This document shows positions 1 to 44,814 of a stretch of DNA of 44,814 nucleotides, piece by piece; the stretch's first letter is position 1, and the number at the start of each line of letters is the position of its first letter. The DNA lies in assembly GCA_036160735.1 (NCBI GenBank), contig JAYYDR010000038.1, positions 1-44,814 on the forward strand, in the 5' to 3' direction. This DNA comes from Thermoplasmatota archaeon (GTDB lineage Archaea; Thermoplasmatota; Poseidoniia; Poseidoniales; Poseidoniaceae). The notes beneath the pieces are model-generated. The model was not told the origin of the DNA. It saw nothing but the letters and a program-made list of their open reading frames with translations, and ran no database searches. The position numbers and the translations under genes were made by a program.

Positions 1-903
1 CGCTACAACGGCGATGCCGCTGAGTTTAGGCCTCTCAACCGAATTTGGAGTGAACATCTCGAACTAATCGGAGTCTGCCCTGAAGTAGGAATCGGCATGG
101 GGGTGCCACGTCCTACAATCAGGTTGGTCAAAGGTGAAGAACGGATCTCGCTCATAGATCCAAAGAACGGCCATGATTACACAGACAAAATGCTAGAATT
201 TGCTGAAGTGCAGTCAGATTTTCTAGTTGCTTCTGGTATTAGCGGCTTCGTGTTCAAGAAGGATTCTCCAAGTTGTGGTTTGGAGAGAGTCAAGGTATAT
301 CGTGGTGATAACCCACAAGCCGTGCGAGATGGCACTGGACTGTTTGCAAAGGTTTTCACCACGTTATACCCCCACATTCCAGTAATCGAGGAAGGTAGGC
401 TAACCGACCCATTACAAGCAGAACACTTCCTAGCAAGAGTTCACTTCTTCAACGAGTGGTTATCGATTGGAGAGGAAGGTTGGACCGCATCCAAACTGAT
501 GACATTCCATGCTGAGCACAAGTTGTTCCTGCTAAGTAGAGCACCTGACTCTAAGAGAATCTTGGGTAGAATCATCGCTCAAGGATTTGACAATGAAGAG
601 CACCCTGAACATGTCGCTCTAAAGTACATGACAGAAGCACAAAAGCACCTTTCAACCCTAACCAAAAGAGGAAGAATTGCTCACGCAATGGAGAGGGTTG
701 TTGGCAGGCTGCCACAGTTATCCAAGTCTGAAAAGCAGGAGATGCTAGACGTGATTCACAGTTTCAGAAAAGGGCTACTTCCAAGATCGGCTGCAATGAT
801 TTTACTAAATCATCACATCAATCAACATGATGCTGATAATCCGATTCACAAGAAGTTCATCTCTCCAATCCCAATGGAAATTGGACTAATGGCTAGAGTC
901 TGA
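1..903 (+). CDS. DUF523 (2-thiouracil desulfidase-like) / DUF1722 (YbgA-like) fusion protein, 5'-truncated by the window edge
   Basis: Frame 1 is open from base 1 (RYNGDAAEF...GVCPEVGIGMGVPRPTIRL). The CPEV-G-G-PR and KKDSPSCG motifs of DUF523 are followed by a helical DUF1722-like half (FHAEHKLFLL). Confidence 0.88.
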   Translation, partial: RYNGDAAEFRPLNRIWSEHLELIGVCPEVGIGMGVPRPTIRLVKGEERISLIDPKNGHDYTDKMLEFAEVQSDFLVASGISGFVFKKDSPSCGLERVKVYRGDNPQAVRDGTGLFAKVFTTLYPHIPVIEEGRLTDPLQAEHFLARVHFFNEWLSIGEEGWTASKLMTFHAEHKLFLLSRAPDSKRILGRIIAQGFDNEEHPEHVALKYMTEAQKHLSTLTKRGRIAHAMERVVGRLPQLSKSEKQEMLDVIHSFRKGLLPRSAAMILLNHHINQHDADNPIHKKFISPIPMEIGLMARV

Positions 904-917
904 TTCAGTTCTGTTAG

Positions 918-1289
918 TTAATCGATTTTGATTTCGATGTTGCCATCTTTAACACGGGTTTCGTAGATCTTGAGGTCTTTCTGCTTGCTTAACTTACCTA
1001 CGAGTCTTCCATAAGCTGGTAATAGGGGGAATGGAGACCACTCCACCATCTCACCTGTGTCGATTTTGTGAGTGGTTTGATGCAAAGGGCATCGGATACA
1101 ATCATCCTTGACTTTAGCACCGTATGCTAGGGGCCAGCGCATGTGTCTGCAGAGTGCTTCAGTAGCAAAATAATAGTCATCTGTTTGACCGATAAGTACC
1201 ATTTTCTTGGCAACTGTACGCATTTTTTTCTTTCCCGGCTTTAGTTTGGATTGTTTGATTGCTACGTGCCAAGTCATGCTATCACTCAC
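918..1289 (-). CDS. Rieske [2Fe-2S] ferredoxin-like protein
   Basis: Has CRH...CPLH Rieske ligand motifs and is small. Its GTG start overlaps the SDR stop (GTGA); an alternative ATG lies 4 codons downstream. Confidence 0.85.
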   Translation of the reverse strand: MSDSMTWHVAIKQSKLKPGKKKMRTVAKKMVLIGQTDDYYFATEALCRHMRWPLAYGAKVKDDCIRCPLHQTTHKIDTGEMVEWSPFPLLPAYGRLVGKLSKQKDLKIYETRVKDGNIEIKID

Positions 1290-2014
1290 GCTAAAATTTG
1301 GGACATTCCACCATCGAGGTGCATTACCTGTCCAGTGAAATTATCTGGGGCTCCGGTCAGAAGCCAGTGAATGCTAGTTGCAATCTCTTCAGCTTCGTTT
1401 ATCCTCTTGAGTGGAATCATATTTGCTGATGCTTCTCTCATTGCATCAGAGCGAAGAATGGTTGCTGCAAGTCTGGTATCAGTTAGACCTGGTGCGACAG
1501 CGTTGACCCTGATTCCCCTCTTGGCATATGTTGCCGCTGCGGAGCGAACCATAGACTCGACTCCGCCTTTTGCTGCTGCAATCGCTTCGTGATTTACCAA
1601 ACCGAGGCTACCTGCAACACTTGATGTGAAGACCATCCTGCCTCCTCCCATTTTCAACATAGCTTTCCCACACATAGAAAGAGTGAGGAAAGCACTGGAA
1701 AGATTGGTTGTGATTACCTCATTGAAAGCATCAAGAGCGAGCGCATGTGGGGGTCTAATCGAGATAGAACCTACTAGGTGTGCTACACCAGAAATTTTGC
1801 CATCACCTTGCTGTGAGGCGATTTCAATCGCTGCAGAAACTGATTCTTTGTCGAGGGCATCTCCAATAATGACCTCTGCACCTAGTGATTTCAGTTCTTC
1901 AACTCTTGATTCATCACGAGCGAGACAGGTTACTGCAGAGCCGTGTTCTAGCAGTTTTTTTGCCGTGACTATGGCGATGTCACTACTACCTCCAACAATT
2001 AGGTACGAAGTCAT
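1286..2014 (-). CDS. Atypical short-chain dehydrogenase/reductase (SDR)
   Basis: Rossmann start IVGGSSDIA, plus SSVAG, RVNAVAPG and TGQVMHLDGG. The catalytic YxxxK is replaced by HEAIAAAK. Confidence 0.9.
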   Translation of the reverse strand: MTSYLIVGGSSDIAIVTAKKLLEHGSAVTCLARDESRVEELKSLGAEVIIGDALDKESVSAAIEIASQQGDGKISGVAHLVGSISIRPPHALALDAFNEVITTNLSSAFLTLSMCGKAMLKMGGGRMVFTSSVAGSLGLVNHEAIAAAKGGVESMVRSAAATYAKRGIRVNAVAPGLTDTRLAATILRSDAMREASANMIPLKRINEAEEIATSIHWLLTGAPDNFTGQVMHLDGGMSQILA

Positions 2015-2035
2015 AATGTTACGTTTCTGTGTTAA

Positions 2036-2043
2036 TATTTATA
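2036..2043 (-). promoter_or_regulatory. Putative TATA box (TATAAATA) for a leaderless SDR-Rieske transcript
   Basis: TATAAATA on the minus strand lies 22-29 nt upstream of the SDR ATG at 2014, and there is no RBS. This is the typical archaeal leaderless geometry. Confidence 0.55.
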
Positions 2044-2137
2044 CTACTGTTCCGATGCAATTCTGCCCATTACCTTACAAACAGTGTTTCATAAATGATG
2101 ATATTCACAATGCATAACGAAAAGTGAGGTTTTCAGC

Positions 2138-2362
2138 TTGAACATTGGTGTTTTGGATAGAGTTCTACGCTTGTCAGCTGGACTTGGCGTAGTTCTTTTC
2201 GATTACATTTCTAACTCTGCATGGGAGATTGTTTTTCTCATATTTGGAGTATGGAGTGTGACCACATCGGTATTTGGCTGGTGTCCATTCTACAGGGTAC
2301 TTGGAGTCAACACATGCCCGGCTTCTTTCCAACTCAAGCATGAGGGACAGCTAGAATCTTGA
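2138..2362 (+). CDS. DUF2892 (YgaP-like) small membrane protein
   Basis: Pattern NIGVLDRVLR...two hydrophobic segments...GWCPFYRVLGVNTC. TTG start preceded by GTGAGG. Confidence 0.85.
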   Translation: MNIGVLDRVLRLSAGLGVVLFDYISNSAWEIVFLIFGVWSVTTSVFGWCPFYRVLGVNTCPASFQLKHEGQLES

Positions 2363-2364
2363 CC

Positions 2365-4266
2365 TTACATTTCTTCTTCAAGAATCTCGTCAGTCTTTGC
2401 GATAAACGAAATAGAATCTGGGTTCTCAACTGCAACAATACCGCGGATATTGTGGATATCACGTAATTCGTCAGTAGGGGGGGCGACCTTGATTCTTGAC
2501 TCGTGTATCTGGATAGAGCTTCCCGGAGATGCTTCCACACCTCCCTCAGGTAACCAAAGCCCTACAGCGCCAATTTCAGAGTGATGAGATACTAGTAGGA
2601 CTCGACCATTATCGTCTTCATCGATTCTGACAATTGTCAATTCAGAGCCATGAGGAATCAGTTTTGATGCTGGTTGCCACTCTTTCCAAGTCTCATCTAG
2701 TGGCTTTGATAACTCCACAGCCTTCTGGTCGATTTCGGATATTTGTGATTCAAAGTCCTTTGATGCTTCTTCTGCAATATCATTGACTTTGTCGATGTAT
2801 TGTCTTAGCCCTTCATACTGCATTTGTTCTTTGTTTGTCATAGCGGTATTTGCCAATAATAACATCTCAGCAAGCATGTCCATCCTATCGCTAGTTCCAG
2901 TTTCAATAGCGCATTCCATAGCCTCGTCTAGTACCTCGATTGCGAGGCCTGGACAATCGATTGCTAGTAGAGAATTTCCGATCGCTGATAGGTTTGCAAT
3001 CGCTTCGATTTTGTCTTCGATTACAATTGCATTAGCAGATATCATGTGGGCTTCAGACAACTCAGAATTACCTTCGATATGCCTAGCGATTCCTGCAAGC
3101 AATAGATGAGGAAGTCTGTTTGCTGAACCGGTCTGTGCTTGCCTGTCTGCTGTCTCGAATAGCATTGCAGCACGATTCCAATTCTTGGCAGCTAGAGCAA
3201 GCAAGCCAAGTTGGTGCATCGCTCGCATTTCGGCTCCTGTATCATCGATTAATGTGGCAAGAGATAGGGCTCTAGATAGATGAAGTTTTGAGAGTTTTAG
3301 ATTACCAGACATCTTCGATAACATACCTAAAGCAGATTCCATTCGATACAGACTTCCTGACATCGCTCTATGAGCTAACTCAGCCAATTCTTCTCCCAGT
3401 GGTGCTAGACCAAGACCAGTTACCTCGAGAATCTCACTTTGCAACTCTATTGTGGATTCATAGGCCTGCTTCAAATCTTCAGAACTTCCATCTGTTAGCA
3501 TAGAGGATAGGTGCTCGTCTAACTTGGCTACAGGAGCGCATATTTCAGGAAGTGAACCCAATTTATTCATGATTGATTTCTTAACCTTCTCGCCTCTTAT
3601 AGAGCGAATCAAGCCAGAGATTAGTTTGGCTTCATCGACCACTACAACGTCTTCACTCTCTTCTGCTAGGGCGACTTTGGAAGACAGAAGCGAATCTACC
3701 ATCCAGGTCAATTTGGCTTGGACATCATACTGTCCCGCTCTACTAATCGCATAGCGCATTTCTGCTGCTCTAACTCTTCTAGACAGACTACGCATTCGTG
3801 TTCTTTGACTAGCATTTCCAGAATCAGCCAACCTTTGCAAAAAGGTAGATGGCGGACATGTCTCAAAATTTAGATTGGCTTTTTCCCCAGTGGTAGTCAT
3901 TTTGTAATCATCAGATACAAGAGTAACTTTGTGACCTTCATGTGCTAATTTAGAACCCAAAATCATCAGGGATAAATCAACATCTTGTGGGGAGGCTTTC
4001 TCTCCAATATGTTGTGCTAATGCTCTAACTTCAGCCTCGTCTACGGCTACGGTAACCATGATCTCCCGGAATTCATCCAACAGGTTCGGTTGACCTTTCC
4101 ATCTCTGAAATCTCACATTTTTGATTTCACCATGAACTCCTGGAGTGACATAAATAGCGGAATCATCGTTTTTCAGGATGTTTTTCAAATCCTTCAAGAA
4201 GCCATTTGGTGCCATTGAACCTACGTGAATAAAGCAGTTAGAATCAACAACCCATACCTCTGCCAT
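2365..4266 (-). CDS. PIN-domain protein with a TPR-like helical region and a beta-rich C-terminal domain
   Basis: N-terminal PIN acidic motifs VVDSN, TPGVHGEI, SPQDVDL and LVSDDY. TPR-like helices such as AEMRAMHQLGLLALAAKNWNRAAMLFETA follow. Confidence 0.72.
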   Translation of the reverse strand: MAEVWVVDSNCFIHVGSMAPNGFLKDLKNILKNDDSAIYVTPGVHGEIKNVRFQRWKGQPNLLDEFREIMVTVAVDEAEVRALAQHIGEKASPQDVDLSLMILGSKLAHEGHKVTLVSDDYKMTTTGEKANLNFETCPPSTFLQRLADSGNASQRTRMRSLSRRVRAAEMRYAISRAGQYDVQAKLTWMVDSLLSSKVALAEESEDVVVVDEAKLISGLIRSIRGEKVKKSIMNKLGSLPEICAPVAKLDEHLSSMLTDGSSEDLKQAYESTIELQSEILEVTGLGLAPLGEELAELAHRAMSGSLYRMESALGMLSKMSGNLKLSKLHLSRALSLATLIDDTGAEMRAMHQLGLLALAAKNWNRAAMLFETADRQAQTGSANRLPHLLLAGIARHIEGNSELSEAHMISANAIVIEDKIEAIANLSAIGNSLLAIDCPGLAIEVLDEAMECAIETGTSDRMDMLAEMLLLANTAMTNKEQMQYEGLRQYIDKVNDIAEEASKDFESQISEIDQKAVELSKPLDETWKEWQPASKLIPHGSELTIVRIDEDDNGRVLLVSHHSEIGAVGLWLPEGGVEASPGSSIQIHESRIKVAPPTDELRDIHNIRGIVAVENPDSISFIAKTDEILEEEM

Positions 4267-4316
4267 GACTTGGCTTTGTAAAGGACGTAATTTGACTTAA
4301 CGCCTCTATTGGAAGG

Positions 4317-4610
4317 TCACTCCTGAACATCTGATTCATTGAGGTATTTCCTATCGAACCAAATCGGACCACCAGGTGGAATCGCAGAAACCATACCTAG
4401 AATCGCAAGATTAGAACTCATTCTACCCTTGTGTTGCTCCCACCATACTAAAGCGCAATACAGCACGAATAGGAATCCGTGAATTGGGCCAATGATTTTC
4501 ACTAGAATCTCATTGCCGCCGATATACTTCAACGGCATTGCGATGAAGAATAGCGAAATTGTCGAAATAGTCTCTAAAATTCCGGATACTTTGAACAGAC
4601 TCAAACTCAA
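4317..4610 (-). CDS. DUF3817-like small membrane protein
   Basis: Motifs ETIS..LFFIAMPLKY, GPIHGFLFVLY and SAIPPGG. The likely TTG start is 4610 (TTGA overlap with the ATPase stop) or 4604 behind GGTGGAGG, not 4649. Confidence 0.8.
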   Translation of the reverse strand: MSLSLFKVSGILETISTISLFFIAMPLKYIGGNEILVKIIGPIHGFLFVLYCALVWWEQHKGRMSSNLAILGMVSAIPPGGPIWFDRKYLNESDVQE

Positions 4611-5581
4611 GCCTCCACCATTGGCCTCGACGAGCCACATGATGGACATAATTGTTCGTCACTGTCTTTGTAATCGTGCTTACAAGCCGGGCAAGTAGAT
4701 GATAAGACCATCTTACCCATCGTCTCAACAGATTCCCCTTGCAGAGAGATATATCCGCTGTTGATATTTCCGACAGTGTATCTTCCTGCTCCACCAAGTC
4801 TTACCAACAAATCTGGTGGTAGGGTTACAGTTCCAGTTTCATCGATGATGAGCTCTCTATCCTTAGTCAAATTCTCAACGTCGATAGATTCTCCATGCTC
4901 TGCAACGAATCGCCCGTCCCTGAGTTCAAGCGAACGATTAGCAAACGCAGCTACTTCCTTGGAGTGAGTGACGATTAGGAATGATACTCCATCATTTTCA
5001 TGTAATTCCTTGAACAATGCAAGAACTTCTCTGCTTGTCACGGGGTCCAGAGCACCAGTTGGCTCATCTGCAAGAATCAGACGAGGCTGTGTGATTAACG
5101 CTCTTGCAATTGCTACTCGTTGCTGTTCACCACCGCTTAACATTGCAGGCAGTGCGCCTTTTCGATGACCCATGCCTAATTTTGTTAGCATTTCATCTGC
5201 GTACTTCAAAGCCTTCCTCGATGAAACACCTTGGTGCCTTAGAGGTTGAGCAACATTGTCTCTTGCATTCAGATCCGGTAATAGGTTGCCTTCCTGAAAG
5301 ATGAAAGATACAGTCTTCTGCCTAAGTTGAACGAGTTCTTGCCCAGTGAGTCGCGTCATGTTCTTCCCAGCCAAACTTACCGAACCAGCGCTTGGTTTCA
5401 TCAGCCCACCAAGGCACTTCATCAGAGTGGATTTTCCCGAACCTGACGGTCCAACGACCGCAATCGCTTCTCCAGCTTTCATATCGATGTGGAGGCCGCG
5501 CAATGCAACTACGTTACCATCCTCTGCTTTTGAGTCGTATACATGGTAAAGACCGTCAGCATGTAATATTGTCTCACTCAT
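4607..5581 (-). CDS. ABC transporter ATP-binding protein (LolD/MacB-type) with a C-terminal AbrB-like segment and zinc ribbon
   Basis: Walker [34 protein letters not shown] and H-loop VTH. The tail reads [15 protein letters not shown]...CPAC...CPSCG. Confidence 0.92.
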
Positions 5582-5583
5582 CT

Positions 5584-8500
5584 TTACTCCCCCTTCAATA
5601 CACTTGCCAGATCGGACTTTAGCGCCTTTCTAGTTGTTACCAGTAGCGCTATCACGACTGCAGCGAATACCGCAAGTGAAACAAGCACAATTTGAGTCCA
5701 AGGATACACGAGCGTACGTTCAATTACAGTACTTGACCCACCGAATATTTGGAATATGAACCCGAAGATGTCGAAGAATCCGTTGAAGGACAGGGCGAGT
5801 GCAATACCTAGTACAACTCCAAGAGCCATTGATACAACTACAATCGACAAAATCTCGAATAGAACAAGTCTGATAATTTGGTTAGGTGACGCTCCAATCG
5901 CTTGAAGTACCGCTAATTCCTTTTGTCTTTGATTTAGTACCAAAGACAAGAATACGAAGCTGGATGCTACTGCGGCCACGCTTGCAACTACGAATTGCAG
6001 AGATAGTAGTCCCGGAGTTCCAAAAATCAAACCTCCGTTCCTCTCGACTTCCTTATGCTTGCTGGACCAATCCATGGTTTCTGAGACTCTTGAATCAGCC
6101 TCAAGTTGGGAAGCTAGTGACTCTAAATCATCGCCTTCAACACCATCTACTCGAACAATCCAAGTTGTTGAGTTATAGTTGTCTGCTTTGCTATTTCCAA
6201 CGAGTGACCTCCACTTTCCTTCACCTATGATTAATGTTGATTCAACAACTGATGAATCAATTCCTGGGAAATACTCGTGAACACCCATGTAGTACATTTC
6301 TGTGCTGTATTTAATAATCTCCAATGTGAAATTGGCATTTAATACAGATACAATTGGTGCTGCCAGCGGAGGCACTTCCGATAGATTTGAAGGGACGCCC
6401 TCATCACAAGATGTGTCGTCACTGTTCGTTCCATCCGGACATGTTGTGTTTGATAGAATTGCGGTAGACAAATCTATTAATCCATACAAACCATTCAAAT
6501 TAGCATCAGTAAGATTTGCATTTTCTATTGTCCCTGATTGGAAGTTTACAATAATTGCATTTTCTAAGTTAGCACCGGTTAGGTCTGCTCCTGACATATC
6601 TGTATCAAACATAATTGATTCACTTAAATTGACGTTGGACATATCTGCTCCTGAAAGATTCGTAAGTGAAAGATCAACTCTACCTAGGTTCCTCTCATTC
6701 AAATCCTGTCCAGCCAAATCAAGACCTGACCAATCGCCCTGCATCAGACTAATGTAGGCGAAAAACAACAGGTTGGTATCAGTGTCTTGAGGTTCTCCAG
6801 AACTATTGGTGAAAACTAAATCCTCCCACACTAGAGTCACGTCTCTTGATTTGTCATCCGACCTGTCTAGTAACTCATCATCAAGACGATTTTCATCCCC
6901 TCCTCTTTCCGAACCTGGCAGATCAAGTGAATATGCTGCATCTCTACCAGCTGAGAAGCCACCGTTTTGATAGGCATCTAATGCCTTGGAAATATCATCA
7001 CCTGGAAGTGCTTGTTCGCTCCATTTCAAAACACCGTCACTTCTTTCCAGCAGCACGTATGTTTGTAGGTTTTCTCCGCCCGTAACATCGCTCAGAGCAA
7101 GTTGTGGGACACTTGTTGCTAACGGAGTGACATCTGAGTCAGCATATTGTTTGATGATGTCTATAAGTTCAGATTCGTTTACGTTTGTCTCCATCTGAAT
7201 TTGTAAATCTGAGCCTACCGTTGCGTCTACAGTCTTTTCATCGACAATTGTGCCAGTGTATCCTTGAACTGCTGCGAGAGTCACAATAGAAAGTGTGAGT
7301 AACATAATCACTGCAAGTCTGTTAACTGATTCAGCAGAACCAGATCCTTTGAGACCTCTTTTTACATCTTTAAGAAGCGGGGTCCTGCCGAATATTACTT
7401 GCATAATTTGTGGGCCTTTGGCTCCGATTCTTCCAAGAAGTAATGCCCCACCAATCCAAAGAGCAAATGGTCCGAATATTCCGATTAATCCCTCTATGAA
7501 AAAGTTCGAGACGATTCCATCTTCACTTCCATTCATCTCTAGCCATGTGTCTACTACTGCTAGCATACCAAAGAGGAATGCTGTCCAGTGTAGCCAACGT
7601 TTTGGTTCTGATTTCTTTGTGGTTTTCTTTACTCCCTCTTCAATTTCTAATTCAATGAAGTCTCTTGCTCTACTGCGACCAAATAGAACCGCTAGACCCA
7701 AGGTTGCTACCGCTGTGAATAATGTTGAACCAATTCCTAAAGTAGGGTTTACATCGAAGTCTCCGGTTCTAAACTCCATAAATCCAACTGCCGACAGGAC
7801 GATTGGAACTGCCAATAGGGCTAGTATGTACCCAATAAGCCAAGCTGCTGAAGCCATGACAAATAACTCGAGTAATACCATCCCCTGGAGAGTCTTTCCA
7901 TCTGCGCCTATTACCCTGTGAATACTCACTTCTCTACGCCGCTGTTCAAGCGATAATACCAAACCGTAGATTAAAACTGCAATCGAAAGAATAACGATTG
8001 GTATCATGATAATGTAATCAAAAATTTGGATGAGTCCAAGGAAGATATTGAGGAAAGTGATTGTACCACTAACAATGTCGGTGTAGTATAACTCAATACC
8101 TTCTTCAGTGTAATTTTGGGCTTGAACTCTAGTCCCAAGGTCTTCTAGCCATTCCTCAGCATCATCTGTCGAAGTGGTAGGCAACTGGCCTCTATCGATT
8201 GTTACTCCGAGGTACATGTGGTCATAAGACATCAAGGTTCCACGTTGTGATTCATCAAGCAATTTCCATGTTGTAAATATTGGATTAAATGGCAATGTTG
8301 GATTTCCAAAATCCCAAGGTTCGTAAATCCCCACCACTGTGAGTTCCTCGACGGTCATCCACATTCTACAGTAAATCATTTCGTTGTTTTCAGGAGTAAT
8401 TTCACCGTCACAATTCTCATCTGTTATTGAGCCTTCGAATAAGGTTGACTCATCGACAACATATGCAAATGTGAGACTATCTAATTTGTCCCCTACCTTA

Positions 8501-9216
8501 GCTTGCGCTTGGCTAGCAATTGTTGATGGCAAAATTACTCCTCTATCGCGCGTCATGTTTTCTGAACTTGGCCATTCACCAAGTCCTGATATTATGTTAC
8601 CACCTAATCGTTTTGCTAACTCCCCATCAAAGGCACCCGGACCCAAGAAACGTATGGCTCTCATGTCAGAAATCGGTGGGCCGTTAGCGTCAGCTTCTGG
8701 ATAAGTGAACGTCACGTTTGCCCAATATGGGTTTGAACTTGCAGATATTTCACGCATTTCGAGAGGTTGTGCAATTATGAATTCCGTATTGAAGAAACCC
8801 CCGCTGTGTATACCCTGACGCCCGAGTACAAGGGTACAATCATTGAACTCGGAGAATTCGTCTAGTAATTCATCACAAACCTGTTCCATCACTGTTGTAT
8901 TATTCGACCAACCTGATGCATTTTCTACCGGTGTTCGGGCATATTCAATTTTCGCATCAAAAGGTTCTGACTTCAATGATTCCTCGAAGAACAACTGAGA
9001 CAAACCAACGCCATATGCAAGAACTGTTGTAATAACCAAGGAAGATAGGAATACACCAGTGATAACCGCAAGACCTCTTTCTTTACCTCTCCAAGCACCT
9101 TGTGCTGCAAGGCGTAATCTGCTCGGCAATTCCATTACTGTATTCTGTAATTTTGCTAATCTTGACCGGTTGATGTCAAAATCGGCGTCTTCTAGATCAA
9201 TGTCTACGCCGGTCAT
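5584..9216 (-). CDS. Large FtsX-like ABC permease (two fused halves) with a pentapeptide-repeat insertion
   Basis: Two FtsX signatures (EQRRREVSIHRVIGA; QRQKELAVLQAIGAS), two large extracytoplasmic domains and multiple TM segments. It lies between two LolD-type ATPase genes. Confidence 0.88.
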   Translation of the reverse strand: MTGVDIDLEDADFDINRSRLAKLQNTVMELPSRLRLAAQGAWRGKERGLAVITGVFLSSLVITTVLAYGVGLSQLFFEESLKSEPFDAKIEYARTPVENASGWSNNTTVMEQVCDELLDEFSEFNDCTLVLGRQGIHSGGFFNTEFIIAQPLEMREISASSNPYWANVTFTYPEADANGPPISDMRAIRFLGPGAFDGELAKRLGGNIISGLGEWPSSENMTRDRGVILPSTIASQAQAKVGDKLDSLTFAYVVDESTLFEGSITDENCDGEITPENNEMIYCRMWMTVEELTVVGIYEPWDFGNPTLPFNPIFTTWKLLDESQRGTLMSYDHMYLGVTIDRGQLPTTSTDDAEEWLEDLGTRVQAQNYTEEGIELYYTDIVSGTITFLNIFLGLIQIFDYIIMIPIVILSIAVLIYGLVLSLEQRRREVSIHRVIGADGKTLQGMVLLELFVMASAAWLIGYILALLAVPIVLSAVGFMEFRTGDFDVNPTLGIGSTLFTAVATLGLAVLFGRSRARDFIELEIEEGVKKTTKKSEPKRWLHWTAFLFGMLAVVDTWLEMNGSEDGIVSNFFIEGLIGIFGPFALWIGGALLLGRIGAKGPQIMQVIFGRTPLLKDVKRGLKGSGSAESVNRLAVIMLLTLSIVTLAAVQGYTGTIVDEKTVDATVGSDLQIQMETNVNESELIDIIKQYADSDVTPLATSVPQLALSDVTGGENLQTYVLLERSDGVLKWSEQALPGDDISKALDAYQNGGFSAGRDAAYSLDLPGSERGGDENRLDDELLDRSDDKSRDVTLVWEDLVFTNSSGEPQDTDTNLLFFAYISLMQGDWSGLDLAGQDLNERNLGRVDLSLTNLSGADMSNVNLSESIMFDTDMSGADLTGANLENAIIVNFQSGTIENANLTDANLNGLYGLIDLSTAILSNTTCPDGTNSDDTSCDEGVPSNLSEVPPLAAPIVSVLNANFTLEIIKYSTEMYYMGVHEYFPGIDSSVVESTLIIGEGKWRSLVGNSKADNYNSTTWIVRVDGVEGDDLESLASQLEADSRVSETMDWSSKHKEVERNGGLIFGTPGLLSLQFVVASVAAVASSFVFLSLVLNQRQKELAVLQAIGASPNQIIRLVLFEILSIVVVSMALGVVLGIALALSFNGFFDIFGFIFQIFGGSSTVIERTLVYPWTQIVLVSLAVFAAVVIALLVTTRKALKSDLASVLKGE
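6406..6738 (-). repeat. Pentapeptide-repeat (A[D/N]Lxx) coding segment inside the permease
   Basis: Reads GDWSGLDLAGQDLNERNLGRVDLSLTNLSGADMSNVNLSES...GADLTGANLENA...ENANLTDANL and ends in a CPDGTNSDDTSC cap. Confidence 0.85.
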
Positions 9217-9944
9217 TCTTCTTCACCTTCCTCGTCAAGGCCCCATGCTGACCGTATGTCTGAAGCTTCGGTTTTACCATCCTTCAACAGCAGCATTCTG
9301 TCCGCATTGGATGCCAAGTCAGGGTCGTGAGTAACCATTAGAATAGAAATTGGCTTCTCCTCGTCATGACACAATTCTTTGAACAAAGCGAGTACTTCTT
9401 TGCCACTTGCAATATCCAAATTTCCAGTTGGCTCATCAGCCAAGAGAATCGGACGGTTTCCAGCAATTGCCCTAGCGATTGCTACTCTTTGCTGCTGCCC
9501 ACCAGATAGCTGGTCAGGAATGTGATGCATTCTGTCACCGAGACCGACCCTTTCAAGTGAGTTAATCGCAGCTTTTTCTGCGTCGTTAGAAGACATCCCT
9601 GACAGTTCTAAAGCCATTGCAACATTATCTACTGCGCTGAGGTTATCGAGTAAGTGGAAGTCTTGGAAGATCCAGCCGACCAATTCTCTTCTAACGTCAA
9701 CCACACTTGAAGGCCCTTTCAATCCGTAAGTTCGCTCATTGAGAGTGATACTACCACCATCAGCAGCTAACAGACCACCAATGATATTCAATAATGTGGA
9801 TTTACCGCACCCCGATGGTCCCATCAAAGCGACCATCTCTCCCCTTTCAATCTCCATTTCTATCCCTTTCAGGACTTGGAGTTTGTTCGATCCAGAACCA
9901 AATGATTTCGTAAGACCGGTTATAGTTAGCATGATACCACTCAC
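9213..9944 (-). CDS. ABC transporter ATP-binding protein (LolD-type)
   Basis: [32 protein letters not shown] and MVTHD. Its stop overlaps the permease start (ATGA). Confidence 0.93.
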   Translation of the reverse strand: MSGIMLTITGLTKSFGSGSNKLQVLKGIEMEIERGEMVALMGPSGCGKSTLLNIIGGLLAADGGSITLNERTYGLKGPSSVVDVRRELVGWIFQDFHLLDNLSAVDNVAMALELSGMSSNDAEKAAINSLERVGLGDRMHHIPDQLSGGQQQRVAIARAIAGNRPILLADEPTGNLDIASGKEVLALFKELCHDEEKPISILMVTHDPDLASNADRMLLLKDGKTEASDIRSAWGLDEEGEEE

Positions 9945-9971
9945 TATAAAGCAGCATCATAAAGTTCTGAT

Positions 9972-9992
9972 ATATCAACTACTGTTTGATAT
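9972..9992. promoter_or_regulatory. Inverted repeat ATATCAA-N7-TTGATAT upstream of the ABC operon (candidate operator or terminator)
   Basis: A perfect 7-bp inverted repeat in the AT-rich gap between the small-ORF stop (10010) and the ATPase start (9944). Confidence 0.35.
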
Positions 9993-10009
9993 GAATCTTA
10001 AGGATTTAA

Positions 10010-10132
10010 TCACTTTTTGCCAAAGGTCATTCGCCTCAGCCAGTGGATAACTCCACCGTTAGCGAAAATACCGTTACGGTATTGCTGCTTTTCCATGACA
10101 TCATCAATCCAGGTTGCGAGTTCGTTGTCCAT
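10010..10132 (-). CDS. Small 40-aa protein MDNELATWIDDVMEKQQYRNGIFANGGVIHWLRRMTFGKK (absent from the ORF track)
   Basis: ATG preceded by purine-rich GAGGGAGAAAC, with TTATA about 35 nt upstream. It fills an otherwise empty gap and is co-oriented with both neighbours. Confidence 0.6.
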   Translation of the reverse strand: MDNELATWIDDVMEKQQYRNGIFANGGVIHWLRRMTFGKK

Positions 10133-10233
10133 GTTTCTCCCTCAGTTTACTTTTGGAACCGGCCCTATAATGCGTTTTGGGTGTTATGTTTAAACTAAGT
10201 GTTACAAAAAACACTTTGCAAATAGGCGTTAAA

Positions 10234-11232
10234 TCAAGCAGATAATTGCTCTATTCGCTTGCCCATAACCCTCTTCCACAAAGGAGGGAAAATTGCTAAC
10301 CAAAAGCAAACGTAGTACCCGCTAGGTAACTGCGGAGAATCTTCGTACGCCTGCAAATCCCACATTGGCGTACTTGCTTTCAAGTGGTGCGCTGGGTGAA
10401 GTGGGAGCTCGAGTAATGTCCATCTAGACCAGACGCCTCTATGCTCCCAAGAATGATATTCTGTATGCCTCTCTCCAACCTCTCGCCTCAATCCATAATG
10501 CTGCATGTAATTGACGTACTCGAGGAGAATAATTGCGAGCGTAGCCTGAATCAAAAAGGCATACAGCATCGCCGAAGAAAGTAAGAATAGTCCTGCTAGG
10601 AAGAAGCCCTGGAGAATGGTGCTGTGTAGAATTGGATTCTTCAACCCGGTTTTGCCCTTGTCGGAGTGTGTTTTCCAAGCTGACTTGTACTGCTTTGGAA
10701 TCGTCATCACGATTTGAGTCCAGAGGCCTCTACCAGCTGGTGAGGAAGCGGGGTCTAATTCAGTGGCATAGTTTCTGTGATGGCCATGGTTGTGTTCTGT
10801 GGTGAAATGGGAATACAGTACCATGAACATGTTTATCCTTGCAACTCTCCAAATTAGGGACCCTTTCTTCCTGTGGCCCGATTCATGTGCATTGATTATT
10901 CCCGAGATTCCGCCTACTATGCCTACAGATAGACCTCCAAGGATTACTGGTACAGTGAACCCATCTAAGTTTGCTCTCCACAACAATACTGCGATGCATG
11001 CGTAGAAGAAAAGTGCATGAGAGTACAACAAGCCGTTCCATGCACGTGTTGAAACCTCTTTTCGAACCGGCGCTCTTTCTGGAGCGAAGTAGTCGATGAA
11101 GGGGCAAATTCCTAGTGCGTAAACGAAGCCAGAGAAGGTCCAGTAGCCACCTTGATAAATTCCAGCGATGGTAATTATCGGCAAAATAAAACCCAGCAAA
11201 TGAGGAACCCACGACTCCTCTGCCTCTTGCAT
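10234..11232 (-). CDS. alkB: Alkane 1-monooxygenase (AlkB)-like membrane di-iron enzyme, fatty-acid desaturase superfamily
   Basis: His boxes HESGH, EHNHGHH, NYMQHYGL and HPAHH, plus DPASS and PQLPSGY motifs and N-terminal TM segments. Start moved to ATG 11232 to avoid overlap with tyw1. Confidence 0.78.
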   Translation of the reverse strand: MQEAEESWVPHLLGFILPIITIAGIYQGGYWTFSGFVYALGICPFIDYFAPERAPVRKEVSTRAWNGLLYSHALFFYACIAVLLWRANLDGFTVPVILGGLSVGIVGGISGIINAHESGHRKKGSLIWRVARINMFMVLYSHFTTEHNHGHHRNYATELDPASSPAGRGLWTQIVMTIPKQYKSAWKTHSDKGKTGLKNPILHSTILQGFFLAGLFLLSSAMLYAFLIQATLAIILLEYVNYMQHYGLRREVGERHTEYHSWEHRGVWSRWTLLELPLHPAHHLKASTPMWDLQAYEDSPQLPSGYYVCFWLAIFPPLWKRVMGKRIEQLSA

Positions 11233-11299
11233 GTAACAGGCCAAGCACTCATACATCATAAGCGTGGGTTTGAAATCAGCAATACACGTCGGCCTCACG

Positions 11300-12301
11300 A
11301 TGGACCCATTGCTTAAGGCCAAGTTGCAAAAGCAACGCTATCACATCGTTGGTGAACATGGCGGAGTCAAGGTTTGTCACTGGACAAAGGAATCTCTTCT
11401 TAGAGACCGCCAGTGCTACAAAGGACGGTTTTACGGCATTGCAAGCCACAATTGCATGCAAATGTCGCCAGTGGTTGACCAGTGCAATCTGGCATGCTCT
11501 TATTGCTGGAGAGAGCCACATATGGATACTCTTGAATTATCGGACCAAGATCCATTGGAAATGTTGTATGAATCCGTAAAGGCTCAAAGGAGGCTCATAT
11601 CAGGATTCGGTGGAAATCCAAAAGTGCCCAAAGAGAAATTCTTAGATGCACAAAATCCGAAACACGTAGCGATTTCACTCAATGGTGAGCCCACTCTTTA
11701 CAATCGATTATCCGAATACATGGAATTATGTCACTCCCACGGAATGACTACTATGCTAGTCACAAATGGAACCCTGCCAAAAGTAATCGAGAATTTAGAT
11801 ACGCTGCCTACACAATTGTATGTTTCCGTTGATGCTCCAAACAAGGAAGTGTTCGATGAAATCTGTCGCCCGAAATGGAATTCAGCTGCTTGGGAAAAAT
11901 TTGAGGAAACAATCGATTTACTTCCCAGCCTAGATACAAGAATTGTGTGCCGCCACACTCTGATTAAAGGCAGGAACATGAATCCAGAACATATTCCTCA
12001 GTATGCTGCACTAGACAACAGAGCAGATCCTGACTGGATTGAATGTAAAGGATATGTGCACGTAGGGAATTCGAGAGAAAATCTAACCGCAGAGAATATG
12101 CCATTCCACGACGATATCTTAGAATTTTCAAACGCATTAGCACCACTTACTGGAAGAAAATTGCTAGATGACTCACCTCCAAGCAGAGTTGCTTTGGTTG
12201 GAAAGGAAATCATTCCAATTCCGATACCAGAAGCGACCATGCATTTCCCCGATGACTTAGGAATTGCAGAATCGGTAAAGCATCTCAAAATCGTGCAGTG
12301 A
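11300..12301 (+). CDS. tyw1: 4-demethylwyosine synthase TYW1/Taw1 (radical SAM tRNA modification)
   Basis: VKVCHWT, CYKGRFYGIASHNCMQMSP, CNLACSYCWR (CxxxCxxC), HVAISLNGEPTLY and TQLYVSVDA. Start at MDPLLK. Confidence 0.95.
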   Translation: MDPLLKAKLQKQRYHIVGEHGGVKVCHWTKESLLRDRQCYKGRFYGIASHNCMQMSPVVDQCNLACSYCWREPHMDTLELSDQDPLEMLYESVKAQRRLISGFGGNPKVPKEKFLDAQNPKHVAISLNGEPTLYNRLSEYMELCHSHGMTTMLVTNGTLPKVIENLDTLPTQLYVSVDAPNKEVFDEICRPKWNSAAWEKFEETIDLLPSLDTRIVCRHTLIKGRNMNPEHIPQYAALDNRADPDWIECKGYVHVGNSRENLTAENMPFHDDILEFSNALAPLTGRKLLDDSPPSRVALVGKEIIPIPIPEATMHFPDDLGIAESVKHLKIVQ

Positions 12302-12310
12302 GGGTTCATT

Positions 12311-13354
12311 TTGCGTAAAGTATTGCTAGCCAGGGGAGGTGCAATGTCACCATATTCAGGTTTGGGTAGTACACACACAGCACTGGTAAATCGACTTGAA
12401 AATGGACTGATAGAGGATTACGAGTTAAGTCGGGTTCATGAATATGAAATTTCAAAAAATCCGCTCACTAGATTGTGGAGGCGGTGGTTCCGTGGGCCAA
12501 AATCTGTCAGTAAAATGGCCTTAGACTCCGATATCGTACATATCACTGACCAAGAACAAGCAGGCTTGATTCCAAAAAACGGGAATACAGTAGTTACGAT
12601 TCACGATTTGTTCCATCTATTCCCCTCTAAGAGAAATAATGTCCAAATCGGTGACGCCAAGATCTCTGGTATTAGGAAGAAAGATTTGAAAAAAATTCGT
12701 AAAGGAATTTCAAGAGCTAGACTTCTCATTTGCGTATCCAAAGACACTCAGCAGGAATGTGAAATGAGATTTCCTGGAATTGAGACAGCATGGATTCCTC
12801 ACGCCATCGACACTGAAGCATATGCAGTGGAAACCGAAAGGCCGATTTGGTTCAAGAATGGCGTAAATTTACTCGTAATCGGTAGCGAAGAAGCGAGGAA
12901 GCGTGTTGATTTCGCGGTCAAAGTCTGTTCAGAATTGGATGTAACTTTACACAAAATCGGAGCGGAGTCCTCCCCACAGTCCAAACAAGAATTATGCGCA
13001 CTTGCAAATGATCTGGGCTGCAATCTAAATTGGGTAGGCAGACTAGAATCTAGTGAGATGATTGCTGCACTACAGCATGCTGACGCATTATTGTTCCCTT
13101 CTATCGCAGAGGGATTTGGATTACCACCGCTGGAGGCATACGCAGCTGGTACTGTTGCATTGGTTGCAGATGCTCCTGCTCACAATGAAATTCCACTTGC
13201 GCACCATATTCTTCCAGTGAACGATATGGATGCTTGGCGAGATGCGATTTCCAATCTCAAAGATGAAACTTCGATTGTAAGAAAAAGGGCAGCAGAATTT
13301 TCTGTTGAACGATGGGCTGAAAGGCACAAGTCTGCTTACGACTCGTTATTTTGA
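12311..13354 (+). CDS. Glycosyltransferase family 4 (GT-B)
   Basis: VVTIHDL, RK motif and FPSIAEGFGLPPLEAYAAG. Confidence 0.9.
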   Translation: MRKVLLARGGAMSPYSGLGSTHTALVNRLENGLIEDYELSRVHEYEISKNPLTRLWRRWFRGPKSVSKMALDSDIVHITDQEQAGLIPKNGNTVVTIHDLFHLFPSKRNNVQIGDAKISGIRKKDLKKIRKGISRARLLICVSKDTQQECEMRFPGIETAWIPHAIDTEAYAVETERPIWFKNGVNLLVIGSEEARKRVDFAVKVCSELDVTLHKIGAESSPQSKQELCALANDLGCNLNWVGRLESSEMIAALQHADALLFPSIAEGFGLPPLEAYAAGTVALVADAPAHNEIPLAHHILPVNDMDAWRDAISNLKDETSIVRKRAAEFSVERWAERHKSAYDSLF

Positions 13355-13406
13355 GTTGAAGCCCCCTACCGTTTTATTCATGGAGGGGATTGAATTCGGG
13401 CATAAC

Positions 13407-15464
13407 ATGCAACCTGTTCAGAGTGTGGCAATCATCGGTGCCGGAAACATGGGTTCCGGTATTGCTCAGAAAACTGCTCAAGAAGAATTCGACGTTCAGA
13501 TGGTGGATAGAGAAGCGCAATGGGTAGAGCGTGGCCAGACCATTATTTCGGACTTTTTGGCCGAAGCTGTAGAAAGGAGAATTTTTTCCCCTGAGCAGGT
13601 CGAACAGATTAAGGGACGCATTACGGGTGTCGTCGGCACAGAAAACACCGCTACTGATACAGACTTAGTAATCGAAGCCGTATTCGAGGATTTCGACATC
13701 AAGAGTGCGGTATTCAACACATTGAACGAGGTATGTGGTGAAAATACAATCCTAGCCTCCAACACTTCATCTCTTTCTGTAAACGAGTTGGCACTTGCAT
13801 CCGGAAGGCCCGATAGATTTGTTGGACTGCACTTCTTCTATCATCCTGCGAAAAACAGACTCGTAGAGGTAATTCCGGGAGAAGACTCCTCTGAAGACAC
13901 GATTGCAAGAACCGTACAGTATTGTAGGGGACTCGGTAAAGTTGTCATCCTATGCAAAGATAGACCTGGATTCGTTGTCAACCGATTCTTCGTTCCGTGG
14001 CTGAACGAGGCTTGCTTATTGTTACAAGAAGGCGTAGCTAGCGCCGCAGCAATTGACGCTGTAGCAATGAAAGCATTCAGAATCGGACTTGGTCCATTCG
14101 CACTGATGAACTTGACAGGCCCACCAATTGCTCTACATTCTACAGATTATCTTGCAGAGCAACTTGAAACACCTCGATATGTAGGTGCTGAAAACCTGCG
14201 TGAGATGGTTGAGGCTGGAAACCAATGGGAAATTGGAGACGATACAGACTGCAGTGAAGACGCTGCCCAAAAAATCAGAACAAGATTACTAGGTCAGGTT
14301 TTTGCTGTCGCTGGACAAATTGTAGATGAGGAAATCTGCTCTCTTGAAGACGTCGACAGGGGTGCTAAGGTTGGTTTGAGATGGGCAAGAGGTCCTTTCG
14401 AATTAGCAAACCGTTTGGGTATTGATGATGCTAAAGCAATGGCAGAAGATTACTGTGAACTTGCAAACTTCCCGGTGCCAGAGGTTTGGAAGAGAAGTAA
14501 AGCGTTTACATTCAGCTACGTAGACCTATCAGTAAACAAAGGAATTGCTACGATTACTATCAATAGACCAGAAGCAATGAATGCTCTGAATGAAACTGTA
14601 GTAGGGCAATTGGGAGCTGCTATAGACAAGGCAAATGCAGATGATTCTATCAATACAATCGTGCTTGATGGTGCAGGAAAGGCGTTTGTTGCAGGTGCTG
14701 ATGTCAAATTCTTCGTTGACAAAATCAGAGCAGATTCATTCCCGGATATCTACGATTTCACAGCTGATGGACACAAAGTCCTGAACAAACTAGAATCCTC
14801 TAGCAAAACCACAATCGCATTAACGACTGGCCTATCGCTTGGAGGTGGTCTAGAACTTGCACTGTCTTGTGACTACAGAATCGGAACTAGGAAAACTCAG
14901 TTTAGATTCCCTGAAACAAATATTGGGATTTTCCCGGGGCTTGGTGGTACGCAACGCCCAGCCCGCATCGCTGGATTACCTGCTGCAAGATGGGCAGTCC
15001 TAGCTGGAAACTTCATGGATGCTAGAACCGCAGCAGATCTCGGGCTTGTGACAGATTTAGTTGATGTCACTGAAGTTGATTCAACAATCTCATCTCTAGA
15101 TGCCAAAGGAAAGCCAGCAGAGAAATATCCTGCAACGCCTGTTAATCCTGAATCAAAGATTGCAAAGTTTGCTAACTCATTCTACAGTGATGAAAATATG
15201 GACACGCTCCTTAATGGAGGATGCCCTGATGGATTCGACCCTGAGGACAAATTGGTATCAAGGCAACTGAAGTCCCTGTCAAGGACTGCGCCGATTGCAC
15301 TACGCATGGCTAGTGATTTGATAGATGCAGCAGGCACAACCGAATTGATGACAGGTCTAGGTCAAGAGTTAGATAATTTGGAAGCAATATTTTCCACAAA
15401 TGATGCACTTGAAGGACTGAGTGCATTAATCGAAGGAAGAAAGCCAACTTACCAGAATTCCTGA
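13407..15464 (+). CDS. 3-hydroxyacyl-CoA dehydrogenase / enoyl-CoA hydratase fusion (archaeal HAD-ECH order)
   Basis: HAD motifs IIGAGNMGSGIA, IEAVFED, ASNTSSL, GLHFFYHP and PGFVVNRF, followed by crotonase motifs INRPEAMNALN, AFVAGADV, GGGLELALSCD and PETNIGIFPG. Start taken at MQPVQ. Confidence 0.93.
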   Translation: MQPVQSVAIIGAGNMGSGIAQKTAQEEFDVQMVDREAQWVERGQTIISDFLAEAVERRIFSPEQVEQIKGRITGVVGTENTATDTDLVIEAVFEDFDIKSAVFNTLNEVCGENTILASNTSSLSVNELALASGRPDRFVGLHFFYHPAKNRLVEVIPGEDSSEDTIARTVQYCRGLGKVVILCKDRPGFVVNRFFVPWLNEACLLLQEGVASAAAIDAVAMKAFRIGLGPFALMNLTGPPIALHSTDYLAEQLETPRYVGAENLREMVEAGNQWEIGDDTDCSEDAAQKIRTRLLGQVFAVAGQIVDEEICSLEDVDRGAKVGLRWARGPFELANRLGIDDAKAMAEDYCELANFPVPEVWKRSKAFTFSYVDLSVNKGIATITINRPEAMNALNETVVGQLGAAIDKANADDSINTIVLDGAGKAFVAGADVKFFVDKIRADSFPDIYDFTADGHKVLNKLESSSKTTIALTTGLSLGGGLELALSCDYRIGTRKTQFRFPETNIGIFPGLGGTQRPARIAGLPAARWAVLAGNFMDARTAADLGLVTDLVDVTEVDSTISSLDAKGKPAEKYPATPVNPESKIAKFANSFYSDENMDTLLNGGCPDGFDPEDKLVSRQLKSLSRTAPIALRMASDLIDAAGTTELMTGLGQELDNLEAIFSTNDALEGLSALIEGRKPTYQNS

Positions 15465-15514
15465 TAGTGTTAGATTTGCACTATGTTTTATCTGAGACAC
15501 CGCTTCGGGCAATT

Positions 15515-15970
15515 ATGCCAGAACCTCCACTCACTCTAACCGATGCCGCATTGAACGAAATCGAAAGTCGTGTAGAGAATACTGTGTCCAATGGAAAGCA
15601 GATTCGAGATGTGTTGGCTGCAAACTCAAAGGGTGGACCATACAATACTGAATGGGAAGTCGAAGCTGCCGTCGAAGCACTGCACGTTTTCGGTAGCCGC
15701 TGGACAATAGAAATTCTATCAACCCTATACATTGCAGGCCCCCGTAGATTTAACCAATTGAAGACTCTTCTTTCAGGGATTTCAAGTAGGACTCTCTCGG
15801 ATAAGTTGAGATTTTTAGTTGAGGAGGAACTGGTGATTCGCCAAGTCGAAGACGGTCCGCCGGTCAGAGTCGACTACATCCTGTCCGAACACGGGATAAC
15901 TTGTGGAAGACTGCTATCTCCTCTGGTTGCGCATTTGAAAATCCGAAATGGTTCTGTCAAGTCAAAATGA
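15515..15970 (+). CDS. HxlR-family winged-helix transcriptional regulator
   Basis: FGSRWTIEIL, RFNQLK, GISSRTLSDKLRFL and PPVRVDYILSEHG. Confidence 0.88.
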   Translation: MPEPPLTLTDAALNEIESRVENTVSNGKQIRDVLAANSKGGPYNTEWEVEAAVEALHVFGSRWTIEILSTLYIAGPRRFNQLKTLLSGISSRTLSDKLRFLVEEELVIRQVEDGPPVRVDYILSEHGITCGRLLSPLVAHLKIRNGSVKSK

Positions 15971-16021
15971 CTGATTCAATTAACCGAATCAATTACAAGG
16001 GATTAGAGGAAGTTTGTTTAC

Positions 16022-16669
16022 ATGGCACTACTGAAGCAGTGGGTGAATCAACGCCCTTGGCTTGCTGCAGGTATTGCTAGTGCAACTGGTGGGATAATCG
16101 GATTCGGCTCAAGCCTGTCTTCTCTTATGTTCACTAGAGGTGGAGTAAAATCTAGAGTTACTGAATTCGAACATCCTTTACGACAGAGAATTATCAAAAC
16201 TTTAGAGAAAAGTCCTGGTTTGCATTACAGAGAATTACAATCAAAACTATCGGCTGCAAATGGAACACTTAGGCACCATTTGGATGTCTTGTCAAGCCGA
16301 AAAGCTATCACGATTATCTCAGTAAACGGCCGAACCTGCTATTTTGCTGGAGGCCCTTCTCAGGTCGAAGCACTGAGAGGCGTTGGAGTAGGTGAAACAG
16401 AAGCTGCAAGGAAGATGCTAATCGGATTGTCACTTGTCCAAAGAACGATTGTAGACGATATTCGTATCAACGGTATTCCACGATCACAAGCCGCACTTGC
16501 AAGAAGAATTGGTAGAACCAGAGCAACTGTTCACTCCGCTGTCAAGGTTTTGAGAAGGCGCGGTATTTTACGAGAGGACCGCCTTGAAATGGCACCTCAC
16601 CTTCTGGAAGCCGAAGAATTACAGCCATCAAGAAAGGTCGACTATGAGTGGTCCGACGAGAGACGCTGA
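16022..16669 (+). CDS. Winged-helix regulator with an N-terminal hydrophobic segment and two HTH motifs
   Basis: Hydrophobic stretch WLAAGIASATGGIIGFG, then RQRIIKTLEKSPGLHYRELQ...GTLRHHLDVL and SQAALARRIGRTRATVHSAVKVL. Confidence 0.72.
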   Translation: MALLKQWVNQRPWLAAGIASATGGIIGFGSSLSSLMFTRGGVKSRVTEFEHPLRQRIIKTLEKSPGLHYRELQSKLSAANGTLRHHLDVLSSRKAITIISVNGRTCYFAGGPSQVEALRGVGVGETEAARKMLIGLSLVQRTIVDDIRINGIPRSQAALARRIGRTRATVHSAVKVLRRRGILREDRLEMAPHLLEAEELQPSRKVDYEWSDERR

Positions 16670-16738
16670 TTCAATAATCGCCTCTCAAGAAACGTTTGTT
16701 GCGCATTATTCAAATCCCTTCGGCAATCCGTTAGTCAT

Positions 16739-17830
16739 ATGTTCGACTTGCGGTTGGATGAAATTCCACTACCAGCAAGTAATAACGATAGGGAGAAACT
16801 AATTTCTTGGCTTATTGATACCCTATGTTTGCACAGGCGAAGAGGAGAGAATGCAGCGGATGATGGAACATTTTCACCTATTCACAGAATCTTATCAGAG
16901 CATCTATTCAAAGACCCGAGTAGGGGTTATGAAACCAGAGAATTAGCTGAAAATTTAGGAGTCACTCCCGCTGCTATTCATCATCACTTTGTACGTCTCG
17001 TATCAGCAGGTTTGGTTTCGACTTCGTCAGGTAAGGGATGGAAAAACTACTACCTCACAGGTGGTTCATTGCAGAAAGCGATTGCAAATATGAAAGCGAG
17101 AGCCCAGTTAATTCACTCACAGCGATTAGAAATTTTTGATGAGGTTTGGAGTCGGGGAAAGAAGGTCGCAATGAAAATCGAATTACCTCCCGATGGTAAA
17201 CCAAACGCACTACTTCGAATTAAAGAATGGGGCCCACTTGAGGATGGAGAAAGTGAGTTATCTCGATTTATGGCAGATGTAGGATTGCTTGGAGAGAGGC
17301 CTGGAAAAGAGATTCTATCTGAATCATTATCTGTCGGAATTTTCGAAATGCTGCTAAATTCTGGTCCACCAATTTCTATCGATGAGGCTGCAAAGGCGCT
17401 AGAAGGGCCAAAACCAAGGGTTGGAAGAATTCTAGAGCGATTTAGAATGACTGGAATCGTAGAGCGCGTTGCTAGAACCGACCGTTTGTCGACCGCCCTA
17501 TGGTCTGCAATGACTACCCAGCACATGCGCAGGGGTGAGGATTGGTTGCTGAAGAAAGGTGGATTTGAGCGCCTATCTGTCCCAAATTCTCTTTTGAAGC
17601 ATCTGAAAAAAGGCACTTGCAAACCTGAAACCATAGAACGTGCGTTGAAGGAGATGGATGCGAAAGAACAGATGCTACTACTCAACTTGCTTGGAGGAAG
17701 ATTGCCTCTAGGCCATAGACTCGTTGGTATGGATGTTGACATGCTGAAAAGAAAATCAATGGATGATCTAAACCGGGTAATTAGAAGAATTGAAAAAGTC
17801 GGTGAAACACTGATAAAGTTCAATATCTGA
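16739..17830 (+). CDS. Tandem ArsR-like winged-helix protein (internal duplication)
   Basis: ETRELAENLGVTPAAIHHHFVRLVSAGLV and ISIDEAAKALEGPKPRVGRILERFRMTGIVER, each preceded by a similar helical segment. Confidence 0.7.
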   Translation: MFDLRLDEIPLPASNNDREKLISWLIDTLCLHRRRGENAADDGTFSPIHRILSEHLFKDPSRGYETRELAENLGVTPAAIHHHFVRLVSAGLVSTSSGKGWKNYYLTGGSLQKAIANMKARAQLIHSQRLEIFDEVWSRGKKVAMKIELPPDGKPNALLRIKEWGPLEDGESELSRFMADVGLLGERPGKEILSESLSVGIFEMLLNSGPPISIDEAAKALEGPKPRVGRILERFRMTGIVERVARTDRLSTALWSAMTTQHMRRGEDWLLKKGGFERLSVPNSLLKHLKKGTCKPETIERALKEMDAKEQMLLLNLLGGRLPLGHRLVGMDVDMLKRKSMDDLNRVIRRIEKVGETLIKFNI

Positions 17831-17848
17831 TTTGGGAAGCACACAGTC

Positions 17849-18073
17849 ATGAAAGTTTCAGGTAAGTGCCCTAAATGTGGCTCCACTGATATCAAAGAGA
17901 ACATGATGGGTGGAATGGGAAACATGATGTCCGGAAGATATTACAGGTGCGGTAGTTGCGGCTTTACGGAAATTTGGCAATCCAAATCAGATATCAAAGC
18001 GGTTTATGGTCTGTATTTACTGATCTTAATCCTGGCACTAGGTATCGGAGCATACATGTATTTCTCGGCCTAG
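17849..18073 (+). CDS. Small zinc-ribbon protein with a C-terminal membrane anchor
   Basis: CPKCGS...CGSCGFTE followed by VYGLYLLILILALGIGAYMYF. Confidence 0.75.
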   Translation: MKVSGKCPKCGSTDIKENMMGGMGNMMSGRYYRCGSCGFTEIWQSKSDIKAVYGLYLLILILALGIGAYMYFSA

Positions 18074-18079
18074 ATACAA

Positions 18080-19105
18080 TTAGTTTGAGGCTAGGAATTC
18101 GCTAGTTGCTTGAGCGAATTCCTCTCTACTTTGCTTTCCGTGCATAATGTTACGAATTTTCTTTGCACTTGGTAGACCCTTAGTGAATGAAACAGCATGT
18201 CCCCTCATGGACTTCAAATTCAAACCAGTCGTTTCTCGAGCCAATTCGATGTACCTATTCCAACACCAACGTCGGGTTGCAAATTGCTGAGCAACATAGC
18301 CCAAATCATCCCAGTTTCCATCATGGGCTGCAATCCAAGGTAACTCTTCACGCTCCATCCAGCCCAGTCCGACCTTGATTTCCCCAAATACAGCAGGACG
18401 ACCTATTGCTCCACGTCCAACCATCAATCCAGCTGCGTGGGTTTGTGAAAGGCATGCTTTCGCAGTCTTCGCATCTACAACATCACCGTTAGCAATCACA
18501 GGGGTTTCAACTGCATCTACGACCTCAGTAATGTAATCCCAGTCAGCGACTCCTGAATATCTCTGTCTGAGAGTTCTACCGTGTACACACAGGCGCTGAA
18601 TACCAACATTCTCCAATTCTTGACAGATTTCTTTCGCATTGAAATTACCTTGACCTGTACCGAGTCGCATCTTCGCAGTGACTGGGATGTTCACTCTATC
18701 AACCACTGCTTCACACATTGAGACCAAGTTTTCTGGCTCGCCCATCAAGGCTGCTCCAGCACAGATTTTTGTTACCTTAGGAGCAGGGCAACCGAAGTTT
18801 AGGTCAATCAGATCTGCAGTATCTTCCAATAACTCAGCAGCCAATGCCATGTCTTCGATTACTCCACCAAAGATTTGAGGAATGAATGGATTCTCATCAT
18901 CACATGTTTCCATTTTTCTCCACGACATTGCTGCGTCGCGAGTGAGGGCTGTCGAGTTTGTAAACTCTGTAATCGTAAAATCAGCACCACATTCCTTGGC
19001 AAGAAGGCGGTAAGGCAGGTCGGTTACACCAGACATTGGTGCAAGAAATAGCGGACGGACTTCACCGTCCCATTCACCTGGTTTTGGTAAGATGAAATCA
19101 CTCAT
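18080..19105 (-). CDS. dus: tRNA-dihydrouridine synthase (Dus family)
   Basis: LAPMSGVTDLPYR, QIFGG, DLNFGCP, GAALM, TAKMRLG, VHGRT, ANGDV and MVGRGAIG. GGTGA RBS. Confidence 0.93.
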   Translation of the reverse strand: MSDFILPKPGEWDGEVRPLFLAPMSGVTDLPYRLLAKECGADFTITEFTNSTALTRDAAMSWRKMETCDDENPFIPQIFGGVIEDMALAAELLEDTADLIDLNFGCPAPKVTKICAGAALMGEPENLVSMCEAVVDRVNIPVTAKMRLGTGQGNFNAKEICQELENVGIQRLCVHGRTLRQRYSGVADWDYITEVVDAVETPVIANGDVVDAKTAKACLSQTHAAGLMVGRGAIGRPAVFGEIKVGLGWMEREELPWIAAHDGNWDDLGYVAQQFATRRWCWNRYIELARETTGLNLKSMRGHAVSFTKGLPSAKKIRNIMHGKQSREEFAQATSEFLASN

Positions 19106-19136
19106 CTTTCATCACCCGTTTGGGGTGAGTCTCTGC

Positions 19137-19736
19137 TCAGAAAGTAGATTCCCACTCTTCAAGGTCTTGAGCCTCGGCCCATGCCTCATCGGTTGTCTCG
19201 CCGCGTGCCTTTAGGACTTCACGGGCAAGAATCCAGTATAGAAGAGCAAGTGATTTGCGACCCTTGTTATTTGCTGGAAGAGCAAGGTCAACATTGCGCA
19301 GGTTATTGTTAGCATCACAGATTCCGACGATTGGTAGTCCGGAGTTTACAGCCTCACGTAGAGCTTGCTGGTCTGCAGCTGGGTCGGTAACGAATAGCAT
19401 GTCTGGCTCGACGTAAGAGCGCAGAGCAGGATTGGTCAGGCTACCTGGAATGAATCTTCCAACAGCAGCATTAGCGCCGATTGCTTCAGCGAACAGTCTT
19501 GCTGGGCGCTGTCCGTATTGTCTTGCGCTAACAACCATAACATTTGCAGGATTGTAACGGTTTAGGAATTGAGAAATTGCACGGATTCTGTTGTCTGTAA
19601 TTTCTACGTCGATTAGGTATAGTCCGTCTGAACGAACTTCTTGAATGAATTGTGCCATATCTGCACTCTTTTGTTGAGTACCGATGTGTACGGCGTTTGT
19701 CTCGTATGTCTCACGGTCGACTAACAGTTCTGTCAT
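19137..19736 (-). CDS. rps2: 30S ribosomal protein S2 (uS2), archaeal type
   Basis: VHIGTQQKSADM, RSDGLYLID, GRFIPGSLTNP and PANNKGRKSLALLYWILAREVL. Confidence 0.97.
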   Translation of the reverse strand: MTELLVDRETYETNAVHIGTQQKSADMAQFIQEVRSDGLYLIDVEITDNRIRAISQFLNRYNPANVMVVSARQYGQRPARLFAEAIGANAAVGRFIPGSLTNPALRSYVEPDMLFVTDPAADQQALREAVNSGLPIVGICDANNNLRNVDLALPANNKGRKSLALLYWILAREVLKARGETTDEAWAEAQDLEEWESTF

Positions 19737-19880
19737 GGTAATGACTCCAGCATTCGGCCCACTAACCCCCCCTAAATAACCGCTTCGTAAGAGAATGAGC
19801 CCTCATAATGGCCCAGTATCACGGTTCTAGGTATCACACTCGCAGGGGTAAGGTTGATTGCGACGCCACATACTCGCGAA

Positions 19881-21077
19881 ATGTCGGAGGTGGTTTTTTT
19901 GTCAGATGTACAATCCAGTAACCTTGTTGTCGCAGAGGAAAGCGACGACGGTTTTTGGAGGGACGATTCTGGTAAAGCACTCCATGTATCAGCAAGTGAT
20001 TTGGAACGGCATGCCTATTGTCCACTATCATGGTCTCTGGCTAGAGAAGGAAAAGGTGGTAGGGGCAAGGCTATCGATGCAGGTAGACAAAAGCACGCTG
20101 AAATCCACAAAAGGGTGGAAAACTTCAAGCAAAAGCAGACGGAACTTCGTAAAGCATTGATTATTTGGTCATGGTGGTTTACAATCGTTGTAATCTTCAT
20201 ATCCGATGCTATCATTTTCACTACGATTACTGATGATAGAGCCCCAATTGACATTGCTAGATATCTTTCCATTCTTTCAGTGGTTTGGCTCATTGCAGGT
20301 CTATTAGCAATCTACCTTCCATGGAGGAGGTGGATAGACCTCCCTATAGAGAAATCAGAAGAATTAGACGAACTGAAAAATCTCGACGAGTCTGCAATAC
20401 CTCGAACATTCCAACCCCATGGCTTCATTGGAGGATGGCGCCAAGGTGGTAGGGTAGAAGCTGGACTTTTGATGGGAGCTACTATTTTTGGATTACACGC
20501 GATTGGCCTATATGGTGCAGAAGACAAGGAACAAGCAGGCTTCATCTTGGTTACAGTCGCAATGATTTGGACACTGCTAGCATCTTGGCAACTCCAGAGA
20601 GCGTTACTTGCCGACAACGCACTAGAGGTAGCCAGAATCAATGCAGGAATAGAAGAAAATACTGACGTTGCATATTCCGATGATGAAGCAACTGCTGGAC
20701 TATTATCCGACGAAAAAACCGGTTTAAGAGGAAGACCTGACCAAATTGTCATCGTCGATGGAGAATTCATTCCTGTTGAACAAAAAACTGGTAAAATACC
20801 TGAAAAACCACACAAGTCACACAAGATACAGTTACTAGCATATTTACACCTAGTGGAATCTACTACTGGGAGAAATCCCCCTTATGGCGTCATAAAATAC
20901 GGCAATGAAAACCTACACCAAATCGATTGGGATGACCACAACAAGCACCTGCTGTTTTCTGCAGCTAAAGAAGTCCAGCGATTGATGGTACAAGGTGGTG
21001 CAGAAAGAAATCACAATCGGAAAGGCAAGTGTGAAAGTTGCTCAAGACGCTATGCGTGCGACTCTAGTTTAGTCTAG
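19881..21077 (+). CDS. Solo Cas4-like (RecB-type PD-(D/E)xK, Fe-S) nuclease with an internal four-TM insertion
   Basis: SASDLERHAYCP, G...H, LRGRPD, PVEQKTG, QLLAY and KCESCSRRYAC. Four hydrophobic segments lie at about 20154-20595. No cas1/cas2 or array in the window. Confidence 0.82.
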   Translation: MSEVVFLSDVQSSNLVVAEESDDGFWRDDSGKALHVSASDLERHAYCPLSWSLAREGKGGRGKAIDAGRQKHAEIHKRVENFKQKQTELRKALIIWSWWFTIVVIFISDAIIFTTITDDRAPIDIARYLSILSVVWLIAGLLAIYLPWRRWIDLPIEKSEELDELKNLDESAIPRTFQPHGFIGGWRQGGRVEAGLLMGATIFGLHAIGLYGAEDKEQAGFILVTVAMIWTLLASWQLQRALLADNALEVARINAGIEENTDVAYSDDEATAGLLSDEKTGLRGRPDQIVIVDGEFIPVEQKTGKIPEKPHKSHKIQLLAYLHLVESTTGRNPPYGVIKYGNENLHQIDWDDHNKHLLFSAAKEVQRLMVQGGAERNHNRKGKCESCSRRYACDSSLV

Positions 21078-21637
21078 TCGTAAGCACATCCAACTTCGTT
21101 TGGATACTCCCAACACTTTCTCTCGATCTTTATCAGAACTTGAAATGAATCCTTGTAGAGGTTTGCAAATTCCTCTCCATATCCTCTAGCATCTACACTA
21201 AGGGTCCAAGACCCTTCTGCAAGTGGCTGAGAGAAAGTTGCTACCATCTTTCTCTCGGTTTCTGTTACTTCTTCAAACCAAACTTGATTACCCTCTGAAT
21301 CGGTTAGAGATGCTCTAACGTACCTTACATCGGTTGGTGTGCTAGGTAAAATCAACTCAAGTGGCATTGCCGCAGAAATATATGCACTGATTTCGACTAC
21401 ATCGGAGTCTACCTCGAACTTTTGCACACTCGAGTATGAAGTGCTTCCTGCAACATCAGCTACATCTGTGGTAAAAACATGGGAGGCATTGATTTTCTGA
21501 ACTACCTCAATCATCTCTGGCGCTGGGCGTAAATCTTCCATGAATTCACGTGCAGGAACAAGTCCAATGCAACCCATTGTTGAGGTCATCAATATGGCCA
21601 ACATCACAAATGCAGACATTGCATGCTTTGGCCTCAT
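21074..21637 (-). CDS. Hypothetical secreted lipoprotein
   Basis: Signal with lipobox-like Cys (MRPKHAMSAFVMLAILMTSTMGC) and a beta-rich body. Start at ATG 21637. Its stop overlaps the convergent Cas4-like stop. Confidence 0.68.
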   Translation of the reverse strand: MRPKHAMSAFVMLAILMTSTMGCIGLVPAREFMEDLRPAPEMIEVVQKINASHVFTTDVADVAGSTSYSSVQKFEVDSDVVEISAYISAAMPLELILPSTPTDVRYVRASLTDSEGNQVWFEEVTETERKMVATFSQPLAEGSWTLSVDARGYGEEFANLYKDSFQVLIKIERKCWEYPNEVGCAYD

Positions 21638-21714
21638 CAACAAACCCGAGACGCTACCAATGTATGAATGGAACCCCTCGATGGGTTGAAACCAAATCAT
21701 AGACTCGGATACAT

Positions 21715-21782
21715 TGCCTGAATGAAGTCAAGAGGGTCAGCCGAGCAATAGCGATGACGAACCCTATGAGTACTGACAGGCA
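21715..21782 (+). ncRNA. Box C/D guide sRNA; D guide predicted to direct Cm34 on an intron-containing CAU-anticodon (elongator Met) pre-tRNA
   Basis: Terminal stem TGCCTG (21715-20) / CAGGCA (21777-82). Box C-like AATGAAG (21721-27), D' CCGA (21741-44), GC-AATA-GC hairpin, C' ATGACGA (21754-60) and D CTGA (21773-76). The D guide ACCCTATGAGTA is complementary to UACUCAUAGGGU. Confidence 0.8.
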
Positions 21783-21818
21783 TCAAATCCTATTCGATGG
21801 CTTTCCAGAGTTAATCTC

Positions 21819-24581
21819 TCACTCGAATTTAGCTCCACAAACAGAACACTCGCTTGCATCTACCGGGATATCCGCACCGCATGAACCGCACTCGGCTGTT
21901 TCTGACTTCTTTTGCCGCCTTCTAACTCCGCGTCTACGCTTGGCCTCAGCAGCGGCAGCTTTCACTGGATCTAGTTCATCAGCCTCATCATCAAACGAGA
22001 AATCCATCGCATCATCAGGCAGTACATTGCCTGCAAGCGAACGGTCTTGTATTCCCATACCAACCAGAACTTCATCTCCAGGCATAACGCCTTCTTCACC
22101 TGTAATTTCATACAACTTACCACGAATATCTGCATCACTGGCTGATAACTCTCCGCCATCGTCTACGTGAGCCTTTATGTCCTTATTTTCTAGAATGGCA
22201 TCGATATCATGACCTTCGAAGGTTTCCTCAATCGACTTCAATGTTGTTGTAACAGTTGATAGCGCTTCTTCTTCATCCATCTCAACCTCTTCTTCAGCCA
22301 TCCTTCTGTCGTAAGCTGCTTCAACTTCAGCCTCTGCCTTGGCAATGTTTTCATCCCAATGCTCCTCTAAATCATCGGAATCATATCCAAATTCTTTGAC
22401 TGCTTCGTCAAATCCTTCGTAACCTGCAGCGTGGATTGTTTCAGGATCAATCTCTTCTTCTTCTTGAAGTGGCACTTCCTCTTTCTCGATGACTCTTCTC
22501 TGTCTTTGCTCGAAATATTTGGAAACGTCTTGGTCGGCACCACAATATGGACAGTTAGCAAGTAAGTCTGGTATTGATTCACCACAACTCTCGCAATCGT
22601 GGAATTGTTTTCTAGCCTTCTTGAGATTGAAAGTACACCAAGGACACCTATCTTCTCCACCCGTCAATTCTCCATCACAGGCCGGACAGTAATCGAAAAT
22701 ATCCCTTTCAACTTCTTCTTCTACTTCACGGGTTAGGATAACTGCTGCAATCAAAACTGCGATTAGGATCAAACAGATTACTGCAATCATTCCTGCGGTT
22801 TGGAATGTCATATTTCCTGCCTCATCAGCGACATTGCTGCTCGATTCTTTGGAATCCCAATTCCAAGTTTGAGTTGAACTAACCGCAGTCTCATTCGGAA
22901 CTAGGTTGATGTTGGTATATGGTGCAGATGCTGTGAATGTACATTCAACAGTAACGATTTGGCCGCCGGTTGAAACAGTGACATCGATTTCTTCGAAAAC
23001 TTCACCTAACTCATTTTCGCAAGAATATGTAACAGCACCTGTTTCCTGGGATGCGAGTTTGATTGAAACTGTATATTCATCGCCAGACATCAATGGGAAT
23101 GTCGCTGGTTCCTGATTGGAATCGACCAGCTCCATTGAAGTTCGAGACCATGTAAGGCGAAGTTGAGCATTCACCTCAACACTGCCGTTTGCATATGAGT
23201 TGAGCGGATTCAAATCATAGGAACTCGAAAGAGGCACCCACTGTGCCTCGAAAAAAGCAGTGTGTGAACCGCTTTCTGTAGCTAAGGTGTTCTGCCAAAG
23301 GTAAGAGTCCCCTGCTTGAATTGTGATAATTGGCTGAGATGATTCTGCCACCGTTTGACCTTCCCATGTGTAAATCAATTTGCCCCTGACCTCAACATCA
23401 CCGGTGTTAGTAATCGATACACTCCAGTCAACATTGTTGCCGCTGTTGACGGTGTTTTTTGATGGTACAGCATATGGGTCAACCGCAACATCAGGAACGT
23501 CATACTTGTCGAAATAGGCGCTTATTCGGTCGTTTGAGGTACTCTCCTGAATGAAATTGCCTGTACCGTAAGGATCGATTGCCGCAGTTACCTGATGGTT
23601 ACCGGCTGACAGAGTTGAGATCTGATTGTATAGCAGTTCATACGTCCAAGCTTGCTGAGTGCTTTCTCCACCTGTGATATTGACATAGAATGTGGGTAAA
23701 GGAATGTCAACTGCATTATCATCTTTGATTTCGATGCGCATAGGTACCTCTGTAGTGCCACTGCCGTCAGTTCTAACAATCGTCCCAGAAATTGTCCAAG
23801 GACCTTGCAAGTCACCGTCCCCAACTGTAATGGATAGGTCGCCGAAGTGAGTGATGTCCATTCTCGTATCAACTGTAACAGAAGAAAAGAATGTATTGTC
23901 TTCATCGGCTTCCACAACCGCATCATCTAAATCGAGAGTTACAGCGATGTCGTGGGTTCCAGAGGAAGGTGCAATCATTGAGTGATTAACCCATTCTGAT
24001 TCACCTGCTGGGATTGCTGGAACGTTGACAATTTCACTTTGGGTGTCTAGATCAATCTGCATTCTGCTAGCATCTGCATCTTCAGAACCTGTGTTTTCTA
24101 CAAGAGTTGAAACTAACAAAGCATCTCCGGATTTAACGATTGATGGACTGGTTGTGATTGTTGATGTTTCTAAATCAGGCAAACCCGCTACTACAATCTC
24201 AGAATAGAAAAATTCCATTCCACCATTATTGTATTCAAATTCAATCCAAACTTTGTGTTCTCCCACGGTTAGTCCAGACTTTACAACCTCAACATCTACT
24301 GTTCCCTCGGCAGGGATGTCTACCGTATTGGCGGAGATTAGATTACTTGGATAATCTTTCCAATAAAATCCGTAGAATACGTCTTCGGCTACGAAGTTGT
24401 TTGAATTGTACAAAGTGAGTCTGATGGTTACTGAACCACCCTCAACAGGATTTGAAGGAGAAATTGCGACGGTCGATGTGGAGGCTTGAACGCCACCACT
24501 ATCTTCTGCATTTACCGATAGTGGCATTGTTGATACAAGCATCATCGCGAGGACGACTGCGGAAACAAAGCCCCTTGCCAT
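21819..24581 (-). CDS. Large single-pass membrane protein: signal peptide, CARDB/Ig-like repeats, TM, cytoplasmic zinc ribbons and acidic region
   Basis: N-terminal signal, then CARDB-like PDLET..VENTGSEDA and DLDDAVVEADEDN. TM GMIAVICLILIAVLIAAVIL. Zinc-ribbon motifs CPAC/CPWC/CESC/CPYC and a terminal CGSC/CSVC. Confidence 0.8.
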   Translation of the reverse strand: MARGFVSAVVLAMMLVSTMPLSVNAEDSGGVQASTSTVAISPSNPVEGGSVTIRLTLYNSNNFVAEDVFYGFYWKDYPSNLISANTVDIPAEGTVDVEVVKSGLTVGEHKVWIEFEYNNGGMEFFYSEIVVAGLPDLETSTITTSPSIVKSGDALLVSTLVENTGSEDADASRMQIDLDTQSEIVNVPAIPAGESEWVNHSMIAPSSGTHDIAVTLDLDDAVVEADEDNTFFSSVTVDTRMDITHFGDLSITVGDGDLQGPWTISGTIVRTDGSGTTEVPMRIEIKDDNAVDIPLPTFYVNITGGESTQQAWTYELLYNQISTLSAGNHQVTAAIDPYGTGNFIQESTSNDRISAYFDKYDVPDVAVDPYAVPSKNTVNSGNNVDWSVSITNTGDVEVRGKLIYTWEGQTVAESSQPIITIQAGDSYLWQNTLATESGSHTAFFEAQWVPLSSSYDLNPLNSYANGSVEVNAQLRLTWSRTSMELVDSNQEPATFPLMSGDEYTVSIKLASQETGAVTYSCENELGEVFEEIDVTVSTGGQIVTVECTFTASAPYTNINLVPNETAVSSTQTWNWDSKESSSNVADEAGNMTFQTAGMIAVICLILIAVLIAAVILTREVEEEVERDIFDYCPACDGELTGGEDRCPWCTFNLKKARKQFHDCESCGESIPDLLANCPYCGADQDVSKYFEQRQRRVIEKEEVPLQEEEEIDPETIHAAGYEGFDEAVKEFGYDSDDLEEHWDENIAKAEAEVEAAYDRRMAEEEVEMDEEEALSTVTTTLKSIEETFEGHDIDAILENKDIKAHVDDGGELSASDADIRGKLYEITGEEGVMPGDEVLVGMGIQDRSLAGNVLPDDAMDFSFDDEADELDPVKAAAAEAKRRRGVRRRQKKSETAECGSCGADIPVDASECSVCGAKFE

Positions 24582-24722
24582 GTAACCTAGAGGAAAGGCG
24601 TAGCACTTGAAACAACCGACTGTAAGCCCGCATCGGAGAACTAGTTTTCAGGTAACAACACACCCCGAAGGGGGGTGTTGCAATGCGAGCATTGAAGGAA
24701 GGAAGGCACTGTCAGGTGAATA

Positions 24723-26537
24723 ATGAGACGCATCGTCTTGGCACTCTTGGTCACAGTCATCATGACTGTGGGGCAAAGTAGTGAGGTTTTTTTGGACGAT
24801 GAAAGAGTGATTAAATCCTCAGAGAGTCAGTTATCTATACAATTCTCTAGCGGACCTAATGCTGATCAAGATGTCAAAGGCTTATTCACCCTAACTTTCA
24901 CTTCAACGGGAATTGGAAATATATCTAGCATCGAAATTGAAATTTCTAACGACGGGAATATCTGGTCACCTGTTGCCAACCTCACCTCAACACCATGGTT
25001 GAAGCACGTTGATACCACGGTTTACGATAATGATTCTTGGACATTTAGAGCGAGAGCATATGATTCTGATGTAAACAACTTCACAGAATGGTTCAACAGT
25101 GGAGAATTCAATATCGTCAATCAAGTTCCGGTAATCACATCCTTCGCATTATCTAACACAGGTGTAGGAAGTGGTACAACCGCTCTCGACAGAGCGTGGT
25201 ATTCCGTTGCTGCAGATGGAACACTATTCTTCACATGGGATGCTTCTGATGATGACTTAACACATGCAAGTCTTGCGAATGTACCAGGGCCAGGCACTCC
25301 TACAGACGATGGTCCGGGAGCACTAGCAAATGGCTGGGATTGGAGTACTGGAGCGATTGCCGAGGGCACTTACAACCCTAGGCTGACTGTTTGGGACGGC
25401 TCAGGTCTGTCTGCTAGTAAAACGATGTTCATCGGAATCGACAGAACAGCTCCAACAATGATTACACCAACTGTTGGAAATGGAAATGAATGGATTGATA
25501 GCACCTCGGTTACAATCTCAGGGTTTGATTCTGCGACTGACGATGGTAGTGGCTCTGGTCTAGATTACGTGCAAATTCAACAGGATTCTGTTTGGAGTGA
25601 TGTCACATCATCCAGCACGACCCTAACTTTCTCCGAAGGTGAACACCAAATTTCTATGAGAGCTGTTGATAGGGTTGGAAATATTGGTTCACCTATCAAC
25701 GTAGACGTAAAGGTCGATATCACTGAACCTGAAGGCATCTCATGGAGTGTTGATGAACTCAGCACCAGCCACGTTGGCCCCGTCAACATTTCATTCTCAG
25801 CACAAGACTTGGGCTCAGGAATAGATTTAGACAACTCAAAAATTCAGTATGGCTTTGATTTGAATGGGGTTGGAGCAACACCTGACCAATCAGGGAGATG
25901 GATTGATCTTGGAGTATCAGGACTTGAAGGCACAATGGGTCTTGCATCCTGGGCAACCAAATCAAGACAATACCTGATGGTGAGAGCGATTGTTACAGAT
26001 AATGCTGGAAATGAGTTGGTCACAATCCCAAACTCGTTCCAAATTCTACCCGGTCTTGATTTATCCTGGAACGCTACTGAAACCGGTGTTGACAGGTTAG
26101 TGGCAAGACCCGGTGACACAAATGGGAAAATCGAGGTCACTAGTTTGTTAGAAGCAAATCAAGCCTATGGAGGCGCTGTTACAGTTCATCTACAAGCGGC
26201 TCCAGCTGATAGAGATTCGACGATTGATTGGACAACAATGCAAACAGTTGTGATAGAGGGAGGAAACCTCTCTGATGAATGTCGATGTGAGTACGTAATT
26301 TGGGATTACGTCGTTCCTAACACCGGACAATGGGACCTGCGACTAGTGATCGACCCTTCAAATGCCATAGACGAAAGAGATGAGTCAAACAATTACCACT
26401 ACAGCATGGTAACAGGCGCTTCAGTTTCCGGAGTCGGGGTTGTACCTTCCTTCGCTCCGGGAATCATTGCATTGATTCTAACAGGATTTGCAGTCGCTTG
26501 GTATCAAAAGAAGAGAATCACTCCTCCTCCCAACTGA
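24723..26537 (+). CDS. Secreted Ig-like/CARDB surface protein with a C-terminal P-x-F/TM/basic sorting-type tail
   Basis: Signal peptide; Ig-like IDRTAP, RAVDRVGN and VTDNAGN; CARDB-like IDPSNAIDERDESNN. Tail VVPSFAPGIIALILTGFAVAWYQKKR. AGGTGA RBS. Confidence 0.78.
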   Translation: MRRIVLALLVTVIMTVGQSSEVFLDDERVIKSSESQLSIQFSSGPNADQDVKGLFTLTFTSTGIGNISSIEIEISNDGNIWSPVANLTSTPWLKHVDTTVYDNDSWTFRARAYDSDVNNFTEWFNSGEFNIVNQVPVITSFALSNTGVGSGTTALDRAWYSVAADGTLFFTWDASDDDLTHASLANVPGPGTPTDDGPGALANGWDWSTGAIAEGTYNPRLTVWDGSGLSASKTMFIGIDRTAPTMITPTVGNGNEWIDSTSVTISGFDSATDDGSGSGLDYVQIQQDSVWSDVTSSSTTLTFSEGEHQISMRAVDRVGNIGSPINVDVKVDITEPEGISWSVDELSTSHVGPVNISFSAQDLGSGIDLDNSKIQYGFDLNGVGATPDQSGRWIDLGVSGLEGTMGLASWATKSRQYLMVRAIVTDNAGNELVTIPNSFQILPGLDLSWNATETGVDRLVARPGDTNGKIEVTSLLEANQAYGGAVTVHLQAAPADRDSTIDWTTMQTVVIEGGNLSDECRCEYVIWDYVVPNTGQWDLRLVIDPSNAIDERDESNNYHYSMVTGASVSGVGVVPSFAPGIIALILTGFAVAWYQKKRITPPPN

Positions 26538-27261
26538 CCTCTTCGTCTTCTGCCAAGTCCATCATTTCAGCAACTTCTTCTTCATTTTCAGGATCTACCT
26601 GTGTTGCTTTGAGTCTACGATTTCTCCTAGTAGCAACGTCTGCTAGACCAGGCACTAAACCAGAGAAATCGCTTGTTTCAGTAGAGGTTGGCTTTTCTTC
26701 GATGTAATCGATTGCTCTCGCTTCGAGGCGCATTTTCTTTCTTTCACGCTCTAAAAATTTCAAAACAGTCCCATGCTCGCTACCACCTGCTAGCATTTCG
26801 ATTGCTTGCCTTGCACTTGCAAGACCATATCCTTCACCAACAAGTACAACCGTCGATTTGTAAATCGAAATTTCAGCACCTGTGTGATGTTCAATCATCT
26901 TCCTGATTTTACCCTCAGAGCCGATAATTCTGGCACGGATTCTCCTCTGTTGCTTTGAGCGCTTGCCAACGTGATCTCTTAGTTCAACCATTTCAAAGAA
27001 CCAATCATCTCTTAGCAATTGAATGGCTCTGCCGGGGGCCATTCCTCTTCCAACCGCCTTGATGACATCAGGAAGTTTCAGTGCTTTCACAGGGTCATAC
27101 CCACCTGCTTCAGGCCACGTAACCTCTATCTCACCGGTATTGGAATCGATTTGCAGACTCTTACATCCTGCTGCTTCCTCCAACTCTCTTCTAGTTGCAC
27201 CCTTAGCACCGATAAGTACCGCAATACGGTCCTTGGGAACTCTCGGAAGAGATTGACGCAT
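26518..27261 (-). CDS. KH-domain pre-rRNA-processing protein (Dim2/Pno1-like)
   Basis: RVPKDRIAVLIGAKG, VIKAVGRG, RARIIGSEGK and AIEMLAGGSEHGTV. It lies downstream of rio1 in the conserved archaeal arrangement. Confidence 0.9.
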   Translation of the reverse strand: MRQSLPRVPKDRIAVLIGAKGATRRELEEAAGCKSLQIDSNTGEIEVTWPEAGGYDPVKALKLPDVIKAVGRGMAPGRAIQLLRDDWFFEMVELRDHVGKRSKQQRRIRARIIGSEGKIRKMIEHHTGAEISIYKSTVVLVGEGYGLASARQAIEMLAGGSEHGTVLKFLERERKKMRLEARAIDYIEEKPTSTETSDFSGLVPGLADVATRRNRRLKATQVDPENEEEVAEMMDLAEDEEVSWEEE

Positions 27262-27305
27262 GGGGTTTGCGTGAAGCCTACCCTTCTTCAATCCATGTGT
27301 GGGTC

Positions 27306-28277
27306 CTATTCCTCTTCCGGTTTCTTATCGATATGCGACAAATCCATCTCTAGTACGTCGTACATTGCTTCAGCTAATTCGACTTCAAGTCCGTTTTTAT
27401 TGGCCCATTCTACTAATCTAGTAACATCTCGCACTAGGAATTCTTGACTCTTTGGATGCGACTGAACAACCGCTTGCCCTACATCGATGACGACCGGTTT
27501 ATCGCCGTGCCACATTATGTTGTAAGGAGAAAAATCTCCATGAACCATGTTTGCTTTTTGCCATGTAACTGCGAGGAACTCAAGCAATTCCTCGTATACT
27601 GATTGAGCATCTGCTACCTCAACGTCTTTCAACCTCGGTGAGGGAGCGACGTCTGTTCCTAAATACTCCATAACTAGGACATTCTTGTGAGTACCAAGAG
27701 GTTTTGGCACCGATAAGCCCCATTTCTCTAAGCGGGATAAATTTCTGAATTCCTTTCTCACCCAAATGTCAACTAGATCTCTATGTCTTCTTCGAAGACC
27801 GCCAAATCTTGGGTCACCCTCGATATACTGTACCAAATTTTTGAACACGGCGTTTGAGGTGTGGAAAATCTTCACAGCTATTGGCCCATTTTCCCCAGTT
27901 CCGTGGAAAACGTGGGCCTCCTTTCCTCTTGCAATTGGGAAATCAAGGGTATCAATAATTCCTGATTTCATTAATTTGTACAAACTCATCAACGTGAGCC
28001 TGTCAAAAACCGCATCGAATACACGCCTGTCTACCCACTCGAATGGCCCGTCACCTAAAACACCCGAGAGACCTTCTTCGATTTCAGTAAACATTCGTTT
28101 GTACTTCTTTTCAGCCATCCAGCCTGTCCCTTTTGATGACTCGAGAGTACGAATAAACTCTGACGACTCTTTGTTCATATACTGCTCGTCAGCATTAGTC
28201 TTGCGACGCCTGCGATTGTGGCGACGTTGCTTGGTATCTTTGGACAATTCATCGTCCCAATCTGAGTTACGTCCCAT
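27306..28277 (-). CDS. rio1: RIO1-family serine kinase/ATPase
   Basis: ARGKEAHVF, AVKIF, YIEGDPRF, WVRKEFRNL, LVMEYLG, VHGDFSPYNI and IDVGQAV. Confidence 0.93.
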   Translation of the reverse strand: MGRNSDWDDELSKDTKQRRHNRRRRKTNADEQYMNKESSEFIRTLESSKGTGWMAEKKYKRMFTEIEEGLSGVLGDGPFEWVDRRVFDAVFDRLTLMSLYKLMKSGIIDTLDFPIARGKEAHVFHGTGENGPIAVKIFHTSNAVFKNLVQYIEGDPRFGGLRRRHRDLVDIWVRKEFRNLSRLEKWGLSVPKPLGTHKNVLVMEYLGTDVAPSPRLKDVEVADAQSVYEELLEFLAVTWQKANMVHGDFSPYNIMWHGDKPVVIDVGQAVVQSHPKSQEFLVRDVTRLVEWANKNGLEVELAEAMYDVLEMDLSHIDKKPEEE

Positions 28278-28325
28278 TCTTTGGCCTCCTCTTTATCGAA
28301 GCCAGACGGGTTTGGAATTGAGATT

Positions 28326-28838
28326 TCAACCGAAGAGATCGTTGATCTCATCGTCGTCATCGTCGTCATCCATTTCCTCAATCGCTTCTTCTTCAGGTGC
28401 TTCCTCATCAGCATTTGATGATGCGAATAGTCCGTCTTCGTCATCGAAGTCATCAACTGTAGTGTTCATACCGAACACGTCGACTTCTGATGGTAGAACT
28501 CCCTTTCTAGACAGATACATTGCCTGGGTCTTCGTATATCTGTGCTTAACATCAGCCTTTGAGTCTTGGAAATCCCAAGGCCACACGATAATCAAATCCC
28601 CTTCTCTTACCCACTGTCGACGTCGCATTTTACCAGGGATTCTAGCCATGCGTGTTTCGCCATCAGCACATAGAACAGTTACTCTCCTGCCACCGAGAAT
28701 TTGTTCTGCGATTGCGAACATCTCGTTAACCTTGGAGTTAGGCATCTTGACACGGATCTTGGAGGATTCTCCCTCCTCATTATCCATAAGACGAGCTAGT
28801 TCTTCCTCGTCTACTTTCTCTTCACGCCTACGGCCCAT
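28326..28838 (-). CDS. eif1a: Translation initiation factor aIF-1A with a long acidic C-terminal tail
   Basis: QILGGRRVTVLCADGETRMARIPGKMRRRQWVREGDLIIVWPWDFQDSKADVKHRYTKTQ. Confidence 0.95.
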   Translation of the reverse strand: MGRRREEKVDEEELARLMDNEEGESSKIRVKMPNSKVNEMFAIAEQILGGRRVTVLCADGETRMARIPGKMRRRQWVREGDLIIVWPWDFQDSKADVKHRYTKTQAMYLSRKGVLPSEVDVFGMNTTVDDFDDEDGLFASSNADEEAPEEEAIEEMDDDDDDDEINDLFG

Positions 28839-28882
28839 GGATTGAGCGAAAAGCCCTTCCTACTTGAAGGCTGATACTGTGC

Positions 28883-30571
28883 TCAGGCTAAATTTAGACT
28901 GTCTGCCGCACGATAGCACATATCGATTAGAGTGTCTCCGGACAATCCTAGTAGAATTGTTGCAACTAGACAAATCCAAATTGCCATTCTAATCGATGCT
29001 CCGTATGGAAGTGGCTTGCGACGTCCCTCTTCTGGAACATCTAGGAACATTACAACACCAATTCTCAGGTAGTAGAATACTGAGATTGCGCTGTTTACGA
29101 ACATTGCAAGAGCAAGCCACCAAACCCAGTGTAAGTCTGAGAAGGATACTGTACCGTTCATCCAAAGTTCTCCAACACTTGTTGAAACGATTCCAGCGAT
29201 TACTAGGAACTTCGACATGAAGCCTGCTAGCGGAGGAACTCCTGCTAGAGCTAGCATGAAGATGAACATCGCAGTACCGATTAGTGGGTCTCTGCGTGCA
29301 AGTCCAGATAATGCTGACAATCGACTTGCTCCACCTTCCATCTCAAGTAGACCAAGAACAAGGAACGCACCCAACTTGAATGCAACAAGCACGAATAGAT
29401 GGAATAGCACTGCTGCTACAATCGCATCTGCATAATCTGCAGGTGCGTCGACCTCTCCCCACTTCCATGCTCCCACAGCGGTCATTGCTGCAAGCATGTA
29501 TCCAGCGTGTGCTACTGATGAATAAGCGAGCATTCTCTTTGGGTTGGTTGAGCCTAATGCTGCGATATTACCCCAAGTCATTGTGATGACAGAAAGTGTT
29601 GCAAGAGTGTACAACCAAACTGCACTCTCTTCTTCCCCTGTTTCTGGAAGTGCGATTACCAGCAGGACTCTGATCAATCCAATCATTCCCATCGCCTTGG
29701 ACGCTGTTGCCAGAACACCAGCAACTGGCGAGTTTGCTCCAGCATATGCATCAGGTGCTGCGAAGTGGAATGGCGCTGCAGAGACCTTGAATCCGAATCC
29801 CACTAGAACCAAACCTAGTGCAATTAATCCAAGAACGGATGATTCTGACCAGTTTGCTGCGATTTCATTAAGTTGAAGACTTCCGAATTCAAGGTATAGT
29901 AGTGACAGACCGTACAATCCAACTCCGCTTGCCACTGAACCAGTGATGAAGTACTTCACACCAGATTCTGCACCGGACTTTGATTCCTTGTGGAATCCAA
30001 CCAAAACATAGGTTGCAAGGCTAGCTAATTCTAGACCTACGAACAGTACGAAAAGGTCCTGGGCAAGTGCAACTGTGCACATACCAATAGCTGTTGTTAG
30101 CATCAGGATGTAGAAATCCGCTTGACGGCGGTTGTCATACAACTCTTCCAGACTCTTCTTTCCTTCGAAAGTGTGTGCTGGAATTCGGTCCAAACTTGCC
30201 ATAGATGCAAGAAGAACAGCCGCTAGGAACAGAATCTCAAAGAATCTAGAGAAGTTATCTAGTTGCAGAATGATTATGTCACCACTAACTACAGTTGTGG
30301 TGTCCATTTTCCCGTCAATTGCCTCGATTACCATCATTCCCAATGCTGTAAACAGTGTTCCTGTTGCAAGGATACCCGGAATAGCAGGTGAACCTGTCAA
30401 CTTGAATCTCCTACCCCCGAGGAACCAAGGAACTCTAACCTTAGTCAGTGGAATTCGGAATTTTGAGTTACCTAGGTTTGGAATGATGAAAATTAAGAGC
30501 AGCCCACAGATTAGGATAGTCTCTGGAGCAAAGGCCTTCCAGAAATCATTGCTGAATACCTCTACCTCCAT
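28883..30571 (-). CDS. nuoN: Complex I subunit N
   Basis: FVGLELAS, ESGVKYFITG, FKVSAAPFH, KRMLAYSSVAHAGY and LAGVPPLAGF. Confidence 0.93.
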   Translation of the reverse strand: MEVEVFSNDFWKAFAPETILICGLLLIFIIPNLGNSKFRIPLTKVRVPWFLGGRRFKLTGSPAIPGILATGTLFTALGMMVIEAIDGKMDTTTVVSGDIIILQLDNFSRFFEILFLAAVLLASMASLDRIPAHTFEGKKSLEELYDNRRQADFYILMLTTAIGMCTVALAQDLFVLFVGLELASLATYVLVGFHKESKSGAESGVKYFITGSVASGVGLYGLSLLYLEFGSLQLNEIAANWSESSVLGLIALGLVLVGFGFKVSAAPFHFAAPDAYAGANSPVAGVLATASKAMGMIGLIRVLLVIALPETGEEESAVWLYTLATLSVITMTWGNIAALGSTNPKRMLAYSSVAHAGYMLAAMTAVGAWKWGEVDAPADYADAIVAAVLFHLFVLVAFKLGAFLVLGLLEMEGGASRLSALSGLARRDPLIGTAMFIFMLALAGVPPLAGFMSKFLVIAGIVSTSVGELWMNGTVSFSDLHWVWWLALAMFVNSAISVFYYLRIGVVMFLDVPEEGRRKPLPYGASIRMAIWICLVATILLGLSGDTLIDMCYRAADSLNLA

Positions 30572-32287
30572 TCAGATCCCTCCCAAGTTGAATACACCCT
30601 CGAAGAAGGCAACAGTCCATTGATCCATCATTCCTAGTGCAATGAATGGGAATATACCAAAAATTACTGTGAATATTGCAAGTATGATCATTCCTATGTT
30701 TTCTGACAGAGTGATGTCTGGAGGTGTTTCGCCATTGAGAGATTCTGGAGGTTGTCCTTCATCTCCACCTTCAAAAATTGTCCTTTGCATAGACCACAGG
30801 TAGTATGCTGCTGTGATTGCTAGAACAGCACCAGGCAGAAGAATCCACCACCCGTATTCAGGCCAGAAGGCTATCATAACCATCAATTCAGCAACGAATC
30901 CTGCCAGCAGAGGTAGACCAAGGCTTGCCATCCAAGCGAACATCATGTATACTGCAAGGAAAGGTGACCACTTAGCCATTCCACGCATTGCACCGATTTC
31001 CATAGAGTGGTAGTGGTGCTTGAATGCGCCACAAACAGCGAACAGCATAGGAGAGATGATTCCGTGAGCGAACATCATGAATAGTGCAGCTGCATATCCA
31101 ATTGGCTGCATACTTGCGATACCGAGTAGAATTACACCCATGTGTGAAACAGATGAGTAAGCAACCATCTTCTTCAGGTTGGTTTGTCCCAAACAAACGA
31201 TTGAACCCCAAACAAGTGAGATTAGACCGATTGCCATAATCACATCTTGGTAGTATACCACTGCATCTGGGAAGATTGCGATAGGAATTCTCAGCATTCC
31301 GTATGCACCCATTTTTAACATGACACCTGCCAAGAGCATGGAGCCCCCAGTAGGCGCTTGCACGTGCGCATCAGGAAGCCAAGTGTGGAATGGTACGGCT
31401 GGTAATTTTACCAAGAATCCAATCATTAGCATAGCAAACAGAATGTTTTGCATGTCCTTGCCTAGGAAGACACTGTCTCCCATGTTGTATGCAGTTGCAT
31501 TAGAGAATAGTACAGTCATATCGAATGTTCTGCCGGTAACTGTTCCGTACTGAGCACCATTTCCTTCAGGTTGAAGGAAGTAGAGTGTAATCAGTCCGAG
31601 TAGCATGATTACCGAAGCACAGAATGTGTAGATGAAGAATTTCTGAGCAGCATATCTCCTGTCTTTTCCTCCCCACTTTAGAATTAGGAAGAACATAGGA
31701 ATTAGAGTCAATTCCCAGAATACGTAGAACAGGAAGAGGTCTAATGCGACGAATACGCCGATTAATGCTCCACCCATCATCAAAAGGAGAGGATGATAGG
31801 TCGCTCCATCTTTCTCATTCCAGGTTGTGATGATTGTGATTGGCACCAAGAAGGTGGTCAACCAAACCATTGGGAACGACAAGCCATCCATTCCAACGTG
31901 CCAAGATACACCGATTGATTCTATCCAAACGTACTCCTTCTCAAGCGCATATTCGTTGTACATCAAATCCCAATCGACCAAAATTAGCCAATCGAAGAAT
32001 AGTGCTGTTGATATTGCCAGAGGAATTAGAGAGGCAACCAATGTGAATAAACGAATTGGTACAGCAATCACTTCTTTCCTCGCTCTAGTCTCTTGGCTAG
32101 CGAACGCCAGTAGAATACAACTTACGATAATTGGGAATCCTACTAGAGGCAGGCTAATCCAATCGACTGATGTATCAGAGTCGCTCAATGATGGGAAGAA
32201 TGCCATCAATCCTGCAACGATTATCAGCAACCCTCCAATTAGCATGAACTCTTTGTTCTTGATGTCAAGTGCTTGGTTACTATTCAA
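30572..32287 (-). CDS. nuoM: Complex I subunit M
   Basis: FYVFWELTLIPM, PFHTWLPDAHVQAPTGGS, LKMGAYG and AYSSVSHMG. Confidence 0.94.
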   Translation of the reverse strand: MNSNQALDIKNKEFMLIGGLLIIVAGLMAFFPSLSDSDTSVDWISLPLVGFPIIVSCILLAFASQETRARKEVIAVPIRLFTLVASLIPLAISTALFFDWLILVDWDLMYNEYALEKEYVWIESIGVSWHVGMDGLSFPMVWLTTFLVPITIITTWNEKDGATYHPLLLMMGGALIGVFVALDLFLFYVFWELTLIPMFFLILKWGGKDRRYAAQKFFIYTFCASVIMLLGLITLYFLQPEGNGAQYGTVTGRTFDMTVLFSNATAYNMGDSVFLGKDMQNILFAMLMIGFLVKLPAVPFHTWLPDAHVQAPTGGSMLLAGVMLKMGAYGMLRIPIAIFPDAVVYYQDVIMAIGLISLVWGSIVCLGQTNLKKMVAYSSVSHMGVILLGIASMQPIGYAAALFMMFAHGIISPMLFAVCGAFKHHYHSMEIGAMRGMAKWSPFLAVYMMFAWMASLGLPLLAGFVAELMVMIAFWPEYGWWILLPGAVLAITAAYYLWSMQRTIFEGGDEGQPPESLNGETPPDITLSENIGMIILAIFTVIFGIFPFIALGMMDQWTVAFFEGVFNLGGI

Positions 32288-34498
32288 TCAAGCCACCCCC
32301 CATAGTAGAATGAAGATTACCAACGTGCCAAGGGCCGTCATCATGATGTAATCTCTAGCGCTACCTGTTGTAAGAGAACGAACTCTTCTGGAAGCTTCTT
32401 GACTCGTTGATTCGATTGTCTTGATTACACCATCAATGAACTTGGTGTCAAATATAGCTGACAACTTAGCAAATCCGACAACTATCTTCAACATCGCTGC
32501 GTCATAGACATCATCGAAGTGCAACCTCTTGTGCAAAGAGGTTGCTAGACTTGAATTAGCCCAAGCTGTGTTGTCGAATTTCGAATTCTTGTTGACTCTT
32601 GCAGAGAGGTTGATCGCCCACTGCATCCATGGCTTAGCCTTCTGGTCTCCATCTAAGCTACCACCATAAAGAGCCATTGCAAAGGATGGTCCAAGTACTA
32701 GAGACAGACCAATTGCGACATATGTCAGTACCATCAGGAAAGGATCTGGGTTGAGGAATACGTGCTCCATCTCATATCCGATTCCGTCAATGAAACTAGA
32801 ATAGTGTCCAGACTCGAAGTTACCTAACCAGTGTCCTGCGTGCATACCAGCTAAGATAACTGCACTCAGAGTCATGAAGGTTAGTATGACCAGCGGAATT
32901 GGTATCCAAGGTGTTTGCTCGTGAACGTGTTCTGCAACCTCTGTCTTTGGTTTACCTGCAAATGTCATGAACCACATTCTTGACATGTAGAATCCGGTCA
33001 TACCTGCACCGATTAGAATGAGCATAGCAGGAAGAAGGAAAATTGGTTCTTTCAATGCAACCTTCCATGCGCTTGCGATTATGCCTTCCTTGGACCAGAA
33101 TCCACCAATTAGTGGAATACCGATAATCGACATACTACCTACAAACATAGCAGTTGCAGTGATTGGCATTCTGCTTGCCAAACCACCCATATTCTCCATC
33201 GATTGAGCATCAAAGTGATCGTCGTGATGTTCGTCGTGATGGTCATCGTGGTGTTCATCATCGTGTCCGTGATGAGCAACCTCGTGATGAGCGTGGTGCA
33301 TCTCGTGTATTACAGAACCGGATGCCATGAAGAGCATTCCTTTTGCCATTGCGTGATTGAACAGGTGGAATAGGGATGCGCCCATTGCAAATCTTGCTAG
33401 GTCATCATAGCCATTGTTTGCTAGCCATAGCGCTGAACCTAGACCGGTGAATATGTATGCCAACTGACTCATTGTTGAGTAAGCAAGTACCTTCTTCAAG
33501 TCCATTTGGACGAATGCGATTAGAGCTGCCATTACCGCAGTAATACCACCAATTATTGCGATTACAATTGCAAGTGTGGAAAGTGCTCCTAATTCTGCTT
33601 CCATGAAGAATGGGAACATACGTGCTACAATGTAGAGTCCTGCGTTAACCATTGTTGCTGCGTGAATAAGCGCAGAAACCGGTGTAGGACCTTCCATAGC
33701 ATCTGGAAGCCAAACGTGTAGAGGGAATTGTGCAGACTTACCTACTGCCCCGATGAATATCATACCCAGTGCTAGCTGCAAGTCACCAGAGTTTACCTTT
33801 GCAATGTTTTCTGGGTCAAAGACGTATGCGTAATCTAGGTGACCGTCAAACATATTCCATAGCATCACAAGTCCGATTACCAGGAATACGTCACCTACAC
33901 GGGTTGTCAAGAAAGCCTTCTTTGCAGCGTATGCTGCACTAGGTCTCTCGTAGTAGAATCCAATCAATAGGTATGAACACAATCCCATCAATTCCCAGAA
34001 GATGAACAGCCATAGGAATGAATCAGCAAGTACCATTCCCAGCATTCCACTACAGAACAATACGAATTCTGCGTAGAAGCGGTGGTTCCTGTTATCGTTG
34101 ATTGGGTCTGTGTTCATGTATCCAATCGAGAAGATGTTGATTAGGAAACAGAGGAATGCTGCAACGAATAGTAGCATTACTGTTAGGTGGTCGATGTATA
34201 TTCCAAACCCGAATACCTTGGTAGTAATCGCACCGGTTTCCGAATTCCACCATGAAGATTCGAACCAAGTAAAGACGTCGGCAGCCCCTACCTTGTTCAT
34301 GTGTTCCTTGATTACCAATAGTGCAAGAACAAGGCTTGCACCCATTACAGTAAGTGCAATTATTCCTCCTTCCTTGACATTCTTCACCCAATTTGGTGTT
34401 CCATTGAACAATCTACCCAGGAACAAAATAACCGGGAATGCCAAGAATGGCATTAGGGGAATTAGTACGGCATAATCTATGATTTCACTTCCACTCAT
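32288..34498 (-). CDS. nuoL: Complex I subunit L, with a His/Asp-rich insertion
   Basis: FWELMGLCSYLLIGF, GKSAQFPLHVWLPDAMEGPTPVSALIHAATMV and KKVLAYSTMSQL. Confidence 0.95.
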   Translation of the reverse strand: MSGSEIIDYAVLIPLMPFLAFPVILFLGRLFNGTPNWVKNVKEGGIIALTVMGASLVLALLVIKEHMNKVGAADVFTWFESSWWNSETGAITTKVFGFGIYIDHLTVMLLFVAAFLCFLINIFSIGYMNTDPINDNRNHRFYAEFVLFCSGMLGMVLADSFLWLFIFWELMGLCSYLLIGFYYERPSAAYAAKKAFLTTRVGDVFLVIGLVMLWNMFDGHLDYAYVFDPENIAKVNSGDLQLALGMIFIGAVGKSAQFPLHVWLPDAMEGPTPVSALIHAATMVNAGLYIVARMFPFFMEAELGALSTLAIVIAIIGGITAVMAALIAFVQMDLKKVLAYSTMSQLAYIFTGLGSALWLANNGYDDLARFAMGASLFHLFNHAMAKGMLFMASGSVIHEMHHAHHEVAHHGHDDEHHDDHHDEHHDDHFDAQSMENMGGLASRMPITATAMFVGSMSIIGIPLIGGFWSKEGIIASAWKVALKEPIFLLPAMLILIGAGMTGFYMSRMWFMTFAGKPKTEVAEHVHEQTPWIPIPLVILTFMTLSAVILAGMHAGHWLGNFESGHYSSFIDGIGYEMEHVFLNPDPFLMVLTYVAIGLSLVLGPSFAMALYGGSLDGDQKAKPWMQWAINLSARVNKNSKFDNTAWANSSLATSLHKRLHFDDVYDAAMLKIVVGFAKLSAIFDTKFIDGVIKTIESTSQEASRRVRSLTTGSARDYIMMTALGTLVIFILLWGVA

Positions 34499-34507
34499 GA
34501 TAACACC

Positions 34508-34810
34508 TCAGTTCTTCAAGAGATTAACCTCATCTAGAGATATGGTCTCATGCTGTCCATACATTGAGAGGAAGATTGCCAATCCAATGGCTACTTCAGC
34601 TGCTGCGATTGCAATTGCGAATACAGCGTAAACCCAACCGGTGACGTCACCCCAATGAGATGCTGCTGCTACGAATTGTAGGTTTACTGCATTGAGCATC
34701 AATTCGATACACATCAGAACTACAATTGCGTTCTTTCTGCTGAATGCTCCCCACAAACCAATGATGAAAAGGATGGCTGCCAGACCAGATACCCATGCTG
34801 GATCAATCAT
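34508..34810 (-). CDS. nuoK: Complex I subunit K
   Basis: LMCIELMLNAVNL and IAAAEVAIGLAI. Confidence 0.95.
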   Translation of the reverse strand: MIDPAWVSGLAAILFIIGLWGAFSRKNAIVVLMCIELMLNAVNLQFVAAASHWGDVTGWVYAVFAIAIAAAEVAIGLAIFLSMYGQHETISLDEVNLLKN

Positions 34811-35079
34811 TCCTTTTCACCTCCAGTCAATTCCCACTCGAGATTCACCAATCGCTCGTCACGAACCAGATATGCTGCACCGACCATTGCCATAGCCATC
34901 AGGAAGCCAAGTGCCAGCAGGGGTAGAGCCCATTCGCCGAACAAAGCTTCTGATAAGTCACTGGTTGTCACTTCATAGTCTGATGAATCTTCCCAAACTA
35001 CGTCTGCAGATACTGCAGTAACCAAAACTGCCCCAAGGAATACTAGGCCAACCCTAGCAAGGATAGATAGTAATCTCAT
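34807..35079 (-). CDS. nuoJ: Complex I subunit J, C-terminal half (J2)
   Basis: LSEALFGEWALPL...LMAMAMVGAAYL resembles the NuoJ C-terminus. It lies between J1 and K with ATGA overlaps. Confidence 0.75.
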   Translation of the reverse strand: MRLLSILARVGLVFLGAVLVTAVSADVVWEDSSDYEVTTSDLSEALFGEWALPLLALGFLMAMAMVGAAYLVRDERLVNLEWELTGGEKE

Positions 35080-35357
35080 TCAAAGTCCTCCTCAAGTATC
35101 TGCCTTCTAGTCAGCATTATACCGAATAGTACCACTAACATAACGCTAGCAAGATAAACCAAGATTTGGATGACTGCAAGGAATTCTGCACCCATCAAGA
35201 TGAATATACCTGCAACTCCCATGAAACAGAAAATCAGGCACATCATTGAATGTGCAACCCTCTGCATGTAAATCAAGCCAAGAGCACCACCGATTACAAT
35301 GGTGCTCATCAAGAAAAACATTCCAACTTCAAGGTACATTGCCAGGTCCATGCTCAA
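35076..35357 (-). CDS. nuoJ: Complex I subunit J, N-terminal half (J1)
   Basis: HSMMCLIFCFMGVAGIFILMGAEFLAVIQILVY. Confidence 0.88.
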   Translation of the reverse strand: MSMDLAMYLEVGMFFLMSTIVIGGALGLIYMQRVAHSMMCLIFCFMGVAGIFILMGAEFLAVIQILVYLASVMLVVLFGIMLTRRQILEEDFE

Positions 35358-36313
35358 GCCTCCCCTGCCGCTTTTGCGGCTTTCTTGGCTCTCTTGTCAC
35401 GTTCCTTGCTAGCCCTCTTTGCTAGTTCTGCGTCGACCGCTTCTTGGTGGTCTCCGATGAGTACTCTAGTTCTACCTGCATCCATCCACAGGTCTTGTCG
35501 AGTAAATCCGGACATTCCGTCATACTCATTTGTCATGAAGAATGATGTGAAGTTGCATGCTTCCATGCACAGACCACAGAACATACAGCGGCCAAGGTCG
35601 ATTCTTCCTGAGACGATTTGGTCATCTGCTGGATACAGAGACTCTAGTGGAACGTTGTCGACTTCGCCGGTGTCATTCCAGCGCATGCGAGCACTGTTTC
35701 CCGATAGGTCTAGGACTTCTCCGAATCTCCATTCGTCTGGAGCATCGGTGTGAGCAGTTGCTAGGTTGAAGGAATCCATGGTCGCAGTGACTTCAGGCTT
35801 CTCAACAGCAGCGAACTTACCTACTTCGAGTTCAGCTCCATAGCCTTCCCACTCTCCTTCTGCACTGTCAAGAACGTCAACGCGTAGTTCGGTAGTCATG
35901 TGAAGACAGGAGTTTGGACAGATGTTTACGCACATCTTACATGCAGTACATGTCTCCCAAATGACACCGATTCTTCCGTTAAAATTACCTGGAACGAACA
36001 ACCAAGGTTCGATTTCTTCCAAGCGCTCGTACGGATAATTGACGGTTTGCGGCTTCCAAATTGTTGGAGTCAAGTCAGTTCCAGAGCGATCTGGAGTGTA
36101 GTGGTGTTGTGTAATATCGTTGATGTGCTTGGTCTTTTCAGCACGTGCAATATCTCCATCATCGATGAACTCAGGGTGAGTTGTGTTGTGATAACCGCTT
36201 GAGAATCTCTTTCCGATGAACTCGTAAGTTCTCAAAACGGTCAGTCCAGTTATCTTAAAGGGGTACCAGAATAGATTTCTGAAATTTGGTTTACCATGTG
36301 GATGCGATGCCAT
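35354..36313 (-). CDS. nuoI: Complex I subunit I (2x[4Fe-4S]) with a large insertion
   Basis: TVNYPYE, CTACKMCVNICP and IDLGRCMFCGLCMEAC. 110 residues separate the two Cys motifs. Confidence 0.9.
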   Translation of the reverse strand: MASHPHGKPNFRNLFWYPFKITGLTVLRTYEFIGKRFSSGYHNTTHPEFIDDGDIARAEKTKHINDITQHHYTPDRSGTDLTPTIWKPQTVNYPYERLEEIEPWLFVPGNFNGRIGVIWETCTACKMCVNICPNSCLHMTTELRVDVLDSAEGEWEGYGAELEVGKFAAVEKPEVTATMDSFNLATAHTDAPDEWRFGEVLDLSGNSARMRWNDTGEVDNVPLESLYPADDQIVSGRIDLGRCMFCGLCMEACNFTSFFMTNEYDGMSGFTRQDLWMDAGRTRVLIGDHQEAVDAELAKRASKERDKRAKKAAKAAGEA

Positions 36314-36322
36314 ATTATCACC

Positions 36323-37834
36323 TCACTCCTGTCCTGCTGTGTGCGTTCCCGCAGGTGTCATCGTTCGAATGTGATACATTCTTTCCTCATTCTCTTCGAT
36401 GTTTTCATCTTTCATCAAGACCACGAAGACCGCCAACCAGAACGCTGTTGTCAGGATCGGCAATCCCCATGGGATTGTGAATTCAAGAATAGTTAGGTCC
36501 CAAGCCCAGCCGCCGTTTTCGAAGTCTAGCGCGCTAGCATCGAAGAAGTAAAGGCGGTAAACCATCGATAGGACGACTTGTAGAACTGCAAGAGGAAGAA
36601 GCATTCTCCAACCGAATTCCAGAATTTGGTCAGTCCTAATTCTTGGTAGAGCAGTTCTTGCCCAAACGAATACTACTGTGAAGATGAACCAAGCCTTTAG
36701 CAGAGTCCAGATGATTCCAGGAATTGCCAAGTAAGCATCTCCGATGTATGGAATTGCGCCGATGGTACCTGCAAACGGCGCATGCCATCCACCCATGAAG
36801 AAGTGAGCGAATAGGATACTTGCTGCGTACACACGCATGTACTCAGCAGCAAATAGGAGACCGAATCGCATTCCTCCGTATTCAGTCCACCAGCCTTCTA
36901 CAAGTTCAGCTTCTGCTTCTGGCATATCGAAAGGAATTCTCTCTACTTCAGCAATCATGCTGACCAAAAACAAAACACCGCCGAGCGGCATCAAGAAGAA
37001 TAGCCAAGCACCAGAAGAGTGTTGGAAGTGAATGATTTCAAGGAAGTTGAATGAACCAGCCATAACACAAACTCCCAGAATTGAAAGTAGAAGTGGGATT
37101 TCGTACGCAGTCAACTGGGCTGCGCTTCTAATACCGCCAAGCAGAGTATACTTGTTATTAGATGACCATCCTGCAAAGAAGACTCCAAGAGGAGCGATAC
37201 CGAAGATTGCGAATGCGAACAGAACTGAAAGTTCTGGGTTTGCTCCGTAAATTCCGCTGGATAGTGGAATCATACCAAGAATCATGATTGTTGAGGAGAT
37301 TACTAGGAAAGGAGCCAACTCGAAGATTACCTTGTCAGCCCTTGATGGAACCATATGCTCCTTGGTAAGGAACTTCATTCCGTCAGCGATGTTTTGGAAG
37401 AAACCAGGGAAGATGGTTACACCATACCATGACCGGTTTCCAACTCTGTTGACCATTTCTTGCTCGTGGCCTTTGTTGCCTGCTACCTTGTTTAGCCACT
37501 TGTTGATTGCTCCGATAGGCTTACCGATTCCATAAGGAAGCATATTCCACCATTCACCAGCAGTTACTCCATTTTCTCCAACCCAAAGCGAGCGAAGAGC
37601 GGTTGTAGCACCACGACGGTCGTTTACACGTGCGTAGAATTTCCTCTCAATCCACAAAATCATGAACATAGAGAGCATAATTCCACCAAAAGTCACCAAA
37701 CAGGTCACCAAGGTGAAAACGAAGAATGCAATATCGTTTGATGAGGATTCAAGGAATGTTCCGTCGAGAAGACTAGAGAAAATATCTCTAGTTTTGTCGT
37801 ATACAAGGTCGTGGAGTTGTAGCCAGTCATCCAT
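36323..37834 (-). CDS. nuoH: Complex I subunit H
   Basis: ERKFYAR, ADGMKFLTKE, GWSSNNKYTLLGGIRSAAQ and ERIPFDMPEAEAELVEG. Start ATG 37834 behind a GAGGTGA RBS. Confidence 0.95.
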   Translation of the reverse strand: MDDWLQLHDLVYDKTRDIFSSLLDGTFLESSSNDIAFFVFTLVTCLVTFGGIMLSMFMILWIERKFYARVNDRRGATTALRSLWVGENGVTAGEWWNMLPYGIGKPIGAINKWLNKVAGNKGHEQEMVNRVGNRSWYGVTIFPGFFQNIADGMKFLTKEHMVPSRADKVIFELAPFLVISSTIMILGMIPLSSGIYGANPELSVLFAFAIFGIAPLGVFFAGWSSNNKYTLLGGIRSAAQLTAYEIPLLLSILGVCVMAGSFNFLEIIHFQHSSGAWLFFLMPLGGVLFLVSMIAEVERIPFDMPEAEAELVEGWWTEYGGMRFGLLFAAEYMRVYAASILFAHFFMGGWHAPFAGTIGAIPYIGDAYLAIPGIIWTLLKAWFIFTVVFVWARTALPRIRTDQILEFGWRMLLPLAVLQVVLSMVYRLYFFDASALDFENGGWAWDLTILEFTIPWGLPILTTAFWLAVFVVLMKDENIEENEERMYHIRTMTPAGTHTAGQE

Positions 37835-37844
37835 GGTAATCACC

Positions 37845-38984
37845 TCAACGGTCAGTCTCCCCGATACATGGGTCGAAACTACCCATGATCGCTGGGATGT
37901 CGGCAACCTTGTATCCAATCATAGTCTTTGCAACGTATGGAATTGTGATAAACATTGGAGAACGGATGGAGACTCGGTAAGGATTCTTTCCTCTTCCATC
38001 TCCACCGCCTTGCAAGTAGAAGTTTGAAACTCCTCTAGTACATTCATAGGTGCTGAAACCTGTTGCGCCTTCAGGAGCGCGTGTCGGTGCTTTGGTGATT
38101 AGCATCTCATCGCCCGGCTGATAGTGAGTGTTTGCACCACCCGGAATCTTCTCGATTGCGTCTAGCAACATGCGGCATGACTGTCGCATTTCTTCCATTC
38201 TGACTCTGTATCTGTCGTAACAATCTGCTCCCTTGACGCTAGTTGGCTTTTCGACCGCAGGCTCCCAGTCCACTTGGTCATATACGGAGTACGGATTTGT
38301 CCATCTTGCATCTGCGTTTACTCCAGCAGCACGAATGTTTGGACCTGTTACACCGGCGTCAATTTGGTCTTCGGCTGTTGCATAACCTACACCTTGTAGC
38401 CTAACCAGCCAAATTGTTGACTCATCCAGTAACATTTCGTATTCTTTGATTCTGTTTTCGAATAACTTGACCTTTGCCTTGAGCCTGTTTGCCCAACCGA
38501 TTGGTATGTCTCTCTTTACACCGCCAACTCTTGGATAGTTGTAGTGCATACGAGAACCGCCTAGTTCTTGTAGCAAATCTAGGAACATTTCTCTGTCACG
38601 TAGACACCAAGTCATCAGGGTTAGATTTCCAATGTCAGGGCCGAATGCACCTAGCCACATCAAGTGGCTTGCTAGCCTCTGAACTTCAGCTGCCATTAAA
38701 CGGATGTATTCTGCGCGCTCTGGAACTTCTGCTTCAAGCAGGTCTTCTGCAGCCATAACATAGGAATGTGACCAAGTCATTGCGCTTACATAACAAAGTC
38801 TGTCACAATATGGTGTGATTTGGGTGAAGTCTCTCGCTTCACAGATTTTCTCTACACCACGGTGAATGTATCCCAATTCTGCTTCAGTGTCGGTGACTGT
38901 TTCACCGTCTACTTTCACACGTAGAGTCCACAATCCGTGTGTCATTGGGTGTTGAGGTCCCATTGTAATCCACATTTCTGCCAT
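37845..38984 (-). CDS. nuoD: Complex I subunit D (FpoD-like)
   Basis: MGPQHPMTHG, GYIHRGVEK, DRLCY, RLASHL, DCYDRY and C-terminal GSFDPCIGETDR. Confidence 0.95.
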   Translation of the reverse strand: MAEMWITMGPQHPMTHGLWTLRVKVDGETVTDTEAELGYIHRGVEKICEARDFTQITPYCDRLCYVSAMTWSHSYVMAAEDLLEAEVPERAEYIRLMAAEVQRLASHLMWLGAFGPDIGNLTLMTWCLRDREMFLDLLQELGGSRMHYNYPRVGGVKRDIPIGWANRLKAKVKLFENRIKEYEMLLDESTIWLVRLQGVGYATAEDQIDAGVTGPNIRAAGVNADARWTNPYSVYDQVDWEPAVEKPTSVKGADCYDRYRVRMEEMRQSCRMLLDAIEKIPGGANTHYQPGDEMLITKAPTRAPEGATGFSTYECTRGVSNFYLQGGGDGRGKNPYRVSIRSPMFITIPYVAKTMIGYKVADIPAIMGSFDPCIGETDR

Positions 38985-38993
38985 AATAACACC

Positions 38994-39647
38994 TCACTTT
39001 ACGCGGCCCTCATCCACCGGTTTCCGGTCAAATCCTTGCGGATCGTCATACATTTCATTGAAATCGTGATAGCGAATTTTATGTTGCCTTTGAAGGGGGT
39101 GGAAACCGGTTGGTGAATCGTGCGGATTTAGCACTCTATGCATGTTCTCATGACCTTCGAAATCAATTCCGACCAAGTCCCAGGTTTCTTTCTCGTTCCA
39201 ATCTGCTCCAACCCAGATGTCCTGAACTGAAGGGACTGAAGGTGAATCTCCTGTTGCTAATGGAATGAAAATCTCAAACTCCATTGGAATGTCATCGCCT
39301 TCTAGTGATTCTCCTTTGTGGACAGTCATTGTGTGCGCCTCCACGTTCTTGATTGGCCATCTGTGTAGGTGGTAAGCAACCTCCCAGCCTCTGTCGGCCC
39401 CTCCATCAGGGTAGTGAGTGCCTGTTACCATTGCACAGTGGTTTACACCCAGTTCGTGCTTTAGGTGCTTAGCGACTGCTCTCCATTGGTCAGGAGAGCA
39501 TGTGATTCTGACAAAATCAAATTTTTTGCCTGCAGAGTGAGATATGATTTCGATGGTCATACCAGCATCTGCGAATCGCTCTGCGAGGTTATCCGCAGCA
39601 GCTTGCGCTGCTGTAGTGTTCTGCTCTTTTGTAATGGTCGTACCCAT
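38994..39647 (-). CDS. nuoC: Complex I subunit C
   Basis: VPSVQDIWVGADWNEKETWDLVGIDFEGH...HPL. Confidence 0.9.
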   Translation of the reverse strand: MGTTITKEQNTTAAQAAADNLAERFADAGMTIEIISHSAGKKFDFVRITCSPDQWRAVAKHLKHELGVNHCAMVTGTHYPDGGADRGWEVAYHLHRWPIKNVEAHTMTVHKGESLEGDDIPMEFEIFIPLATGDSPSVPSVQDIWVGADWNEKETWDLVGIDFEGHENMHRVLNPHDSPTGFHPLQRQHKIRYHDFNEMYDDPQGFDRKPVDEGRVK

Positions 39648-39648
39648 T

Positions 39649-40245
39649 TCAGTCCTCTCCTACGATGATTGGCTTGTCGCCGTCACGGCCAGAAGAAGGC
39701 GCTCCACCGATACGGATGATCTTTTCACGAAGTTTTCCAAACCCATCGATTAACGCCTCTGGACGAGGTGGGCATCCCGGAATGTAAACGTCAACAGGGA
39801 TGACTGTGTCAACCCCTTCTAGGATGTTGTAAGACTGATAGTATGGACCGCCGGAAATTGCGCATTCACCCATTGCAATGCAGTATTTTGGCTCTGGCAT
39901 TTGCTCCCATAGCCTAACGATTGGGTCAGCGAATTTCTTTGAAATCGGACCATTGACAAGCAACACGTCAGACTGACGCGGGCTCGAGCGGAACAGTACA
40001 CCGAAACGGTCGCCATCAAACCTAGGGGTTGCTGAAGCGGCCATTTCAATTGCACAGCACTTGATTCCAAGGTGGAGTGTGAACAGCGACTTGCGGCCAG
40101 CCCAATTGAAGAATCGTCCTGCAAGAACACTCAACAGTTGCTTGATCTTGGTAGCCTTAAGCGCTTCATCGGTTACGTCTCCAACAATTTCGACAAGTGT
40201 TCTGCTATTGAACGTAGTATAATTCTCTCCAGTATCGCTCATCAT
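39649..40245 (-). CDS. nuoB: Complex I subunit B
   Basis: CCAIEM, RSSPRQSD, QMPEPKY.IAMGECAISGG and VDVYIPGCPPRPEAL. Confidence 0.96.
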   Translation of the reverse strand: MMSDTGENYTTFNSRTLVEIVGDVTDEALKATKIKQLLSVLAGRFFNWAGRKSLFTLHLGIKCCAIEMAASATPRFDGDRFGVLFRSSPRQSDVLLVNGPISKKFADPIVRLWEQMPEPKYCIAMGECAISGGPYYQSYNILEGVDTVIPVDVYIPGCPPRPEALIDGFGKLREKIIRIGGAPSSGRDGDKPIIVGED

Positions 40246-40251
40246 ATCACC

Positions 40252-40734
40252 TCAGATGTAAATTCGACCTCGCTTTCTGAATACATGCCAGACTCCTAGA
40301 GTCATTGTTGCGAAGAACACGATCAGAACAATCATCTCAGTTCCAACCGCTGCGATAGGGTCTGCTGTGGAGGATTCTGTTGCATCCATTGCTAGTAATC
40401 CTCCTAAGGCCATGAACATGAATGCAACATCGAATACCAAGAAAATAATCGCATACCAGTAGTATTGGAAGTGGAATTGAATCATCGCTTCACCGACTGG
40501 TTCTGAACCACATTCGTAGGTAGAAAGACGACGAGGGTATAGGCTATGGTCACGCTCATATCCTTCCATTAACCATGACTTTGTCATGTGTGGCCTAGAG
40601 GAATCAACCTTGGGCATAACGAAGTACTGAGTGATGAATGCGCCAAGTGGCATACCTATGCCGATTAAGGTCATCCACAACATCGAAAGATAGGTGCCTG
40701 TAACCGTTTCTGCGCCGACCAACTGTGCCACCAA
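40252..40734 (-). CDS. nuoA: Complex I subunit A
   Basis: TYECGSEP and FQYYWYAIIFLVFDV; three TM segments. Confidence 0.92.
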   Translation of the reverse strand: MVAQLVGAETVTGTYLSMLWMTLIGIGMPLGAFITQYFVMPKVDSSRPHMTKSWLMEGYERDHSLYPRRLSTYECGSEPVGEAMIQFHFQYYWYAIIFLVFDVAFMFMALGGLLAMDATESSTADPIAAVGTEMIVLIVFFATMTLGVWHVFRKRGRIYI

Positions 40735-40736
40735 CT

Positions 40737-40756
40737 AAGAGAGTTGACACTCTCTT
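40737..40756. promoter_or_regulatory. Perfect 8-bp inverted repeat AAGAGAGT-N4-ACTCTCTT immediately upstream of nuoA
   Basis: Seen directly; it ends 2 nt before the nuoA start codon. Confidence 0.45.
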
Positions 40757-40839
40757 GTCCAACCCACTCGACATCCGTCCATAAGCGTTGTCTAACTCAG
40801 GTGAATTTTGCTAGCCTGAGAAGGCTGACCCCGTAGGGG

Positions 40840-43743
40840 TCATTTGCGTCTTCTCAGGATTAAAGATGCGAAGCCGATTAGAACCAAAGCACCGATTCCG
40901 TAGAGGACGTTAGGAGTGATTAGTGAATTGAGTGCAAATTCCTCAGGTTCGCCATTCACAGTCAACTTGATGTTCTCCCTACCGGCTAGTCCAATTTCTG
41001 TTGGCTCAACTGATAATGTGAATGTAAATACATCCTCAACTTCGGCTGTCTCTCCTCCTGGTGGGTTTACTTTAGCTGTAATTTGAACCGTTTCTCCTGC
41101 AGGAATCATGCAAAGAATGTGATCTCCCTTGTCTTGGCATTCTGCACCAGACTCGTAACCCAAAATTACGTTCCAGCCTCTAACGCCAACACTGGAGAAT
41201 ATCTTGAACTCGGCTTCGATATTTCCGGTGTTCATGACGTCTACTTCAAAACGAGGAGATTTACCAATTTGGCCAAAGGTGATATCTTTCTCATTATCAC
41301 CTAGTACGATTAATTCAGCATCAAGAACAGTCTCAACAGACAGTGAGAATGTCACTTTACCACTGCGGTTAGCAGCATTTGATACTGAAGTTACTACCAA
41401 TTCAAGCAAACCACCATCACCATTTTCAGCACCGTTATTGACTTCAATTTCCAGCGTAATTATTGCATAGAATGGCATTGGAATGTGAGAATCTACGATT
41501 CCATTGTCTACTATCTTCTCGAAAATCTTGTCTTCTGTAGATCCTAGTAGAGGAGAATTACCATCGTAGTAGAACGTTCCAGTGGTTTCATTGAACGCTC
41601 CCCATCCCTTTGGAATAGTGATTGGTCCTTCAACAGGCATACCTCTGTAGATTAATTCGCGACTTGCTATTCCGGTTAGTCCACTGAAGTCAAATATTGC
41701 TTCATCTGTCAAATCACCGGTATTGGTTACTTTGAGATCGAAGGATTGAGTTCCACCGGGAGGTAGGATTAGGACCTCATTTCTGGACAAGTCATCTGCA
41801 TTATTCATTATGATAACGTCCATTGCGAAATCTCTGTCTGATAGAATCGCCCTGAACATGAACTCAAGTTGATTATCAGGGACACCATTTTCGTCAGAAT
41901 CTCCATTGTTATTGTCTCCAAGATTTGTGACTCTGACGGTTAATCTTGTGCTCTCTAATTCTTCTTCACCATCTATTGATACAACAAGATACATTGTGAT
42001 TGTACCCCTTGCTGGAATATCGACTTCAGTTACGATAGTACCATCTTCTGTTTCGAAATGCTTGCCCCAAGCAGGTTGTGCTGTTTGAGAAATAACAGAG
42101 AACCTAAATCTGTCCAATGTATTTCCATCATTGTTGACAACAATTGGGAATTGAACAGTCGTATCTGAGCGACCTGTTTGGTCGTCAGCAGGTGTCTCTC
42201 CGCTCATTGCATGAACTGCTTTTACGGTTGCAACTAGTTCAGCGGTGTCATAAGCTCCACCGCTTGATTGAGGTAATACAGAGAAGACTATCGTTACCTC
42301 CTCTGTTGCTAGGGCATCAAGCGGGAGAGAAATTGTGACCTCTATTGTTCCGGATTTTTCTGCGTTGTTGAACCTAGACTGTGTAGAAATTGTTGAGGAT
42401 TCGAGAGTAACCGACCAGCCTGCGGGCAAGGAGGATGCTGCTACTCTGAAGGTATCTGGGCCGTTTCCAGTGTTTGTTACAGTAAGCGTTGTGCTCCTGT
42501 CTTGACCTGGCGGAATGTCATAAATTCCAGTGTTACCCAAAGAAATTGTTGCACCTCTTGACTGACCGACAGTAACTGTAACTTCGCCTCTACATTTCCA
42601 GAAGTTGCCATCCTTACCCTCGATGTAAAATGAGTTCTGCGAGTTTGCTTCTACTGAATCATCAGGTGTTATTTCAATAGTGAATTCCTTTTCTCCATTG
42701 CCATTGTCATAGTTTAGCATACCACTAGATGCACCATCAACACCAGCCCAGCTTGATTTGCTTCCATTGAACCCGACATTAATTTGCCAGTCCGTATTTC
42801 CCTCATTTGAGAATGTTGCTAGCAAAGTTCCTGTTTCTCCTGGTTCAAGGCTTAAGCTTGACTTTGACAAAGTTACGTCACACTTTTTCAGTTCGGGAAT
42901 AAAAAGACTGAATTCTTCAACATCGGAAGCACTACCGTTTGGATTCTGGTCGTTTGTAACCACGCCCTCAATTTCCCAGCAGTACTTATCGCTTTCTTTA
43001 CCCTCAGGGACTTGAACAGTTACAGTGACCCATTCAGAAGATCCATTGTCGATTTGGACTGAACTAGGACTTACATCGATACTCAAACTTCCATCAGACT
43101 TGCAGCCACTTCCGCTCCTTGGGTCTACGGTCAGTTCAACGGTCTCTTGAACACGACCAGTGTTCTCCACCTCCACATCCCAAGTGATTTCATCTTCACC
43201 GTTCCATGTAGGGTTAACTGGGGCATCGATGGTAAGTTCTACACCGAACAGTGTAGAACCGGAGCCATCACCGGATGTAGTTTCAACATCTGCTGATTTC
43301 TGTGCGGGTGCGCCTGGTTGGTCAGGAGGAGTTGGTTGTTCGTTGGCATTTGCGTTCACAGTGGTGATGCATGAACCCTCAGCGTTTTGAGCGAGTGTGA
43401 CATTGAGGAATGTTTCAGCATTGTCGCCTGATTCAATAGGTTGTCCTATTTGACCAATCGCGGCAGAAAATCCAGTACAGTCCTGCTCATTGTTAGCTGC
43501 AAGGTTTACTGAAACCGGGTTTGCCCCGTCATTGTAGACGCGTACCGTGTACTCTGCAGTTTCGCCAGGGTTCACAGTTTGGGCGCTTGGAGAAATTGTC
43601 AATCTGATATTTGCATCTCTTCCGGAATCGTCCGCAACAACAGGAGTTGCTAATGCTGGAACTAGGGAAAATAGCATCAATGAGACCAGGAAAATACTGG
43701 TGATGCCTTTACCGGCTTTCGGGTCTTCTCTGCGGGGTTCCAT
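40840..43743 (-). CDS. Large surface protein with repeated NEW3/CARDB-like beta-sandwich domains (COG1470-like) and a C-terminal TM anchor
   Basis: Signal peptide and repeated 'V.PG.....L.V.NTGN..D.F' units (LPAGWSV). Ends YGIGALVLIGFASLILRRRK. Confidence 0.82.
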   Translation of the reverse strand: MEPRREDPKAGKGITSIFLVSLMLFSLVPALATPVVADDSGRDANIRLTISPSAQTVNPGETAEYTVRVYNDGANPVSVNLAANNEQDCTGFSAAIGQIGQPIESGDNAETFLNVTLAQNAEGSCITTVNANANEQPTPPDQPGAPAQKSADVETTSGDGSGSTLFGVELTIDAPVNPTWNGEDEITWDVEVENTGRVQETVELTVDPRSGSGCKSDGSLSIDVSPSSVQIDNGSSEWVTVTVQVPEGKESDKYCWEIEGVVTNDQNPNGSASDVEEFSLFIPELKKCDVTLSKSSLSLEPGETGTLLATFSNEGNTDWQINVGFNGSKSSWAGVDGASSGMLNYDNGNGEKEFTIEITPDDSVEANSQNSFYIEGKDGNFWKCRGEVTVTVGQSRGATISLGNTGIYDIPPGQDRSTTLTVTNTGNGPDTFRVAASSLPAGWSVTLESSTISTQSRFNNAEKSGTIEVTISLPLDALATEEVTIVFSVLPQSSGGAYDTAELVATVKAVHAMSGETPADDQTGRSDTTVQFPIVVNNDGNTLDRFRFSVISQTAQPAWGKHFETEDGTIVTEVDIPARGTITMYLVVSIDGEEELESTRLTVRVTNLGDNNNGDSDENGVPDNQLEFMFRAILSDRDFAMDVIIMNNADDLSRNEVLILPPGGTQSFDLKVTNTGDLTDEAIFDFSGLTGIASRELIYRGMPVEGPITIPKGWGAFNETTGTFYYDGNSPLLGSTEDKIFEKIVDNGIVDSHIPMPFYAIITLEIEVNNGAENGDGGLLELVVTSVSNAANRSGKVTFSLSVETVLDAELIVLGDNEKDITFGQIGKSPRFEVDVMNTGNIEAEFKIFSSVGVRGWNVILGYESGAECQDKGDHILCMIPAGETVQITAKVNPPGGETAEVEDVFTFTLSVEPTEIGLAGRENIKLTVNGEPEEFALNSLITPNVLYGIGALVLIGFASLILRRRK

Positions 43744-43793
43744 GAACCCCGGTCGAGGTGGTCACAGTAAAAGGCTATGGCCAGATGCTCAAA

Positions 43794-44814
43794 TCATTCT
43801 GTATTTACAAAAGACGATGATTCCGCACCGCAATTGGTACAGTTCGCAACATTGCAGGTTGGATGGTATCTTGCCCCACATGCAGGACAGCCCCTCATCC
43901 AAGTTAGGATTGGTTGTCTGCAAGAGAAGCACGGAGTGACCTGAGTTTGGGGTTTAGAATTCTGATAATGGTTAGCAAAATTTCCCGATTTTGGTTGGAT
44001 GGACGATTTCTTTCGAACTAGAACTAATCCAACTATTGCCAAGATTGGAATTATAATCCAAACTGCCCAGAATAACGTCTCAACAACCGAATTGGATTCT
44101 GAGGTTATTTCTCCTTCGCTATTCAAATCGATTGCAGTATTCGAATCTGTTACATCACTCGCTCCGGAAATTGATAGCAAAATGGTGCCCTTTCCAGGTT
44201 GATTTGGAGTGACTTCTAACCTAATCAGCTGAGATTGACCTGCTTGTAAGTTCAACGACTCGCTACCGTCGATTGAAACGCTCCAGCCGCTGGGAGGAGT
44301 GGCTTTTAGAGCCCCTGATACGAGCGAGTTACCTGTGTTAGTAATCGTAACCTCAATCAAAGATGATTCTCCGGTTTGAAGTGTATTTGTCCCTTCTATT
44401 TCCCAAGTGACTTCCTTTGTAGATGCCACAAGCATCGTTACCGACTTGTTTACTGTCACGGAATTTCCGGATAATACGACGTTGAATTGAGGTTCTGAGG
44501 AAGGATCTGCATTTCCTGTGATTATGATGGTGCAAGTCAGTGCTTTCAAATCGCCTTTGTTTACTACATCGATAGATGTACAATCACCCAAAAGTACGCT
44601 ATCTTTTTGCAATACTATCGAAGGGTTCCAAGGAGAATTTTCTCTATTTTCAACAATCCAAGTGTAGTTGATGGGAACTCCGACAGGGTGTTGCCCGGGA
44701 CCGAATATATTGGTCCAAGTTTCACCTGCAATTTCAACTGATGTAAATGTAAGAACCGGGTCAGGTAAAACAACGACTTCGACGCTTTCAGAGTGGCTCC
44801 ATGATTCTTCGTTC
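43794..44814 (-). CDS. Surface protein (NEW3-like domains, TM, cytoplasmic Cys-rich zinc finger), 5'-truncated by the window edge
   Basis: The frame stays open from 44813 (NEESWSHSESVEVVVLPDP...) through 44612. Contains ITNTGN/PSGWSV, a TM segment, and CFSC..CPAC..HPTC..CTNC. Confidence 0.8.
   Translation of the reverse strand, partial: NEESWSHSESVEVVVLPDPVLTFTSVEIAGETWTNIFGPGQHPVGVPINYTWIVENRENSPWNPSIVLQKDSVLLGDCTSIDVVNKGDLKALTCTIIITGNADPSSEPQFNVVLSGNSVTVNKSVTMLVASTKEVTWEIEGTNTLQTGESSLIEVTITNTGNSLVSGALKATPPSGWSVSIDGSESLNLQAGQSQLIRLEVTPNQPGKGTILLSISGASDVTDSNTAIDLNSEGEITSESNSVVETLFWAVWIIIPILAIVGLVLVRKKSSIQPKSGNFANHYQNSKPQTQVTPCFSCRQPILTWMRGCPACGARYHPTCNVANCTNCGAESSSFVNTE

What the first reader, a model, noticed from the sequence alone, without database searches (positions are those of the whole stretch)
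19881..21077. Membrane-embedded solo Cas4-like nuclease
Seen: a full set of Cas4/RecB-type motifs (YCP; G-x3-H; GRPD; EQK; QLLAY; CxxC-x5-C) interrupted by about 145 residues holding four hydrophobic segments. There is no array, cas1 or cas2 in 44.8 kb. Established: in Cas4/AddB proteins one N-terminal and three C-terminal Cys bind a single Fe-S cluster. Inference: both halves must lie on the same membrane face, consistent with an even TM count, giving an Fe-S nuclease tethered to the membrane. Possible roles are processing incoming DNA (uptake, nutrition, anti-viral) or membrane-localised repair. Its position beside rps2 suggests a housekeeping role rather than a defence island.
Basis: partly seen in the sequence, partly recalled or inferred. 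Interest (0 to 1): 0.78.

Follow-up and report, generated by a model that had tools for sequence, protein, structure and literature searches.

The report
Membrane-anchored Cas4-type nuclease, not CRISPR
A conserved gene of ocean archaea encodes a Cas4-type iron-sulfur DNA-cutting enzyme with four membrane-spanning helices spliced into its middle, which should hold it on the inner face of the cell membrane; it has no link to CRISPR, and its job is untested.

Summary
A block of about 148 residues with four hydrophobic helices splits the domain.

An AlphaFold2 model (pLDDT 86) superposes its two halves on one Cas4 domain (VIA Z 20.1, rmsd 2.5 Å, 183 residues).

Among 65 complete relatives clustered at 50% identity, 63 carry 2, 4 or 8 helices in the insert. 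Profile comparison shows these are 1, 2 or 4 copies of one roughly 60-aa hairpin. Lys+Arg bias places the nuclease in the cytoplasm.

The family matched in 284 of 401 sampled Thermoplasmatota genomes and in 58 of 58 of the window's own family, where Cas1 was found in 0 of 58. None of 114 flanking proteins at 29 loci outside Poseidoniales matched a Cas family. There were no phage matches, and plasmid matches covered only the ordinary Cas4 core. The rps2 adjacency is Poseidoniales-specific synteny.

Seven full-text searches found no description of this design. This scan has already reported the same family on other genomes.

The cellular role is untested. I favour trimming of DNA ends at the membrane, most likely of incoming DNA. 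Verdict: new variant of a known kind.

The parts
19881..21077 (+). Whole gene, 398 codons plus stop. An upstream in-frame TTG at 19854 would add 9 residues.
   Evidence: homologues at 76-97% identity
19881..20153 (+). Residues 1-91, the N-terminal piece of the Cas4 domain. It holds the first cluster ligand C47 (20019-20021) and the G68-x3-H72 helix (H72 at 20094-20096).
   Evidence: Y46 and C47 are invariant; G68 and H72 are at least 90% conserved. The segment aligns to the N-terminus of type I-C Cas4. pLDDT is 93-98 over residues 21-80.
20154..20225 (+). Residues 92-115, membrane helix 1, continuous with the H72 helix. D109 is at least 95% conserved in Poseidoniales.
   Evidence: KD 2.04; helix 63-115
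20244..20318 (+). Residues 122-146, membrane helix 2, which ends hairpin copy 1.
   Evidence: KD 2.25; helix 122-145
20319..20447 (+). Residues 147-189, a Lys/Arg- and acid-rich loop predicted to be cytoplasmic. Residues 161-189 are disordered in the model. This loop accounts for most of the extra length of the Poseidoniales form.
   Evidence: pLDDT below 50 at 161-163 and 165-189; lowest conservation of the regions past the N-terminal tail, 0.51
20448..20513 (+). Residues 190-211, membrane helix 3. H206 is at least 95% conserved in Poseidoniales.
   Evidence: KD 1.26; helix 190-211
20529..20597 (+). Residues 217-239, membrane helix 4, which ends hairpin copy 2 and continues as a stalk helix to residue 255.
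   Evidence: KD 1.74; helix 216-255; hairpin 1 against hairpin 2 by hhalign, probability 97.3, E 2e-11
20655..21074 (+). Residues 259-398, the PD-(D/E)XK catalytic core and the Cys triad. It holds D287 (20739-20741), E300-x-K302 (20778-20786), Q317-x3-Y321 and C384-x2-C387-x5-C393 (21030-21059).
   Evidence: Pfam PF12705 and PF01930 above their cut-offs; invariant K302, Q317, C384, C387, C393; alignment to 8d3l, 4r5q and 4ic1
19137..19736 (-). Ribosomal protein S2 gene, a divergent neighbour. It is conserved synteny within Poseidoniales only, and no functional link is shown.
   Evidence: Pfam Ribosomal_S2; found in 79 of 80 loci, and the one miss has only 214 bp upstream; 0 of 16 loci of other families
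21074..21700 (-). Convergent 208-aa Ig-like protein with a hydrophobic N-terminus. Its 3' end overlaps the gene by 4 bp. It is a conserved neighbour, and no functional link is shown.
   Evidence: sub-threshold Big_13 hit; found in 74 of 80 loci

Best explanation
The gene encodes one complete Cas4-family PD-(D/E)XK nuclease domain. Its N-terminal Cys and three C-terminal Cys should hold a [4Fe-4S] cluster. Two copies of a conserved membrane hairpin of about 60 residues (four helices) are inserted between the metal-ligand His helix (H72) and the catalytic strands (D287, E300, K302).

The helix count is even, and Lys+Arg are enriched on the nuclease side. Both halves therefore stay in the cytoplasm and fold together. 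The enzyme stands on two helices that run straight out of membrane helices 1 and 4. From helix geometry, the active site lies roughly 3 nm from the inner membrane face.

The gene is vertically inherited, single-copy and CRISPR-independent, and it is found across the phylum Thermoplasmatota.

The following mechanism is inferred, not shown. Like other Cas4, AddB, Dna2 and Exo5 enzymes, it threads and trims free DNA ends, here only those that arise next to the membrane. My preferred source of such ends, at about 35%, is linear DNA entering the cell (virus genomes or imported DNA). The enzyme would then act as a fixed, RecBCD-like gate.

Shown computationally: the motifs, the fold, the helices, their parity and repeat origin, the phyletic spread and the gene context. 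Inferred: cluster binding, catalytic activity, topology, substrate and role.
For: - Motifs and families.
- Fold of the window protein: AF2 pLDDT 86.3, pTM 0.80. VIA Z 20.1, rmsd 2.5 Å, 183 residues aligned to the Cas4 domain of 7mi4_A (chain 5..200), spanning model residues 30..398. Type I-C Cas4 8d3l_I gives Z 19.4.
- Fold of an 8-helix relative: Z 19.6 to 7mi4_A spanning model residues 16..596.
- Helix parity: of 65 complete representatives, 19 have 2 helices, 31 have 4 and 13 have 8; one has 1 and one has 7.
- Topology: Lys+Arg are 890 of 3990 residues on the nuclease side and 122 of 1376 on the other side.
- Repeat origin: hairpin 1 against hairpin 2 gives probability 97.3, E 2e-11 (reversed control E 6e-3). 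The 8-helix halves against each other give 98.9, E 1.5e-17 (control 0.017). The 2-helix hairpin against the 4-helix hairpins gives 85-94.
- Constraint on the insert: in 76 Poseidoniales sequences the membrane helices score 0.61-0.78 and the nuclease halves 0.71-0.76.
- Spread: 284 of 401 phylum genomes, f1 58 of 58. Own genome: one PF01930 match.
- No CRISPR link: Cas1 in 97 of 401 genomes and in 0 of 58 of f1. No Cas1, Cas2 or array in the own genome. No Cas family among 78 flanking proteins of 20 loci or 36 of 9 loci.
- Not on mobile elements in the collections searched: no match in phages; in plasmids only the Cas4 core of ordinary Cas4/Cas1 genes.
- RNA: contigs from seawater RNA libraries of two studies cover parts of the gene.
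Against: - No experiment exists on any member that I could find, so activity, cluster binding and topology are predictions.
- The TIGR00372 cas4 equivalog cut-off is not reached (59.1 bits against 65).
- Helix 3 is only weakly hydrophobic (KD 1.26), and no dedicated topology predictor was available.
- I could not read model coordinates, so the Cys-Cys distances and the orientation of the active site are unmeasured.
- Nothing in the gene context points to incoming DNA. The neighbours are translation, sugar-nucleotide and tRNA-modification genes.
- The one type-IV-pilus-like operon context (L125) was not seen in 0 of 10 related loci.
- The gene was not found in many streamlined or small genomes (f2 11 of 36, f5 3 of 48), so it is dispensable.
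- The RNA-library contigs may be DNA carry-over. Two of them bridge the divergent S2 intergenic region.
- M. mazei solo-Cas4 prefers supercoiled dsDNA (abstract of PMC12501428), so end-threading is not the only possible mode.
Confidence: 0.75

Rival explanations
1. The enzyme is the same, but its substrate is endogenous. It would be a housekeeping nuclease that repairs or clears chromosomal DNA ends or flaps near the membrane, for example DNA caught at the division site or membrane-attached replication or segregation intermediates.
For: - Inheritance is vertical and single-copy, and synteny with core genes is stable.
- Neighbours are housekeeping genes everywhere examined.
- Hudaiberdiev et al. 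2017 (passages read) suggest solo-Cas4 could perform uncharacterised defence or repair functions, and find it evolves like ordinary cellular genes.
- A TPD (PF14811) gene lies directly upstream on the same strand in 12 genomes. An earlier scan note calls TPD a CDIN1-like nuclease; that label comes from no call of mine.
Against: - No repair, replication or division gene is a recurrent neighbour. Gyrase appears at 1 of 20 loci.
- TPD is not co-distributed with the gene: f5 48 of 48 against 3 of 48, f15 0 of 53 against 50 of 53.
- The gene is dispensable in many lineages.
- A nuclease fixed at the membrane reaches little of the chromosome.
Confidence: 0.3
2. It is the nuclease part of an unrecognised archaeal DNA-uptake route for nutrition or transformation. 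It would degrade or process one strand as DNA crosses the membrane, in the way ComEC combines a channel with a nuclease in bacteria (the analogy is recalled, not tested).
For: - The hairpin unit is conserved, repeated (1, 2 or 4 copies) and as constrained as the nuclease, with conserved small-xxx-small spacing, a Trp at 78% and a polar mid-helix position. This is more than a passive anchor needs.
- One locus (L125) sits between a T2SSE-type ATPase and a prepilin-peptidase gene.
Against: - The L125 context recurs in 0 of 10 related loci.
- The outer loops are only 5-11 residues, so there is no ectodomain.
- The helix number varies between 2, 4 and 8, and no known channel family matches above its cut-off.
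- No oligomer evidence exists.
Confidence: 0.12
3. It serves CRISPR adaptation in trans, as ordinary Cas4 does together with Cas1-Cas2.
For: - The best structural and sequence matches are CRISPR Cas4.
- Some genomes of the phylum carry both this gene and Cas1.
Against: - Cas1 is found in 0 of 58 genomes of the family, where the gene is in 58 of 58. The own genome has no Cas1, Cas2 or array.
- Where both exist on one contig they lie at least 82 kb apart (G055, G131, G305).
Confidence: 0.02
4. The hydrophobic block is not membrane-spanning. It would be a buried helical bundle of a soluble protein, or the nuclease would be catalytically dead and act only as a DNA-binding tether.
For: - Helix 3 falls below the usual hydropathy threshold.
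- No experimental localisation exists.
Against: - Three segments score KD 1.74-2.25 over 19 residues.
- Lys+Arg density differs 2.5-fold between the two sides, and 63 of 65 relatives have an even count.
- All catalytic residues (H72, D287, E300, K302, Q317, Y321) are at least 90% conserved.
Confidence: 0.04

Closest known systems
CRISPR-associated Cas4 (PF01930 / TIGR00372; structures 7mi4 Cas4-Cas1 fusion, 8d3l type I-C, 4ic1 SSO0001, 4r5q Pcal_0546)
   Same: - Same fold: Z 20.1, 19.4, 12.6 and 9.9.
- Same catalytic motifs and the same arrangement of one N-terminal plus three C-terminal Cys.
- Pfam PF01930 is passed.
   Different: - An insert of 148 residues with four membrane helices lies between the His helix and the catalytic Asp.
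- No cas1, cas2 or array.
- The TIGR00372 equivalog cut-off is missed.
- Inheritance is vertical across a phylum rather than modular transfer with adaptation genes.
Archaeal solo-Cas4 (Hudaiberdiev et al. 2017, PMC5704561; M. mazei Solo-Cas4, Rentz et al. 2025, PMC12501428)
   Same: - It lies outside CRISPR-cas loci.
- Branches follow taxonomy, and it occurs in genomes without CRISPR (passages read). Here f1 has the gene in 58 of 58 genomes and Cas1 in 0 of 58.
- The M. mazei enzyme binds a [4Fe-4S] cluster and cuts DNA with Mn2+ or Mg2+ (abstract).
   Different: - The described solo-Cas4 proteins are soluble.
- The main text of PMC5704561 contains 'transmembrane' 0 times. Its supplementary trees and tables were not read and may list members without noting the helices.
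Fe-S 'staple' nuclease domains of AddB/AdnA, Dna2 and Exo5
   Same: - Same domain type, with the cluster bridging the N- and C-terminal segments.
- VIA Z 14.2 (7sjr_A), 12.2 (5ean_A) and 13.4 (7lw8_A).
   Different: - Those domains are parts of soluble helicase-nuclease machines or are mitochondrial or nuclear enzymes.
- None has membrane helices in the loop enclosed by the staple.
ComEC-type competence proteins (functional analogue only; recalled, not tested)
   Same: They combine a polytopic membrane part with a DNA nuclease at the cytoplasmic membrane.
   Different: - The folds are unrelated (a metallo-beta-lactamase nuclease and a competence channel domain).
- No sequence or structural match was seen here.
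- Membership is not claimed.

Membership tests
Cas4 family (PF01930 / COG1468) | PD-(D/E)XK/RecB catalytic motifs: His helix, D, ExK, QxxxY | tested here: met
   H72, D287, E300 and Y321 are at least 90% conserved, and K302 and Q317 are invariant, in 73 sequences. They align residue by residue to 8d3l, 4r5q and 4ic1.
Cas4 family (PF01930 / COG1468) | Four cluster Cys: one N-terminal plus C-terminal CxxCx5C | tested here: met
   C47, C384, C387 and C393 are the only Cys in the protein and are invariant in the alignment. Cluster binding itself was not tested.
Cas4 family (PF01930 / COG1468) | Curated profile thresholds | tested here: met
   PF01930 scores 36.6 bits against a cut-off of 22.7, and PF12705 scores 46.1 against 22.
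CRISPR-associated Cas4 equivalog (TIGR00372) | Score above the equivalog cut-off | tested here: not met
   59.1 bits against a cut-off of 65.
CRISPR-associated Cas4 equivalog (TIGR00372) | Location in an adaptation module with cas1/cas2 and an array | tested here: not met
   No Cas family among 34 window ORFs. No Cas1, Cas2 or array in the genome. Cas1 in 0 of 58 genomes of the family. No Cas family among 114 flanking proteins of 29 other loci.
Cas4 family (PF01930 / COG1468) | Cas4 three-dimensional fold formed by both sequence halves | tested here: met
   VIA Z 20.1, rmsd 2.5 Å, 183 residues, model range 30..398 against 7mi4_A 5..200. An 8-helix relative gives Z 19.6. Both are predicted models.
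Cas4 family (PF01930 / COG1468) | [4Fe-4S] binding and metal-dependent DNA nuclease activity | not testable with these tools
   This needs purified protein.
Solo-Cas4 (sense of Hudaiberdiev et al. 2017) | Cas4-family gene outside CRISPR-cas and mobile-element contexts, mainly vertically inherited | tested here: met
   
Polytopic membrane protein | Hydrophobic helices of membrane-spanning length with a positive-inside charge bias | tested here: met
   KD 2.04, 2.25, 1.26 and 1.74. Model helices run 22 to 53 residues long. Lys+Arg density is 0.223 against 0.089. DeepTMHMM and experimental localisation were not available.
Known membrane-domain families (Pfam) for the insert | Match above a curated cut-off | tested here: inconclusive
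   Only sub-threshold hits were found, for example DUF2721 at 18-22 bits against a cut-off of 28.3. No Atlas hit reached 0.9.

The most novel reading that the evidence does not exclude
The hairpin-repeat Cas4 is the fixed 'entry-gate' nuclease of a whole archaeal phylum. It would be a CRISPR-independent, RecBCD-like barrier or processor that degrades or trims linear DNA (virus genomes, imported DNA) at the moment its ends emerge on the cytoplasmic face of the membrane. The conserved hairpin bundle, with its polar intramembrane D109/H206 positions, would dock it to the still unknown entry or uptake site. This would give a handle on how Thermoplasmatota, including the CRISPR-poor Marine Group II, deal with incoming DNA.
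Probability: 0.2. Interest if true: 0.8.

Novelty: new variant of a known kind. Interest (0 to 1): 0.62.

Why it matters
Cas4-family nucleases are known as soluble parts of CRISPR adaptation, as soluble solo enzymes, or as domains of repair machines. Here the same Fe-S domain is built around a membrane hairpin module that has been duplicated to 2, 4 or 8 helices. It is kept in most sampled lineages of a major archaeal phylum, including the very abundant ocean Poseidoniales, where I found no Cas1.

The design shows how a domain stapled by a metal cluster can tolerate a large membrane insert. It also points to an unstudied DNA transaction at the archaeal membrane. Finally, it is a caution for annotation: many of these genes are named 'CRISPR-associated Cas4' in databases in genomes without CRISPR.

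Tried and rejected
1. Type-IV-pilus or DNA-uptake link. At L125 the gene lies between a T2SSE ATPase and a prepilin peptidase. None of the L125 neighbours recurs in 10 other loci of that family (0 of 10). Rejected as a one-off.

2. TPD (PF14811) as an obligatory partner. It lies directly upstream in 12 genomes, but its phyletic pattern is discordant. It is not a required partner.

3. Shared surface-protein neighbours. The giant 1,734-aa protein and the 133-aa protein upstream of the 2-helix form at L161 show no BLASTP similarity to the window's 920-aa CARDB protein (E 1.9) or its 208-aa Ig-like protein (E 0.27).

4. Homodimer prediction (two copies, with alignment A1). The verdict was 'no answer', score 0.00 against a mark of 0.42. 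This is not evidence either way.

5. Known membrane family for the insert. Pfam gave only sub-threshold hits, the Atlas gave no hit at 0.9 or above, and PADLOC and PHROGs matched only the Cas4 core.

6. Single-sequence search against solved structures. Nothing significant was found; the best Cas4 hit had E 0.84. The profile search was needed.

7. Expression. RNA-library contigs cover only parts of the gene, and uncovered parts say nothing. DNA carry-over is not excluded.

8. Literature. Searches found no description, with six phrasings of 'membrane/TM Cas4', returned 0 papers.

9. Motif rule on the 2-helix loci. The rule I used to pick the target ORF failed at 3 of the 12 loci fetched (L156, L160, L165). 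Their neighbours were not scanned.

10. Earlier scan claims. Split two-gene forms and bacterial members, claimed by an earlier scan note, were not tested here.
Full report
**Observation**

The window has an ORF at 19854..21077 (+). These are the only four Cys in the protein.

- Pfam places residues 266-394 in PDDEXK_1 (46.1 bits, cut-off 22) and 284-393 in Cas_Cas4 (36.6 bits, cut-off 22.7).
- NCBIfam TIGR00372 (cas4 equivalog) scores 59.1 bits, below its cut-off of 65.
- Between residues 92 and 239 lie four hydrophobic segments. Kyte-Doolittle 19-residue maxima are 2.04, 2.25 and 1.74, with a weaker 1.26 for the third segment.

**The organism and the window**

The other 33 ORFs scanned include archaeal S2, Dus, eIF-1A, RIO kinase, a wyosine enzyme and a complex-I operon. 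None matches a Cas family.

- There are no tRNA or Rfam matches and no CRISPR-like tandem array.
- Close homologues are named by their sources as Candidatus Poseidoniaceae proteins, 'Dna2/Cas4 domain-containing' or 'CRISPR-associated exonuclease Cas4'.
- The genome holding the window (1.74 Mb, 80.6% complete) has one PF01930 match, which is this gene.
- That genome has no Cas1, no Cas2 and no 23-mer repeated three or more times at CRISPR spacing.
- It does hold other PDDEXK_1 proteins elsewhere.

**Fold**

An AlphaFold2 model built on 73 aligned relatives has mean pLDDT 86.3 and pTM 0.80. It has helices at 63-115, 122-145, 190-211 and 216-255, a disordered loop at 161-189 and a β-rich C-terminal core.

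- Foldseek returns only Cas4, Dna2, AdnAB, MGME1 and Exo5 type nucleases at E ≤ 0.001.
- VIA-align gives Z 20.1 (rmsd 2.5 Å, 183 residues) to the Cas4 domain of the Cas4-Cas1 fusion 7mi4_A (chain residues 5..200), with the aligned model range 30..398. Type I-C Cas4 8d3l_I gives Z 19.4.
- The N-terminal 60 residues and the C-terminal 140 residues therefore assemble into one canonical Cas4 domain in the model. This implies, but does not measure, that the four Cys meet as in Cas4. I had no access to the coordinates.
- A profile of the family finds 8d3l (E 1.7e-9), 4r5q (1.2e-8) and 4ic1 (1e-6) and aligns the catalytic and Cys motifs.

**A family with 2, 4 or 8 inserted helices**

An exhaustive search of 1.84 billion cluster representatives gave 853 hits at E ≤ 0.001, of which 67 were at E ≤ 1e-30. 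I kept the 65 listed representatives that carry the N-terminal Cys motif, GxPD and CxxCx5C, and counted hydrophobic segments in the insert (threshold 1.2).

| Helices in the insert | Representatives |
|---|---|
| 1 | 1 |
| 2 | 19 |
| 4 | 31 |
| 7 | 1 |
| 8 | 13 |

So 63 of 65 have an even count and none has 6. At the stricter threshold of 1.6 more odd counts appear (6 with one helix, 3 with three), because weak helices such as helix 3 here are missed.

Lys+Arg make up 890 of 3990 residues (0.223) in the loops and flanks on the nuclease side, against 122 of 1376 (0.089) on the opposite side. By the positive-inside rule the nuclease is cytoplasmic.

An 8-helix member (P0141, 596 aa) was modelled at pLDDT 77.5. 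It shows eight long helices, and its two ends again match Cas4 (Z 19.6, model range 16..596).

**The insert is a repeated unit**

Profile-profile comparison gave these results:

| Comparison | Probability | E-value | Reversed-sequence control E |
|---|---|---|---|
| Hairpin 1 vs hairpin 2, 4-helix forms | 97.3 | 2e-11 | 6e-3 |
| First four vs last four helices, 8-helix forms | 98.9 | 1.5e-17 | 0.017 |
| 4-helix insert vs each half of the 8-helix insert | 98.7 and 99.2 | 4.7e-16 and 3.7e-19 | 0.0064 and 0.047 |
| 2-helix hairpin vs the 4-helix hairpins | 85 and 94 | 6e-6 and 1.8e-7 | 2e-3 and 0.09 |

- Pooling 135 hairpins shows a recurring pattern. The first helix has small residues spaced four apart and a partly conserved polar position (Asn in 31%). 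The second helix has a Trp in 78% of hairpins.
- In 76 Poseidoniales sequences the four helices are as conserved (0.61-0.78) as the nuclease halves (0.71-0.76). Polar intramembrane residues D109 and H206 are at least 95% conserved.
- The insert is therefore a constrained module, duplicated 1 to 2 to 4 times, and not a random hydrophobic spacer.
- It matches no Pfam family above its cut-off, and the Atlas gives no hit at 0.9 or above.

**Distribution and context**

The best 80 loci are all labelled Poseidoniales or broader archaeal names, except one 'Yoonia sp.' MAG contig. That contig carries the full archaeal synteny and is probably mis-binned.

- In these 80 loci, S2 lies divergently upstream in 79. 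The one miss has only 214 bp upstream. The small Ig-like gene lies convergently downstream in 74.
- In 401 sampled genomes of the phylum, 284 match the family profile at E ≤ 1e-10 (177 of 261 high-quality genomes). Family f1 has 58 of 58, f2 has 11 of 36 and f5 has 3 of 48.
- Among the 30 best loci of that survey, S2 is adjacent in all 14 from f1 and in 0 of 16 from other families. The rps2 adjacency is therefore lineage synteny.
- Cas1 occurs in 97 of the 401 genomes, in 0 of 58 of f1 and in 1 of 36 of f2. Where both genes sit on one closed contig they are at least 82 kb apart (G055, G131, G305).
- The 78 flanking proteins at 20 loci with 4 or 8 helices include GlmS/GlmU, TPD, L15e (3 of 5 eight-helix loci), IF-2B, gyrase and metabolic enzymes. 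None matches a Cas family.
- The 36 flanking proteins at 9 loci with 2 helices have tRNA-modification enzymes, Sir2, a HEPN-nucleotidyltransferase protein or no family at all. Again none matches a Cas family.
- tblastn finds nothing in 50,697 phage records. In plasmids it finds only the C-terminal core of ordinary Cas4/Cas1 genes, in 5 records covering 24-36% of the query.

**Leads on function that failed**

- A pilus-type operon around the gene at L125 is not repeated in 10 related loci.
- TPD sits directly upstream on the same strand in 12 genomes of five families, but its phyletic pattern is discordant with the gene.
- Giant neighbours of the 2-helix form are not similar to the window's surface proteins.
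- A homodimer prediction gave no verdict.
- Contigs from seawater RNA libraries of two studies cover parts of the gene, one pair with 0-1 mismatches. This is compatible with transcription but does not exclude DNA carry-over.

**Mechanism**

Shown computationally: an intact Cas4 active site and Cys set, a Cas4 fold made from both halves, an even number of repeated membrane hairpins, a cytoplasmic charge bias, and phylum-wide vertical inheritance without CRISPR.

Inferred: a [4Fe-4S] nuclease held about 3 nm from the inner membrane face. The distance follows from H72 lying about 20 helical residues from the membrane boundary at 1.5 Å per residue. The enzyme would act on DNA ends that appear at the membrane.

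My estimates for the role are as follows:

- About 35%: incoming linear DNA. This divides between an innate barrier and an uptake processor.
- About 30%: endogenous repair or clearance.
- The remainder is open.

**Comparison with what is known**

It is a member of the Cas4 family in the Pfam sense and of 'solo-Cas4' in the sense of Hudaiberdiev et al. 2017. It is not a CRISPR-associated Cas4: the equivalog cut-off and the genomic context were both tested and not met.

- The main text of PMC5704561 never uses 'transmembrane' (passages read; supplements not read).
- PMC13621843 describes a different Cas4-like clade, DUF2779 fused to a DEDD nuclease (passages).
- PMC12501428 characterises a soluble M. 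mazei solo-Cas4 (abstract).
- PMC4158269 and bioRxiv 10.1101/270033 mention only ordinary Cas4 (passages).
- Seven full-text searches found no description of a membrane-embedded Cas4. Subscription-only literature was not searched.

**Earlier findings of this scan**

The same family was reported before on other genomes, with the same reading and the same statement that no description was found. This report confirms that reading independently on this window.

- the parity count;
- the charge-bias topology;
- the quantified hairpin-repeat origin;
- the Cas1 and TPD phyletic comparisons;
- the 8-helix model;
- the rejection of three context leads.

**Verdict**

The feature is real and is a new variant of a known kind. 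The cellular role is unknown. Interest is moderate to high.

Noticed in passing
L087 (record labelled MAG: Yoonia sp.), 1-6871: A contig binned with a bacterial genome carries the complete Poseidoniales gene order (3-hydroxyacyl-CoA dehydrogenase, HxlR, two HTH genes, Dus, archaeal S2, the membrane Cas4) at 47-81% protein identity to the window. It is probably a mis-binned archaeal contig rather than a bacterial member of the family.
   Followed up: partly
L088:4713-6232: In this Poseidoniales locus the match to the gene comes in two pieces (4713-5642 and 6038-6232), about 395 bases apart. This could be a much longer loop, an insertion or a broken gene.
   Followed up: no
window 21819-24581 (-): This is a 920-aa protein with a signal-like N-terminus, a CARDB domain, one membrane helix and a cytoplasmic tail carrying a double zinc ribbon, long acidic stretches and a terminal Cys-rich ribbon. 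It is conserved next to the gene in 71 of 80 Poseidoniales loci. It looks like a surface-to-cytoplasm receptor-like protein of unknown role.
   Followed up: partly
G389, G347, G184, G305, G121, G168, G164, G263, G362, G314, G230, G383 (e.g. L132:7029-7811): A TPD-family (PF14811) gene lies directly upstream of the membrane Cas4 on the same strand, overlapping it by 4 bases in L132, in 12 genomes of five families. The two genes are nevertheless not co-distributed in the phylum.
   Followed up: yes
L159:6879-12523, L161:26-5667, L162:99-5155, L163:6892-12578: In one family (f3) the 2-helix form follows, on the same strand, a giant protein of 1,539-1,747 aa and a protein of 133-149 aa. Neither has any Pfam match.
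   Followed up: partly
L133:4540-5094, L134:4618-5205, L137:4384-5142: Ribosomal protein L15e lies directly upstream, on the same strand, of the 8-helix form at 3 of 5 such loci.
   Followed up: no
window 19393-20087: Two RNA-library contigs (X2 record 11, X5 record 22) run across the 144-bp intergenic region between the divergent S2 gene and this gene. This means either DNA carry-over in the libraries or overlapping divergent transcripts.
   Followed up: no
window 4607-9944 (-): A 1,209-aa FtsX-type permease with pentapeptide repeats in its large loop is flanked by two ABC ATPase genes.
   Followed up: no
G000:C25:6105-6902, C66:7718-10394, C17:6628-7704: The same genome encodes other PDDEXK_1 nucleases in open frames of 462, 590, 538 and 1,264 aa. 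They may be the soluble end-processing enzymes of this organism.
   Followed up: no
L164:1982-3514: A HEPN plus nucleotidyltransferase fusion protein lies divergently next to a 2-helix family member. It is the only defence- or toxin-like neighbour among the 114 flanking proteins scanned.
   Followed up: no

Follow-up and report, generated by a model that had tools for sequence, protein, structure and literature searches.

The 68-nt element at positions 21715–21782 of the window (the whole 44,814-nt stretch of DNA that was analyzed) is very probably a free-standing archaeal box C/D sRNA and the Poseidoniaceae (Marine Group II) homologue of haloarchaeal sR-tMet, and its predicted function as a guide for tRNA-Met is held with high confidence. 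The + strand carries, in order, TGCCTG, AAUGAAGU, CAAGAGGGUCAG, CCGA, GCAAUAGC, G, AUGACGA, ACCCUAUGAGUA, CUGA and CAGGCA. The features of the locus, including a TATA-like box upstream, are as follows:

21686..21691, + strand: TATA-like box TTGAAA (within GGTTGAAAC), 24–29 nt upstream of the first base of the RNA, a presumed promoter element
21715..21782, + strand: whole predicted box C/D sRNA (sR-tMet homologue), 68 nt, delimited by its sequence and by the conserved block in relatives
21715..21720, + strand: terminal stem, 5′ half UGCCUG, pairing with 21777–21782
21721..21728, + strand: box C variant AAUGAAGU, with an AAU bulge, sheared GA and A-G-U pairing with the A-C-U before and in box D
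21729..21740, + strand: D′ guide CAAGAGGGUCAG, 12 nt, in which G21736 is the N+5 base
21741..21744, + strand: box D′ variant CCGA, assigned from the sequence and from relatives
21745..21752, + strand: short stem-loop GC-AAUA-GC, closing the internal C′/D′ motif so that it forms a k-turn and not an open k-loop
21754..21760, + strand: box C′ variant AUGACGA, assigned from the sequence and from relatives
21761..21772, + strand: D guide ACCCUAUGAGUA, 12 nt, in which G21768 is the N+5 base, predicted to pair with GACUCAUAGGGC of pre-tRNA-Met
21773..21776, + strand: box D CUGA, assigned from the sequence
21777..21782, + strand: terminal stem, 3′ half CAGGCA, with covariation among 32 homologues

Every motif of the 6-bp terminal stem and two kink-turns that an earlier note on this DNA had described is found in the sequence. 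Boxes C, D′ and C′ deviate from the consensus (AAUGAAG, CCGA and AUGACGA, respectively). The terminal C/D k-turn is nevertheless present, with the variant AAUGAAGU and CUGA retaining the 3-nt bulge and tandem GA/GA; a second, internal k-turn is formed by CCGA and AUGACGA, with an invariant GA, an invariant UGA and a C-G pair, and is closed by a covarying stem. The optimum spacer between the boxes of an archaeal C/D sRNA is 12 nt. Spacers D′ and D are each exactly 12 nt long, which fits the range of 10–12 nt given for the guide spacers of archaeal box C/D sRNAs in PMC4644070. The predicted fold has an energy of –21.8 kcal/mol (z = –3.67), and only one of 200 shuffled sequences was equally stable. 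This fold makes use of a 5-bp complementarity between the two guides (AGGGU/ACCCU), which had been pointed out earlier and is real. Because it is absent from homologues carrying another D′ spacer, we read the guide–guide pairing as incidental, probably arising from the sequences of the two targets.

The D guide is complementary to 5′-UACUCAUAGGGU; counting five guide bases upstream from box D leads to G21768, which lies opposite the C of CAU. The Rfam tRNA model returns 33 tRNA matches in the genome of the window (G000), among them a 129-nt match at C27:6104–6232 (52.4 bits) that ARAGORN missed; this is the intron-containing tRNA-CAU for which the earlier note had recommended a search. The gene reads ...UCGGA-CUCAUA|GGGCAGUUC...GAC|A-UCCGA..., with a 56-nt intron that directly follows A37 and begins with GGG, bearing out the expectation that the guide reads into an intron at or near 37/38. 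Positions 2–11 of the D guide form 10 contiguous Watson–Crick base pairs with this precursor, from A31 to the third intron base, with the first and last guide positions mismatched and C34 at N+5, so that the target proposed earlier, C34 of a CAU tRNA, is recovered in the same genome. The duplex lies within the criterion of at least 9 consecutive Watson–Crick base pairs for guide–target pairing given in PMC4644070. None of the other 32 tRNA matches in G000 has a run of 9 or more with the D guide, the initiator reaching 7 with wobble pairs included. Elsewhere in the genome the D-guide complement recurs as an exact 11-mer only at C59:1974, in a sequence that is not a tRNA. The sRNA and the tRNA lie on separate contigs (C38 and C27), placing the sRNA in a free-standing gene outside the tRNA intron.

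The identity of the intron-containing tRNA follows from those of its counterparts. Three CAU tRNAs occur in each of the relatives G015, G039 and G037. One of the three has A1 and a GGG/CCC anticodon stem, which marks it as the initiator. The intronless CAU tRNA of G015 is 80% identical to tRNA-Ile(GAU) of G000, and since its anticodon arm differs from that tRNA at base 34 alone, it is taken as tRNA-Ile2. The intron-containing CAU tRNA is therefore the elongator tRNA-Met; the same arrangement is described for Haloferax volcanii, in which introns occur only in tRNA-Trp, tRNA-Gln and elongator tRNA-Met (PMC2584109). Ile2 and the initiator share CUCAUA and continue with AACC, and we infer that the three G's of the intron would discriminate the elongator tRNA-Met from both. 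Among the 41 Poseidoniales genomes that make up the set of relatives (G000 included), the intron-containing tRNA was found in 33. Both partners are present in 28 genomes, and in each of them the D guide forms a duplex of 8–11 bp (10 bp in 20 genomes, 11 in five, 9 in two and 8 in one) that places C34 at N+5. Owing to the strong conservation of both guide and target, guide–target covariation is nearly absent, being limited to an A-to-G change opposite U36 and to position 12.

The consensus fold of 28 distinct precursors consists of the anticodon stem, a 3-nt bulge, a 4-bp CUCA/UGAG helix, a second 3-nt bulge and an outer helix, that is, a canonical bulge-helix-bulge motif. The guide overlies its central helix and one of its bulges, so that pairing with the guide and folding for splicing are mutually exclusive, and methylation must precede intron removal, a conclusion also drawn for Haloferax in PMC2584109. 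As the duplex excludes the bulge-helix-bulge fold, binding must delay splicing, and the RNP might be imagined to act mainly as a chaperone or splicing gate on pre-tRNA-Met, with methylation of C34 minor or absent; a chaperone role for C/D sRNAs is indeed discussed in PMC4644070. We regard this as very improbable, given that the N+5 position coincides with C34 in all 28 genomes, that a fibrillarin is encoded, and that Cm34 of elongator tRNA-Met is listed as the product of sR-tMet in haloarchaea (PMC4033218) and of SNORD97/SCARNA97 in humans (PMC6601510). Guided methylation of the wobble base remains the preferred reading of the D guide.

Conservation of the element in related genomes supports its identification as an sRNA. 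A DNA search of the 41 Poseidoniales genomes gave matches at E ≤ 3.9e-4 in 36; the complete architecture could be parsed in 35 of these, the G022 copy being cut by a contig end, and a pattern search added G026 and G039, so that the sRNA is present in 38 of 41. In G032, G035 and G040, genomes that are 91–93% complete, neither the DNA search nor the pattern nor the Rfam model turned up an sR-tMet-like RNA, even though the intron-containing tRNA is present in G035 and G040. Conservation is confined to a block of 68–72 nt, with flanks that diverge in the relatives. Across 32 distinct homologues, 88.8% of the alignment cells assigned to the 13 pairs can pair, and 9 of the 13 pairs change on both sides; none of 500 shuffles matched the observed covariation, and slid controls paired at 18–45%. 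For the terminal stem, 96.9% of cells are paired in the 32 homologues and two-sided changes occur in five of six pairs. The internal stem varies in length with compensation (GCC..GGC, GCUCA..UGAGC, GCCCAU..AUGGGC). Five of the 13 pairs contain G-U or U-G cells, 12 in all; these favor the plus strand, because the opposite strand would have A-C or C-A mismatches at these places.

The boxes and the guide are likewise kept in the relatives, as had been asked of them in the earlier note. Covariation links position 5 of box C to position 2 of box D (A-U, U-A, C-G, U-G), with 11 of 32 cells nonstandard, and a canonical box C, GAUGAUGA, occurs at the same place in G033, G034 and G028. Box D occurs as CCGA, CGGA and CAGA among the relatives, with GA invariant; UGA and the G at position 6 of box C′ are invariant in the 32 homologues, and D′ position 1 and C′ position 6 (alignment C27/G52) are a C-G pair without exception in the 32 sequences. 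The D guide core, CCCU(A/G)UGA, is invariant in all 32. A covariance model, R1, scores the element at 91.9 bits; it finds one match per genome in 81 of 151 sampled genomes of the phylum Thermoplasmatota and, when only high-quality genomes are counted, in 58 of 101. Named genomes with the pattern GACGANCCCTATGAGTNCNGA include members of the Halobacteria, Poseidoniales, Marine Group IV and Thermoplasmata. Among 80 loci examined, the guide-plus-boxes pattern is present at least in many Halobacteria, Poseidoniaceae, Thalassarchaeaceae, Marine Group IV and Thermoplasmata and in a Methanoplasma MAG; a single bacterial locus among the 80 is likely a chance match.

The genomic setting was also considered. 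The G000 assembly comprises 1.74 Mb in 133 contigs (80.6% complete, 44.9% G+C), and among the matches listed the best named one around the element is a 'Candidatus Poseidoniaceae archaeon' MAG, with 89.5% identity over 5.6 kb. The flanking ORFs, at 21074–21700 (208 aa) and 21819–24581 (920 aa), are both on the minus strand; the element is thus intergenic and antisense in orientation to both neighbors, in agreement with the earlier description. Its distance from the 208-aa gene is 15 nt, measured to the ORF-called start, and that from the 920-aa gene 36 nt, measured to the stop. The true start of the 208-aa ORF, judged from its sequence, is probably an ATG further inside, at 21637, which would leave ~76 nt for two back-to-back promoters. 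Downstream of this ATG, MRPKHAMSAFVMLAILMTSTMGC resembles a lipoprotein signal.

Boxes similar to the TATA-like TTGAAA (GCTTGAAAT, CGTTGAAAT, GGTTCAAGA, ATTCAAAGA) occur ~26–35 nt upstream of tRNA genes in the same genome, and the motif CCTCGATGGTTTGAA is conserved at the same distance in same-genus loci, where the bases between motif and RNA vary. A promoter regular expression had no discrimination, matching 5 of 31 tRNAs and 464 of 5000 random sites. In a single study, all four seawater metatranscriptome runs have contigs that cover the element at 90–95% identity; these contigs carry neither strand nor ends, stretches left uncovered have no significance, and the cover could stem from antisense mRNA or from DNA. 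With regard to the protein machinery, genes for Nop5 and fibrillarin are adjacent on C79 and a gene for L7Ae is on C31 (Pfam, over the cut-off); in NCBIfam, fibrillarin scores 156.7 bits (cut-off 113), and aNOP56 and L7Ae are the best families, over partial stretches only.

The short distances to the two neighboring genes, the RNA contigs that span the element together with the 208-aa gene, and a gene neighborhood that is retained within the family would also suit a structured cis element of the minus-strand genes, serving the 208-aa gene as a 5′ leader or the 920-aa gene as a terminator, with the boxes coincidental. Several observations make this the least credible of the explanations weighed here: the element is conserved in other families with different flanks, its G-U pairs fit the plus strand only, and its invariant parts are the boxes and guide rather than the stems. 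A cis element would also offer no explanation for the precise N+5 geometry of two complementarities, each to a known modification hotspot.

Haloarchaeal sR-tMet was reportedly described by Joardar et al. in 2011 (RNA Biol 8:782). At gathering thresholds, Rfam returns nothing in the whole window. In a permissive scan, the model of this family, RF02163, aligns over positions 1–72 of 72 with a score of 24.1 bits (E 0.011; gathering threshold 50), so that the comparison with an Infernal-type C/D model proposed in the earlier note yields an end-to-end match that is below threshold. The RF02163 consensus has the boxes AUgacG, Ccga and gauGACGA, an internal stem and the guide GCCCUAUGAGUG; the element has the same guide, CCCUAUGAG. 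None of the 41 Poseidoniales genomes passes the 50-bit threshold of RF02163 (best score 35.4 bits), and the model picks the same loci. As a control, six of 14 named genomes match RF02163, Haloferax volcanii among them, and one of the 14, taken as Haloferax, is over threshold.

Both haloarchaeal sR-tMet and the element are free-standing C/D RNAs of ~70 nt, with a D guide core of (G/A)CCCUAUGAGU(G/A) that lies across the exon–intron junction and places C34 at N+5. They also share the boxes AUGACG, CCGA and GAUGACGA/GACGACGA, with CCGA/CGGA in many relatives, and a stem-closed C′/D′ motif. In contrast, the D′ spacers of the haloarchaeal copies, parsed by eye, are ~9–11 nt, whereas that of the element is 12 nt and complementary to helix 69; the terminal stems differ as well (GGCC/GGCC versus UGCCUG/CAGGCA). 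The element is best filed as a divergent sR-tMet homologue that shares guide, boxes and predicted target and falls below the Rfam score threshold. Leaving aside the lineages among the 18 candidate tRNA-Met guides of PMC2584109, it is a known functional family in a lineage without prior annotation. That paper names the Pyrococcus guide as sR49 and describes the tRNA-Met guides as 'always exonic'; a Pyrococcus guide for position 34 of tRNA-Met also appears in PMC7994747. Rfam family RF01126 ('sR41') matches the element with 24.5 bits (E 2.5e-4) over model positions 25–53, and the 3′ half of its consensus has GAGCCCUAUGAG before CUGA. Pyrococcus sR49 and RF01126 share with the element the predicted target nucleotide, the reliance on intron bases and a nearly identical guide, with an alignment that is limited to the 3′ half.

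More distant parallels exist. Human SNORD97/SCARNA97 are, like the element, box C/D guides for 2′-O-methylation of C34 of elongator tRNA-Met(CAU), but they are eukaryotic and intron-encoded, and no sequence relationship to the element was seen (PMC6601510). The archaeal pre-tRNA-Trp guide (Cm34, Um39) similarly methylates position 34 before splicing, in a duplex that includes bases of the intron (PMC2584109, PMC4033218); there the guide is the intron itself, whereas the element is a separate gene on another contig.

The D′ guide had been described earlier as having no identifiable target; that description no longer holds, as a candidate was found in 23S rRNA. The G000 assembly is without 16S or 23S genes, and rRNA targets were taken from relatives, with the 16S and 23S of the same-genus G015, whose sRNA has an identical D′ guide, used for the search. 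The best duplex has 10 contiguous Watson–Crick base pairs (guide positions 2–11) with UGACCCUCUU in GGGGGUAACUAUGACCCUCUUAAGGUAGCG, in helix 69 of the G015 23S, and is thus within the same criterion of at least 9 consecutive pairs; only 6 of 2000 shuffled D′ guides pair as well on the G015 16S and 23S. In a gapless alignment with the annotated 23S gene of a chromosomal rRNA operon, the N+5 target C aligns with E. coli C1920, and the target stretch is identical in nine of the nine 23S genes of relatives that contain it. From these pairings, we consider that the D′ guide probably directs 2′-O-methylation of C1920, on the 3′ strand of helix 69. Other sites were less convincing. Among the 33 G000 tRNAs, pairing with the D′ guide extends to at most 7 positions even when wobbles are counted. 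The one exact genomic D′ complement outside the sRNA, C108:1779, is antisense in a 455-aa ORF and was judged a chance match (~0.2 expected). A target in the tRNA-Met intron (the conserved GCCCCUUC) amounts to ~5 bp by eye, in a segment that is missing in G033.

The distribution of the D′ guide can be read in two ways. Of 35 Poseidoniales sRNAs, 25 retain the 10-bp pairing with helix 69; in the other ten, those of G005, G006, G020, G028, G029, G033, G034, G036, G037 and G038, it is weakened or gone; the D′ guide is in none of the 14 sampled Poseidoniaceae of other genera, and none of 57 haloarchaeal copies has 8 or more nt of helix-69 complementarity. The D guide is kept in all of these. In addition, ~80% (115 of 144) of the tRNA-targeting sRNAs in Pyrobaculum carry a second guide that lacks a target, according to PMC6009581. 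The tRNA-Met guide could accordingly be real and the D′ spacer an orphan or structural half, its helix-69 match without function; we think this unlikely, though a good deal less so than the two alternatives considered above. The D′ guide could, in any case, be non-functional in the window genome. Set against an orphan spacer is its recurrence: outside the order, 11 of the 47 matches examined (of 58 non-Poseidoniales matches) have the 10-mer AAGAGGGUCA at the D′ position, 8 of them together with the tRNA-Met guide, and six more matches differ by 1–2 bases. The same 10–11 nt, unchanged next to loops and stems that vary, are seen in several further families of the phylum, and also in the named non-Poseidoniales MAGs L136 and L154, and three matches (G067, G059 and G121) keep the D′ guide with a different D guide. 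The duplex further has the same geometry as that of the D guide (positions 2–11), and helices 68–71, helix 69 included, are a known hotspot of guided methylation (PMC4644070, PMC7994747).

The D′ guide is clearly dispensable, being lost or decayed in ten of the 35 Poseidoniales sRNAs and in all 14 sampled Poseidoniaceae of other genera, yet it is conserved far beyond what drift allows. For the haloarchaeal copies, absence of the D′ guide fits the 23S of Haloarcula marismortui, for which PMC2584109 gives three mapped 2′-O-methyls, the C1920 site not among them. The prediction of guided Cm1920 concerns organisms that carry the D′ sequence AAGAGGGUCAG. Were the guide active there, it would produce the same nucleotide and chemistry as bacterial TlyA, the enzyme for Cm1920 in helix 69 (PMC12805891); TlyA is a protein-only enzyme, and the analogy is one of target, not homology. 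We cautiously favor the view that the RNA is an old two-target guide of Thermoplasmatota, acting on wobble C34 and on C1920 atop the helix-69 stem by the loop; the combination of the two guides in one RNA would be ancestral, kept in the genus of the window and several other families of the phylum, and lost repeatedly, including in haloarchaea.

In the mechanism that we propose, the sRNA would be transcribed from its own TATA-like promoter, and its C/D and C′/D′ motifs would fold as two k-turns that bind L7Ae, after which Nop5 and fibrillarin would assemble. The elongator pre-tRNA-Met, still unspliced, would then be paired with the 12-nt D guide over a stretch that begins at A31, includes the anticodon and ends with the GGG of the first three intron positions; the wobble C34 would face the fifth guide base counted upstream from box D and be 2′-O-methylated by fibrillarin. 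The intron bases may provide selectivity over the initiator tRNA and tRNA-Ile2, and the second (D′) guide would most likely direct 2′-O-methylation of 23S C1920 (E. coli numbering).

Marine Group II archaea are abundant and uncultured. No paper was found that combines 'Marine Group II' and 'box sRNA', and the literature on 'Poseidoniales' and 'fibrillarin' returned only what presents itself as a survey of hypothetical proteins. The Cm34 guide of elongator tRNA-Met, known from haloarchaea and predicted for Pyrococcus, occurs widely in Thermoplasmatota (81 of 151 sampled genomes). In Poseidoniales the guide is invisible at Rfam's threshold, and a broader family could be started from alignment A1 and model R1. 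The pairing also suggests a functional reason to keep the tRNA-Met intron, since pairing with its first three bases would set this tRNA apart from the other two with a CAU anticodon. Finally, the helix-69 prediction offers a concrete, testable claim of guided Cm1920 in archaea.

The box C/D sRNA, the sR-tMet homologue at 21715-21782 (+), lies among protein-coding genes and conserved intergenic motifs as follows:
19854-21077, + strand: ORF of 407 aa encoding a PD-(D/E)XK / Cas4-like nuclease
21655-21714, between the sRNA and the minus-strand 208-aa gene: two back-to-back conserved motifs
21819-24581, - strand: gene for a CARDB-domain protein of 920 aa that also matches a double zinc ribbon weakly

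The sRNA is adjoined by the C-terminal coding end of the 920-aa protein gene in most genomes of the same family. The two motifs on its other side, AATGTAT(G/C)AAT and CCTCGATGG(T/G)TTGAA, look like divergent TATA-like promoter boxes: one would serve the sRNA, the other a minus-strand mRNA that is leaderless and begins close to the ATG at 21637. In a seawater metatranscriptome (run X3), record 12 is a 2183-nt contig whose match is limited to 21750-21784. The D′ half in front of this match is of the type seen in a different Poseidoniaceae genus, for example at locus L142, so an RNA library also contains the RNA in the form it takes in a second lineage.

The predicted target of the D guide, elongator pre-tRNA-Met, is encoded on another contig of the same genome:
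contig C27, 6141-6196 (locus L004/L040): intron of the tRNA-Met gene, with homologues in L039-L068

Across this genome and the homologues, the intron spans 56-74 nt and, by eye, contains conserved pieces besides the splicing motif. Inspected in the same way, a covarying hairpin (AGUUC..GAACU, AGCUC..GAGCU or GCC..GGC) directly follows GGGC on its 3′ side, and many genomes carry a box C-like (A/G)UGA(G/C)(G/A)CG upstream of the CUGAGAC that marks the 3′ splice site. The spacing between the two shrinks to only 4 nt in genome G033 (GAUGACG-UCGC-CUGAGAC). Such an arrangement may form a k-turn, or it may be what is left of a C/D RNA once carried by the intron, as in tRNA-Trp.

A separate observation concerns 23S rRNA, whose helix 69 is the probable target of the D′ guide: among the E. 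coli records, NZ_AP027616.1 (‘E. coli plasmid pLR-72_4’) is a circular ‘plasmid’ of 2.9 kb made up entirely of one 23S rRNA gene. The queried stretch of this record is 81.5-83% identical in the two chromosomal records among the matches listed, and the 5′ end of the gene, by eye, does not resemble that of E. coli; the record is probably an assembly artefact or contaminant.

The helix-69 D′ guide itself, GAAGAGGGUCA, is kept beside a different D guide in three Thermoplasmatota matches (genomes G067, G059 and G121; loci L320, L293 and L306, respectively), exemplified by GCUCUAUGAG in G059. This pattern suggests that guides have been swapped around a helix-69 arm that stayed conserved.

Follow-up and report, generated by a model that had tools for sequence, protein, structure and literature searches.

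An SH3/Tudor-like barrel between the two cluster motifs of NuoI probably shapes the electron entry site of complex I in Poseidoniales

We found that NuoI of Poseidoniales (Marine Group II), the 2x[4Fe-4S] subunit of an 11-subunit complex I without N-module, carries a lineage-specific module of about 85 residues, consisting of a linker and a small beta-barrel, which interrupts the beta-hairpin between its cluster motifs at the tip and probably shapes the electron entry site of the enzyme. In the best explanation, to which we give an even chance, the barrel caps or buttresses this site as an accessory part built into NuoI, and the donor is probably a 7Fe ferredoxin. The uncultured archaea of Marine Group II rank among the most abundant archaea in surface ocean waters, and all readings presented here are computational. 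A conserved folded domain at the putative electron-entry apex offers a handle on the search for the electron donor of the archaeal 11-subunit complex I and on the adaptation of an N-module-less complex I, since its roughly 85 residues, some of them invariant, could be expressed as a domain. The complex I of Marine Group II is treated as "canonical" in an earlier account (Tully 2019).

We identified nuoI between nuoH and nuoJ in the window, which is the whole stretch of 44,814 nucleotides that was analysed, and its reading frame translates into 319 amino acids plus stop (Table 1). The surrounding operon is recognised by the Pfam families Oxidored_q4, q6, Complex1_30kDa, 49kDa, NADHdh, q2 and, three times, Proton_antipo_M, with Oxidored_q3 (nuoJ) split across the frames 35076-35357 and 34807-35079. 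The protein has the two C-x2-C-x2-C-x3-C motifs of the 2x[4Fe-4S] ferredoxin fold by which NuoI/NdhI/TYKY subunits are recognised, and the eight cysteine columns are kept across 146 sequences, six of them invariant and those of C122 and C132 at least 90% conserved. Pfam returns Fer4 families in two stretches, and the match to TIGR01971 (E 1.3e-17) is likewise split in two by the insert; its 63.5 bits stay below the curated cut-off of 113.05 bits, which we attribute to the insert and the extensions and not to non-membership. When the predicted model was searched with Foldseek, all 45 PDB matches listed at E <= 0.001 were NuoI-type chains, including the homologous formate hydrogenlyase subunit 7z0s_F, with NuoI chain 7p7k_I at the top (E 9.2e-07), and the best sequence matches among solved structures were NdhI chains (7eu3_I, E 4.1e-15; 6hum_I, E 9.4e-14). 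As the preliminary description of this DNA had implied, NuoE, NuoF and NuoG are absent from the operon; Complex1_51K (PF01512), 2Fe-2S_thioredx (PF01257) and FrhB_FdhB_C (PF04432) have no match in the genome (80.6% complete), in which no NuoE, NuoF or FpoF-type gene thus shows, the absence of NuoG referring to the operon only.

Table 1. Features of the nuo operon and of NuoI, with positions in the window
Feature	Position	Strand	Basis
nuo operon A-B-C-D-H-I-J(two ORFs)-K-L-M-N	28883..40734	minus	ORFs, Pfam
nuoI, 2x[4Fe-4S] subunit of 11-subunit complex I	35354..36313	minus	ORF, Fer4, TIGR01971, Foldseek
N-terminal extension, residues 1-85, with predicted amphipathic helices 11-29 and 31-37	36059..36313	minus	both models
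EPWLFVP loop, residues 102-108	35990..36010	minus	region seven residues longer than in NdhI
First cluster motif, C122-x2-C125-x2-C128-x3-C132-P133	35915..35950	minus	translation; aligned to C73-P74 of T. elongatus NdhI
Inter-motif hairpin, outgoing strand, residues 137-145	35879..35905	minus	second model
Insert linker, residues 146-184, with strand 167-171 and helices 173-179 and 184-187	35762..35878	minus	models
SH3/Tudor-like beta-barrel, residues 185-232	35618..35761	minus	models, VIA-align, hhalign, conservation
Hairpin returning strand, residues 233-242	35588..35617	minus	strand to residue 239 in second model
Second cluster motif, C243-x2-C246-x2-C249-x3-C253, then N254-F255 instead of P	35549..35587	minus	translation
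C-terminal Lys/Ala/Glu-rich helix, residues 290-318	35360..35446	minus	second model

Next, we examined the size and distribution of the insert. The preliminary description had proposed a Tudor/SH3-like barrel in the region 35606..35896, which corresponds exactly to residues 140-236, had quoted peptide strings that do occur in the translation, and had contrasted 110 residues between C132 and C243 with about 30 in typical NuoI. Both figures hold: the two cysteines lie 111 positions apart, their counterparts C73 and C103 in T. elongatus NdhI lie 30 apart, and cyanobacterial NdhI, like most of the canonical NuoI compared, has a spacing of 29-30. The 51 NuoI-type sequences that lack the long spacer include 29 with a spacing of 28-30 (range 21-51), whereas all 94 aligned relatives have 109-114 residues. 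Of 155 other genomes sampled from the order, 153 contain a full-length match, which together with the uniform spacing rules out chance or an assembly artefact as the source of the insert, and the sister families are without it. The unusual residue after the last cysteine ligand, which had also been pointed out, is indeed N-F here but varies within the order: the 94 insert-bearing relatives have P in 46 cases, G in 17, N in 13, S in 8, D in 6, K in 2 and H and A in one each, a count that leaves out one Poribacteria-type row, P0188 (full table: 95 long-spacer rows, P 47). The insert alone matches no Pfam or NCBIfam family apart from DUF7435, a faint match (E 0.024) that we disregarded as its identity, and a search of the ESM Atlas with residues 140-236 returned only ferredoxin-type clusters of the atlas itself (score 0.76), with no structure record. 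A six-frame hmmsearch of the genome found no paralogue of the barrel below E 2 and hence points to no gene from which the domain could have been acquired. We found no description of this insert among the papers listed in a literature search of freely accessible article texts.

Two independent AlphaFold runs with different alignments predict an SH3-like barrel for residues ~185-232, with the same strands in both models (195-204, 207-212, 218-222 and 226-239) and with a pLDDT of 79-90 in the first run and 82-86 in the second, so that the segment is predicted neither as disordered nor as some other fold. The structural comparison of the barrel by VIA-align gave Z 5.9-7.3 against KOW (5ohq_A, Z 7.3), Tudor (5yj8_A, Z 7.3, rmsd 3.0, 58 of 60 residues aligned; 4qq6_A, Z 6.3) and NdhS structures (6a7k_B, Z 6.3, 56 aligned, rmsd 2.8, rank 19; 6hum_S, Z 5.9, 52 aligned, rank 37), the NdhS matches being tied with many other small barrels; since every match is below Z 8, these values place the fold class only. 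Foldseek adds NdhO (6nbq_O) with a TM of 0.60 over 69 columns. In sequence, hhalign of the insert against 45 eukaryotic Tudor repeats gave Prob 90.7 and E 1.2e-06 over 52 columns, with a target set that is biased as it was found by the query itself, and single repeats score just 8-14 bits each, the low E-values being a sum over near-identical repeats. The only non-NuoI-type proteins noticed and checked among the 150 matches listed from a search of 1.84 billion proteins were five multi-Tudor proteins, and the insert and Tudor domains have a core pattern around W-x-x-G-E-V...R-W-x-D-x-G in common. The Tudor domain (PF00567; for example in TDRD3 and SMN) is a five-stranded SH3-like barrel, as is the insert, but TUDOR has no match at E up to 1 in either the whole protein or the insert alone, nor has the NdhS Pfam family at the same limit. 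The four-aromatic cage of Tudor domains for methyl-Arg or methyl-Lys appears to be only partly kept, the conserved residues at or near cage-like positions in the alignments being H188, W212 and F197 alone.

We then compared conservation across the parts of the protein. H188 and W212 of the barrel are invariant in 94 sequences, and F197 (95%), E199, G205, A208, D214 and A229 are conserved in 93-97% of them. The linker motif G157-x-G159...E163-x-G165..A168-A169 is conserved in the same 94 sequences (G157, G159, E163, G165, A168 and A169, 95-99%), as are R144 and V145 of the outgoing hairpin strand (100%) and I233, V234, S235, G236, I238, D239, G241 and R242 of the returning strand (97-100%), which aligns to residues 95-102 of T. 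elongatus NdhI. The barrel as a whole is the least conserved region of NuoI, with a mean pairwise identity of 49% versus 84-88% in the Fe-S core; the C-terminal helix has 69%, and residues 286-319 carry a net charge of +1 to +5 in 30 of 30 homologues. Six positions of the EPWLFVP loop (E102, P103, W104, L105, F106 and P108) show no variation across 30 of 30 sequences, and all four NdhI alignments show the seven-residue gap at this region. The insert is acidic, as previously described, with a net charge of -15 (-11 to -20 in 30 of 30 homologues); however, the whole proteome is acidic too, 12.7% of its 110-residue windows being at -15 or below, and we therefore give the acidity of the insert less weight as an argument in both directions.

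The position of the insert was assessed by homology to the cyanobacterial and chloroplast NDH-1L (6HUM, 6KHJ, 6L7O, 6NBQ), which, like the Poseidoniales complex, has an 11-subunit core without NuoEFG. In the alignment, C132/P133 and C243 of NuoI correspond to C73/P74 and C103 of T. elongatus NdhI, and the stretch between these NdhI cysteines holds Lys86, Lys89 and Lys91, which contact ferredoxin (Zhang 2020). The inter-motif hairpin of NDH-1L binds ferredoxin and NdhV on opposite sides, the ferredoxin cluster lies 9.6 A away from N6a, and ferredoxin binding depends on a basic patch (Pan 2020). By this analogy the barrel would sit on the tip of the hairpin that in cyanobacteria binds ferredoxin through lysines next to N6a, and we infer its proximity to that cluster from homology, which would place it close to the distal cluster and not far from it. 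The surface at which it is inserted is covered by NuoG in NADH-dependent enzymes and is the ferredoxin, NdhV, NdhS and NdhO surface in photosynthetic ones. NdhS and NdhO, themselves SH3-like barrels, can be superposed on the Poseidoniales insert, with NdhS ranking level with many other small barrels. The two systems differ in that NdhS is a separate subunit in the NdhI groove whereas the Poseidoniales barrel is covalent and within the hairpin tip, in that the NdhI tip is basic and Lys-rich whereas NuoI here has an acidic domain instead, and in that the hosts of NDH-1L are photosynthetic, unlike this archaeon.

We propose that the barrel would fix the hairpin, form one wall of the donor pocket and limit access to N6a, and in this way may do the job of the separate small subunits NdhS, NdhV and NdhO of cyanobacteria. 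The donor would probably be a 91-residue 7Fe-type ferredoxin, which is very conserved and occurs in 61 of 61 genomes of the order, reduced by a 2-oxoacid:ferredoxin oxidoreductase (POR_N is present), and it would touch chiefly the conserved NuoI/NuoD core. The variability of the barrel suits a cap better than a precise interface, although it would also fit a tolerated decoration. Both the insert and this ferredoxin (net -21, pI 4.05) are acidic, unlike the basic patch on which cyanobacterial binding relies, which counts against the cap. Co-folding of NuoI residues 86-319 with the 7Fe ferredoxin and three 4Fe-4S clusters gave a score of 0.45, versus 0.07 for the best of three controls, with at least 96% contact agreement between runs and a partner pLDDT of at least 89. 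The mark is reached by 58 of 80 solved complexes and by 2 of 110 mismatched pairs, at 0.60 or under by just 7 of the 80 and by both mismatches, and these runs differ from the calibration in their alignments and riding ligands. As solved ferredoxin-NDH-1 complexes exist, the pass may reflect the predictor's prior exposure to them, and the predicted pairing lends weak support to a NuoI-ferredoxin contact, with no interface given.

The same evidence bears on the idea, put forward in the preliminary description, that a docking barrel analogous to NdhS has been fused into NuoI to recruit the donor. The barrel would then be a direct docking domain, in which a conserved pocket of H188, F197, W212 and D214 recognises the donor in the way that Tudor domains read motifs, the partner being either the 7Fe ferredoxin or a basic protein; we consider this unlikely. 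The hairpin-tip position taken from NDH-1L, the alignment of the invariant H188 and W212 with the Tudor core motif and the co-folding result are consistent with it, and an acidic barrel suits a basic partner such as two paralogous 110-residue dicluster ferredoxins with Lys/Arg-rich N-tails (pI 8.1 and 6.3). However, their genes adjoin cytochrome-b-like genes and not nuo, the barrel surface is far more variable than the 7Fe ferredoxin, with which it shares its acidity, and the co-folding yields no interface. Moreover, NdhS has no direct contact with ferredoxin in either of the ferredoxin-bound NDH-1L structures (Pan 2020; Zhang 2020). The fold, its order-wide conservation and its site agree with what had been proposed, whereas the recruitment of the donor by the barrel is doubtful.

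It is about equally improbable that the insert is purely structural, stabilising the peripheral arm together with the N-terminal extension, the EPWLFVP loop and the C-terminal helix, or shielding N6a from oxygen in an aerobic surface-ocean organism, with no part in the choice of donor. Several additions do occur within this one protein, the conserved residues cluster in the linker motif and the barrel core and not over the whole surface, and in E. coli the lineage-conserved extensions of NuoI, NuoB, NuoF and the NuoG loop are described as solely enlarging inter-subunit contacts (Kolata and Efremov 2021). Those extensions are extended, unfolded tails of an enzyme with an N-module, whereas the Poseidoniales insert is a predicted folded domain at the place where the N-module is lacking. 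Any bulky domain at the electron-entry apex must also affect donor access, and in sister families without the insert the hairpin tip stays basic while redox modules have been added, which points to selection on electron input at NuoI. Finally, that the barrel is a tether or regulatory reader of nucleic acid or of a modified protein, linking the enzyme to another cell structure, is very improbable: in fold it most resembles KOW and Tudor domains from proteins that bind nucleic acid or methyl marks, and some relatives have a C-terminus about 130 residues longer in which a helix-hairpin-helix family is faintly recognised (IMS_HHH, E 0.0095 in P0015), but the strongly acidic surface is ill-suited to nucleic acid, only H188 and W212 of the putative four-aromatic cage are invariant, and no fold match reaches Z 8.

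Upon extending the comparison to other lineages, we observe different additions to NuoI. In the sister-family NuoI, only about 37 residues precede a conserved TV-YP motif, so that the N-terminal extension of the Poseidoniales protein stands out, and other input modules are attached to NuoI in the sister families, including an extra 2x[4Fe-4S] domain. In one sister family of the same class (G031), a 719-residue NuoI/MbxN-type subunit with Fer4_20 and Pyr_redox_2 lies inside the nuo operon and is fused to an NAD(P)H flavoprotein of the NfnB/SudA/GltD type, whereas the NuoI encoded in the window has no added redox domain. A separate GltD-like flavoprotein was considered as a Poseidoniales partner and dropped: the genome of the window has no close homologue of the flavoprotein part (best match 29% identity, residues 315-517, E 1.6e-06), a 96%-complete genome of the order (G006) has no match, and four other genomes gave matches of only 25-29% identity in open frames of ~312-356 residues. 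There is a small chance that the H188/W212 pocket reads a motif on the physiological donor of Marine Group II complex I and that Poseidoniia thus have three input solutions. If so, the class would show three genetically visible ways to feed an N-module-less complex I, namely a hairpin-inserted barrel, an extra 2x[4Fe-4S] domain and a nested GltD-type NAD(P)H flavoprotein, and the donor question for the archaeal 11-subunit complex I would become directly testable with the isolated barrel.

Among bacteria, Candidatus Poribacteria have an 11-subunit operon (nuoA-B-C-D-H-I-J...L-M), and in 120 of 120 members of this family that we examined, 89-108 residues separate the two motifs of NuoI, an insert that we did not meet in the literature searched. 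It lies at the same hairpin and is unrelated in sequence to that of Poseidoniales, homology between the two being rejected (hhalign Prob 0.2). Together with the sister lineages, this marks the inter-motif hairpin as a place where insertions recur, and both comparisons count in favour of the cap reading. Among the relatives of 438-458 residues, a reading as NuoI-NuoJ fusions fails for P0015 and P0016, whose C-termini are extended by something else, whereas P0030 is such a fusion, with PF00499 at residues 370-431.

We found that the NuoI of the window carries between its two cysteine motifs a conserved, order-specific, folded SH3/Tudor-like domain, made up of a linker (residues 146-184) and a barrel (185-232). 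The gap is unusually long, as the preliminary description had it, with a spacing of 111 between C132 and C243, whereas that of the aligned C73 and C103 of T. elongatus NdhI is 30; the spacing is 28-30 in 29 of the 51 NuoI-type sequences without a long spacer (range 21-51). The stretch singled out at the time, 35606..35896, corresponds exactly to NuoI residues 140-236. Pfam detects only 4Fe-4S families in NuoI, split over two stretches, and because the match is split the NuoI model TIGR01971 scores 63.5 bits (E 1.3e-17), under its cut-off of 113.05 bits. Among solved structures, NdhI of chloroplasts and cyanobacteria matches best in sequence (7eu3_I, E 4.1e-15; 6hum_I, E 9.4e-14), aligning as two pieces that flank the insert. 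From ORFs and Pfam matches, the operon order in the window is nuoA-B-C-D-H-I-J (two ORFs)-K-L-M-N, without nuoE, nuoF or nuoG.

Coordinates of NuoI, its cluster motifs and the other loci discussed
Feature	Position	Strand	Remarks
nuoI	35354..36313	minus	ORF translation, 319 aa
First cluster motif of NuoI	C122/125/128/132-P	minus	ferredoxin-type
Second cluster motif of NuoI	C243/246/249/253-N-F	minus	ferredoxin-type
nuoJ, two ORFs	34807-35357	minus	93 aa (Pfam positions 1-63) and 90 aa (81-146)
nuoL	32288-34498	minus	736 aa
nuoH	36323-37918	minus	531 aa as called
Acidic flanking protein	40840-43743	minus	967 aa
Acidic flanking protein	21819-24581	minus	920 aa
nuoI, family f3, genome G001	L003 1423-2193		no barrel
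nuoI, family f3, genome G003	L002 1420-2217		no barrel
nuoI, family f4, G031:C15	L129 3960-6119	minus	719 aa
nuoI, Poribacteria example	L050 6001-6720		
Ferredoxin/cytochrome-b-like locus, own genome	C73 1816-5282		
Ferredoxin/cytochrome-b-like locus, own genome	C77 3545-7814		

A NuoI search against 5.8 billion proteins gave 312 relatives with E up to 0.001; identity to the query is 54-92% for the 120 listed, whose names, where given, are Poseidoniales, Poseidonia or Thermoplasmatota, and in all 94 aligned full-length relatives the spacer measures 109-114 residues. Among 200 other genomes of the class, 155 of them from the window's order, a NuoI match was present in 153 of these 155 (89/89 in family f1 and 64/66 in f2, which we take to be the GTDB families of MGIIa and MGIIb); the 150 matches listed are 54-99% identical to the query, starting at its residues 1-6 and reaching 315-319. 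Within the insert-bearing set, mean pairwise identity was 84% and 88% in the two Fe-S core halves, 69% in the C-terminal tail, 58% in the insert linker, 52% in the N-terminal extension and 49% in the barrel. H188 and W212 are 100% conserved, and G157, G159, E163, G165, A168, A169, F197, E199, G205, A208, D214 and A229 are 93-99% conserved. The insert had also been called acidic, which holds for its net charge (-15 here, -11 to -20 in 30/30 homologues), but the proteome is acidic too, its 110-aa windows averaging -6.7 (SD 7.6) with 12.7% at or below -15. Separately, the Poseidoniales NuoI proteins P0015, P0016 and their relatives continue for ~130 residues past a Lys/Ala-rich helix (open frames of 452-462 aa), where a weak resemblance to helix-hairpin-helix (IMS_HHH, E 0.0095) is the sole signal.

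The barrel read by eye in the preliminary description was recovered in two AlphaFold2 models, one from 30 sequences (mean pLDDT 51, rising to 75-90 in most of 161-230) and one from 146 sequences (mean pLDDT 75.6). Both agree on strands 137-145 (hairpin) and 167-171 (short), helices 173-179 and 184-187, and barrel strands 195-204, 207-212, 218-222 and 226-239. A fold search independent of Foldseek, over 48,161 representative chains, aligned mostly residues 149-234 and returned small SH3-like barrels, led by a KOW domain (5ohq_A, Z 7.3, 45 aligned, rmsd 0.9) and the TDRD3 Tudor domain (5yj8_A, Z 7.3, 58 of 60 aligned, rmsd 3.0), with NdhS at rank 19 (6a7k_B, Z 6.3, 56 aligned, rmsd 2.8) and rank 37 (6hum_S, Z 5.9, 52 aligned, rmsd 2.7); as all matches lie under Z 8, they place the fold class and not the family. 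With the second model, Foldseek put NuoI chains first (7p7k_I, E 9.2e-07) and NdhO (6nbq_O) at rank 50.

Run exhaustively against 1.84 billion representatives, phmmer picked up 457 proteins with E not above 0.001. Besides NuoI-type proteins, the matches listed include five very long ones; all are multi-Tudor proteins of eukaryote type, each with 5-13 PF00567 stretches. Their low whole-protein E-values arise because many near-identical repeats add up, single Tudor repeats scoring 8-14 bits each against a profile built from 94 inserts. When the insert and 45 distinct Tudor repeats were compared profile to profile, 52 columns covering the barrel core aligned with Prob 90.7 (E 1.2e-06), and pairwise alignments share the pattern W-x-x-G-E-V-L ... 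R-W/F-x-D-x-G. Because the Pfam TUDOR model found no match in NuoI at E up to 1, we term the domain no more than Tudor-like.

The insert is placed at the tip of a hairpin, and in the closest relatives of known structure this hairpin makes up the ferredoxin site. C122/125/128 and C253 would presumably ligate N6a, following the T. thermophilus assignment, and we infer the barrel's position relative to this cluster from homology. In the consulted sections of Pan et al. 2020 (PMC6992706), the NdhI loop stands out above the hydrophilic arm of NDH-1, with ferredoxin on one face and NdhV on the other, forms a basic patch with the NdhH C-terminus, and brings the cluster of ferredoxin to 9.6 A from N6a; those of Zhang et al. 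2020 (PMC7021789) name Lys86, Lys89 and Lys91 as ferredoxin contacts of NdhI and place NdhS in the NdhI groove, holding NdhV. In our alignment these lysines fall between P74 and C103, a region that is the tip of the very hairpin bearing the insert. The earlier proposal of NdhS-like docking is supported as to location; the same sections of both papers state that NdhS and ferredoxin are not in direct contact. Whereas the small cyanobacterial barrels are separate subunits acting indirectly, the barrel here is built into NuoI.

No N-module genes were found in the operon or in the window's own genome (80.6% complete), where Complex1_51K, 2Fe-2S_thioredx and FrhB_FdhB_C had no match. At the end of one of its contigs this genome encodes a 2-oxoacid:ferredoxin oxidoreductase domain, and it further has two ETF pairs and, among Fe-S motif ORFs, a 91-aa 7Fe-type ferredoxin (pI 4.05, net charge -21), found in 61/61 sampled genomes of the order at 68-100% identity, with a mean column identity of 90% (25 aligned sequences from the 30 best-matching loci). 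Two further ORFs in it encode paralogous dicluster ferredoxins of 110 aa whose N-terminal tails are basic, each adjoining a convergent cytochrome-b-like gene of 934-937 aa; these loci are probably the orphan 'RnfB' in the parts of Tully 2019 consulted. The cytochrome-b-like proteins have two Cys motifs each.

Co-folding NuoI residues 86-319 with the 7Fe ferredoxin and three 4Fe-4S clusters scored 0.45 (best of 3 controls, 0.07), on a mark reached by 58/80 solved complexes and 2/110 mismatched pairs, of which only 7 of those 80 and both mismatches lay at 0.60 or under; our alignments and ligands differ from those of the calibration. Runs agreed in at least 96% of contacts with a partner pLDDT of at least 89, and no interface was given. 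Because solved ferredoxin-NDH-1 complexes exist, the pass may reflect memorised structures. The result lends weak support to a NuoI-ferredoxin pairing and says nothing specific about the barrel.

We favour, with about even confidence, a barrel that serves the electron entry site as an integral accessory cap or buttress. A specific donor docking domain, which the location would suit, is rather unlikely, because variation is greatest on the barrel surface while the candidate ferredoxin hardly varies, because the analogous cyanobacterial barrels act indirectly, and because the charges of insert and ferredoxin suggest no attraction. Similarly doubtful is a purely structural or protective insert, consistent with lineage-specific E. 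coli NuoI additions that can be purely stabilising in the sections consulted of PMC8357420. That the barrel works as a tether or reader, as KOW and Tudor domains typically do, seems very unlikely.

In the sister families f3 and f4, presumably Marine Group III-like in GTDB, other arrangements occur. The f3 proteins (256-265 aa) have a spacer of 41 residues with a basic tip (…AKRKS…); an additional 2x[4Fe-4S] ferredoxin domain at the C-terminus brings their Fer4 stretches to four. The f4 protein, encoded inside the nuo operon between nuoH and nuoK, comprises the NuoI core, a third Cys motif, Fer4_20, a flavoprotein of the GltD/NfnB type (Pyr_redox_2) and one more Cys motif; this last motif is 70-71% identical to the f3 C-terminus, so the flavoprotein is nested in the extra ferredoxin domain, which gives this NuoI an input module of NAD(P)H type of its own. 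The gene is followed 3' by two ORFs of 116 and 385 aa that have no Pfam match, then by nuoK and nuoL.

One distant NuoI-type sequence has a 90-residue spacer, and its family comprises 380 clusters at E 1e-20 or below, with spacers of 89-108 residues in 120/120 members examined; of the 80 loci kept (L049-L128), 77 carry the title Poribacteria and the other 3 'uncultured bacterium'. In NuoI of Candidatus Poribacteria (220-240 aa) the same hairpin holds 59-78 inserted residues, and the one locus annotated has an 11-subunit nuo operon, nuoA-B-C-D-H-I-J...L-M without E, F and G. The Poribacteria and Poseidoniales inserts have no profile similarity (Prob 0.2), so additions to the hairpin tip arose at least twice, each time in an operon that lacks the N-module. 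The literature searched made no mention of an insert in Poseidoniales NuoI, nor did the consulted parts of the Asgard preprint 10.1101/2024.07.04.601786 and of Tully 2019, which terms the Poseidoniales complex I canonical.

Elsewhere in the operon, nuoJ is split, and the relative P0030 has NuoI fused to the first NuoJ half. NuoL contains a His/Asp-rich stretch (…HHAHHEVAHHGHDDEHHDDHHDEHHDDH…), possibly a metal-binding or low-complexity loop. The TTG start of nuoH overlaps the nuoD end, the protein measures 390-464 aa in the sister families, and the Pfam NADHdh match starts only at residue 157, so either a long stretch has been added at the N-terminus or the start is set wrongly. The operon region is flanked by two acidic proteins of very large size, likely surface proteins, in which Ig-like, fn3-like or CARDB domains occur; the 967-aa one has a hydrophobic stretch at its C-terminus.
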